32,000 nt of DNA from Burkholderia diffusa. GTDB lineage: Bacteria > Pseudomonadota > Gammaproteobacteria > Burkholderiales > Burkholderiaceae. This document shows positions 1 through 32,000 of this stretch, piece after piece. A model generated the notes under the pieces. The model was not told the origin of the DNA, searched no databases, and saw only the letters and a program-made list of their open reading frames with translations. Positions within the stretch are counted from its first letter, which is position 1; each line of letters opens with the position of its first letter. The position numbers were made by a program, and so were the translations under genes. The stretch spans positions 261,866-293,865 of the forward strand of contig NZ_CABVPN010000001.1 in NCBI RefSeq assembly GCF_902499115.1. Direction: 5' to 3'.

Positions 1-945
1 GACGACCGCCTCGACGACGCGCAGAAGCAGTTCGAGACGATGCGCAAGCTCGACTCGAAGGACCCGACGCCGCTGATGGCGCTCGCGCTGATCAAGATCC
101 AGCAGAAGAAGCTCGACGACGCGAGCGCGTACCTGAAACAGTACGTGCAGCTCGGCGACAAGCAGCCGAACCTCGACGTCGGCCAGGGCTACATCTACCT
201 CGCGCAGATTTCGATCGAACAGGGCAACGATGCGCAGGCGTCGCAATGGCTCGACAAGGTCGACCAGACGAGCCAGCACTACCTGCCCGCGCAGATCACG
301 CGCGCGCAGCTGCTGCAGAAACAGGGCAAGACCGACGAGGCACGCAAGGTGCTCGACGACCTGCCGATCAGCGATCCGCGCGATGCGGCCGTGGTCGCAC
401 GCACCGATGCGTCGATCCTGTTCACCGCGAAGCGCTATCCGGAAGCCGAGGCGCGACTCGCGCAGGCAGTCCAGGATTTCCCGGACGATCCCGACCTGCG
501 CTACGACTACGCGATGGCGGCCGAGAAGACCGGCCACTACGCGGCGATGGAAAAGCAGCTGCGCGAGCTGATCCGCACGCAGCCCGACAACCCGCAGGCG
601 TACAACGCGCTCGGCTATTCGCTGGCCGATCGCAACCAGCGCCTGCCCGAGGCCAGCAAGCTGATCGACAAGGCACTGTCGCTCGCGCCGAACGACGCGT
701 ACATCATGGACAGCCTCGGCTGGGTGAAGTACCGGATGGGCGACACGGCGGGCGCGACGAAGGTGCTGCGGCGCGCGTACGAGCTGCAGCCGAACGCCGA
801 GATCGGCGCGCACCTCGGCGAAGTGCTGTGGAAGAGCGGCGCGCAGGACGACGCGCGCGTCGCGTGGCGTGCCGCGCAGAAGCTCGAACCCGACAACGAC
901 ACGCTCGTGCAGACGCTCAAGCGCCTGCAGGTCAACGGCCTGTGA
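1..945 (+). CDS. TPR-repeat protein (5' end lies outside the window)
   Basis: Frame 1 is open from base 1, so the ORF-track Met at 40 is internal. Repeated helical TPR-like units, e.g. AYNALGYSLADRNQRLPEASKLIDKALSLAPNDAYIMDSLGWV. Stop TGA 943-945 overlaps the lolB ATG at 945. Confidence 0.7.
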   Translation, partial: DDRLDDAQKQFETMRKLDSKDPTPLMALALIKIQQKKLDDASAYLKQYVQLGDKQPNLDVGQGYIYLAQISIEQGNDAQASQWLDKVDQTSQHYLPAQITRAQLLQKQGKTDEARKVLDDLPISDPRDAAVVARTDASILFTAKRYPEAEARLAQAVQDFPDDPDLRYDYAMAAEKTGHYAAMEKQLRELIRTQPDNPQAYNALGYSLADRNQRLPEASKLIDKALSLAPNDAYIMDSLGWVKYRMGDTAGATKVLRRAYELQPNAEIGAHLGEVLWKSGAQDDARVAWRAAQKLEPDNDTLVQTLKRLQVNGL

Positions 946-1565
946 TGCGGATGTTCCCGATGCTTTCCCCGTCTTCCCGCGCGCTGCGCGCGCTTGCCGC
1001 GGCTGGCGCCGCGCTCGCGCTCGTCGGCTGCGCGAGCACGCCGCCGTCGGCAAATGCGCCGTCGGGCGCCGTGCTGCAGACGGCCGCGACACACGCGTAC
1101 CACGGCCGCTTCGCGGTGCAGTACAGCGACCGCCTCGGCCGACCACAGAACGTGTACGGCAACTTCGACTGGCAGGAGCACGGCGACGACGTGTCGCTCG
1201 AACTGCGCAGCCCGCTCGGCCAGACGCTCGCGGTCGTGAAATCGACGCCGCAGGCCGCATCGCTCGAACTGCCGAACCGCCAGCCGCAATACGCGACGGA
1301 CGTCGGCGAACTGATGCAGAACGCGCTCGGCTTCTCGCTGCCGCTGGCCGGTCTGCGCTATTGGCTGCTGCCGACGCCCGCGCCCGCGACGCCCGCGCAG
1401 ACGGTGCGCGACCCGGCGGACACGACGCACGTCAAGCAGATCCGCCAGGACGGCTGGACGATCGACTATCTCGCCTACGCGGACGCACCGGCGACGGGCG
1501 TCAAACGCGTCAACCTCGTGCGCGCGACGCCGCCGCTCGACATCAAGCTCGTGCTCGACCAGTAA
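945..1565 (+). CDS. lolB: Outer-membrane lipoprotein LolB
   Basis: In-frame ATG at 945 within ORF 246..1565. Signal peptide with lipobox (AAGAALALVGC ASTP). Conserved position between the TPR gene and ispE. Confidence 0.75.
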   Translation: MRMFPMLSPSSRALRALAAAGAALALVGCASTPPSANAPSGAVLQTAATHAYHGRFAVQYSDRLGRPQNVYGNFDWQEHGDDVSLELRSPLGQTLAVVKSTPQAASLELPNRQPQYATDVGELMQNALGFSLPLAGLRYWLLPTPAPATPAQTVRDPADTTHVKQIRQDGWTIDYLAYADAPATGVKRVNLVRATPPLDIKLVLDQ

Positions 1566-1592
1566 GCACGTGAACCTAGCCCCGACATACGC

Positions 1593-2474
1593 ATGACCGA
1601 TTCGACCCGCTCGCTGCGCAACTGCCTTGCGCCCGCGAAACTCAACCTGTTCCTGCACATCACCGGCCGTCGACCGAACGGCTATCACGATCTGCAGAGC
1701 GTGTTCCAGCTGCTGAACTGGGGCGATACGCTGCACTTCACACTGCGCGACGACGGTCGCGTCGCACGCGTCACCGACGTGCCGGGCGTGCCCGAGGAAA
1801 GCGATCTCGTCGTGCGCGCGGCTAACCTGCTGAAAACGCACACGGGCACCACGGCCGGCGTCGACATCGAGATCGACAAGCGCCTGCCGATGGGCGCGGG
1901 CCTCGGCGGCGGCAGCTCAGACGCGGCGACGACGCTGCTCGCGCTGAACCGCCTGTGGCAACTCGATCTGCCGCGCACGGAACTGCAGTCGCTCGCGGTG
2001 AAACTCGGCGCGGACGTCCCGTTTTTTGTTTTTGGAAAAAATGCGTTCGCAGAGGGTATCGGAGAAGAATTAGCTGAGGTAGAATTGCCGACTCGCTGGT
2101 TCTTGGTTGTGACGCCACGAGTTCATGTCCCCACCGCTGAAATTTTTTCAGATGAGTTGTTGACAAGAGATACGAAGCGCGTCACAATTACGGACTTTCT
2201 TGCACAGCAAAGCCGCGATGCGGGATGGCCAGACAGCTTCGGCCGGAACGACATGCAGCAAGTTGTGACAAGTAAGTACGCGGAAGTTGCGCAGGTGGTC
2301 AAATGGTTGTATGATGTGACCCCCGCGAGGATGACCGGCTCCGGAGCAAGCGTGTTTGCAGCGTTTCATAGCAGGCACGAGGCAGAAGCGGCGAAAGCCA
2401 AGCTGCCCACCAGTTGGAACGGTGCAGTTGCCGAGAGTCTGAACGAGCATCCGCTCTTCGCTTTCGCGTCATGA
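1593..2474 (+). CDS. ispE: 4-diphosphocytidyl-2-C-methyl-D-erythritol kinase
   Basis: 293-aa ORF. N-terminal [24 protein letters not shown] and the GHMP-kinase motif [14 protein letters not shown]. Confidence 0.9.
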
Positions 2475-2527
2475 AGTTTTGCTTTATCGGATAGCCTACA
2501 AGTCCGGTGAAGTTATCAGTTGAGTGT

Positions 2528-2604
2528 AGGGGAGTCGCCAAGTTGGTCAAGGCACCGGATTTTGATTCCGGCATGCGAGGGTTCGAGTCCTTCCTCCCCT
2601 GCCA
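2528..2604 (+). tRNA. tRNA-Gln (anticodon UUG)
   Basis: 77 nt. Acceptor stem AGGGGAG/CTCCCCT, anticodon stem CCGGA/TCCGG with loop TTTTGAT (TTG), T-arm GAGGG-TTCGAGT-CCTTC, encoded CCA end. Folded by hand. Confidence 0.85.
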
Positions 2605-2648
2605 AAAATTTTCCCGCATTTCCCGCCTAAGCCTGAAGCAGGTGCACG

Positions 2649-3611
2649 ATGAGCAGCCACAGCCATGATGGCTTGATGGTCTTTACTGGCAACGCGAATC
2701 CCGCGCTCGCCCAGGAAGTCGTCAATATCCTTGGAATCCCCCTCGGCAAAGCAATGGTCAGCCGTTTCTCCGACGGCGAGATCCAGGTCGAGATCCAGGA
2801 AAACGTGCGCGGCAAGGACGTCTTCGTCCTGCAATCCACGTGCGCGCCCACGAACGACAACCTGATGGAACTGATGATCATGGTCGACGCGCTCAAGCGT
2901 GCGTCCGCCGGCCGGATCACTGCCGCCATCCCCTACTTCGGCTATGCCCGCCAGGACCGTCGCCCGCGCTCGGCGCGCGTCGCGATCTCGGCGAAGGTCA
3001 TCGCGAACATGCTGGAAATCGCCGGCGTCGAGCGGATCATCACGATGGATCTGCACGCCGATCAGATTCAAGGCTTCTTCGACATCCCGGTCGACAACAT
3101 CTACGCAACGCCGATCCTGCTGGGCGACCTGCGCAAGCAGAACTACTCGGATCTGCTCGTCGTGTCGCCGGACGTCGGCGGCGTGGTCCGTGCCCGGGCA
3201 CTCGCGAAGCAGCTCAACTGCGATCTCGCGATCATCGACAAGCGTCGTCCGAAGGCGAACGTCGCCGAAGTGATGAACATCATCGGTGAAGTCGAAGGCC
3301 GCACCTGCGTGATCATGGACGACATGGTCGATACGGCAGGCACGCTCTGCAAGGCAGCGCAAGTGCTGAAGGATCGCGGTGCGAAGCAGGTGTTCGCGTA
3401 CGCGACGCACCCGGTTCTGTCGGGCGGCGCCGCCGACCGCATCGCCGCATCGGCACTCGACGAGCTGGTCGTCACCGATACGATCCCGCTGTCGGCCGAA
3501 TCGCTGGCGTGCTCGAAGATCCGCTCACTGACGAGCGCGAGCCTGCTGGCCGAAACGTTCTCGCGGATTCGCCGCGGCGACTCGGTGATGTCGCTGTTCG
3601 CGGAATCCTGA
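2649..3611 (+). CDS. prs: Ribose-phosphate pyrophosphokinase
   Basis: 320-aa ORF with [34 protein letters not shown] and the PRPP-binding loop [12 protein letters not shown]. Confidence 0.95.
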
Positions 3612-3641
3612 TCGCGGAACGACACGACATAGCATGCGCGG

Positions 3642-3669
3642 AAAGCGAAGCGGCAACGCTTCGCTTTTT
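3642..3669 (+). terminator. Rho-independent terminator after prs
   Basis: AAAGCGAAGCG-GCAA-CGCTTCGCTTTTT hairpin followed by a T-run, 30 nt after the prs stop. Confidence 0.5.
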
Positions 3670-3773
3670 GCACAATCGGACGGGATAGACGAAGCCACGT
3701 CCGTTTCATCGGGGGCCGCCATTTCGCCGGCCCCGTTTTACTGCCTGGTCGCGGGCAGCTAATGGAGAATCAC

Positions 3774-4382
3774 ATGAAAGTCGTCGCTTTCGAGCGCCAA
3801 CAGCAAGGTACGGGTGCGAGCCGCCGCCTGCGCAACGCCGGTAAGACCACGGGTATCGTCTACGGTGGCGAAGCAGCCCCGCAAAAGATCGAACTCGATC
3901 ACAACGCGCTGTGGCACGCACTGAAGAAGGAAGCCTTCCACTCGTCGATCCTCGACCTCGAAGTGGCTGGCCAGTCGCAACAGGTTCTGCTGCGCGACGT
4001 GCAATACCACCCGTTCAAGCAACTCGTGCTGCACGTGGACTTCCAGCGCGTCGACGCGAAGAAGAAGCTGCACACGAAGGTGCCGCTGCACTTCCTGAAC
4101 GCTGAAGTCAGCCCGGCAGTGAAGCTGTCGAGCGCAATCGTCTCGCACGTCACGACGGAAATCGAAGTCGAGTGCCTGCCGTCGGCTCTGCCGGAATTCC
4201 TGGAAGTCGATCTGTCGAAGATCGAAGCAGGTCAGTCGCTGCACGCGAAGGACATCGCACTGCCGAAGGGCGTGACGCTGGTCGCGCACGTCGACGCGGA
4301 AAACCCGGTTGTCGCATCGGCGACGGTCCCGGCTGGTGCCGTGTCGGACGCAGCAGGCGAAGGCGAAACGCCGGCTGCCTAA
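3774..4382 (+). CDS. rplY: 50S ribosomal protein L25 / general stress protein Ctc
   Basis: ATG at 3774 preceded by GGAGA (the ORF-track start at 3762 is probably too early). [32 protein letters not shown] is a typical L25 N-terminus. Acidic, Ala-rich tail. Confidence 0.9.
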
Positions 4383-4430
4383 ACGGCCGCCTACGCGCCC
4401 GTTCGATCCGTTTCAAGAAACGGTCGACAC

Positions 4431-4466
4431 AACCCGCCGCGGCTTGCCCGGCGGGTTTTTCTTTTT
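4431..4466 (+). terminator. Hairpin plus T-run after rplY
   Basis: AACCCGCCG...CGGCGGGTTTTTCTTTTT, about 50 nt after the rplY stop. Confidence 0.45.
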
Positions 4467-4502
4467 CTGCGCCCAGGCGGGCGCTGCCGCCTACGAAACG
4501 TC

Positions 4503-5102
4503 ATGATCAAACTGATCGTCGGCCTCGGCAATCCCGGGGCAGAATATACTGCGACGCGCCACAACGCCGGCTTCTGGCTGATCGACCAGCTCGCCCGCGA
4601 AGCAGGCGCGACGCTGCGCGACGAGCGCCGCTTCCATGGCTTCTATGCGAAGGCGCGCCTGCACGGCGAGGAAGTCCACCTGCTCGAGCCGCAAACCTAC
4701 ATGAACCGCTCCGGCCAGTCGGTCGTCGCGCTCGCGAGCTTCTTCAAGATCCTGCCCGACCAGATCCTCGTCGCACACGACGAACTCGATCTGCCGCCCG
4801 GCACGGTGAAGCTGAAGCTCGGCGGCGGCAGCGGCGGTCACAACGGCCTGAAGGACATCACCGCGCATCTGTCGTCGCAGCAGTACTGGCGCCTGCGCAT
4901 CGGCATCGGCCATCCGCGCGACCTGATCCCGGAAGGCGCGCGCGCCGGCGCGAAGCCCGACGTCGCGAACTTCGTGCTGAAGCCGCCGCGCCGCGAAGAG
5001 CAGGACGTGATCGACGCATCGATCGAGCGTGCGCTCGCCGTCATGCCGATGGTCGTCAAGGGCGAACTCGACCGCGCGACGATGCAGTTGCATCGCAACT
5101 GA
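4503..5102 (+). CDS. pth: Peptidyl-tRNA hydrolase
   Basis: 199 aa. [24 protein letters not shown] and GGHNGLKDI motifs. Confidence 0.95.
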
Positions 5103-5232
5103 CTGCGCACCGCACCGGCATGGTGCAACGTGCCGTCCGGCGCCGCCGGGCGGCGTCTCGGTCGTGCGCAATCGCGCACCGCCGCATCCACATGCGGTAA
5201 TCTGGTTGTTTTTGCCCGTCAGGAGCCAAGCG

Positions 5233-6300
5233 GTGAGCCGTTACTGGAGCGACATCGTTCAGCAACTCGTGCCTTACGTGCCGGGCGAACAGCCCGCGCT
5301 CGCACACCCCGTCAAGCTGAACACCAACGAGAATCCCTATCCGCCTTCGCCGCGCGTCGTCGCGGCGATCGCACGCGAACTCGGCGACACCGGCGACACG
5401 CTGCGCCGCTATCCCGACCCGCTCGCGCGCGCACTGCGCGAGACGGTCGCGGCCCATCATCGCATCAAGCCCGAGCAGGTCTTCGTCGGCAACGGCTCCG
5501 ACGAGGTGCTCGCGCACGCGTTCCAGGCACTGCTCAAGCATGACCGGCCGCTGCGCTTTCCCGATATTTCGTACAGCTTCTACCCGACCTACGCGCGCCT
5601 GTACGGTGTCGAGACCGCAATCGTGCCGCTCGCGGACGACTTCTCGATCCGTGTCGAAGACTATCTCGACGATGTGGGCGGCGTGCTGTTTCCGAACCCG
5701 AACGCGCCGACCGGGCGCGCGCTGCCGCTCGCGGACATTGAGCGGATTGCGGCCGCGAACCCGTCGTCGGTCGTGTTGATCGACGAGGCGTACGTCGATT
5801 TCGGCGCGCAATCCGCGATCACGCTGATCGACCGCCATCCGAACCTGCTCGTCGTGCACACGACGTCAAAGGCGCGCTCGCTCGCAGGCATGCGCGTCGG
5901 CTTCGCGTTCGGCGATGCGGCGTTGATCGACGCACTGAATCGTGTGAAGGACAGCTTCAATTCCTATCCGCTCGACCGGCTCGCGCAGGTCGCCGCGCAG
6001 GCGGCATACGAGGACACCGACTACTTCGGTGCGACCTGCCGACGCGTGATCGACAGCCGCGCGCGGCTCACGCACGCGCTGGAGGCACTCGGTTTCGACG
6101 TCGTGCCGTCGAGCGCGAATTTCGTGTTCGCGCGCCATCCCGCGCACGATGCGGGCACGATCGCGGCAAAGCTGAAGGATCGGGAAATTTTTGTACGGCA
6201 CTTCCGGGCGCCACGCATCGACCAGCATTTGCGCATCACCGTCGGCACCGACGCCGAATGCGACGCGCTCGTCGCGGCATTGCGCGACCTGATCGGCTGA
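5233..6300 (+). CDS. Histidinol-phosphate aminotransferase-like class II aminotransferase
   Basis: GTG at 5233 follows AGGAGCC; the longer ORF-track start at 5029 overlaps pth. [30 protein letters not shown], and PLP-lysine context [15 protein letters not shown]. Confidence 0.8.
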
Positions 6301-6318
6301 AGCGAAGGGAGAAGTGGA

Positions 6319-6340
6319 ACCGGCGCCGAACGGCGCCGGT
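6319..6340. terminator. Bidirectional hairpin between convergent genes
   Basis: ACCGGCGCC-GAAC-GGCGCCGGT between the aminotransferase stop (6300) and the ferredoxin stop (6382). Confidence 0.4.
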
Positions 6341-6381
6341 CAGGGAATTCATGACGTTGCGACGCGCGCGTCACCACACGG

Positions 6382-6681
<300 letters not shown>

Positions 6682-6738
6682 TTATAGCTTTTCAGCCTTC
6701 CGCACGGTCGTGCTAAATTCCCCGAAATCCATGTTTTT

Positions 6739-6777
6739 GAGTTGCGGCTGAGTTGCACAGGTGTTGCAGATTTTGCA
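6739..6777 (+). repeat. Iterated GAGTTGCA-like octamers (putative integrase arm-type sites), left copy
   Basis: GAGTTGCG-gct-GAGTTGCA-cag-GTGTTGCA-ga-TTTTGCA, preceded by CCATGTTTTTG. The same CCATGTTTTTG and two GAGTTGCA units occur at 20115-20149. Confidence 0.5.
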
Positions 6778-6811
6778 GCGCGCAAAGTCGAGATAGCACG
6801 CCACGCCATGA

Positions 6812-7036
<225 letters not shown>

Positions 7037-7073
7037 TAGTATTTCCCCATATCAAAAAAAGCTACGGGGCTAT

Positions 7074-7982
7074 ATGGCTGGTTTTCGCTATTACAACGTG
7101 CAGTTGCTTCCCATCAACGTGCACGAGCGGGGCGACGTCGGGAAAAAAGGGTATCAAACGTTTTTCGCCGGTCTGAAACAACGCGTCGTCAAGGCGGTAC
7201 AGGATCGCCGAGTTGAGGCAATCGCATACGGCCTTCGGAGCGGCCTACTCTTTTCGGCCTTCACCGTTGAGCCCGCCGACGATTACGCTCGCGGCAAATT
7301 TCTGAAATTCGACGTTGCCGAATCGGTCATAGACATCTACACCAGCCAGACCGTGTTCACGGCTTCCCCTGGCGCGAGCGCTCACCCGACGTACTTCCGG
7401 TTCGCCTTCGACTATGATCGGCACATCTTGGCAATCGAAGACACGCAGGGTCGGCTACCGTCGACTGGACAACTGATCAAGGCTTTATCGCATCTGCTTG
7501 AGCCGGTCCGATCTGACCTCTACCCAGAATACATTCTGACGATTGATCAGCTTACCGCAAGCGACGCCGTACAAAAAGTCTTTAAGGAAGCAAAGGGCTT
7601 CAGACGTGTTCACGTGACGGTCACGTTCGCAAATTCGGACAAATTCGTCCAGAGCTTGCAGAAAGAGCTTCGTGACAAGAATATCCATCAGGTTGAGCAT
7701 ATCGAAAAGGCGAGCAAGGGCAGCCTTATGGATTCACCAACCGAGTTCGGGAAATTCCTCTTGCAAATCGCTCAACGTTATGGGAACGCATCAATAAATT
7801 ACGTCGCGGGCCAAGGGAAAACCCTGAAACGAAAAATCTTTCGCATGAAGGATCACCCTGTTAGGCAAATCCTCAAGGAAGGAAAGAAGGAAACCGAACC
7901 TCAGTTCATCGATCGCGTATTCCAATCAATTCCCGGTGCCGAAAAGAAAGCCAGCGCGCCCGTAAACGACGCTCACGATTGA
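7074..7982 (+). CDS. Hypothetical soluble protein (302 aa), family not recognised
   Basis: ATG at 7074 is in frame with ORF 6753..7982. The upstream extension crosses the ferredoxin relic and a palindrome, so it is discounted. Protein-like composition, MAGFRYYNVQLLPINVHERG.... Stop 7980-7982 lies 8 nt before the next gene. Confidence 0.65.
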   Translation: MAGFRYYNVQLLPINVHERGDVGKKGYQTFFAGLKQRVVKAVQDRRVEAIAYGLRSGLLFSAFTVEPADDYARGKFLKFDVAESVIDIYTSQTVFTASPGASAHPTYFRFAFDYDRHILAIEDTQGRLPSTGQLIKALSHLLEPVRSDLYPEYILTIDQLTASDAVQKVFKEAKGFRRVHVTVTFANSDKFVQSLQKELRDKNIHQVEHIEKASKGSLMDSPTEFGKFLLQIAQRYGNASINYVAGQGKTLKRKIFRMKDHPVRQILKEGKKETEPQFIDRVFQSIPGAEKKASAPVNDAHD

Positions 7983-7990
7983 ACGCAAAA

Positions 7991-8614
7991 ATGTGGGACT
8001 CCATCCATCGATTTCTGTATGCGCTCTTGATCCGGGTTCCGATCTTGGGAGATGTCGTTCTCATCGTGAACGGTTACGCTTATGAGGGTGAGCACGACGC
8101 ACTGGTGAGATTCGCACCGCCAATGCACTGGTTTCGTCGAATTGTTCCGAAGCTCGTGCTATCTGGGCTTTTTGCAATTTGGATCACATGCAAGCTAACG
8201 TCGCACTTCAGCAAGCTCCCAGATCCGGCGACCAAGTTTACCGACATGCTAACTGGCATATTTCCCAATCTGCTTGGCTTCGGAATTGGGGTTTATGCGT
8301 TAATTTTCGCCCTACCCGAGTCTTTCTTTAAGTCTTTGCGAGGGGAGCGAAAAACAACGACGCAGACCGCTGGGCAGCCGAGTTCACCGCAAGCAAATTC
8401 CGAAACGCCTCCAAACATGATTAATGCGGATATGGCGTATCCGCTGGTCATGATAGCACTATCGATCGCTTTCGGTGCTTTCGTACAGTTCTTCATGACC
8501 ATTTTGAGCTTCTATGTCTCAGTGTGGCTGCTTTCATACTGCTTCGTCCTGATGCTTGAGCTGATCAGCCTAATTTACGTTTCCGCCTATAAGTCGATCA
8601 GTGACAAGCAGTGA
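7991..8614 (+). CDS. Hypothetical integral membrane protein (4-5 predicted TM helices)
   Basis: ATG at 7991; the track start at 7979 is TTG. Hydrophobic segments include LVLSGLFAIWITCKL, LLGFGIGVYALIFAL, YPLVMIALSIAFGAFVQFFMTIL and VSVWLLSYCFVLMLELISLIYV. A hydrophilic Q/S/T/P-rich loop separates them. Confidence 0.65.
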   Translation: MWDSIHRFLYALLIRVPILGDVVLIVNGYAYEGEHDALVRFAPPMHWFRRIVPKLVLSGLFAIWITCKLTSHFSKLPDPATKFTDMLTGIFPNLLGFGIGVYALIFALPESFFKSLRGERKTTTQTAGQPSSPQANSETPPNMINADMAYPLVMIALSIAFGAFVQFFMTILSFYVSVWLLSYCFVLMLELISLIYVSAYKSISDKQ

Positions 8615-8817
8615 AAAATGCGGCGAAACCGCGTCGTATGTGAATCCGCCACAAGTCCACGGAAGGTCTGTCAAACCAGCGCCTCGCTGCCTGCGACTGT
8701 CCATGTAATCGACATTTCCCCTACGGTTGGCCCAACGAGCCGCCAAGCGTTTCTCTAGCCGAATCGACACCAGCGCAGCCTCACGCTAAAGCAAAGCGCC
8801 AGAACGCCGTTAAATCG

Positions 8818-9513
8818 ATGCGGCAGCACGGCACGCGTCCTCCTCCGAAATTTCCTCAACATCTCATGATTGACACCGTACTTACACGCAAATTCGGCGA
8901 ACCTTTCCCAATCTTTGACTCGATCGAAGCGGCATCCGACGCAATCATAAAAGCGGCGTTTCGTCTCTACGTTGTGATGAACCCCAATCATTCGGCAGAC
9001 GATTTTCTAACGGAAATCCTCATACCTATAGCGCAGTCATCGCCTGAAAATCCCGCGCAGATCGAGGTTCGCGCATTCCAGAACCACTCGAAGCACTCAT
9101 TCATGATCTACATGCGGGCAATCTGCCATGCCTGCGCATACGTGCAGGCGGCGCGCAACGCTCACGAGGAAGGCCGCGACCGCGAAGGATGGTCCCATAT
9201 CGCCAACGCACACTATCTTCTGGGGTTCGCAGAGGGCGTTTTCGCGCTGGAACCTGCGCTGGTTGGTGTCATCTCGCGCCAAGGCAAGGCGGGCTCGACG
9301 GCGCGTAACGAAAAATATGACGCGTTGCGCCAATTCGCACGTGAGCTTGCTAAAAAGGGGGGCTACCCAAGCAAGCGTAATGCCGCGTTGTCCATCAAGC
9401 CGATGGTTCTAGCCAAAGCGAAAGCCGATGGAAAAGTAAATCTATCAGAAGCGCAGGCGGAACGCACCATTACCAAGTGGCTTGACGGTATGACGTTTGC
9501 CCGCAAACAGTGA
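8818..9513 (+). CDS. Hypothetical protein (start uncertain; alternative ATG at 8866)
   Basis: 231-aa ORF with protein-like composition. No recognisable motif. No convincing RBS at either candidate start. Confidence 0.5.
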   Translation: MRQHGTRPPPKFPQHLMIDTVLTRKFGEPFPIFDSIEAASDAIIKAAFRLYVVMNPNHSADDFLTEILIPIAQSSPENPAQIEVRAFQNHSKHSFMIYMRAICHACAYVQAARNAHEEGRDREGWSHIANAHYLLGFAEGVFALEPALVGVISRQGKAGSTARNEKYDALRQFARELAKKGGYPSKRNAALSIKPMVLAKAKADGKVNLSEAQAERTITKWLDGMTFARKQ

Positions 9514-9637
9514 ACCACTTACAGGCGAACGGTGTACGTGATGTAGAACACGGGATATTTTTTAAAGCCGCTCCGAAATAAAGTTTTCCTTGTCGATTAA
9601 CTGATCGACAATTATCTTAACTTTACAGGAGAATTTC

Positions 9638-10516
9638 ATGAACGCCTCCGCACAAATTTCGCGCATTACAAGTCGACGTAGACATAACCTCAAGGGCAAT
9701 CCCATGATTGCCCGCATCAAGATCGGCAGTCGCGATACACTGAACGTCAAGTGCAAAACGGAAAGTCGATCGCAAACGTCCGAGCCTCCCGAGCAACCAA
9801 CTACCAACAGCAAAAATTACGTCCGCCCCGCCTTTGATAAAGGCACTGTTCTACCGCAGTTTCGCGCCGCCCTTTCTGAAATTTCTGATCTCGGGAAGGA
9901 GATTACTGAAGTCGAGGAGGAATTTCGAACAAACATTCAGGATCGCGCTATTGCAGGGTTAGCGAAGATTCTTGAAGTACGCCGCGCATATTTCGATTCC
10001 GCCACCCCTGAGATCAGCAAAGTACTTCTCGACGATCTATATCAGCAGTGTAAAAACCATGGCCTCAAAGGTCGCACGATTAGAACGACCGAATTTCATC
10101 TTCTCTCGCGCTTGCTACGTAAATCGGATCGGAAACAGGCATCTGCCGACGCGAAAATCTTGATTCGAGCACACAACGAAGGACAATCGTCGGAGACTTT
10201 TCCTGAGTGGGTGAAGAAGCTTAATGGGCTAAACGCGATCAGAAAAGATATCGAATCTCACGAGAAGGGAAATCGCTCTAGTAAAGCTCGGAACGAGCTA
10301 GCTCATATCAAAAGGCAACTTTATGCGAGCGTGAAGAAAGGAACGGGATTTTGGTCTAGCCGCTTAGTCTTTCCATTTGATGGCCCACACGATACTTGGA
10401 CTGAATTGCTTCCGGAAGACAACTCATGGACAACGGTACTCGTCAAGAGAGAAGGGAATCAAGTGAAACTCTATGCTCTGCCGGCAGATGATAGTGATTC
10501 GCCGGCATCAACATAG
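9638..10516 (+). CDS. Hypothetical protein (292 aa)
   Basis: ATG preceded by CAGGAGAATTTC. Charged, helical-looking sequence with no recognisable motif. Confidence 0.6.
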   Translation: MNASAQISRITSRRRHNLKGNPMIARIKIGSRDTLNVKCKTESRSQTSEPPEQPTTNSKNYVRPAFDKGTVLPQFRAALSEISDLGKEITEVEEEFRTNIQDRAIAGLAKILEVRRAYFDSATPEISKVLLDDLYQQCKNHGLKGRTIRTTEFHLLSRLLRKSDRKQASADAKILIRAHNEGQSSETFPEWVKKLNGLNAIRKDIESHEKGNRSSKARNELAHIKRQLYASVKKGTGFWSSRLVFPFDGPHDTWTELLPEDNSWTTVLVKREGNQVKLYALPADDSDSPAST

Positions 10517-10584
10517 CCCACGTCGTGAAATTTTTAGGCTCCCCAGCTGATAATCGTCGGCGCCTTAAACTGAACTCATGCGGT

Positions 10585-10609
10585 GGAATGTCGGCCGGAC
10601 CGACATTCC
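10585..10609. repeat. Island palindrome copy a
   Basis: GGAATGTCGG-CCGGA-CCGACATTCC, with perfect 10-bp arms. Confidence 0.65.
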
Positions 10610-10847
10610 GAGCAACGACGAACATCGTCCACAACCGTGCCGGTGCTCGTTAAACAGAGAGGCGAACCGGGACGCCCGACTGCCCTGCTTTTCTTACGGA
10701 ACCGTTAGATTAGACCTTGGGGAGTAGCAAGCCAAAATCTCGTGCCTGCAAGCGACGCTCGCCGCTCTTGCGCTTGGCTCTGAATACGCTATACTTTTTA
10801 TATCGTTATAAATTTCATACCAGAACAGCCCTAATCCGGCCCACGCC

Positions 10848-11315
10848 ATGCGCGACTACCCACGGCAAGATATGTACGCGATCACCCACTTTCACAATTT
10901 CATGTCCTTGTACCAAGGACGCTTCGCAACCGCCCTTGCGAAAACCCTCAATACATCGGTGTTCGCAGCAAGTGCCCTCGACATCGCGCTGGCGACAGGT
11001 GCTATCTCACTCGACAAGCTGCATCTGCTGCTAGGATGCAGCCGAGGTCAGGCGATCGGCGGCGCTTTCGATCTGCAGGAACAGGGACTCGCCAAGGACA
11101 TCGAATCCACGAAAAGCCAGAGTGGGGAATACTTCCTCGTTCCCATCGATGAGCGATGCGAGGCCGCCCGGCTCTACCGGACAAAGCTGGAAAAATTGAG
11201 CCGACAGCAGGGCTTGTCTGATGCCTTCGACAAAACGCTGCCCGCTTTACAGGCAATCTTCCTGGAAGCGCTGTCCGCAATGGAAAGCAAACATATCAAT
11301 CAAAGCTCATCCTGA
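10848..11315 (+). CDS. Hypothetical protein (155 aa), possibly winged-helix-like
   Basis: ORF in low-GC island DNA. The segment ISLDKLHLLLGCSRGQAIGGAFDLQEQGLAK loosely resembles an HTH. Start uncertain. Confidence 0.45.
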   Translation: MRDYPRQDMYAITHFHNFMSLYQGRFATALAKTLNTSVFAASALDIALATGAISLDKLHLLLGCSRGQAIGGAFDLQEQGLAKDIESTKSQSGEYFLVPIDERCEAARLYRTKLEKLSRQQGLSDAFDKTLPALQAIFLEALSAMESKHINQSSS

Positions 11316-11909
11316 TACGATCCGTTTGTCCCCGTCGGCACCGTCTTTCCGCGTCATGTTGCGACGCTCGGCCGGGCTTGGAAGTACCGACAGCAGTATC
11401 TTGATGGTGTACAGGATGATTAGAGTGCCTGACAGGTCACCGACGAACATGGCAAAGAATCGTTCGCCAATGTTCGTCGTTTGCCCGCGCAACGCCAACC
11501 AGATGTTAGTCAACAGCGGATTCGCAACGGAAAAGGCAAGGGCTAGGACAAGCAATCGCTTCGGCGTGAGATTGGTCAGCGAGGCATGCAGGCCGTAATG
11601 CTCTCTTGCAAGCCGGTATGTCGCATAGGGAGCAACCGTCGCAATGATGCCACCAGCTATCGAGCGGATCGGATCGTTAGGAAAGAAGTACAGGAAGTCC
11701 ACCAGCCAGCTTGCTACAAGCAGGCCGATAGCGCCATCGCTACCGAGCAGCAATGTCGCAAGAAGCCTGACGCCCGACGGCAAGTAGATCCAGTTCACGC
11801 CACGCACGAACTCCGAATGCGTGAACACCTCTTGATTCACCCAGAGCGAAACAACGAAAACCAAGGCTGTGCCGATGACCGATGCGAACCGTAAGCGCCA
11901 GTTGCTCAT
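11307..11909 (-). CDS. Hypothetical integral membrane protein (~5-6 TM)
   Basis: Internal ATG at 11909 (MSNWRLRFASVIGTALVFVVSLWV...) is preferred over 12017, which would overlap the divergent regulator gene. Multiple hydrophobic helices. Confidence 0.55.
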   Translation of the reverse strand: MSNWRLRFASVIGTALVFVVSLWVNQEVFTHSEFVRGVNWIYLPSGVRLLATLLLGSDGAIGLLVASWLVDFLYFFPNDPIRSIAGGIIATVAPYATYRLAREHYGLHASLTNLTPKRLLVLALAFSVANPLLTNIWLALRGQTTNIGERFFAMFVGDLSGTLIILYTIKILLSVLPSPAERRNMTRKDGADGDKRIVSG

Positions 11910-12010
11910 TGAAGTACAATTCCCCGTTCCGATGTACACCGCCGACGCATCGATCTTCGTTTTCCGTACGGCGGTGTTAGCGTTCTGGTCAACGGAGCGT
12001 CGGACTCGAT

Positions 12011-12358
12011 ATGACACGCCCTGCTGATATCTACCTACGCTTTCTGCAACTTACTGAAGCCCTGCGCGGACTACCGTCGCTACCGGCGCTTGACCCACTC
12101 GAAGAAAAGATCCTTGAGTTCGTTGCTCGCATGACGCAAAAAAACGAGCGTCTCTCCGTACGCGACATGATGGCACAGAGTGATCTCGGTTCGCCGGCAA
12201 CACTGCACGCCCGACTCAAGTCGATGCGTGAAAAAGGCTGGCTCACACTTGGCGACACCGACGACTCGCGGCGCAAACAGATCGAACTCACTCCTGCCGC
12301 CCTAAAGCATTTCGATAAACTCGCCGAAGCGTTCGCCAGAGCCGCCAAGGGTACCTGA
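12011..12358 (+). CDS. MarR-like winged-helix transcriptional regulator (115 aa)
   Basis: LSVRDMMAQSDLGSPATLHARLKSMREKGWLTLGDTDDSRRKQIELTPAA has the HTH, wing and helix pattern of MarR-type proteins. Divergent from the membrane gene. Confidence 0.55.
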   Translation: MTRPADIYLRFLQLTEALRGLPSLPALDPLEEKILEFVARMTQKNERLSVRDMMAQSDLGSPATLHARLKSMREKGWLTLGDTDDSRRKQIELTPAALKHFDKLAEAFARAAKGT

Positions 12359-12369
12359 CTTCCCTCTGG

Positions 12370-12390
12370 ATTGTCGGTTAAACCGACAAT
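12370..12390. repeat. Island palindrome copy b
   Basis: ATTGTCGG-TTAAA-CCGACAAT. Part of a ~61-nt repeat (12353-12413) shared with 13567-13629. Confidence 0.7.
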
Positions 12391-12411
12391 TCGATCCGCC
12401 GCTCCGGAAAT

Positions 12412-12591
12412 TTACCGAACGGGCTTCATAGTGCCGTGACCTCCGCAACGCAAGCAACCGTCGTTGCTGCTCCAATTGTGGTTCGTACAGCGATGATCGC
12501 GGCATCCGACAGCGCCGCATTTCATGCAACGGTAGAGCGTCGCAGAGTGTTGACCTGCCTGATTGGGAATGCGACCTGCGCAACTTGCCAT
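12412..12591 (-). CDS. Small Cys-rich (zinc-ribbon-like) protein, 59 aa
   Basis: ATG at 12591 preceded by GGAGA. MASCAGRIPNQAGQHSATLYRCMKCGAVGCRDHRCTNHNWSSNDGCLRCGGHG contains CxxC...C...C...CxxC. Confidence 0.5.
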   Translation of the reverse strand: MASCAGRIPNQAGQHSATLYRCMKCGAVGCRDHRCTNHNWSSNDGCLRCGGHGTMKPVR

Positions 12592-12613
12592 GAGATTTTT
12601 CTCCGTAGGTTTT

Positions 12614-12856
12614 CTATACGTTCGTGACCCTGAATAGGCCTGCTTTGTCCGACGGCGCAAACCGGGCAATGCCGTTGCGCCGATTGAATAGTTGGACTGC
12701 TTTCTCAAAATACTGCTGATCGGTCAGCCGGTGCATGTCCTGTCCGAGCGACCAGCCGTTACCGAGTACGTGCGCCAGTTCCGGCCTGTTGTCATGCCTG
12801 AACGCAAGAGCAAACCGGCGACGTGCTTCTATCTGAGCAAAATTCGGGCGGCTCAT
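12614..12856 (-). CDS. Hypothetical protein, 80 aa
   Basis: Its ATG overlaps the recombinase stop (TGATG on the minus strand), suggesting translational coupling. No motif recognised. Confidence 0.5.
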   Translation of the reverse strand: MSRPNFAQIEARRRFALAFRHDNRPELAHVLGNGWSLGQDMHRLTDQQYFEKAVQLFNRRNGIARFAPSDKAGLFRVTNV

Positions 12857-13422
12857 CACACAAGATCCACGGCCTTGCGCTGCATGTCGTCGTTGACGTC
12901 GATGTATCGCTGCGTTGTCGAGATATCTCGATGTCCAGCAAGCGACATCAACACTCGCACGCCGACGCCCTTGCTTGCCAGATTCGTGATGAACGAGCGT
13001 CGGCCAGAATGGCTGCTTGCGCCTTGAATGCCCGCTTCCTTGTAGAGCCAGTGGAAGTACTGGCAGAGCGTGTTGGCCGTGAATCCGGCCCGCTTCTGCG
13101 TATAGAACAGCGGTTGTTCCGGTCGCGGATTCTTCAGGCTCGCAACATACGCGGCCAGCTCACGCCGCAATTTCTGCCCGAGGAAAACCGTGCGCGCATG
13201 TCGGCCCTTGGTCTGTTCTGGGGCAAGCCGGATTTCTGACTTGATCGAGCCATCCGTATCGAGCACGTCGCCCACGAACAGCGCGGCGACTTCTCCAACA
13301 CGCATGCCCGCCCAATGCGTCAGCAGCACCATCACTCGATTACGCAGCGCGTGACGTCGCAACGAGATATAGGTCAGTACCTGCTTGAGTTCCTTTTCCG
13401 TAAATGTCTTGGCCTGCTTCAT
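12856..13422 (-). CDS. Short tyrosine recombinase, catalytic domain only (188 aa, FimB/FimE-sized)
   Basis: ATG at 13422 after AGGGG. Full catalytic set: AGMRVGE (Arg), TKGRHART (Lys), HSGRRSF (His-x-x-Arg), LAGHRD (His), TTQRYIDV (Tyr). No N-terminal core-binding domain and no room for one before palindrome c. Confidence 0.8.
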   Translation of the reverse strand: MKQAKTFTEKELKQVLTYISLRRHALRNRVMVLLTHWAGMRVGEVAALFVGDVLDTDGSIKSEIRLAPEQTKGRHARTVFLGQKLRRELAAYVASLKNPRPEQPLFYTQKRAGFTANTLCQYFHWLYKEAGIQGASSHSGRRSFITNLASKGVGVRVLMSLAGHRDISTTQRYIDVNDDMQRKAVDLV

Positions 13423-13585
13423 TTCGCCCCTGAACAAATAAAAACCACGCCCAGAGGATGTATTCTTTAGTTATACGTATCAACAAATGAATGACACCGC
13501 GCAGATACCAGAGGAAACAAGCACTTGCGCAACAACCAAAGGTTTTAGCAAAAACCTTTAATTTCGACCTGATGCCGAAATGGAA

Positions 13586-13602
13586 TGTCGGTTAAACCGA
13601 CA
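13586..13602. repeat. Island palindrome copy c
   Basis: TGTCGG-TTAAA-CCGACA, with the same spacer and spacer orientation as copy b. Confidence 0.7.
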
Positions 13603-13904
13603 AGTGCGAGTGCGCTGCTGCGGAAATTTCTTGCTAACAACGCCGTTGAAGTGGAAACGGAAGTAAGGGGGAAGTGAAAAAGTAACAAATGTGATGTCGT
13701 CTGGCTATTTCTTATCGTATGTCCTACTCGACATTTGCTCTTCGCATTGCATCACATGTAGATATCTGTAATTTCTTCGAGCAGTTCTTCATCGGAATCT
13801 ATAACCGTAGTAAATCATTAAAGAGCCTCGCATGCTGAAGCTCTTCGTGTTGAAAGCTGCGAGGACATTTAGTCATCACGCAGCTAGGCGTTTCTGTCGG
13901 AACT

Positions 13905-14408
13905 TTATTCTTCGGGTATGTGGACGTTATCGTAGTCCACGTTGTCGGCGTCGCCTATGCCGACTTCTTTGGTGATGTAGTCGATCCAGCCTTCCGAGGT
14001 CAGAGATTGAATGTCGATCTGAACATTGCCGAAGTCTGTTTTAAGCCATGCGGTACGGATTGCACTGTCGATCAGTGCTTCGTCGGCACCTACGCGGAAA
14101 TTTCCGATCATACAGTGATAGTGCAGTTGCTTATTCGTTGCAAGACCTTCCAGAACAGGGATCACATGAACACTTGCACCGAATCGCTTGGCGGCGTTGC
14201 CGTACACGATGGAGTTCAGGCATTGAATAAATTGTCGGAAATTCTCTTTCGCCTCGATTTCCGTCAGATACCTTTGCATGAGCCCCTTGGGACCCATATA
14301 TTCGCAACGAGACTTCATCGTAAGCGTGACCGCATGAGTGAAATTAGATGCATGCTTACACATCCAATCCTGCGTCTCTTGCCTTAGTTTTTCGTTTTTG
14401 TTTGTCAT
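13905..14408 (-). CDS. HUH-motif Rep-like (rolling-circle initiator / inovirus Gp2-like) protein, 167 aa
   Basis: Three motifs in canonical order and spacing: FTHAVTLTM (motif 1, FxTLT-like), QLHYHCMIG (HUH), WIDYITKE (YxxK). Confidence 0.45.
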   Translation of the reverse strand: MTNKNEKLRQETQDWMCKHASNFTHAVTLTMKSRCEYMGPKGLMQRYLTEIEAKENFRQFIQCLNSIVYGNAAKRFGASVHVIPVLEGLATNKQLHYHCMIGNFRVGADEALIDSAIRTAWLKTDFGNVQIDIQSLTSEGWIDYITKEVGIGDADNVDYDNVHIPEE

Positions 14409-14521
14409 AGCCGTATTTATTTCAGCCAGGACAAAACAGCCTATATAACGTCGAAATTATGTTGATTTCACCAGTGGCCGAATACATCCTCCTCTGTATC
14501 GAAACGACATATGAGGCATAC

Positions 14522-14968
14522 ATGAGCGTAATTGCAAATCTGAAGATCGTCGCCGCTAAGCGTCCCGGCGCACTGCCGCAGATCGTACAGCGTCGTAACC
14601 GGCTGATCGCTCAAATCTGGGAACAGACGGAACTGGCGAAGGCTCAACAGGCCGGAACGTCGTTTACACCGACGAAGTTTCGCTCAGTTAAGGATGCCGA
14701 AACCGGCGAACGGCGTAACGTGGAAGTGCAGAAGCGCATTCGTGCTTGGTGGTGGACCGCAGAGAACGGCCGCGTCCACATGTTCGTCAAGTACGGTGCT
14801 AAGACGCTGGAACTTGCCAAGGGCAAGACGGCCATCGAGATCGGTGTTCTGGAAGACCTGATTCCGACGCTCGACACACTCAAGGCGGCAGTTACCGCCG
14901 GCGAACTCGATGCTCAGATCGAGGCTGCCAGTGGCCAGATGCGCTCAGGGTTTGTTAGCAAGAAGTGA
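14522..14968 (+). CDS. Conserved island-type hypothetical protein (148 aa)
   Basis: ATG at 14522 after GAGG. MSVIANLKIVAAKRPGALPQIVQRRNRL...RIRAWWWTAENGRVHMFVKYGAKTLELAKGK recalls, from memory only, proteins common on proteobacterial islands and ICEs. Confidence 0.6.
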   Translation: MSVIANLKIVAAKRPGALPQIVQRRNRLIAQIWEQTELAKAQQAGTSFTPTKFRSVKDAETGERRNVEVQKRIRAWWWTAENGRVHMFVKYGAKTLELAKGKTAIEIGVLEDLIPTLDTLKAAVTAGELDAQIEAASGQMRSGFVSKK

Positions 14969-14975
14969 AGTGCCT

Positions 14976-15000
14976 GGCAGGTCCGAACTTCGGACCTGCC
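14976..15000. terminator. Bidirectional hairpin between convergent genes
   Basis: GGCAGGTCCG-AACTT-CGGACCTGCC between the stops at 14968 (+) and 15010 (-). Confidence 0.5.
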
Positions 15001-15009
15001 ATTAATCAC

Positions 15010-15786
15010 TTATCGGTCTGTCGCAGGCTCTTGATACATTTTAAATCCCTCGACATGCTTGAGATCGAGCCGCCTGAATCGCATCAATCCCCCTTGAGAT
15101 GTTGGCCAAACACCTTTTATATCTGGCGAAACATGCACGGCATTTACACCGCCGCTGAGTTTTGTCGCATCCCACACACATGAACCGATGGCTTTAGGTT
15201 GATAGTTGCCGGGCACGCCTACTAAGGTGATCATCGCTTTACTCATCGCCAGTCCAACCCCAAGGGAAATTTCTGGCAGATTGTAGCGTTCCGCGATTGC
15301 GTCATTAATCAGCGTCCTCATACCACCGATACAGTCTTTCGCGGCACGGTATGCGAGCCGAACAGAACTTTCCCTATCGTCCTTGTCTACACTGAACAAT
15401 ACCAATCCGCCATCACCTAAATATTCTGTAACCATGCCATCTTTGAAGCCGCAGGTAACGGCGACAGCTGGGAGAAGTGCTGACGTTTCGTAGTAAACCC
15501 GTTGTAGCCCATTGACTTTCGCATTTTTTATATGCGTCTTGAGTCGTTGGGTGGATCCACGCATGTCAATTACCAGCGCGATAAACTCATCGACTTGCGG
15601 ATGATCTGCCGACACAACCCGATAACCCGGGATGTTTGAGTCGGCGCTGTCGGCAGCGTATGACTCCATTGACTTTTGTAGCCGTGCCTCTACCAACAAA
15701 TGCCCGACTTTTCTCCAATTGGACTCGGCACGATCGAGGCCTTGCTCGATCGCGGCACGCACCTTCGCAGTCTCATTATTGTTCAT
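15010..15786 (-). CDS. pycC: Class III nucleotidyl cyclase, Pycsar PycC-like
   Basis: Start ATG 15786 overlaps the upstream gene's stop (ATGA). Cyclase metal-binding motifs LVIDMRGSTQR and EYLGDGGLVLF. About 258 aa, single domain, paired with a cNMP-binding effector. Confidence 0.75.
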   Translation of the reverse strand: MNNNETAKVRAAIEQGLDRAESNWRKVGHLLVEARLQKSMESYAADSADSNIPGYRVVSADHPQVDEFIALVIDMRGSTQRLKTHIKNAKVNGLQRVYYETSALLPAVAVTCGFKDGMVTEYLGDGGLVLFSVDKDDRESSVRLAYRAAKDCIGGMRTLINDAIAERYNLPEISLGVGLAMSKAMITLVGVPGNYQPKAIGSCVWDATKLSGGVNAVHVSPDIKGVWPTSQGGLMRFRRLDLKHVEGFKMYQEPATDR

Positions 15787-16691
15787 CGATTTACTTTCGC
15801 GATGTGCGCGCGAACCTTCTTCCATGCTGCTGCCATATCGCGGTTCGGGGCATCATCGGATAGCTTTGCTGGATAGTCGATGGTTGTTACGCCAGCAAGA
15901 TCGCTCGGCAGCTTTATAGCTACGCCCTTCGGCTTCATCAAAATGGTTCGGCGGCGGCCAAGCCGTCCCATGAATAACCCAAGCTCGAATATGACGTTGT
16001 CTCGTGGGCTCGGGCTCCTCCCCTTGCGAGATGTTGTCAGATCATCATCTTGTGCGATTGCAATAGCAAAATCGGCCGTTTCAAGATGCTGTTCGAGGTC
16101 TTCGAGTGGATAACTGCTCACTCCAAAAACGTTGTCAGGCCAGTTCCAGAATCTGATATTTTCCTCATGCTCAAATGCAAGGACACCTGTTTCGGCGACC
16201 GGCAGAGCTTCAACTGAGGAAATCGCAAATACGTTTACCTTTTGATCTGCGCGGGCAAGTGCCTTGTTGCGTCGTTCCAAGCGACGCGCTAGCTCAGTAG
16301 CAATATGCTTGTATATCCGAGGAAATTGATCAGCCAACTCTATAAACTGAGACTCTGAGAGTTTGGCCGCCACAACAGTGCCATCGGCGACTACAGTTGC
16401 GGATCGCGGTAACGCTTCGATTGCGGCCATTTCACCCACGTGTCTACCCGCATCAACGCGATCAACCTCTTTCTTACCTACGACGATCTTCGTGCCACCG
16501 GTCAATAACAAGTAAACGTCGCTTGACTGATCACCCTGCACGATCAGCCTCTCGCCATCACGAAACTCGACAAGCTCACAGGTATCGGCCAGCCGCTCCG
16601 GCAAGCCGGGAATGTCCCGGCAAACTCCCTGCATTCCAAGCGCCTCAATGAGATTTTGACGACGCGCCTCTCCCTCGAACCTTTCTTTCAT
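15783..16691 (-). CDS. pycTIR: cNMP-binding domain fused to a TIR-like (CAP12/PycTIR-type) effector domain
   Basis: N-terminal cyclic-nucleotide-binding fold with phosphate-binding cassette GEMAAIEALPRSATVVA. C-terminal half has FAIAIAQDDDL...RDNVIFELGLFMGRLGRRRTILM...LPSDLAGV, typical of bacterial TIR-like NADase effectors. ATG at 16691; GTG at 16697 is also possible. Confidence 0.75.
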   Translation of the reverse strand: MKERFEGEARRQNLIEALGMQGVCRDIPGLPERLADTCELVEFRDGERLIVQGDQSSDVYLLLTGGTKIVVGKKEVDRVDAGRHVGEMAAIEALPRSATVVADGTVVAAKLSESQFIELADQFPRIYKHIATELARRLERRNKALARADQKVNVFAISSVEALPVAETGVLAFEHEENIRFWNWPDNVFGVSSYPLEDLEQHLETADFAIAIAQDDDLTTSRKGRSPSPRDNVIFELGLFMGRLGRRRTILMKPKGVAIKLPSDLAGVTTIDYPAKLSDDAPNRDMAAAWKKVRAHIAKVNR

Positions 16692-16826
16692 TATCACCCC
16701 GTTGCGTATAGCGAAATTTTCGTTCTTCGGCTAGCCAATGTACAACTGCAACTACGCTTCGTTAATTTGCAAGTATCGCGCATGGTGGATCACTCACGAT
16801 CGCCTCCCATATAAATACTCGCGCCA

Positions 16827-17030
16827 ATGACGGAGACAATGTCCATGCGATACCACGAAATCCTAGCTCGATCCGGTCTGTATGAAGTTGCAGACCTTGA
16901 ACAACAGCGCATCAAAGCGCAGCAGCAGGCTGCCAAGCGACAGACCGCCACCGCCAAGCGTGCGGACCTGACACACCGAATAGATAAGCTGAGGAAACAG
17001 CTTTCCGACCTCAACGCCAAGCCGATTTGA
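16827..17030 (+). CDS. Small coiled-coil protein (61-67 aa)
   Basis: ORF divergent from pycTIR. The best RBS (GGAGA) fits the third ATG at 16845. Q/K/A-rich heptad-like sequence. Its last codons lie inside a repeat shared with 18976-19020. Confidence 0.4.
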   Translation: MTETMSMRYHEILARSGLYEVADLEQQRIKAQQQAAKRQTATAKRADLTHRIDKLRKQLSDLNAKPI

Positions 17031-17042
17031 TCAGCCCTTGGT

Positions 17043-17065
17043 AAATGTCGGTCGACCCGACATTT
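17043..17065. repeat. Island palindrome copy d
   Basis: AAATGTCGG-TCGAC-CCGACATTT between convergent genes. Could also act as a bidirectional terminator. Confidence 0.65.
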
Positions 17066-17104
17066 GCAGTGAGCAAGAGCCGAGACTAAAGCCGAGGCAC
17101 TCGC

Positions 17105-17941
17105 TCACACTCCATTTCTCGCCGACTTGATGTCGAGGAGGTTGATTTGATCGATCTTGTCCTTGTGAATGACGATGGTCAATTTTGCCGGATACTTAAA
17201 TCGCATCTCGCTGATTCTGAATGTCCACAGCATTATTTTCAGCAAATCTTCATCGCCAATGTTCTTGTGACCTTTGATTCGCGTAATTCCCGACCCAAAG
17301 ACAGTGGTCGAAACGCTCTTTTGAGCGTACACATTGTTCACTTTATCCCAAAAATTTATCAAAAACTCCAGGTACTCCGGCATCGTCAGCAATGCCCTGT
17401 TGTTTTCATCGAACTTAGAGAATGCAGTAAGAAGATAATCCTTATAAAGACAAACTGTCCCGATTTGATATCGCCTCTTTTTACCCAGCTTTCTGGCCTC
17501 GTTACTTCCCACCACCTCACTGAGATCGAAAGCATAATTATCTATATAGTGATCCAATTCTGAGACAGGCGTACCGAGATGCTTCTGAATGAAGATACCG
17601 TTGAGGGACTTTTCGCCAATTATTTTATTGTCTACTAAAGTATCGAAGTACTCATTGAAAGCAATTGCTTTCAATCCCGATTCCTGAAATATATCGCCAA
17701 CCTTGACAGTGACATTACTTCCCTCTACGTCTATGTCGATGCTATTCAGATTGTTCGACCAAACCCACAGCGCCACGTAAATTACGGCTAACAACGCGAG
17801 GAAGATCCAACCACCGCGCAATTTCCAGTTAGCAGGAATATCAACAAATAGCACGACCACTGATAATGCACTGCCGATTACGGACGTGCTTCCAAGGAAT
17901 TTTTTGACAATTCGCTTATCAAAGAAACTTACCTTTGCCAT
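17105..17941 (-). CDS. thsA: Thoeris type II ThsA-like effector: 2 TM helices plus Macro-like domain
   Basis: N-terminal hydrophobic helices (LGSTSVIGSALSVVVLFVDI; GGWIFLALLAVIYVALWVW). These are followed by VKVGDIFQESGLKAIAFNEYFDTLVDNKIIGEKSLNGIF, which matches my recollection of the ThsA Macro family. Lies directly downstream of a TIR gene. Confidence 0.65.
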   Translation of the reverse strand: MAKVSFFDKRIVKKFLGSTSVIGSALSVVVLFVDIPANWKLRGGWIFLALLAVIYVALWVWSNNLNSIDIDVEGSNVTVKVGDIFQESGLKAIAFNEYFDTLVDNKIIGEKSLNGIFIQKHLGTPVSELDHYIDNYAFDLSEVVGSNEARKLGKKRRYQIGTVCLYKDYLLTAFSKFDENNRALLTMPEYLEFLINFWDKVNNVYAQKSVSTTVFGSGITRIKGHKNIGDEDLLKIMLWTFRISEMRFKYPAKLTIVIHKDKIDQINLLDIKSARNGV

Positions 17942-17971
17942 AGAGTTCGAAACTCGCTCGGGTGTTATTTT

Positions 17972-18535
17972 TTATGGCGTGTATCGATAGACATCGGGGT
18001 TCGCCTTACTCCCGACGACGAAGCCACTATTCAAAAGCGCACTTTTAATAACGCTTTTTTGCATAGGAACATGAAGTGTAGGCACGTTCTTCATTGAGTC
18101 GCGAAAAATAGGAAGATTGTTCCAGAGATTTTTCACCGTTTGCTTCAACGCCCCGTTCACCAGAAGGCTCTCCTTCGAGTCGTACTCGGGATATATAACG
18201 ATGACCGGCAGCCCTTGATCATTGATGCCATAGTCGATCTCTTCCCTGAGTGCCAAGGAATTTTTTGTGGCCGAGCTCAAAATTAGGACGATATTCTTCG
18301 AACTCCGAAGACGCTCCCTGAGTCGCGGCTTCAAGGTCAACTCCCAATTGCTACCGTCTCGGACGCTGTAGGTCTTGTCGTGCGCGTCATTAAAGGGAAA
18401 CGACGCGTCGGCCCCTTTCCACGTCCGAAGAAGGTTGTAGAAGCAGAAATCTTTCGTCGCATGAGCACCTAATGAACTAGGATTGAATGGCTCAGAGACA
18501 TAGAAGGCAGTGTAGTTTCCGTTTCGATACGCCAT
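17972..18535 (-). CDS. thsB: Thoeris ThsB-like TIR-domain protein
   Basis: 187 aa. MAYRNGNYTAFYVSEPF...YNLLRTWKGADASFPFNDAHDKTY...NIVLILSSATKNSLALREEIDYG is the bacterial TIR-like (DUF1863/ThsB) pattern. RBS GGGGAG. Confidence 0.7.
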   Translation of the reverse strand: MAYRNGNYTAFYVSEPFNPSSLGAHATKDFCFYNLLRTWKGADASFPFNDAHDKTYSVRDGSNWELTLKPRLRERLRSSKNIVLILSSATKNSLALREEIDYGINDQGLPVIVIYPEYDSKESLLVNGALKQTVKNLWNNLPIFRDSMKNVPTLHVPMQKSVIKSALLNSGFVVGSKANPDVYRYTP

Positions 18536-19000
18536 AACAACTCCCCTATGTGTAGGGAAAACGAGTGCATTCGAACTTCGATATGCATCACTTCTTGCAG
18601 TGATGCGAATTTATGACAGCTGCCCCGAGACAGCTGCAAATAACAACTGCGTCGGCGACCGAATACGCTCGGACTTGCTTGCAAATGAGCTGTCGGCATC
18701 GCAACGTTGAGGCCGCTTCGGAGCCTTTCGGCGATGTCTTGCTACTCTCGATCCGAGTGCTAACCGAAAACGGTCACTTGACTTGCAAGATTGTTTGCGG
18801 CCGAATGCGCTACCACATCGTACTTTTTGCCACCCCACACCGTCGCCGGTAAACACTACCGTAAACCTTTCATCAGATAAAGATCTGAACACAAAATACG
18901 CCGGAAAAACGCTTCCGTCACGCAAGATGTCGTACTCCGCAAGCCATGCACAACTCGGTGTCCGTTCCCGAATCGCAAGCCGATCTGACCAGCTTTCGGT

Positions 19001-19025
19001 AAATTGTCGGTCGAACCGACGTTTT
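19001..19025. repeat. Island palindrome copy e (imperfect outer arms)
   Basis: AAATTGTCGG-TCGAA-CCGACGTTTT. Part of a ~45-nt repeat (18976-19020) matching 17018-17061. Confidence 0.6.
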
Positions 19026-19031
19026 GGAAGA

Positions 19032-19069
19032 ACGAAGCCCTGTTCGCACGTAATCGAACAGGGCTTCGT
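19032..19069 (-). terminator. Strong hairpin downstream of the integrase gene
   Basis: ACGAAGCCCTGTTCG-CACGTAAT-CGAACAGGGCTTCGT, a 15-bp stem about 60 nt after the integrase stop. Confidence 0.45.
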
Positions 19070-19130
19070 CGTCAGAGAATTGCATTTTTCGAGGTTTCTC
19101 TTGTGTACGGTATACACAAGTTATCAGGAC

Positions 19131-20117
19131 TTATCCGAGCTTCTTCGCCAGTTCGCTCGCCGACGTGTGGTAGTACCGACTCAGCATCTGAACGTTCGAA
19201 TGTCCGGTCACGGATGCAAGCTCGATCACGTTCGGCAGCTTTTTAGCAAGACTCGTCGTTGCCATATGCCGTAGATCGTGAAAGTGAAAGTTTTCGATTC
19301 CGGCACGCTTGCACGCTCGCGGCCACGCACACAAGACAACGTTCTGGCTGATCGGAATAACGCGCTCGTCGATGCGCTCCAACCCCTCCAGAATCGCAAT
19401 CGCGGCACTGCTCAATGGAACATACCGATCCCTACCGTTTTTCGTCATCGGCAGATAGGCCGTGCGCTGATCGAAATCGACGTGCCTCCATTCCAGAGAC
19501 AGCAATTCGCCCTGCCGCATCGCTGTCTCCAGCGCAAGCTTCGCGAGCGGGAGCAGCCACCTGCTCCGTAATTCATGGCGCTCCGCATGCAGTTCATGCA
19601 GGAGGCGATCAAGCTCGGCAGGCTTCAATATGCGATTCCGCCCAGGCGGCAATCGGGGCTTTTTCACAAGCTTCGTCGGATTGCTTACTGAGAGTCCCCA
19701 TTCACGTTGCGCATGCGTGATCACGGCGCTGATCGTCGCGAGTTCGCGACAGACGCACGAGTTGGTAGCCACCTTGAGACGTTGATCGCGGTAATCGGCC
19801 AACAGACTGGCCGTCAGATTGCGCATGCTGTACTCGGCGATCTTGTGGCGCAGCATTTTGCCGATCCGATATTCTTCGCTGCGCCTGCTACGCTTGGTCG
19901 GCGTGATCGATTCCTTGTAACGCTCCAGCAGTTTGCCGAAGGTTATGTCGGTCGTACCTGCCGGATCGACCCACGTTCCGTCGTCCATCGCGGCTTCGAC
20001 GGAACGTGCCCAGGCTTGCCCTTCTGCCTTCGTTGCAAATGATTTGTACTGCGTAGGAAATCCCTTGCGATTAATTTTGACTTGCCAGCGTCCGTTGCGC
20101 TGACTGAATGTAGCCAT
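19131..20117 (-). CDS. int: Tyrosine-type site-specific integrase (328 aa)
   Basis: N-terminal MATFSQRNGRWQVKINRKG arm/core-binding region. Catalytic ETAMRQGELLSLEW (Arg), HFHDLRHMATT (HxxR), VTGHSNVQMLSRYYH (His, Tyr). Its start lies ~108 bp from attR. Confidence 0.9.
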   Translation of the reverse strand: MATFSQRNGRWQVKINRKGFPTQYKSFATKAEGQAWARSVEAAMDDGTWVDPAGTTDITFGKLLERYKESITPTKRSRRSEEYRIGKMLRHKIAEYSMRNLTASLLADYRDQRLKVATNSCVCRELATISAVITHAQREWGLSVSNPTKLVKKPRLPPGRNRILKPAELDRLLHELHAERHELRSRWLLPLAKLALETAMRQGELLSLEWRHVDFDQRTAYLPMTKNGRDRYVPLSSAAIAILEGLERIDERVIPISQNVVLCAWPRACKRAGIENFHFHDLRHMATTSLAKKLPNVIELASVTGHSNVQMLSRYYHTSASELAKKLG

Positions 20118-20130
20118 GTTTTTGCCTCTG

Positions 20131-20149
20131 AGTTGCAGTTGAGTTGCAA
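20131..20149 (+). repeat. GAGTTGCA x2 (putative integrase arm-type sites), right copy
   Basis: GAGTTGCA-gtt-GAGTTGCA, 14 nt upstream of the integrase start codon. Confidence 0.5.
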
Positions 20150-20223
20150 AAACATGATTTCGGACAATTGGAAAAGCTGGAAAGCCTCAGCCCACGGTCA
20201 AGTCAATGATATGACCCCAATTT

Positions 20224-20259
20224 TCAATTGATGCACTCGTCGGTAATCATCAAAGACAT
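20224..20259 (-). pseudogene. Displaced native 5' stub of the ferredoxin gene
   Basis: The minus strand reads ATG TCT TTG ATG ATT ACC GAC GAG TGC ATC AAT TGA ([11 protein letters not shown]). High-GC backbone sequence begins immediately upstream of it. Confidence 0.75.
20225..20252. repeat. attR core (28-bp direct repeat)
   Basis: CAATTGATGCACTCGTCGGTAATCATCA, identical to 6614-6641. Confidence 0.85.
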
Positions 20260-20318
20260 ACTGATCTCACTTCTTCAGGCCGGCGGCCGGCTTCGCAACG
20301 AAACCGGCCGGCGCCGCG

Positions 20319-20927
<609 letters not shown>

Positions 20928-21542
20928 TTATTCATCATTTTCGCGCCGCAGCAAATGAAAGTGAACCGCACCCGCCTTGCCGTGCTTCACCACCTGCCAA
21001 CCGGCCAGCGCTTCGTGGGCGGCCGGGTCGAGCTCCGCGCCCGTCTCGACGTACAGGGCGCCCTCCGGCGCGACGAGCGGCGCCGCCAGCGCGATCGCGC
21101 GATCGAGTACGGCCGGCTCACCGAACGGCGGATCGAGGAACACGACGTCGAACGCACCCGGGGTCAGCCCGGCCGCGAGCCGCAGCGCGTCGGCTTCCGC
21201 GACCTCGACCGAGCGTGCGCCGAGCTTGTCCTTGATCGCGCGCAGTTGCTGCGCCGCGCGCGGGTGGCGCTCGACCATCACGACGCTCGTCGCGCCGCGC
21301 GACGCGGCCTCGAACCCGAGCGCACCGGTGCCCGCGAACAGGTCGAGGCAGCGCCGGCCTTCGAGATCCTGGCCGAGCCAGTTGAACAGCGTCTCGCGCA
21401 CGCGATCGGGCGTCGGCCGCAGGCCGTCGAGATCGAGCACGGCGAGCGGCGTGCGTTTCCAGTCACCGCCGATGATGCGGATCGTGTGCGGCTTGCCACG
21501 GCCAGGGGGGGCCGTCGGGCGGCCGGAAGAGGAACGGGACAT
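20928..21542 (-). CDS. rsmD: 16S rRNA (guanine966-N2)-methyltransferase
   Basis: Internal ATG at 21542. RIIGGDWKRTPL, RPTPDRVRETLFNWL, LDLFAGTGALGFEAASRGA and the DPPF motif. Confidence 0.8.
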   Translation of the reverse strand: MSRSSSGRPTAPPGRGKPHTIRIIGGDWKRTPLAVLDLDGLRPTPDRVRETLFNWLGQDLEGRRCLDLFAGTGALGFEAASRGATSVVMVERHPRAAQQLRAIKDKLGARSVEVAEADALRLAAGLTPGAFDVVFLDPPFGEPAVLDRAIALAAPLVAPEGALYVETGAELDPAAHEALAGWQVVKHGKAGAVHFHLLRRENDE

Positions 21543-21744
21543 ACGGAATATCGACAACGGGGGGACCGGGTGCGCAGGAGGGCGCACCGCCAAACAGGCG
21601 CACGTTACCACAGCGGCGGCACCGGCTGACGCGAGTGCGCCGCCGCACTGATAAAATGCCCGGTTTCGGCCGCCATGCGCACGCACGACGGCCCGTCCGG
21701 CGCTGCGCCCTAGCGGCGCCCCGCCCTCTTCCCGACGTCAGACC

Positions 21745-22890
21745 ATGTTCAGCTTCTTCAAACGATTCAAGAAAACGCAGGAGCCCGACTCCGCGGAATC
21801 GCAATCGATCGATGCGCCGCAACCGGACGAACCGTCCGACACGCGCCAGGCGATCGAAGCGCCGCAAGCACCCGCGCAACCTCAGCAGGCCGCGCCTGCC
21901 GTCGTGATGACGGTCACGCCGACCAACGACGGCAGCGACGAAGTCGTCGAAGCGGTCGAGATCGTGCCGCCGCCGACGCAGGACGCCTCCGCGAAGAAAT
22001 CGTGGCTCGCGCGCCTGAAGTCGGGCCTCGCAAAGACGGGCTCGAGCATCACCGGCGTATTCGTCAATACGAAGATCGACGAGGACCTGTACGAAGAGCT
22101 CGAGGCCGCGCTGCTGATGTCCGACGCCGGCGTCGATGCGACCGAGTACCTGCTCGGCGCGCTGCGCGAGAAGGTGCGCGCTGGCCGGCTGACCGATCCG
22201 CAGCAGGTGAAGGGCGCGCTGCACGACCTGCTCGTCGAACTGCTGAAGCCGCTCGAGAAATCGCTGATGCTCGGCCGCGCGCAGCCGCTCGTGATGATGA
22301 TCACGGGCGTGAACGGCGCAGGCAAGACCACCAGCATCGGCAAGCTCGCGAAGCACCTGCAGAGCTTCGACCAGTCGGTGCTGCTGGCTGCGGGCGACAC
22401 GTTCCGCGCGGCCGCGCGCGAACAACTGGCGGTCTGGGGCGAGCGCAACAACGTGACGGTCGTCCAGCAGGAAAGCGGCGACCCGGCCGCCGTGATCTTC
22501 GACGCGGTCAGCGCGGCGCGCGCGCGCAGGATCGACGTGATGATGGCCGACACGGCCGGCCGCCTGCCGACGCAGCTGCACCTGATGGAAGAGCTGAAGA
22601 AGGTGAAGCGCGTGATCTCGAAGGCGCACGATGGCGCGCCGCACGAGGTGCTGCTCGTGATCGACGCGAACACGGGCCAGAACGCGCTCACGCAGGTGAA
22701 GGCATTCGACGATGCACTCGGCCTCACGGGCCTGATCGTCACGAAGCTCGACGGCACCGCGAAGGGCGGCATTCTCGCCGCGATCGCGCGGCAGCGCCCG
22801 GTGCCCGTCTACTTCATCGGCGTCGGCGAGAAAGTCGAGGACCTGCAGCCGTTCAGCGCAGTCGAATTCGCGGACGCGCTGCTCGACTGA
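21745..22890 (+). CDS. ftsY: Signal recognition particle receptor FtsY
   Basis: Acidic N-terminal region followed by an NG domain: GVNGAGKTTSIGKLA, DTAGRL, TKLDGTAKGG. Confidence 0.95.
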   Translation: MFSFFKRFKKTQEPDSAESQSIDAPQPDEPSDTRQAIEAPQAPAQPQQAAPAVVMTVTPTNDGSDEVVEAVEIVPPPTQDASAKKSWLARLKSGLAKTGSSITGVFVNTKIDEDLYEELEAALLMSDAGVDATEYLLGALREKVRAGRLTDPQQVKGALHDLLVELLKPLEKSLMLGRAQPLVMMITGVNGAGKTTSIGKLAKHLQSFDQSVLLAAGDTFRAAAREQLAVWGERNNVTVVQQESGDPAAVIFDAVSAARARRIDVMMADTAGRLPTQLHLMEELKKVKRVISKAHDGAPHEVLLVIDANTGQNALTQVKAFDDALGLTGLIVTKLDGTAKGGILAAIARQRPVPVYFIGVGEKVEDLQPFSAVEFADALLD

Positions 22891-22994
22891 ACGCCGCCGG
22901 CCCGCACCGCACGGGGCGCCTTCTGGCGCCCTTTTTTCATGCACGTCCGGAAGCCGTCAGCGGGCGGCCGGCTGACCCACGGCGTCATTCGGCG

Positions 22995-23639
22995 TCATTC
23001 GGCGTCGGGCTGCGCGCCGGGCTCGGCGGCCTTGAACGCGTCCAGCGTCGACGCATGATCGGCGATCCGCTGGATCGTCGGAAAGCGCGTCGTGTCGATC
23101 GAGAAACGGTTCGCGTTGAACACCTGCGGCACGATGCAGATATCGGCGAGCGTCGGCGTGTCACCGAAGCACAGCTTGCCGGTGCGCGGATCGTTCGCGA
23201 GGCGCGTCTCGAGCGATGCGAAACCCGCCTCGATCCAGTGCCGGTACCAGTCGTTCTTCGCTTCCTCGGACACCTTCAGCGAGTGCTTCAGGTACTTGAG
23301 CACGCGCAGGTTGTTCAGCGGATGGATCTCGCACGCGACCTGCAGCGCAATCGCCCGCACATATGCGCGGTCGACCGGCTGCTTTGGCAACAGCGCCGGT
23401 TCGGGATGCGTTTCCTCGAGATATTCGATGATCGCGAGCGATTGCTGCAGCGTGGCATTGCCGTCGATCAGCGTCGGCACGACCGCATCCGGATTCACCG
23501 CGCGGTAGGCGTCCTTCAATTGCTCACCGCCGTCGCGCAGCATGTGCACGGGAACCGTGTCGTACGGCAGCTGCTTCAGGTTCAGGGCGATCCGCACGCG
23601 GTACGACGCGGAACTGCGGAAATAGCTGTAGAGCTTCAT
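22995..23639 (-). CDS. maiA: Maleylacetoacetate isomerase (zeta-class GST)
   Basis: ATG at 23639. MKLYSYFRSSASYRVRIALNLK...VPTLIDGNATLQQSLAIIEYLEE. 214 aa. Confidence 0.8.
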   Translation of the reverse strand: MKLYSYFRSSASYRVRIALNLKQLPYDTVPVHMLRDGGEQLKDAYRAVNPDAVVPTLIDGNATLQQSLAIIEYLEETHPEPALLPKQPVDRAYVRAIALQVACEIHPLNNLRVLKYLKHSLKVSEEAKNDWYRHWIEAGFASLETRLANDPRTGKLCFGDTPTLADICIVPQVFNANRFSIDTTRFPTIQRIADHASTLDAFKAAEPGAQPDAE

Positions 23640-23820
23640 GGGATGTCTCTCTGGTTCGTATTCGGCCGGCGACTGCGTCCGCGGCGCACGCGGCACCGCC
23701 GGGAACCCGAGTTTAGCGCGCCGCGCCGCGTCGGCGCGCGCGGCCGTGCCCGTGCGATACTCGGGGCATTCCTCACCGCTCACCGCGCGGCCCGATGCCG
23801 GCCGCCCGCCCCACGCCCCG

Positions 23821-24813
23821 ATGACCGCTCCCCTCGACCCAGCAGCCTCGCCGTTTCCTTGCGCCCGCTTCATCAAGGAAATCGGCCGCGGCCCGCACGG
23901 CGCACGCGCGCTGTCCGCCGAAGACACGTTCGAGCTCTATCGCGCGATGCTCGATGCGCGCGTGTCGGACGTCGAACTCGGCGCGATCCTGATCGCCTAT
24001 CGCCTGAAGGGCGAAAGCGCCGACGAACTGGCCGCGATGCTCGCCGCCGCGCAGGCGTCGTTCGAACCCGTGCACGTGCAGGACGCCGCGTTCCGCCCGG
24101 TGTCGATCCCGAGCTACAACGGCGCGCGCAAGCAGCCGAACCTGGTGCCGCTGCTCGCGCTGCTGCTCGCGCGCGAAGGCGTACCGGTGCTCGTACACGG
24201 TGTCGAGCGCGATCCGGGCCGCGTGACGAGCGCGGAGATCTTCTCTGCGCTGTCGATCCCGCCGTCGACATCGCACGACGCGATCGAGGACACGCTCGCG
24301 GAGCGCCGCGTCGCGTTCGCGCCCATTGACGCGCTGGCGCCGCGCATCGCGCGTCTGCTGTCGCTGCGCGGCGTGCTCGGCGTGCGCAACTCGACGCACA
24401 CGCTCGTGAAGATCCTGCAGCCGTTCGCGCCGGCCGGGCTGCGGCTCGTCAACTACACGCATCCGCCGTACCGCGACAGCCTCGCGCAACTGTTCCGCGA
24501 TCATCCGGACGCCGCACTGGGCGGCGCGCTGCTCGCGCGCGGCACCGAAGGCGAAGCGGTGGCCGACACGCGGCGCCAGGTGCAGGTCGACTGGCTGCAC
24601 GACGGCGTGTGCGACACGCTGATCGAGCCAGAGCGCTCGTCGAGCGACGCGCCGCCTGTGGCGCTGCCCGAATCGCGCGACGCGGCCACCACGGCCGCGT
24701 GGACGGACGCCGTGCTGCGCGGCGAAATTCCGGTACCCGACACGCTTGCGCGGCAGGTCGAGACGATCGTGCGGATCGTACGAATCGAGCGGACAGCCCG
24801 GCTCGCACCGTGA
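23821..24813 (+). CDS. YbiB-like, anthranilate phosphoribosyltransferase-fold protein
   Basis: ATG at 23821. FIKEIGRGPHGARALSAEDTFELYRAMLDARVSDVELGAILIAYRLKGES is typical of the glycosyl transferase family 3 / YbiB N-terminus. Confidence 0.55.
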   Translation: MTAPLDPAASPFPCARFIKEIGRGPHGARALSAEDTFELYRAMLDARVSDVELGAILIAYRLKGESADELAAMLAAAQASFEPVHVQDAAFRPVSIPSYNGARKQPNLVPLLALLLAREGVPVLVHGVERDPGRVTSAEIFSALSIPPSTSHDAIEDTLAERRVAFAPIDALAPRIARLLSLRGVLGVRNSTHTLVKILQPFAPAGLRLVNYTHPPYRDSLAQLFRDHPDAALGGALLARGTEGEAVADTRRQVQVDWLHDGVCDTLIEPERSSSDAPPVALPESRDAATTAAWTDAVLRGEIPVPDTLARQVETIVRIVRIERTARLAP

Positions 24814-24985
24814 CCGGCGTCCCGGGCCGGTACGCCGTCGCGCCGGCCTTTCAACCGACCATTTGACACGCGCATGCATCCTGACATAGAGTTGTCGCCA
24901 TGCGTTCCTTTCCGAACACCCTCCGAATTACCTTCGGCCGCCTAGCGCGGTCGCTATCGCTACGACTAGCCTAAGGCTGTCGTAG

Positions 24986-26854
<1,869 letters not shown>

Positions 26855-26941
26855 CCGGCAGGTTTTCGCTTCAGGGTTCAAACGTCAAGCGAGCGGTGCG
26901 TGACCGCCCGTGCTGCGCGCAATCCGCGCCGCACAGGCAAT

Positions 26942-26965
26942 AAAAAGCGGCCCAGAAGGCCGCTT
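26942..26965 (-). terminator. Rho-independent terminator for the minus-strand gene at 27000-27383
   Basis: The minus strand reads AAGCGGCC-TTCTG-GGCCGCTTTTTATT. Confidence 0.5.
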
Positions 26966-26999
26966 CGGTCGGGACACGAAAAAGGAGCGCCACGCGCGC

Positions 27000-27383
27000 T
27001 CATGTCTCGGTCGCGCACCGCGTCGCCTGCCACGCCAGCAGGCGCCACTGCCCCTGCTCATGGGTATGGACGGCGGTATAGGCGATCGGAAACACCAGCC
27101 CGCCGTTGTTCGTTTCCATCTCGATCAGAGCGCGCCCGGTGACGACGCAGGTTGCGTCACCGACGGGAAGCAGATCCTGCGACTGGATTTCGATCTGGCG
27201 ATAGCGGCGGCGGCCGGCGACGATGGCGTCGATGAACTGCTGCTTGGTTTCGCGTTTGCCGTTGGTGTGCACGAAGAACACCTTGTCCGACAATTGCGCA
27301 TCGAGCGCCTCGCCGTCCCCGTCGACCATCGCCCGGAACCGATCGCGCTCGAGTGCGCGAATCGCATCGACCACCTTCGCCAT
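27000..27383 (-). CDS. NTF2/SnoaL-like (DUF4440-type) small protein
   Basis: ATG at 27383 after GAGGAG. About 127 aa with the mixed alpha/beta pattern of the NTF2-like fold (...FFVHTNGKRETKQQFIDAI...). Assignment by general resemblance only. Confidence 0.45.
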   Translation of the reverse strand: MAKVVDAIRALERDRFRAMVDGDGEALDAQLSDKVFFVHTNGKRETKQQFIDAIVAGRRRYRQIEIQSQDLLPVGDATCVVTGRALIEMETNNGGLVFPIAYTAVHTHEQGQWRLLAWQATRCATET

Positions 27384-27428
27384 CGCCTGACTCCTCGGCA
27401 ACGCGCCCGCCGTGCGCGGGCGTGCGGA

Positions 27429-27998
27429 TCAGAAGTTGTACTGCACGTAGAACTGGTGGAAATTTATACCAGGATTCGGCTCTTTGATACCCGCGTTAGA
27501 CACATGTTGAAAACGGTAGCCGAGCTGGTACTGTTGCCGTTCTCCGAACTGCGCGCCGACACCGGCGACGTCCACGAACTGGAACGACGTCGCCAGCGAC
27601 AGTTTGTTGGAGATCGTCGGGGAAGTCAGGAAGCGGATGCCGGCGCCGGCCTCGATGAACGGACGTACCTGGCCCGCGCTCTTGATGAAGCGGAACATCG
27701 GCGTCGCGCCGAATTCACCGATGCTGCCATGAACATTGCCGCCCGTGTGCCAGTAGCCGGCGTGGCCTTCCATCACGAACGCGAAGTGCCAGCCGCCGAT
27801 TTCCCACCAGTTCCAGCCCGGATCCCACACGACGCCGAGATCGGCCTTGTCGATCCCGTGGCGATCGGAAAACCCGCCGCCCGCCTGGATTCCCCATCGA
27901 TCCGCGAACGCCGCACCCGATCCGCCCAGCAGCGACGCCGCCAGCAGCGCATGCAGCGCAAGCCGGCTACGGGGCCGGCAATTCTTCTTATTGTTCAT
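27429..27998 (-). CDS. PagL-like lipid A 3-O-deacylase / acyloxyacyl hydrolase outer-membrane protein
   Basis: ATG at 27998 after GGAG. Signal peptide (LALHALLAASLLGGSGAAFA), beta-barrel-like alternation, HVSNAG catalytic His/Ser motif, C-terminal aromatic residue (YNF). Confidence 0.65.
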   Translation of the reverse strand: MNNKKNCRPRSRLALHALLAASLLGGSGAAFADRWGIQAGGGFSDRHGIDKADLGVVWDPGWNWWEIGGWHFAFVMEGHAGYWHTGGNVHGSIGEFGATPMFRFIKSAGQVRPFIEAGAGIRFLTSPTISNKLSLATSFQFVDVAGVGAQFGERQQYQLGYRFQHVSNAGIKEPNPGINFHQFYVQYNF

Positions 27999-28359
27999 CA
28001 GACACTCCAACATTGTGGATTGAATGGAGCCTTGCCGCAGCGGCCGGGCCCGAGCGAACTGAATGGTATGGTAAAGGACTTTTCGGATCGGCATCACGAA
28101 GCGAAATTGTTTGCTTCCAAAACTACAAAAATCGAAACCGTCTACTGATTACTATCAGAAACAACAACTTACGGAACTTCCTCCGGTCAGCCTTGTCGCA
28201 AATTAGACTATCGATTCGACAAGTTCGATAGAGAATCGGGAACTCGGATGCCCCCGTCCCCTCTAAGGAATTAGCACTCAGATTACGGGAGTGCTAAGAT
28301 GAGCCTCGGAATCTCATCCGAGACCAGGGGTTTGTCCCTGATTCCAAAGGAGTTTTTTA

Positions 28360-29295
<936 letters not shown>

Positions 29296-29319
29296 CTCCC
29301 GATTTAGAGCGCTTCACCC

Positions 29320-29352
29320 AAAACCGCTGCCCGCCCGGCAGCGGTTTTTTTT
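29320..29352 (+). terminator. Rho-independent terminator after rpoH
   Basis: AAAACCGCTGCC-CGCCC-GGCAGCGGTTTTTTTT. Confidence 0.7.
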
Positions 29353-29622
29353 CGTCTGTTATTTCGCCTCGATCACGCCGCGTTAATCGACCGTATTGAT
29401 CGGGTATCGGGCAAATTCCGGCCCCTTCCGCATAACCTTGATCTACCTCAAGTTTTGACATGCGCTTCGCGACGGTCTGCCGCAGCGCAGCACTCGGCAT
29501 CGGAAAGCCGGCATTTTAAAATTGGCATGTCGGCTTAAAAGGATTAAAACAGCTTAACCGCCGTCATAAATCCGACGTAGAGTCGCCCCCAAACCCACGT
29601 AAATCGATTCAGGATAATCACC

Positions 29623-29904
29623 TTGATCTCGATCAATAAAGAGCCTGCGCCGCCTCCCCCGCAGGCCACCGGCACGCTCGGCTGGCGCGCGCGCATCGCC
29701 GCGTGGGCTCGCGGGCCAACCCTCGCCCGCGACATCACCCTGGTGTTGATCGTCAAGCTGATCCTTTTGACGTCGCTCAAATACGCATTCTTCAATCATC
29801 CGCAGGCTGAGCACATGTCGCTTCCGCCTGCCGCCGTCGCCGAGAAGTTGCTCTCGGTACCGGCGCCCGCATCTACCGAGGGAGACCACCATGATAAGCA
29901 GTGA
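29623..29904 (+). CDS. Small membrane protein upstream of cydA (CydP-like)
   Basis: TTG start after AGGA. One TM helix (ITLVLIVKLILLTSL). Overlaps the cydA start by 14 nt. This position matches the small cyd-associated subunit of betaproteobacteria. Confidence 0.45.
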   Translation: MISINKEPAPPPPQATGTLGWRARIAAWARGPTLARDITLVLIVKLILLTSLKYAFFNHPQAEHMSLPPAAVAEKLLSVPAPASTEGDHHDKQ

Positions 29905-31471
29905 AGTCGTCGATCTGTCACGTCTGCAGTTCGGCATCACGGCGCTCTACCACTTCCTGTTCGTGCCGCTGACGCTCGGCCTGTCCTGGCTGCTCGTCAT
30001 CATGGAAGCCGTCTACGTGATGACCGGCAAACAGGTCTACAAGGACATGACCCAGTTCTGGGGCAAGTTGTTCGGGATCAACTTCGCGATGGGCGTGACG
30101 ACCGGCATCACGCTCGAATTCCAGTTCGGCACGAACTGGTCGTACTACTCGCACTACGTCGGCGACATCTTCGGCGTGCCGCTCGCGGTCGAAGGGCTGA
30201 TGGCGTTCTTCCTCGAATCGACGTTCGTCGGCCTGTTCTTCTTCGGCTGGAACCGCCTGTCGAAGGTCAAGCACCTGATGGTCACGTTCCTCGTCGCGCT
30301 GGGCTCGAACCTGTCCGCACTGTGGATCCTCGTCGCGAACGGCTGGATGAACAACCCGGTCGGCGCCGAGTTCAACTATCAGACGATGCGCATGGAGCTG
30401 ACGAACCTGTTCGACGTGCTGTTCAACCCGGTCGCGCAGGTGAAATTCGTGCACACGGTGTCGGCCGGCTACGTGACGGCTGCGATGTTCGTGCTCGGCA
30501 TCTCGTCGTGGTACCTGCTGAAAAAGCGCGACACCGATTTCGCGCTGCGCTCGTTCGCGGTCGCGGCCGGCTTCGGCCTCGCGTCGACGCTTTGCGTGAT
30601 CGTGCTCGGCGACGAGTCGGGCTACACGACCGGCGAAGTGCAGAAGATGAAGCTCGCCGCGATCGAGTCCGAATGGGAAACGCAGCCGGCACCCGCATCG
30701 TTCACGCTGATCGGCCTTCCGAACCAGGAAGAACAGCGTACCGACTACGCAATCAAGATTCCGTACGCGCTCGGCCTGATCGCGACGCGCTCGGTCGACG
30801 AACCCGTGGTCGGCCTGCGCGAACTCGCGAAGCACAGCGAGGAGCACATCCAGAGCGGGATGGTCGCGTACGGCGCGCTGCAGAAGATGAAGGAAGGCGA
30901 CACGAGCGCGGCCACGCGCGAACTGTTCGACCAGCACAAGCAGTATCTCGGCTACGGGCTGATGCTCAAGCAGTTCACGCCGAACGTGGTCGATGCGACG
31001 CCCGAGCAGATCAAAGCCGCCGCGAAGAAGACGATCCCGCCGGTCGCGCCCGTGTTCTTCTCGTTCCGGATCATGGTGTTCCTCGGTTTCCTGTTCCTCG
31101 CGACCTTCGTCGCCGCGTTCTGGTTCTGCGCGCGCCGCCAGCTGCTGCAGGACAACCGCCGCTGGTTCCTGCGCTATGCGGTGTGGGCGATTCCGCTGCC
31201 GTGGCTCGCCGCGGAATTCGGCTGGGTCGTCGCCGAGCTCGGCCGCCAGCCCTGGACGATCGCGGGCATCCTGCCGACGCATCTGTCCGCGTCGAGCCTC
31301 ACGCCCTCGGACCTGTACCTGAGCCTCGCCGGTTTCATCGCGTTCTACACGGCGCTGTTCATCATCGAGATCAAACTGATGTTCAAGTACGCACGCCTCG
31401 GCCCGTCGTCGCTGCATACCGGCCGCTATCACCACGAACTCGCCGCGGCCAGCGAGCGCGCTCCGGCCTGA
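29891..31471 (+). CDS. cydA: Cytochrome bd ubiquinol oxidase subunit I
   Basis: 526 aa. [31 protein letters not shown] (Q-loop region), ELGRQPW. Confidence 0.95.
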
Positions 31472-31502
31472 GCACGCACCTGAAACGGAACAAGGAATCG
31501 CT

Positions 31503-32000
31503 ATGGACTATGCAACTCTCAAGCTGATCTGGTGGCTGCTCGTCGGCGTGCTGCTGATCGGCTTCGCCGTCACCGACGGCTTCGACATGGGCGCGACCGC
31601 GCTGCTGCCGTTCCTCGGCAAGACCGACGAGGAGCGCCGCATCATCGTCAACACGGTCGGCGCGACGTGGGAAGGCAACCAGGTGTGGCTGATCACGGCC
31701 GGCGGCGCGATGTTCGCCGCCTGGCCGCTCGTCTATGCCGCGTCGTTCTCCGGCTTCTACTTCGCAATGCTGCTCGTGCTGTTCGCGCTGTTCTTCCGGC
31801 CGGTCGGCTTCGACTATCGCAGCAAGCGGCCCGACCCGCGCTGGCGCGCGGGCTGGGACTGGGGCCTGTTCGTCGGCGGCTTCGTGCCGGCGCTGGTGTT
31901 CGGCGTCGCGTTCGGCAACCTCCTGCAGGGCGTGCCGTTCAAGTTCGACAGCGACCTGCGCGTAACCTACTACGGCGGCTTCTGGGCGTTGCTGAACCCG
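31503..32000 (+). CDS. cydB: Cytochrome bd ubiquinol oxidase subunit II (3' end outside window)
   Basis: ATG at 31503. [31 protein letters not shown]...WEGNQVWLI. Open to the end of the window. Confidence 0.9.

Follow-up and report, generated by a model that had tools for sequence, protein, structure and literature searches.

A putative RexAB-type phage-exclusion operon of the DUF4747/CarolAnn-like kind in a genomic island of Burkholderia diffusa

So far, no more than five Rex-like systems have been described (PMC12894663). Published HHpred comparisons link the DUF4747 family to lambda RexA, Sbash gp30, CarolAnn gp44 and Butters gp30, each of which comes with a partner containing four transmembrane (4-TM) segments, and the combination of DUF4747 with a 4-TM partner has been tied to lambda RexAB, Sbash gp30/31 and CarolAnn gp44/43 (PMC6426596, PMC6426606, PMC7542560, PMC13373217). 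In one paper, the name "DUF4747/CarolAnn prophage system" is given to an immune operon. In lambda, Sbash, CarolAnn and the P. putida system RexABpp, RexA is the trigger of the membrane protein, which acts as the effector, and the outcome is a permeabilised membrane and arrested growth (PMC12894663); overexpression of RexApp leads to growth arrest and membrane permeabilisation that depend on RexBpp. RexA homologues dimerise and bind DNA, and RdgC is a published structural homologue of RexA. The mechanism of RexAB, i.e., what RexA responds to and how RexB opens, has been a question for about 70 years.

We analysed a stretch of B. diffusa DNA of 32,000 nucleotides (the window, to which all positions below refer). 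Two adjacent genes in it, here called A and B, are probably a phage-exclusion operon of the RexAB type ("DUF4747/CarolAnn-like") that is self-contained and horizontally mobile. The kind of system would be a known one (lambda RexAB/CarolAnn), A–B being a putative Burkholderia member of it, with an anti-phage role suggested by the characterised relatives. The pair combines a RexA-like fold of the first product, a downstream membrane protein of about four helices and an accessory location on mobile elements, the combination expected of a RexAB-type system.

Genes A and B, their products and the described Rex-like pairs

The features of the module are listed in Table 1. The best homologues of the two products have E-values of 1e-195 (A) and 1e-123 (B), which indicates that both genes are real; as described earlier, they are separated by 8 nt. 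Since M1 is kept by 90% or more of the 86 homologues of A, which share the N-terminus M-x-x-F-[KR]-Y-Y-N, ATG 7074 is the correct start of gene A. The 322-aa NCBI model of A is, judged by its length, consistent with the use of an upstream in-frame TTG at 7014 as the start.

Table 1. Positions of the A–B genes and of the upstream elements in the window
Feature	Position	Strand	Description
Candidate σ70-type promoter	7014..7042	+	-35 TTGCAG 7014-7019, 17-nt spacer, -10 TAGTAT 7037-7042
Inverted repeat	7032..7069	+	Not conserved by covariation
Gene A	7074..7982	+	ATG 7074 to TGA 7980-7982; 302 aa; predicted cytoplasmic DUF4747 protein with RexA/RdgC-like two-domain fold; proposed sensor
Gene B	7991..8614	+	ATG 7991 to TGA 8612-8614; 207 aa; predicted multi-pass inner-membrane protein; proposed effector

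The first-pass annotation had described product A as soluble and product B as a protein with 4–5 TM segments, and had found no nameable motif in either. Product A indeed contains no hydrophobic segment (the highest Kyte-Doolittle value in a 19-residue window is 1.2) and is net basic (44 K+R versus 35 D+E). Its residues 75–265 match Pfam DUF4747 (PF15931) with 57.6 bits (gathering cut-off 27, E = 1.7e-15), as do 84 of the 86 relatives, so the absence of a nameable motif holds for B, which has no match in Pfam, but not for A. Product A also matches phrog_10040 (E = 4e-35), while NCBIfam returned a far-sub-threshold match to FtsY and nothing else. The family of A is rare and patchy: a search of 1.84 billion representatives gave 123 clusters at E ≤ 1e-3. 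Sequence searches of the PDB with A and B (phmmer and hmmsearch) retrieved only noise.

A Foldseek comparison, which had been proposed earlier, was made with an AlphaFold2 model of A (pLDDT 88, pTM 0.86) and the 350,542 chains of the PDB. The only matches at E ≤ 1e-3 were lambda RexA (8TWQ, E = 8.5e-6, probability 1.0) and, in second place, E. coli RdgC (2OWL, E = 2.4e-4); phage RdgC proteins were among the matches of A in a viral structure library. The order of elements in the model fits the published layout of RexA, in which a split seven-stranded globular domain harbours an inserted four-stranded α/β domain and is followed by a C-terminal helix. Whole-chain superposition of A and RexA is poor (Foldseek TM-score 0.25, global range 0.25–0.34), which would be expected if the two domains sit at differing angles. 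Residues Y27, H117, N187 and G237 of A are invariant in the 86 homologues. RdgC shares with A the fold that is common to RexA, but is a stand-alone housekeeping protein without a membrane partner, and none of the Pfam families that A or its relatives matched was RdgC.

The hydropathy profile of B contains five hydrophobic stretches, and its AlphaFold2 model (pLDDT 76) has four long helices (52–72, 79–107, 142–165 and 171–206), an N-terminal hydrophobic helical hairpin (2–30) and a disordered loop (118–139), so that "4–5 TM" was a fair description. On the positive-inside rule, a cytoplasmic location is likely for both termini and for the central loop. The strongest conservation of the whole module was found in a membrane helix of B: in 52 homologues, the motif L95-GFG-x-GVYALIF106 is invariant, I99 and P92 are present in at least 90% of sequences, and N145 and L152 are invariant as well. 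Product B matches phrog_27113 (E = 8.5e-28); relatives were not found in Pfam or the PDB, and PADLOC and NCBIfam gave no match. In the viral structure library, the top match of B was a 165-aa Sbash protein at a non-significant E-value of 0.25, membrane helix bundles being easily matched to one another. Because of its length, we read this protein as probably gp31, the RexB-like partner; apart from gp31, the first 50 kb of the Sbash genome contain no CDS of 165 aa. The structural match of rank 4 comes from the metagenomic phage ctylc9, which is also the source of the best match of A.

Lambda RexA/RexB (PF15969/PF15968; 8TWQ) has the same gene order as A–B, with a cytoplasmic protein of about 280–300 aa followed by a small multi-pass membrane protein. 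It shares with A the layout of a split globular domain with an α/β insertion, and is likewise an accessory set of temperate phages and islands. RexB is shorter than B (144 aa versus 207 aa, B having the extra N-terminal hydrophobic hairpin and the long disordered central loop), and A–B, unlike RexAB, does not adjoin a cI repressor. CarolAnn gp44/gp43 (from a Gordonia phage) and Sbash gp30/gp31 (from a mycobacteriophage) resemble A–B in having a DUF4747-linked cytoplasmic component and a four-helix membrane partner. Their anti-phage activity has been shown experimentally, whereas that of A–B is proposed by analogy. Their hosts are Actinobacteria, whereas the A–B family is present in Beta- and Gammaproteobacteria, including Serratia, Aeromonas, Proteus and Burkholderia; gp44 and gp30 (about 370 aa) stay below Pfam DUF4747 in hmmscan, whereas A reaches it. 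Sbash genes 30/31 are located just after the lysis cassette and have their own promoter, and prophage copies of A–B also have lysis genes as neighbours. In B, as in RexB, Sbash gp31 and P. putida PP_5644, four long membrane helices lie on either side of a polar loop in the centre of the protein; the loop is functionally critical in Sbash gp31, whereas in B it is variable and disordered. RexABpp of P. putida prophage P1 (PP_5643/PP_5644) is, by description, also a proteobacterial pair of a RexA-fold and a 4-TM protein, in which the RexA-fold member binds DNA and the 4-TM effector has both termini on one side.

Sequence comparisons with the lambda, CarolAnn and Sbash systems were blank throughout. 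Neither A and its relatives nor B matched the Pfam models of RexA and RexB, respectively, or the corresponding PADLOC models; as positive controls, lambda RexA matched its Pfam model at 1e-97 and its PADLOC model at 9e-110, and lambda RexB matched the corresponding models at 8.5e-92 and 8.6e-61. A BLASTP comparison of A with lambda RexA and profile-to-single-sequence comparisons with RexA, gp44, gp43 and RexB retrieved nothing, and hhalign of A and B against lambda RexA and RexB gave probabilities below 1%. Comparisons of A and B by hhalign and hmmsearch with four-sequence alignments of RexA and RexB (from lambda, Klebsiella, Hafnia and Salmonella phages) and with alignments of gp30+gp44 and gp31+gp43 were all non-significant. 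For the A profile against gp30+gp44, hhalign gave P = 0.013 (probability 3%) in a test that has no power, since the control comparison of RexA with gp30+gp44 was equally blank; the B profile retrieved nothing with gp31+gp43, a thin two-sequence profile of low power. Blank comparisons of thin profiles are uninformative rather than evidence against homology. A search of viral contigs with RexA retrieved only near-identical lambda copies, too alike for a diverse RexA profile.

One can also envisage an independent assembly, in which A, with its RexA/RdgC fold, does more than bind DNA passively and has a ligand-binding or catalytic site formed by the invariant Y27, H117 and N187, and in which it is coupled to a membrane effector unrelated to RexB, whose family is not that of RexB and in which the LGFGxGVYALIF helix would be a new pore or gate. 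We consider this unlikely. If it were true, the layout of a RexA-fold sensor with a membrane protein would have arisen more than once, and the chemistry of the trigger or of the effector could differ.

Pairing of A with B and genomic contexts

Gene A is directly followed by gene B in all 33 related loci (13/13 genomic loci and 20/20 viral contigs), and in relatives the two genes overlap by up to 4 nt or are separated by up to about 14 nt. Given these short distances and the 8-nt gap in B. diffusa, translation of B is probably coupled to that of A. Nucleotide similarity to the module of P. fungorum, where the pair is located just downstream of gyrB, is limited to positions 7035–8610. Since P. 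fungorum shares A–B alone at the nucleotide level, the pair is the mobile unit.

In the window, A–B had been described as the first cassette inside the left end of an island that carries two defence systems, and both points were confirmed. The GC content, about 67% outside, is about 51% in the region of roughly 6.7–20.9 kb, and the island, of about 13.6 kb, is bracketed by an att-like 38-nt direct repeat (6614–6651 and 20225–20262), with a tyrosine integrase gene (19131–20117) adjoining the repeat at the island end. The two neighbouring systems are Thoeris (ThsA and ThsB, 17105–18535) and a Pycsar-like pair (a PycC-like gene and PycTIR, 15010–16697). The genes at 8818–9513 and 9638–10516, downstream of B, were considered as further parts of the system and rejected: they co-occur with A–B solely in the same Burkholderia island lineage, and are missing beside A–B in P. 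fungorum, Ferribacterium, Marinobacter and Serratia.

A profile search of genome contigs with a 21-sequence alignment of A retrieved seven loci. Examination of the neighbourhoods of homologues, as suggested by the first-pass annotation, placed the pair in prophages and in integrative or defence islands. Neighbours of A–B include GmrSD, a type I restriction subunit and an integrase at one locus; NERD, a UvrD helicase and a TIR protein at another; NurA, DUF87, a methyltransferase, SymE and an SLFN-type helicase at a third; and an integrase, prim-pol and an HNH protein at a fourth. At six further loci, ORFs matching AbiEii, HEC-03/06, PLD-helicase and GmrSD were found. Prophage copies of the pair have lysis-cassette genes, repressors, methyltransferases and tail-fibre genes as neighbours, positions that are typical of morons. 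A tblastn search of 50,697 isolated phage genomes with A and B gave no match, the search of plasmid records gave a single match, to a Proteus record of chromosome size, and PADLOC 2.0 reported nothing for either A or B.

The region upstream of gene A

The first-pass annotation had noted an 8-bp stem in front of gene A and suggested that it controls translation. The stem is present exactly as described: CCCCGTAG at 7032–7039 pairs with CTACGGGG at 7062–7069, giving eight Watson-Crick pairs and one G-U pair, with a loop of 20 nt when the G-U pair is counted. The GGGG of the right arm is located 5–8 nt before the ATG of gene A, so a hairpin formed here could hide the ribosome-binding site. The stem is G+C-rich and identical in three other Burkholderia copies of the module, by an estimate from shuffles of the island sequence, a stem of 8 bp is expected in about 3% of 60-nt stretches, and in the Marinobacter homologue a long stem folds over the ribosome-binding site. 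Against this, in P. fungorum the left arm reads CAACGTAG, so that five of the eight pairs are kept and three are lost without a compensating change, and an equivalent stem was not found in Ferribacterium, Serratia or the second Burkholderia family. The island is, moreover, rich in inverted repeats overall, the fold of the 81-nt leader is unexceptional (z = -1.39, with 19 of 200 shuffled sequences folding equally well), and an Rfam search with the leader region gave nothing credible. Translational control of gene A by this hairpin is therefore doubtful.

What is conserved in the left arm is a promoter-like sequence. A -35-like motif, TTGC(A/G)G, is conserved among copies, and the TAGTAT located 17 nt downstream, which the left arm overlaps, is invariant. 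The P. fungorum module has retained the two hexamers and their 17-nt spacing, the sequence further upstream being unrelated. The two elements look like the module's own predicted -35/-10 promoter, from which the pair is probably transcribed. The match of the B. diffusa candidate to the consensus is weak (7/12), and a consensus promoter scan reported no site in the region, the candidate included; no convincing plus-strand terminator was found after gene B. If the promoter is where we place it, the left arm of the stem would lie upstream of the transcript, and the likely start site would fall inside the loop.

Proposed mode of action and competing readings

The earlier idea that A and B are an abortive-infection or defence pair can be made more specific through the DUF4747 match, the RexA/RdgC fold, the constant A–B pairing and the mobile and defence contexts; the anti-phage function itself is proposed by analogy with characterised relatives. 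By the same analogy, A is probably a dimeric, non-specific DNA binder and would act as a sensor of a phage protein or of a phage DNA–protein intermediate. Product B would be an inner-membrane effector with four core membrane helices that, once triggered by A, oligomerises or opens. The membrane would then depolarise or leak, the ATP level would fall, growth would stop and the infection would be aborted.

The roles of the two proteins could also be reversed, as in mycobacteriophage Butters, where the DUF4747-like gp30 acts as the principal antagonist and is modulated or sequestered by the 4-TM gp31 (PMC12894663). Product A would then be the antiviral or toxic effector, for example, one that binds or blocks phage or host DNA transactions, and B would only tether and silence it at the membrane until infection releases it. 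Lambda RexA is able to act on DNA independently of RexB, and the invariant polar residues Y27, H117 and N187 of A could mark an active or ligand-binding site. We nevertheless hold such an arrangement to be rather improbable, since four of the five characterised Rex-like systems have the membrane protein as their effector (PMC12894663) and the invariant helix of B suits a pore, a gate or an oligomerisation surface better than a passive anchor.

A selfish role in maintenance or lysogeny control, in which A–B either is an addiction pair, with a toxic B checked by A, or stabilises the island or prophage by modulating a repressor switch in the manner of RexA, is very unlikely. Lambda RexA does bias the CI/Cro switch, triggered RexB-type proteins suppress growth (PMC12894663), and the pair always travels on mobile elements. 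Yet no CI/Cro-type switch is adjacent to A–B in the island or in P. fungorum, its positions in prophages vary between lysis cassette, tail fibres and repressor, as is the case with morons, and the pair is found repeatedly near restriction, TIR, Abi and similar genes. A housekeeping role unrelated to phages, with A as an RdgC-like recombination modulator accompanied by a membrane protein, has the structural matches to E. coli and phage RdgC in its favour but is highly improbable for a rare, patchy family whose members match DUF4747 (84 of 86) and not, among the families listed, Pfam RdgC, and given that A is strain-specific, located on low-GC islands or prophages and always coupled to B.

With its well-predicted RexA-fold A, the invariant helix of B and hosts as tractable as Serratia, Aeromonas, Proteus and Burkholderia, the compact A–B family offers, in our reading of the pair as a RexAB-type exclusion operon, a convenient extra model for the step from sensor to membrane. 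Since PADLOC 2.0 does not flag the pair, combinations of DUF4747 with B are probably under-counted in surveys of defence islands. Counting A–B as a predicted module, the B. diffusa island would carry at least three defence modules rather than two.

Gene A and its predicted fold

As the first-pass annotation had stated, the gene content of the ~51% GC island begins at its left end with genes A and B. The same annotation could name no motif in A, a statement that did not hold: the protein matches Pfam DUF4747 at 57.6 bits (cut-off 27) and phrog_10040 at 4e-35. The true start of A is ATG 7074, as shown by the family-wide conservation of its N-terminal residues, M-x-x-F-[KR]-Y-Y-N-[VIM]-Q; judged by its length, the 322-aa NCBI model of A would be consistent with a start at the upstream in-frame TTG 7014. 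A protein named Burkholderia multivorans (P0001) is 100% identical to A. The subfamily is small: when 1.84 billion representative proteins were searched by profile, 123 clusters passed E <= 1e-3 and 75 of them E <= 1e-30. Its named members come from Burkholderia, Paraburkholderia, Ferribacterium, Marinobacter, Aeromonas, Serratia, Halomonas, Buttiauxella, Photobacterium, Allochromatium and Proteus. All 86 homologues, which diverge to ~15% identity, keep residues Y27, H117, N187 and G237; for an equivalent RexA site no function has been described.

The AlphaFold2 model of A, built on 21 homologues, is confident (pLDDT 88, pTM 0.86). A Foldseek search of this model, which had been proposed as a check, was run against 350,542 PDB chains, and at E <= 1e-3 it retrieved only lambda RexA (8TWQ; 8.5e-6, probability 1.0), the best match, and E. 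coli RdgC (2OWL; 2.4e-4), RexA's published structural homologue. In a viral structure library, uncharacterised phage proteins scored best (1e-14 to 1e-10) and RdgC proteins of phages came next. The model comprises an N-terminal sheet of ~seven strands flanked by helices, an inserted beta-alpha-beta-alpha-beta-alpha-beta unit (about residues 150-245) and a long C-terminal helix (275-292) that returns to the first domain, and this order of elements agrees with the description of the RexA crystal structure. Global TM-scores are low (0.25-0.34), as would be expected if the two hinged domains differed in their relative angle.

Gene B and the A-B unit

Gene B starts 8 nt downstream of A, and its product contains five hydrophobic stretches. 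In the predicted model (pLDDT 76), a hydrophobic helical hairpin (2-30) precedes four long helices (52-72, 79-107, 142-165 and 171-206), with a disordered polar loop at 118-139. Because basic residues precede helix 52-72 and also occur in the central loop and at the C-terminal end, the positive-inside rule suggests that both termini and the central loop of the four-helix core are cytoplasmic. Across 52 homologues, L95-GFG-x-GVYALIF106 is invariant, with I99 and P92 kept in at least 90%, and so are N145 and L152 inside an N-A-D-M-A-Y-P-L stretch; nowhere else in the module is conservation as strong as at these membrane-helix positions. No Pfam family, PADLOC or NCBIfam match or PDB relative was found for B, whose sole family match is phrog_27113 (8.5e-28); B is a membrane partner from a family so far absent from Pfam. 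Its best structural match in the viral library, a 165-aa mycobacteriophage Sbash protein, falls short of significance (E = 0.25, probability 0.82); no CDS of 165 aa other than gp31, the RexB-like partner of gp30, occurs within the first 50 kb of that phage genome. The rank-4 match belongs to "Siphoviridae sp. ctylc9", the metagenomic phage in which A, too, has its best viral match, a concordance that is suggestive but not proof.

When related loci were searched with local HMMs of the two families, B was found directly 3' of A in 13/13 genomic loci with downstream sequence and in all 20 viral contigs. Junctions of 8, 8, about 14, 2, 0, -4 and 3 nt are consistent with the co-transcription that had been thought probable, and with translational coupling. 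One of the 13 loci, Photobacterium sp. JCM 19050 (9938-11522), carries frameshift-split homologues of both genes, the result of either decay of this copy or faulty assembly. In a strain-specific locus of Salmonella Welikade, likewise, a DUF4747 gene of 894 bp precedes a hypothetical gene of 606 bp. The Paraburkholderia fungorum copy is sited quite differently, just downstream of gyrB, and its nucleotide similarity to the window is confined to 7035-8610; the mobile unit therefore consists of A, B and ~40 nt of leader.

The inverted repeat 7032-7039/7062-7069 upstream of A is real, and three other Burkholderia copies carry it unchanged. The suggestion that it exerts translational control is unsupported: the P. 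fungorum left arm reads CAACGTAG, so that three stem pairs are lost without compensation, distant homologues share no common stem, the fold z-score of the region is -1.39, and the leader around the stem matches no Rfam family. The conserved left-arm bases form TAGTAT, with TTGC(A/G)G 17 nt before, a plausible -35/-10 pair at the point where the window and P. fungorum modules begin to resemble each other. We read this conserved leader block as the module's putative promoter and regard the stem as probably incidental or restricted to one lineage. Inverted repeats are in general excess across the island (6650-20260), with 50 perfect 8-bp stem seeds (loop 3-30 nt) vs 7.7 +/- 3.7 in dinucleotide-preserving shuffles.

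Comparison with Rex-like systems and proposed function

Three papers of the Hatfull and Pope groups report the DUF4747 motif in lambda RexA, Sbash gp30, CarolAnn gp44 and Butters gp30, each of which has a four-pass membrane partner and forms with it an experimentally shown prophage defence (for DUF4747 pairs, see PMC6426596, PMC6426606, PMC7542560 and PMC13373217). A 2026 EMBO J paper lists a "DUF4747/CarolAnn prophage system" among immune operons regulated by CapK/CapS, and the RexA structure paper shows dimer formation and non-specific DNA binding for RexA, gp30, gp44 and Toast gp42. A 2026 paper on P. putida RexABpp puts the number of Rex-like systems described at just five and shows that RexA overproduction leads to RexB-dependent growth arrest and membrane permeabilisation (PMC12894663).

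The earlier observation is confirmed, and the idea that A-B is a defence pair is supported and can be sharpened to a probable RexAB-type (DUF4747/CarolAnn-like) module. The evidence above bears out the structures of the genes, the match of A in fold and the A-B pairing, while all activity is assigned by analogy. The pair is a putative new member of the RexAB kind. PADLOC 2.0 does not recognise it, and all sequence-level comparisons of A and B with lambda RexA, RexB and the actinophage proteins were negative; a control showed that the test lacks power with alignments this thin.

By analogy, A would be a RexA-like DNA-binding protein, probably a dimer, that senses infection, and B would be the membrane effector, whose activation would collapse membrane integrity and abort infection; such a sensor and membrane effector are the most likely mechanism. 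The main alternative is the Butters arrangement, with A as the effector and B sequestering it; the extreme conservation of one of B's membrane helices speaks mildly in favour of B as the active part.

The neighbourhood survey is a descriptive listing of loci. A-B relatives adjoin NERD, UvrD helicase and TIR_2 genes in Ferribacterium; two GmrSD genes, type I HsdR, MobA and an integrase in Marinobacter; RadC, AlpA and a DUF3987-type integrative element in Serratia; prim-pol, integrase, HNH and HTH-M78 genes in a second Burkholderia family; and NurA/DUF87/methyltransferase, SymE and SLFN-type helicase genes in P. fungorum. In six further genomes, nearby ORFs match AbiEii, HEC-03B, HEC-06, PLD-helicase, NsnB and GmrSD_N, as well as phage portal, capsid and NinG proteins and ordinary housekeeping genes. 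Ten of the viral contigs have the pair next to genes for holins, endolysins, spanins, repressors, DNA methyltransferases and tail fibres, which are typical moron positions.

The island around A-B

Features of the A-B module and the surrounding island (window positions)
Feature	Position	Strand	Remarks
Ferredoxin gene	6382-6648	minus	
Direct repeat, 38 nt	6614-6651 and 20225-20262		89% identical; att-like, brackets island
Ferredoxin coding fragment, ~77 nt	6832-6908		inverted orientation, just inside left island end
~45-nt repeat, six copies	6934-6947, 10590-10604, 12373-12387, 13587-13601, 17047-17061, 19006-19020		
Gene A	7074-7982	+	ATG 7074 to TGA 7982; 302 aa
Gene B	7991-8614	+	ATG 7991 to TGA 8614; 207 aa
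Two ORFs, 231 and 292 aa	8818-9513 and 9638-10516	+	directly downstream of A-B
MASE1-domain membrane protein	11307-12017	minus	mid-island
Truncated second tyrosine-integrase gene, 193 aa	12856-13437	minus	Phage_integrase E = 5e-27; mid-island
PycC-like cyclase, weak match	15010-15825	minus	PADLOC PycC models, best 2e-9; adjoins PycTIR-type gene
PycTIR-type effector	15783-16697	minus	PADLOC model, E = 2e-104
ThsA	17105-17941		PADLOC model, E = 2e-125
ThsB	17972-18535		PADLOC model, E = 1e-76
Tyrosine recombinase gene	19131-20117	minus	right end of island

The low-GC segment extends from roughly 6.7 to 20.9 kb in a genome of ~67% GC, and the 38-nt direct repeat corresponds to the 5' end of the ferredoxin gene. 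Other Burkholderia genomes share the insertion site and the first genes. The earlier picture of the island was correct, and the two defence systems noticed in it are identified by PADLOC models as Thoeris (ThsA and ThsB) and a Pycsar-like pair, in which the PycC-like gene may encode a divergent cyclase. The truncated integrase gene and the MASE1-domain protein in mid-island suggest that the island is composed of at least two integrated elements. For the two ORFs that follow A-B, Pfam, PADLOC, NCBIfam and PHROGs gave no match. Outside the same Burkholderia island lineage they do not accompany A-B, and they could form an additional module of their own.

The core of the ~45-nt repeat, CTGA..(8-12 nt)..AAT(T/G)TCGG-N4-5-CCGACA(T/A)T, is counted seven times, including one probable chance site at 20706, with 0.4 expected by chance. 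Its copies are positioned between the gene modules of the island: those at 6934 and 10590 flank the block beginning with A-B, those at 12373 and 13587 the integrase fragment, and those at 17047 and 19006 Thoeris. Within the sequence compared, the first copy alone is kept in related Burkholderia islands. Such repeats may serve in recombination or mark cassette boundaries, or they may be operator palindromes or REP-like hairpins.

Follow-up and report, generated by a model that had tools for sequence, protein, structure and literature searches.

A candidate PucsarTIR-type defence pair with a predicted cGMP signal in a Burkholderia integrase island

In Pycsar systems with a PycTIR effector, as outlined from Tal et al. 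2021 in PMC11224242, a cyclase makes a 3',5'-cNMP that acts on an NADase combining a cNMP-binding domain (CNBD) with a TIR domain, and abortive infection follows. These systems (BcPycC/BcPycTIR, PsPycC/PsPycTIR and NpPycTIR; PDB 7R65, 8JSJ and 8JSK) have cUMP-making cyclases of the BcPycC type, with a 'YDGDR' motif and the UTP-selecting residues Y50, D94 and R97. Pycsar-1 has as its sister group the Pucsar subclade, which a preprint (bioRxiv 10.64898/2026.08.12.744502) describes through two systems: PucsarTIR of Pseudomonas fluorescens (PfPucC/PfPucTIR), a two-gene operon with the CNBD-TIR gene first and a stop/start overlap, and PucsarTM of E. coli (EcPucC/EcPucTM). In cyclase assays that required Mn2+, PfPucC and EcPucC made 3',5'-cGMP, and only cGMP, from GTP in vitro; PfPucTIR was selectively activated by cGMP, with cAMP, cCMP and cUMP much weaker or inactive. 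The same preprint named E118/K195 of PfPucC as the guanine-recognition pair and D70/D122 as the metal-binding Asp residues, and predicted a preference for ATP in another subclade.

In the window, by which we mean the whole 32,000-nt stretch of Burkholderia diffusa DNA analysed here, a minus-strand gene pair shares features with both types. From sequence comparisons we put the probability at about 0.8 that this pair is a PucsarTIR-type abortive-infection system with cGMP as its predicted signal; it would be a further, Burkholderia-type member of the group, at ~50% cyclase identity to the two characterised Pucsar systems. An initial annotation had called it a Pycsar-type defence pair, of which the CNBD-TIR/cyclase architecture and the general logic are borne out by Pfam, PADLOC, the PDB and the model fold, but the pyrimidine signal is not. 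The features on which the comparison rests are the following.

15783..16691, minus strand: effector gene, CNBD–TIR, 302 aa; ATG at 16691, TGA at 15783-15785.
15010..15786, minus strand: pucC-like cyclase gene, 258 aa; ATG at 15786-15784, TAA at 15010-15012.
15783..15786, minus strand: ATGA stop/start overlap of effector and cyclase genes, read from the sequence (...aat cgATGAac...).
16326..16571, minus strand: CNBD core of the effector, residues 41-122 (PF00027), with the phosphate-binding cassette G86-E87-M-A-A-I...R96-S97-A98.
15873..16235, minus strand: TIR domain of the effector, residues 153-273 (PF10137), with the DNVIFELG motif and the filament-contact residues S192-S193-Y194.
14975..15001, minus strand: hairpin with a 12-bp stem; RNA fold -29.3 kcal/mol, z = -7.8.

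The characterised Puc proteins were located indirectly, by matching their published residue numbers to two loci, L001 and L147. In L001, from Pseudomonas lundensis, 17 of 17 published residues stand at exactly the published numbers (D70, E118, D122 and K195 in the cyclase; E11, E14, E86, R95, R136, R140, R152, D166, Q170, S192, S193, Y194 and R288 in the effector), so L001 should be the characterised Pf system or a close relative; in L147, from E. coli 4/1-1, the four published EcPucTM residues (K4, Q16, F98, Y166) all match. At the protein level the window cyclase has 51% identity with the PfPucC-like enzyme of L001 and 48% with the EcPucC-like enzyme of L147; it has the EYLGDG and PKA(I/F)G motifs in common with the latter. 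The family HMM matches it with 410 bits, the Pycsar-1 (BcPycC-type) HMM not at all. In a tree rooted on the Pycsar-1-type enzymes (all trees here were built by simple neighbour joining and carry no support values) it lies in a TIR-linked subclade with the Pf-like enzyme, while the Ec-like enzyme diverges closer to the base; two producers of cGMP thus bracket it.

The general databases said little about this cyclase: neither Pfam, including PF00211, nor NCBIfam gave a match at E<=1, and profile and fold searches were therefore needed. The PADLOC PycC models match it weakly (best 2.1e-9), and a PDB search with the single sequence found only the two-domain PaPycC (6yii, 0.0044). With a profile of the family, CyaC (6.9e-8) and Cya2 (2.5e-6) were recovered from the PDB, and 7r65 reached only E = 0.066. 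An AlphaFold2 model (pLDDT 89.6, pTM 0.86) searched with Foldseek gave Cya2 as the best match (6.6e-11), together with the CyaC entry 1wc1 (3.6e-10), PAC and sAC, these four spanning 1e-8 to 7e-11, and the PycC structures 8jsf and 7r65 at about 1e-8. On the PADLOC matches, the family profile and the predicted fold, the gene at 15010-15786 is thus assigned to the class III cyclases, the class first proposed for it from its motifs, although the PF00211 search suggested along with that proposal finds nothing. Both motifs are present, VIDMRGST at residues 72-79 and YLGDGG at 122-127, and contain the metal-binding Asp residues D74 and D125 of a single class III domain preceded by an N-terminal helix. 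Cya2 (guanylyl, PDB 2W01) and CyaC (adenylyl, 1WC0) share this fold and the two Asp residues, but are only 14-20% identical to the window cyclase, which differs from them in the extra N-terminal helix (residues 3-33), a Lys at the second specificity position, W205 in place of Asn and K209 in place of the transition-state Arg.

Like PfPucC, the window protein is a cyclase of ~255 aa with the pattern D...E-x-x-x-D...K, here D74, E121, D125 and K198, all four invariant across 37 homologues. E121 and K198 correspond to the guanine-recognition Glu/Lys pair of PfPucC and occupy the two positions that canonically set purine selectivity. In the alignment, E121 falls on the specificity Glu of the guanylyl cyclase Cya2, where the adenylyl cyclase CyaC has Lys, and K198 falls on the second specificity position. 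The pyrimidine-selecting pockets (Y50/D94/R97 in BcPycC; F100/R142/Q144 in EaPycC) are absent wherever they can be aligned. The invariant 'EYLGDG' stands where BcPycC-type enzymes have 'YDGDR', replacing the UTP-selecting D94 and R97 by L123 and G126, and the CTP residues Q144 and R142 of EaPycC are replaced by L123 and E121; Y50 and F100 have no confident alignment to the window cyclase.

The window cyclase is therefore probably not a pyrimidine cyclase. The initial annotation had it making cCMP or cUMP and held that its product could not be read from the sequence, and on both counts we arrive at a different view: family membership, the E121/K198 pair and the loss of the UTP-selecting D94/R97 make the nucleotide readable to a useful degree, and they indicate cGMP and not cCMP or cUMP. 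This assignment draws on a single preprint that is unreviewed and on two characterised enzymes, with each of which the window cyclase shares ~50% identity. It could be argued that the cyclase product is cAMP or a mixture of cNMPs, sensed by a broadly tuned effector, given that K198 is neither the Cys/Gly of known guanylyl cyclases nor the Asp/Thr of adenylyl cyclases, that W205 replaces the canonical ribose-positioning Asn, that L051, a basal member of the family, has Lys and Glu swapped at the two specificity positions, and that ATP use is predicted for another subclade. However, the Glu and the Lys are invariant family-wide and identical in both enzymes that make only cGMP, and the poor response of PfPucTIR to the other three nucleotides does not fit broad tuning, which leaves such a mixed signal improbable.

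The effector contains the domains that had been proposed for it, and the motifs quoted in their support are found at residues 86-102 (GEMAAI...RSATVVA) and 232-242 (NVIFELGLFMG). Pfam places an N-terminal cNMP-binding domain (PF00027, 1.8e-13) at residues 41-122 and a CAP12/PycTIR-type TIR domain (PF10137, 4.1e-27) in the C-terminal half, at 153-273. Immediately past the CNBD core come R137, R141 and N142 of the lid helix, and the DNVIFELG motif, which contains the presumed catalytic residue E236, is invariant in the homologue alignment. The PADLOC PycTIR/effector-TIR models match the effector over its full length (1e-94 to 5e-104; best 4.7e-104, PycTIR 1.4e-94). PADLOC, one of the scans that the initial annotation had suggested, would file the pair under Pycsar. 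The TIR half also matches PDB chains of the CBASS protein Cap12 (9lmq, 3.8e-16), with which it shares the family PF10137, but the sensor of the window protein is a CNBD and not a SAVED- or STING-type domain. We rejected membership of CBASS/Cap12: the NCBIfam Cap12 models require 450 bits and gave 84, and the island genes that were run through PADLOC included no CD-NTase.

Apart from the PADLOC matches, the effector offers evidence for a classical Pycsar reading, in which cUMP or cCMP is the cyclase product and the CNBD-TIR protein is a cyclic-pyrimidine receptor. It shows homology to PycTIR, a receptor for cUMP (8jsj/8jsk; 8jsj at 1e-45), is 47-50% identical to the effectors paired with BcPycC-type cyclases against 42% to the Pf-like effector, and shares with PycTIR effectors the N-terminal extension 'M-x-ERFEG' and the phosphate, ribose and lid residues. 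When the CNBD residues were mapped onto E86, R95, R136 and R140 of PfPucTIR and onto E87, R97, S98, R138 and N143 of PsPycTIR, the uracil-reading S98, R138 and N143 of the latter were found kept as S97, R137 and N142. Yet the base-contacting residues R137, R141, N142 and S97 do not differ between PsPycTIR, which is specific for cUMP, and the PfPucTIR-like protein, which is specific for cGMP, so the ligand of the receptor is not readable from them, and we dropped them as a diagnostic. Overall effector identity was likewise set aside as a type marker, since it fails to separate the two types, while an indel, column 79 and the tree do so. Column 79 of the effector alignment is Arg in 41/41 Pycsar-1-linked effectors and in 0/9 Pucsar-linked ones, and is V79 in the window protein; the phosphate-binding cassette loop of the window effector is one residue shorter than in the Pycsar-1-linked effectors; and in the effector tree the window protein groups with the Pucsar-linked effectors, including the Pf-like one, apart from the 41 Pycsar-1-linked ones. 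Together with the undetectable single-sequence similarity of the cyclase to solved PycC structures, its guanylyl-cyclase-type Glu at the first specificity position, the missing UTP and CTP residues and the two cGMP-producing enzymes that bracket it, these differences make a cyclic-pyrimidine signal unlikely, though less so than the mixed signal considered above.

In favour of the PucsarTIR reading, both window proteins fall in the same clades as those of L001, with the pocket and filament residues kept (E87, R96, R137, R141 and S192-Y194 in the effector). The likeness has its limits: besides the modest identities, the effector has N13, N153, L171 and K292 where PfPucTIR has E11, R152, Q170 and R288, at CNBD-CNBD/zig-zag interface positions and at R288, and the window pair, known here from its sequence, lies in a Burkholderia-type genome within an integrase island. 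PucsarTM agrees with it in cyclase family and in having the effector gene upstream, but its effector, a membrane protein of 183 aa with three helices, assembles into a hexameric pore. The correspondence between effector and cyclase clades is itself imperfect, the effectors of L010 and L007-L009 falling among the Pycsar-1-type despite a Pucsar-type cyclase. In L007-L009, Pycsar-1-type and Pucsar-type cyclases both follow a single CNBD-TIR gene, which could point to dual-signal effectors in this family.

At the junction of the two genes, the effector's TGA stop and the cyclase's ATG start share the ATGA that the initial annotation had reported, with the effector gene upstream, and the overlap probably couples their translation. 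L001, L005, L006 and L013 have an identical ATGA junction; in L011 the junction is TAATG, and in L063 the genes overlap by four bases. For the cyclase, a longer ORF of 271 aa is possible from an ATG at 15825, but homologues begin at the ATGA position and the L001 ORF has no room to extend upstream; for the effector, a GTG at 16697, two codons upstream, is the mechanical ORF start, against which M1 of 'MKERFEG' is invariant among homologues. Plus-strand ORFs that overlap both genes (e.g. 15632-15919 and 15880-16113) were without support and were treated as spurious. The hairpin at 14975..15001 begins 9 nt past the cyclase stop, between the convergent cyclase and DUF6641 genes, and none of 200 shuffles folds equally well. 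It is likely a transcription stop, though it has no canonical T-run and was not called by the consensus terminator scan; neither promoters nor terminators scored above chance when the surroundings of the operon were scanned with consensus models.

Gene order does little to distinguish the types. Of the cyclases found beside CNBD-TIR effectors, 12/12 of the Pucsar type and 41/48 of the Pycsar-1 type lie downstream of the effector on the same strand, the effector is likewise upstream in ~30 TM-type loci, and PycTIR proteins as a rule carry their CNBD at the N terminus (PMC11224242). The effector-first order and N-terminal sensor singled out by the initial annotation are thus both present, but neither sets this pair apart.

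The pair sits in a 13.6-kb low-GC island with an integrase, bounded by 28-bp direct repeats and horizontally acquired, in which a type II Thoeris system (genes at 17105-18535) adjoins it; elsewhere this gene pair is met again on plasmids and in variable islands of different phyla. Among the remaining island ORFs, at 6753-11315, PADLOC recognised none as a known defence gene. A small divergent ORF (16827-17030), the DUF6641 gene and a Rep-like gene were considered as parts of the system and rejected, being confined to Burkholderia islands and absent beside other family members. That most records annotate the cyclase as 'hypothetical protein' might be taken to mean that the two genes have no role in defence and either serve housekeeping cNMP signalling or are the remnant of a decayed system. 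Against this, neither ORF is disrupted, conservation extends to every catalytic and ligand-binding residue, the effector carries an NADase TIR of the Cap12/PycTIR type, and both the setting beside Thoeris II and the recurrence on mobile elements and islands argue for defence; we regard a non-defensive role as very improbable, the least credible of the alternatives.

By analogy with PucsarTIR, the genes would be co-transcribed, effector first, and translationally coupled by the ATGA overlap. Upon phage infection, a homodimeric cyclase (15010-15786) would convert GTP into 3',5'-cGMP by two-metal catalysis at D74 and D125, with the guanine read by E121 and K198. The cGMP would then bind the N-terminal CNBD of the effector (15783-16691), where G86, E87, R96 and S97 may hold the phosphate and ribose while R137 stacks on the base and R141 contacts it. 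Binding would free a self-sequestered effector oligomer, which could then stack into filaments through TIR-TIR contacts at S192, S193 and Y194, creating composite NADase sites; the resulting depletion of NAD+ would leave an infected cell that no longer supports phage growth. The Burkholderia pair may depart from PfPucsarTIR in responding to several nucleotides or assembling differently, as the effector is nearer overall to the cUMP-type PycTIRs, keeps the uracil-reading Ser and Asn and has lost interface residues. It may also be functionally coupled to the neighbouring Thoeris II system, in which signal production by the ThsB TIR depends on NAD+, so that the two could interact via a shared NAD+ pool. 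We consider such departures unlikely; if the systems were coupled, the Pucsar pair and Thoeris II would form a layered or mutually exclusive defence in one island.

Aside from its Burkholderia-type membership and the sorting rules it provides, the pair is ordinary defence-island cargo. Those rules would apply to CNBD-TIR loci generally: the cyclase motif 'EYLGDG...PK(A/V)xG' as opposed to 'YDGDR', and the absence of the column-79 Arg in Pucsar-linked effectors. Standard annotation would leave the pair either labelled Pycsar (by PADLOC) or unnamed (by Pfam and NCBIfam on the cyclase), and the Pycsar label would imply a cyclic-pyrimidine signal. Whether the signal is cGMP or a pyrimidine matters for predicting which phage counter-defences, such as cNMP nucleases or sponges, would defeat the system, and the cGMP reading also bears on how widespread cyclic-purine immune signalling is.

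The gene pair is best identified, at a probability that we put at about 0.8 from the sequence comparisons below, as a PucsarTIR system with a cGMP signal. Its two genes and their ATGA overlap were borne out as proposed in the initial annotation, both on the minus strand, and the four motifs quoted there were all found in the two proteins:

ATG at 16691, TGA at 15783-15785, minus strand: CNBD-TIR effector gene, 302 aa
ATG at 15786, TAA at 15010-15012, minus strand: cyclase gene, 258 aa

In the junction sequence, cgATGAac, the end of the effector gene and the beginning of the cyclase gene share four bases. Two other starts were rejected: a GTG two codons earlier for the effector (the mechanical ORF), since homologues begin with 'M-K/I-ERFEG' and M1 is invariant, and a 271-aa cyclase from 15825 (some gene callers), since the family starts at the ATGA position and the frame in the Pseudomonas lundensis locus, L001, cannot extend upstream. 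A hairpin with a 12-bp stem (-29.3 kcal/mol, z = -7.8) has its first base 9 nt past the cyclase stop codon.

In the effector, Pfam recognizes PF00027 at residues 41-122 (1.8e-13) and the Cap12/PycTIR TIR domain PF10137 at residues 153-273 (4.1e-27), the latter confirming the TIR-like half that had been expected; PADLOC PycTIR/effector-TIR models match along the full length (1e-94 to 5e-104), and PycTIR 8jsj in the PDB matches at 1e-45. The cyclase had no match at E<=1 in Pfam or NCBIfam, so the expected HMM placement among nucleotidyl cyclases failed with Pfam, including PF00211, and succeeded weakly with the PADLOC PycC models (best 2.1e-9). A profile of 37 homologues found the adenylyl cyclase CyaC (6.9e-8) and the guanylyl cyclase Cya2 (2.5e-6) in the PDB, and an AlphaFold2 model (pLDDT 89.6, pTM 0.86) matched Cya2 (6.6e-11) and CyaC, adenylyl cyclases of the photoactivated and soluble types, and, at about 1e-8, PycC structures 8jsf and 7r65. 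Together, the profile and the predicted model identify the window cyclase as a class III enzyme, though a divergent one. Domains and fold, by homology, uphold the general logic first suggested, i.e. an abortive-infection module of a cNMP cyclase and a cNMP-gated TIR NADase.

The nucleotide is a different matter. Pucsar was defined in a 2026 preprint as the sister clade of Pycsar-1, where the products of PfPucC and EcPucC are 3',5'-cGMP and cGMP selectively activates PfPucTIR, a CNBD-TIR effector (bioRxiv 10.64898/2026.08.12.744502). Using the residue numbers printed there as fingerprints, we traced the characterised proteins. Pseudomonas homologues of the window cyclase, 252 aa long, carry D70, E118, D122 and K195 at the published PfPucC numbers, and the effector encoded upstream of the 252-aa cyclase in L001 agrees, in identity and number, with 13/13 residues published for PfPucTIR. 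In the E. coli locus L147, the gene directly upstream of the cyclase gene encodes a membrane protein of 183 aa whose K4, Q16, F98 and Y166 match published EcPucTM residues; this cyclase and that of the window are 48% identical. The family of the window cyclase thus includes the two characterised cGMP synthases or very close copies. When a neighbour-joining tree is rooted on cyclases of the BcPycC type (Pycsar-1), the window cyclase and the Pf-like enzyme share a TIR-linked subclade; the Ec-like enzyme branches nearer the base, within a TM-linked group, and the two cGMP producers thereby bracket the window cyclase.

D74, E121, D125 and K198 are invariant among the 37 homologues. E121 aligns with a Glu of Cya2 and a Lys of CyaC, where class III cyclases have the first of their canonical purine-selectivity positions; K198 aligns with the second, occupied by Gly in Cya2 and by Thr in CyaC. 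D94 and R97, which select UTP in BcPycC (PMC11224242), correspond to L123 and G126 in the window cyclase, and the 'YDGDR' motif of Pycsar-1 cyclases is replaced in its family by an invariant 'EYLGDG'. The absence of the UTP-selecting residues and the cGMP synthases within the family speak against the pyrimidine cyclase of the initial annotation, and we regard a cyclic-pyrimidine Pycsar as an unlikely identity for the pair. Across the family, the ribose-positioning Asn is replaced by W/F/Y (W205 in the window cyclase, 15172-15174) and the transition-state Arg by Lys (K209, 15160-15162); these replacements may account for PF00211 missing the family, and are possibly the reason for the Mn2+ need of characterised members. 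The most basal family member, from Chryseobacterium potabilaquae (L051, about 2280-3014), has its specificity residues swapped, with Lys at the Glu position and Glu at the Lys position, resembling the adenylyl-cyclase K/D pattern, and may be a cAMP-producing relative; the L050 cyclase has Ile instead of Lys at the specificity position.

The nucleotide is held by G86, E87, R97, S98, R138 and N143 in cUMP-bound PsPycTIR (PMC11224242), and by E86, R95, R136 and R140 in cGMP-bound PfPucTIR (bioRxiv 10.64898/2026.08.12.744502). Both sets map to the same window effector residues, G86, E87, R96, S97, R137, R141 and N142; because these are common to the cUMP and cGMP receptor types, the ligand is not readable from them. 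We gathered 94 CNBD-TIR effector ORFs with their flanks and typed the adjoining cyclases by two HMMs. In a tree of 88 distinct, near full-length sequences, the window effector clusters with those of L059, L001 (Pf-like), L063, L011 and L013, all adjoining Pucsar-type cyclases, and apart from Pycsar-1-type-adjacent effectors. Position 79 is Arg in 41/41 Pycsar-1-linked effectors and in 0/9 Pucsar-linked ones (V79 in the window), the nine including three or four close relatives of the window effector; the phosphate-binding loop of Pucsar-linked effectors is one residue shorter. The exceptions are the effectors of L010 and L007-L009, which nest within the Pycsar-1-type effectors. L007 (Caballeronia jiangsuensis), L008 ('Burkholderia peredens') and L009 (Paraburkholderia ginsengiterrae) each carry an operon of three genes, with a single CNBD-TIR effector, mixing the diagnostic residues of both groups, ahead of a Pycsar-1-type ('YDGDR') and then a Pucsar-type ('EYLGDG') cyclase; these operons may represent a dual-signal (cUMP + cGMP) system.

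The effector-first order stressed initially is present but is no special feature: beside CNBD-TIR effectors, the cyclase lies downstream in 12/12 Pucsar-type and 41/48 Pycsar-1-type cases (35 of the latter immediately adjacent). In about 30 TM-type loci of the family, the gene for a three-TM effector immediately precedes that for the cyclase. ATGA or TAATG junctions also occur in L001, L005, L006, L011 and L013, and a 4-base effector/cyclase overlap in L063. A four-gene locus of Sphingobium fuliginis (L056/L057, 1164-5163) encodes a two-domain, PaPycC/6yii-like cyclase of 512 aa, an E2-like protein (PF20298, PF20272), a CNBD-TIR effector and a cyclase of the Pycsar-1 type; the locus is similar to the E2-associated 'Pycsar-like-4' systems (bioRxiv 10.64898/2026.08.12.744502), but has a second cyclase.

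The pair lies in a 13.6-kb island, 6614-20252, whose GC content is about 0.51, compared with about 0.67 beyond its ends:

6614-6641 and 20225-20252: perfect 28-bp direct repeat CAATTGATGCACTCGTCGGTAATCATCA, island boundaries
6753-11315, plus strand: five co-oriented ORFs of 409 (DUF4747), 211, 231, 292 and 155 aa
12856-13437: short tyrosine recombinase, 193 aa, catalytic domain only
13905-14408: Rep-like protein (weak PF23343)
14459-14968: DUF6641 protein
16827-17030, plus strand: 67-aa coiled-coil-like ORF, divergent from the effector
17105-18535, minus strand: complete type II Thoeris system, immediately upstream of the gene pair
17105-17941, minus strand: ThsA, two N-terminal TM helices and a Macro domain (PADLOC 2.4e-125, PF20016)
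17972-18535, minus strand: ThsB, TIR-like (PADLOC 1.3e-76, PF08937)
19131-20117: tyrosine integrase

The 28-bp repeat makes up the 5' end of a ferredoxin gene; the island therefore appears to have integrated at the fdx start, between fdx and the adjoining coaD. The Thoeris stretch is the GC minimum of the window (0.44); in the otherwise high-GC left flank, a tRNA-Gln (UUG) gene, 2528-2604, is located in a stretch of locally lower GC (0.57). The recombinase, Rep-like and DUF6641 genes appear to be left over from a second small integrative or replicative element adjoining the defence genes. The five ORFs at 6753-11315, with no PADLOC match and, apart from DUF4747, no Pfam match, are possibly uncharacterised cargo, and this island end varies among genomes (L140 vs L141/L142). 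The 67-aa ORF is kept at 80-100% identity only in Burkholderia islands, and is absent beside other family members.

Identical islands are found in three or more NCBI genome assemblies, and the closest named relatives with the island are Burkholderia vietnamiensis (L005) and B. seminalis (L006). L005 and L006 were compared with the window and L140-L144. The island of L005, its Pucsar genes being 97% identical, is without the Thoeris pair, and L143 has an IS (rve transposase, 348 aa) between the cyclase and DUF6641 genes, so the island cargo is variable. Family members are also carried by plasmids of Acinetobacter, Klebsiella and Enterobacter. By homology to the two characterised systems of the unreviewed preprint, we infer that the window pair would produce cGMP, activate its NADase, form filaments and protect against phage. 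The type itself being already known, the pair would add another PucsarTIR to the very recently described Pucsar systems.

Follow-up and report, generated by a model that had tools for sequence, protein, structure and literature searches.

How did a Thoeris operon come to lie between two short direct repeats in a small genomic island of Burkholderia diffusa? The initial annotation of this DNA proposed that a thsB-thsA cassette had inserted next to a pre-existing site of about 45 nt and duplicated it. We analysed the whole 32,000-nt stretch (hereafter the window). It contains a 13.6-kb low-GC island that is inserted at a ferredoxin gene, within the 5' end, and bears its integrase on the right (Table 1). 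GC content is about 0.50 between the att copies and about 0.67 outside. The att repeats, the end integrase, the foreign GC content and the variability of the site in relatives make this an integrase-borne genomic island. The same coaD-ferredoxin site holds islands of 3.5-13.6 kb with differing content in ten species, and the 90% cluster of the integrase has 55 members across Burkholderia species. This family, located at the ferredoxin 5' end beside coaD and with a hotspot running from a 61-aa gene to DUF6641, is conventional and apparently undescribed; a single literature search gave no paper on it, which is weak evidence of absence.

Table 1. Features of the island and its borders (positions in the window).
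Feature	Position	Strand	Description
Ferredoxin gene	6382-6648	minus	
attL	6614-6651		38-nt direct repeat, ferredoxin 5' end; left island border; repeat family D19, 89% identical to 20225-20262
wHTH protein gene	12011-12358		
sRec	12856-13437	minus	Tyrosine recombinase with catalytic domain only; Pfam Phage_integrase E=5.2e-27
DUF6641 backbone gene	14459-14968	plus	Left flank of usual cargo hotspot; Pfam PF20346, E=1.6e-15
Pycsar cargo in normal hotspot	15010-16697	minus	PycC 15010-15825 (PADLOC E=2.3e-9), PycTIR 15783-16697 (PADLOC E=1.5e-94); Pfam cNMP_binding and CAP12-PCTIR_TIR
sORF	16827-17030	plus	Short gene conserved in the backbone (61-67 aa; C-terminus NAKPI-stop); right flank of normal hotspot
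Copy d of S	17018-17069	plus	Last sORF codons, variable spacer, palindrome 17046-17062, TTTGCAG
Non-coding stretch	17066-17104		From S to the thsA stop codon; forms a stem-loop
thsA	17105-17941	minus	N-terminal TM segments and Macro domain; Pfam ThsA_Macro E=2e-62; PADLOC ThsA E=2.4e-125 (full length, 1-278)
thsB	17972-18535	minus	TIR-like; Pfam ThsB_TIR E=1.8e-25; PADLOC ThsB E=1.3e-76
Thoeris leader	18536-18975	minus	Untranslated 440 bp upstream of thsB; right end is a deletion junction
Copy e of S	18970-19024	plus	Relic of second sORF (NRKPI-stop) and palindrome 19005-19021
Strong stem-loop	19032-19069		15-bp stem, between S and the integrase 3' end
Island tyrosine integrase	19131-20117	minus	Pfam Phage_integrase E=5.6e-30
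attR	20225-20262		Second 38-nt repeat copy; host sequence and coaD beyond
coaD	20319-20867	minus	Past attR

The two repeat copies, d and e, resemble each other far above chance. Local alignment of 16700-17200 against 18660-19160 returned exactly 17018-17065 and 18976-19024, with 41 of 49 columns matching and one gap (84% identity over 49 nt). Its score was 56, against 19.4 +/- 2.2 for shuffles (maximum 34) and at most 31 for other 500-nt pieces of the window. The match of about 38/45 first counted by hand (17018-17061 against 18976-19020) came out as 38/45 on recounting, and the reading frames described with it were also correct: copy d starts in the final codons of a small ORF, and copy e retains the same type of ending with no gene attached. 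We define S as the sORF 3' end plus the downstream palindrome, TGTCGG-N5-CCGACA, which is present in both copies. By comparison with other islands, S homology in d reaches about 17069, the homology of 20 loci stopping at 17065-17069, and the sORF-end homology of e probably starts at 18970. Copy e runs without a break into the integrase segment, whose identity is 97.6% to island L001 and 96.8% to L198. The stem-loop that follows (DNA fold of 18990-19085, -24.4 kcal/mol, z = -5.0) is kept in the single-S islands L001, L009, L169, L180, L185 and L190, and is probably a bidirectional terminator. An Rfam scan of the island gave no match, and promoter and terminator scans stayed at background level.

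Further information was obtained from the rest of the family. The sORF has 31 homologue clusters, all in Burkholderiaceae-type islands and with an invariant C-terminal N-x-K-P-I. In the usual layout a single S lies between sORF and integrase, and defence cargo lies between sORF and DUF6641. Homology breaks at the edges of this slot, at 14980-15017 on the DUF6641 side (17 loci) and at 16811-16829 on the sORF side (19 loci). Its contents across islands include Pycsar, DUF3800 with AbiTii and AbiU2, HTH with an M78 peptidase, JAB/E1-like genes, and serine recombinase with ParB genes. Constant flanking genes with unrelated cargo in different members make this slot a defence hotspot. Relative to related islands, the 1.96-kb Thoeris block is an extra segment. 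Window 14480-17065 aligns to 13678-11097 of the B. seminalis island L009 and window 18976-29367 to L009 11144-777, so that L009 11097-11144 aligns to both d and e. A single S at the collapse point is also found in L001, L002 and islands of B. multivorans and B. vietnamiensis, and in eight other island lineages one and the same site is homologous to both d and e. The expectation that Thoeris-less islands carry one repeat copy exactly where the block collapses was thus borne out. A second S duplication was not found among 22 representative island variants, no genome of the species collection has more than one S, and P0146 and P0162 are ordinary islands with one sORF. Exact ThsB and exact sORF were found solely in the same architecture, and therefore no near-identical empty site was found.

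The block itself is Thoeris, as annotated, with Pfam and PADLOC in agreement. A macro-domain ThsA next to a TIR-like ThsB defines a predicted Thoeris system, which we take to be type II in the Thoeris classification. Both are the sole genes within the block, and no transposase lies inside. Two parts of the leader (18822-18960 and 18536-18618) are homologous to the L198 leader. In 80 ThsA loci from other taxa, the common DNA is coding only (17107-18535) and never includes the leader or the repeats; plasmid matches to the block are likewise coding-only, phage matches were none, and a conserved leader 24-mer had no match in genome or metagenome collections. Homologues sharing coding DNA without leader or repeats argue against the proposed cassette-style acquisition. 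The next-nearest ThsB (P0022) sits in an unrelated RM/helicase island.

The closest Thoeris relative, L198 from Paraburkholderia sp. A1RI-2L, belongs to the same island family, and its ThsB is 87% identical to that of the window. Its order is int, S1, sORF1, leader, thsB, thsA, S2, sORF2, other cargo, DUF6641. Here the repeat measures about 265 nt at 83% identity (7662-7924 against 10536-10800; 223/268 positions match) and spans two complete sORF+S modules of different lineages: copy 1 shares 91-92% identity with L001 and L200, and copy 2, together with the window module of d, shares 78-83% with everything else. Between S2 and the thsA stop codon lie 66 nt that match the DUF6641 genes of four islands at about 69% identity (score 43 against a null maximum of 32), in the orientation of the intact gene. 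This relic is clear only in L198. The 39 nt at window 17066-17104 align in common columns with it and with DUF6641 genes, at about 25/41, which is not significant alone, and may be a decayed DUF6641 relic. Identity between the window and L198 across the Thoeris block is only about 80%, so that an ancestral junction common to both is plausible, not proven. At the other end of the block, alignment A4 has sORF1 and its promoter missing from the window, GAATCGC being joined directly to AAGCCGATCTGA, while L198 reads ATCGCAAGC upstream of sORF1 and AACGCAAAGCC at the sORF1 end. The integrase-proximal sORF was deleted in the window and copy e was left over, which does not fit e as an insertion footprint.

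Since either end of the Thoeris block bears remains of backbone, two islands appear to have had their cargo regions joined. We hypothesize, with a probability of about 0.6, that d and e are remains of a backbone piece duplicated by the joining of two related islands, and not the footprint of a cassette. One island would have carried Pycsar and the other Thoeris, their cargo regions being joined in the window lineage. Most simply, tandem integration would have placed both at the same ferredoxin att site, and a deletion would then have taken the intervening backbone, through the Pycsar-island terminator, integrase and internal att into the DUF6641 gene of the Thoeris island, with predicted end points directly past S and within DUF6641 near CTTGCAAAGGGCAAGA. 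Thoeris would end up between two sORF+S modules that differ in ancestry. Later, a microhomology-mediated deletion of about 280 nt would have removed the integrase-proximal sORF, its last five codons and S remaining as copy e.

Integrative elements are known to evolve by tandem accretion and subsequent deletion (PMC5704250). In L001, L003, L163 (B. cenocepacia chromosome CP100144.1, which carries the island of the window), L182 and L198, island-left-end sequence, and not host DNA, follows the integrase-side att; these are the remains of tandem partners. In L001, two cargo blocks also have a 3' fragment of DUF6641 between them. What is observed is the empty site with one copy, the repeat in its 265-nt form, the L198 DUF6641 relic, the sORF deletion and these tandem-island remnants; we infer the sequence of events and a route by tandem integration and later deletion. 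Searches by exact ThsB, exact sORF and the leader 24-mer found no internal att copy and no tandem array with both islands intact for the Thoeris/Pycsar event, nor a single-cargo Thoeris island of the same family; consequently, the proposed route rests on relics. It is also counted against this route that the distal junction lies 3-7 nt from a conserved palindrome, a closeness that a purely random deletion would not predict.

Of the cassette originally proposed, the extra block with a single-copy empty site in relatives stands, but insertion at, and duplication of, a site of about 45 nt is not supported. At 84% identity the copies are too diverged for a target duplication, every other island found has S only once, and the ~265-nt pair of complete sORF+S modules in L198, with a DUF6641 relic beside thsA, leaves no site-bounded cassette. 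In a site-specific variant, a circular Thoeris cassette with its own S-like site would have recombined with the resident S by an island tyrosine recombinase, giving two hybrid S copies. The single-S empty sites fit this, as do the two tyrosine recombinases encoded by the island, the second repeat pair of about 47 nt around sRec (12367-12413 and 13581-13629; alignment score 59), the clustering of homology breakpoints close to palindromes, and a palindrome that is over-represented and conserved across S lineages beside a hypervariable spacer. However, the breakpoints fall at variable palindrome offsets (+3 to +7, +22 to +37, +26) and not inside the palindromes, e begins on its left with a deletion junction and not with a site edge, and neither recombinase reaches integron-integrase thresholds. 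With the gene-containing repeat of L198 and the absence of further S duplications also against it, we regard this variant as very unlikely.

Homologous recombination, Campbell-type or unequal, could instead have brought a segment of Thoeris plus sORF+S into a resident sORF+S by about 260 bp of homology, with no tandem intermediate. The repeat length in L198 is sufficient for RecA-dependent recombination, the islands are clearly mosaics whose breakpoints fall where conserved backbone genes begin or end, and for P2/P4 hotspots an exchange of cargo through recombination within conserved flanking sequence has been put forward (PMC9122126). Copies only 83-84% identical are nevertheless a poor substrate, a prior illegitimate event would still be required to join S to the DUF6641 relic, and the tandem remnants in relatives would be left unused, so that we consider this explanation unlikely. 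Neither chance similarity nor transposase-made target-site duplication has anything in its favour except direct repeats around an inserted block, and both can be practically dismissed: the alignment score exceeds the shuffle maximum and the same site is homologous in the eight other lineages, while the copies (49 nt at 84% in the window, 265 nt at 83% in L198, with only thsA and thsB inside) are neither short and identical nor accompanied by a transposase.

The palindrome deserves separate attention. There are 6 matches to TGTCGG-N5-CCGACA against 0.16 expected, and all five exact copies lie within the island; one-mismatch palindromes within coding regions (DUF6641, sRec, coaD) were discounted. 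The family (A)ATGTCGG-N4-5-CCGACAT(T) recurs at island module borders, often as a 43-nt-spaced pair upstream of sRec. A likeness between S and the att core (common TCGGTAA) is too short to mean anything. It is tempting to see in the palindrome a recombination site of sRec or the integrase, serving an integron-like, island-internal shuffling, not yet described, that would move modules such as the Thoeris block, but we think this highly improbable. attC sites, which bound integron cassettes and usually occur in arrays, are imperfect palindromes of 57-141 nt with R''/L''-L'/R' boxes. No attC-like site (judged on site anatomy only) and no S array were found, and the NCBIfam integron-integrase models gave 18.9-23.4 bits for the integrase and 25.9-47.7 bits for sRec, against cut-offs of 265 and 435. 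An integron was thus rejected on integrase scores, site anatomy and lack of arrays.

The joining of two islands, as proposed, would show one small island gaining Pycsar and Thoeris (cyclic-nucleotide or ADPR-type) side by side. Cargo would be stacked from two related islands and the redundant backbone eroded, by ordinary island evolution and with no dedicated cassette mechanism.

Among known systems, this resembles ICE/IME/CIME accretion (ICESt1-type, Streptococcus thermophilus; PMC5704250), in which related elements of the same integrase specificity pile up at one att and deletions fuse composites that keep backbone remains. The island family likewise has tandem-partner remnants by the integrase in the five relatives, and backbone relics (sORF+S, DUF6641 fragments) between cargo blocks. 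The window differs in having no internal att copy, so that accretion is deduced and not seen, and the island elements are small (6.5-13.6 kb), lack conjugation genes and insert in the ferredoxin 5' end instead of a tRNA gene or a gene 3' end. P2/P4 phage and satellite hotspots (PMC9122126) are similar in their constant backbone around a variable slot, with homology breaking at flanking gene edges. However, the window island is an integrative island without phage structural or packaging genes, and two cargo blocks are stacked in it with a duplicated flank between.

As in integrons (IntI, attI, attC), a gene block lies between palindrome-bearing direct repeats near a tyrosine recombinase gene. 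Unlike in integrons, there is no IntI, the palindrome, a perfect inverted repeat of 17 nt, is not an attC, and there is no array, S being single-copy elsewhere; moreover, the Thoeris block comes with a 440-nt leader of its own, and the repeat is a gene relic. When defence islands are read, short direct repeats flanking a defence operon can be decayed backbone duplications and not recombination sites.

The two repeats that flank the Thoeris genes thsA and thsB, copy d (17018-17065) and copy e (18976-19024), are identical at 41 of 49 columns, with one gap, in a local alignment of their neighbourhoods. The score of 56 compares with 19.4 +/- 2.2 for shuffles (maximum 34), and the rest of the window reaches at most 31 against the repeat. 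The initial annotation had aligned them by hand, and computation confirms both the repeats and its description of them: d begins within the final codons of the ORF at 16827-17030 (..NAKPI*), while e encodes ..NRKPI* without an upstream gene. It had further proposed that Thoeris was inserted as a cassette, duplicating its target site. The repeats are better read as two degraded examples of one backbone module, which remained when the cargo regions of two islands were fused.

Both repeats fall inside a low-GC block (GC ~0.50 vs ~0.67), which is an integrative island of ~13.6 kb (6614-20262) lying inside the 5' end of the ferredoxin gene (6382-6648, minus strand) beside coaD. Its 38-nt end repeats correspond to that 5' end, with coaD just past the right copy. 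The left end of the island gives the ferredoxin gene a new start region, and ~180 nt further in, at 6832-6906, ferredoxin codons 11-34 recur as an inverted copy (75 nt, 92%), kept in the related islands L003, L007 and L009. Further island genes encode DUF6641, a small HUH-like protein, a catalytic-domain-only tyrosine recombinase (sRec), a winged-helix protein and membrane proteins. By eye, the HUH-like product carries the motifs LHYHCMI (HUH-like) and YITK (YxxK), and possibly serves the island as a rolling-circle Rep or a relaxase-like enzyme. The PycC and PycTIR reading frames overlap by ~40 nt. The predicted 5' ends of the wHTH gene (plus) and a 236-aa membrane-protein ORF (minus) overlap at 12011-12017; probably one of these starts has been called wrongly.

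Features of the island and of related loci (window positions unless a locus is named)
Feature	Position	Strand	Remark
Island end repeats	6614-6651 and 20225-20262		38-nt direct repeats, 89% identical
Tyrosine integrase	19131-20117	minus	right end of island
Pycsar pair	15010-16697	minus	PycC and cNMP-binding PycTIR effector, in usual cargo hotspot
sRec	12856-13437		second tyrosine recombinase, catalytic domain only
HUH-like protein	13905-14408	minus	167 aa; weak Pfam REP_ORF2-G2P match
thsA	17105-17941	minus	strong Pfam and PADLOC matches
thsB	17972-18535	minus	strong Pfam and PADLOC matches
Thoeris leader	18536-18975		440 nt, beyond thsB
Palindrome family (A)ATGTCGG-N4-5-CCGACAT(T)	6933-6948, 10589-10605, 12372-12388, 13586-13602, 17046-17062, 19005-19021		all inside island
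Tandem-island remnants	L001 9408-9893; L003 7998-9901; L163 2669-4312; L182 7538-7891; L198 6386-6460		integrase-side att to coaD

Islands of 3.5-13.6 kb, marked by integrases 70-98% identical, occupy this coaD-ferredoxin site across Burkholderia, Paraburkholderia, Caballeronia and Cupriavidus. They form a family that seems to be previously undescribed. The 90% integrase cluster alone has 55 members, including B. multivorans, B. vietnamiensis, B. cenocepacia, B. gladioli and B. pseudomallei. Many islands share the order integrase, stem-loop terminator, S, sORF, variable cargo and DUF6641, followed in many by the HUH-like protein, sRec and the wHTH gene. Here sORF is the small backbone gene in whose last codons d begins, and S comprises those codons, a hypervariable spacer and the palindrome TGTCGG-N5-CCGACA. 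Between sORF and DUF6641 lies a defence hotspot, which holds Pycsar, DUF3800 with AbiTii and AbiU2, HTH with an M78 peptidase, JAB/E1-like genes, or a serine recombinase with ParB, depending on the member. Homology breakpoints cluster at 14980-15017 and 16811-16829. Past DUF6641, the B. seminalis island L009 has an additional two-gene block (14272-16324), probably a further cargo for defence. Its products are 311 and 369 aa long, and the longer one bears a DGKQR motif, DUF262/GmrSD-like by eye. At 19100-19121, ~10 nt past the stop codon of the integrase gene, is a near-perfect palindrome, CTTGTGTA-CGGTA-TACACAAG; homology to nine other islands stops there (19111-19135), and L169 and L171 have a similar motif close to the end of the island.

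Compared with related islands, the window carries an extra block of 1.96 kb flanked by duplicated S. Window 14480-17065 corresponds to L009 13678-11097, and window 18976-29367 to L009 11144-777, so that the same 48 nt of L009 match both d and e. A single S likewise occupies the collapse point in L001, L002, L169 and islands of B. multivorans and B. vietnamiensis. Thus far the cassette proposal holds: the block is extra, and islands lacking Thoeris keep one repeat copy at the expected place. The origin it gave to the repeats is unlikely, as the nearest relative indicates.

The closest ThsB among 5.8 billion proteins (87% identical) comes from Paraburkholderia sp. A1RI-2L, whose island, L198, belongs to the same family and occupies the same chromosomal site. 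Its order is integrase, S1, sORF1, a 1.1-kb leader, thsB, thsA, S2, sORF2, other cargo and DUF6641. The direct repeat is ~265 nt here (223/268 identities), spanning the upstream region of sORF, the entire sORF and S as far as CCGACGTTT, and its outer edge is the usual hotspot border (window 16811). Moreover, the 66 nt from S2 to the thsA stop codon are a piece of a former DUF6641 gene (codons ~119-141; score 43 against the DUF6641 genes of four islands, null maximum 32, ~69% identity), oriented as an intact DUF6641 flanking that cargo would be. Window 17066-17104 matches this relic and DUF6641 at ~25/41 positions, which alone is not significant. The Thoeris block of L198 thus has backbone remains on both sides, namely sORF1, S1, terminator and integrase on one and the DUF6641 piece on the other, an arrangement that reads as the signature of one island's full cargo region joined to another's.

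By their sequence identities, the two sORF+S copies were not derived from one target. L198 copy 1 clusters with L001 and L200 (91-92%); for the d module of the window and for L198 copy 2, identity to everything else is 78-83%. On the integrase side, the window segment that includes e shares 97.6% identity with L001 and 96.8% with L198; the Thoeris blocks of window and L198 are only ~80% identical. The two leaders align well beside sORF1 (window 18822-18960). Past 18960 the window lacks ~280 nt, the promoter and body of sORF1, and alignment restarts at AAGCCGATCTGA (junction GAATCGC|AAGCCGATCTGA). In L198, ATCGCAAGC precedes sORF1 and AACGCAAAGCC stands at the end of that gene, from which we infer that the segment was probably deleted between short direct repeats. 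Copy e is accordingly the stump of a second, once complete sORF+S module.

The palindrome within S could be regarded as a recombination site. With at most one mismatch, TGTCGG-N5-CCGACA occurs 6 times against 0.16 expected, 5 of them in the island, where one more, with a 4-nt spacer, lies at 6933. The family recurs in related islands with a variable loop, and many have a pair of palindromes, spaced by 43 nt, upstream of sRec. In the window, sRec and an 81-aa ORF lie between the two copies of a further direct repeat of ~47 nt (12367-12413 and 13581-13629), which consists of the palindrome and a tail ending GGAAATTT. However, homology breakpoints lie near palindromes at variable offsets and not inside, L009 keeps palindromes without sRec, the HUH-like protein or the wHTH protein, S is single-copy everywhere else, and neither island recombinase is an integron integrase, which together make such a role unlikely. 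The stem is invariant across S lineages beside a hypervariable spacer and its changes are not compensatory; the palindrome looks like a candidate protein-binding inverted repeat.

How the two cargo regions met can be proposed from the tandem-partner remains that occur often in the family. In L001, L003, L163, L182 and L198, what follows the att beside the integrase is island-left-end sequence and not host DNA, and these remnants at times add a wHTH, membrane-protein or transporter gene; in L001, a DUF6641 3' fragment lies between two cargo blocks. We propose that a Pycsar-type and a Thoeris-type island once stood in tandem, and that a single deletion ran from just past S of the first into DUF6641 of the second, possibly at the microhomology TTTGCA (S flank) / CTTGCAA (DUF6641). 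Erosion in the window lineage would later have removed the superfluous sORF and left little of the DUF6641 piece. Homologous recombination is a possible alternative route to the same backbone relics and would require no tandem stage; neither an intact tandem array nor a single-cargo Thoeris island of the family was found. Tandem accretion followed by deletion, the route we favour, is established as forming composite integrative elements (PMC5704250), and the repeats flanking Thoeris would be a new example of a known process.
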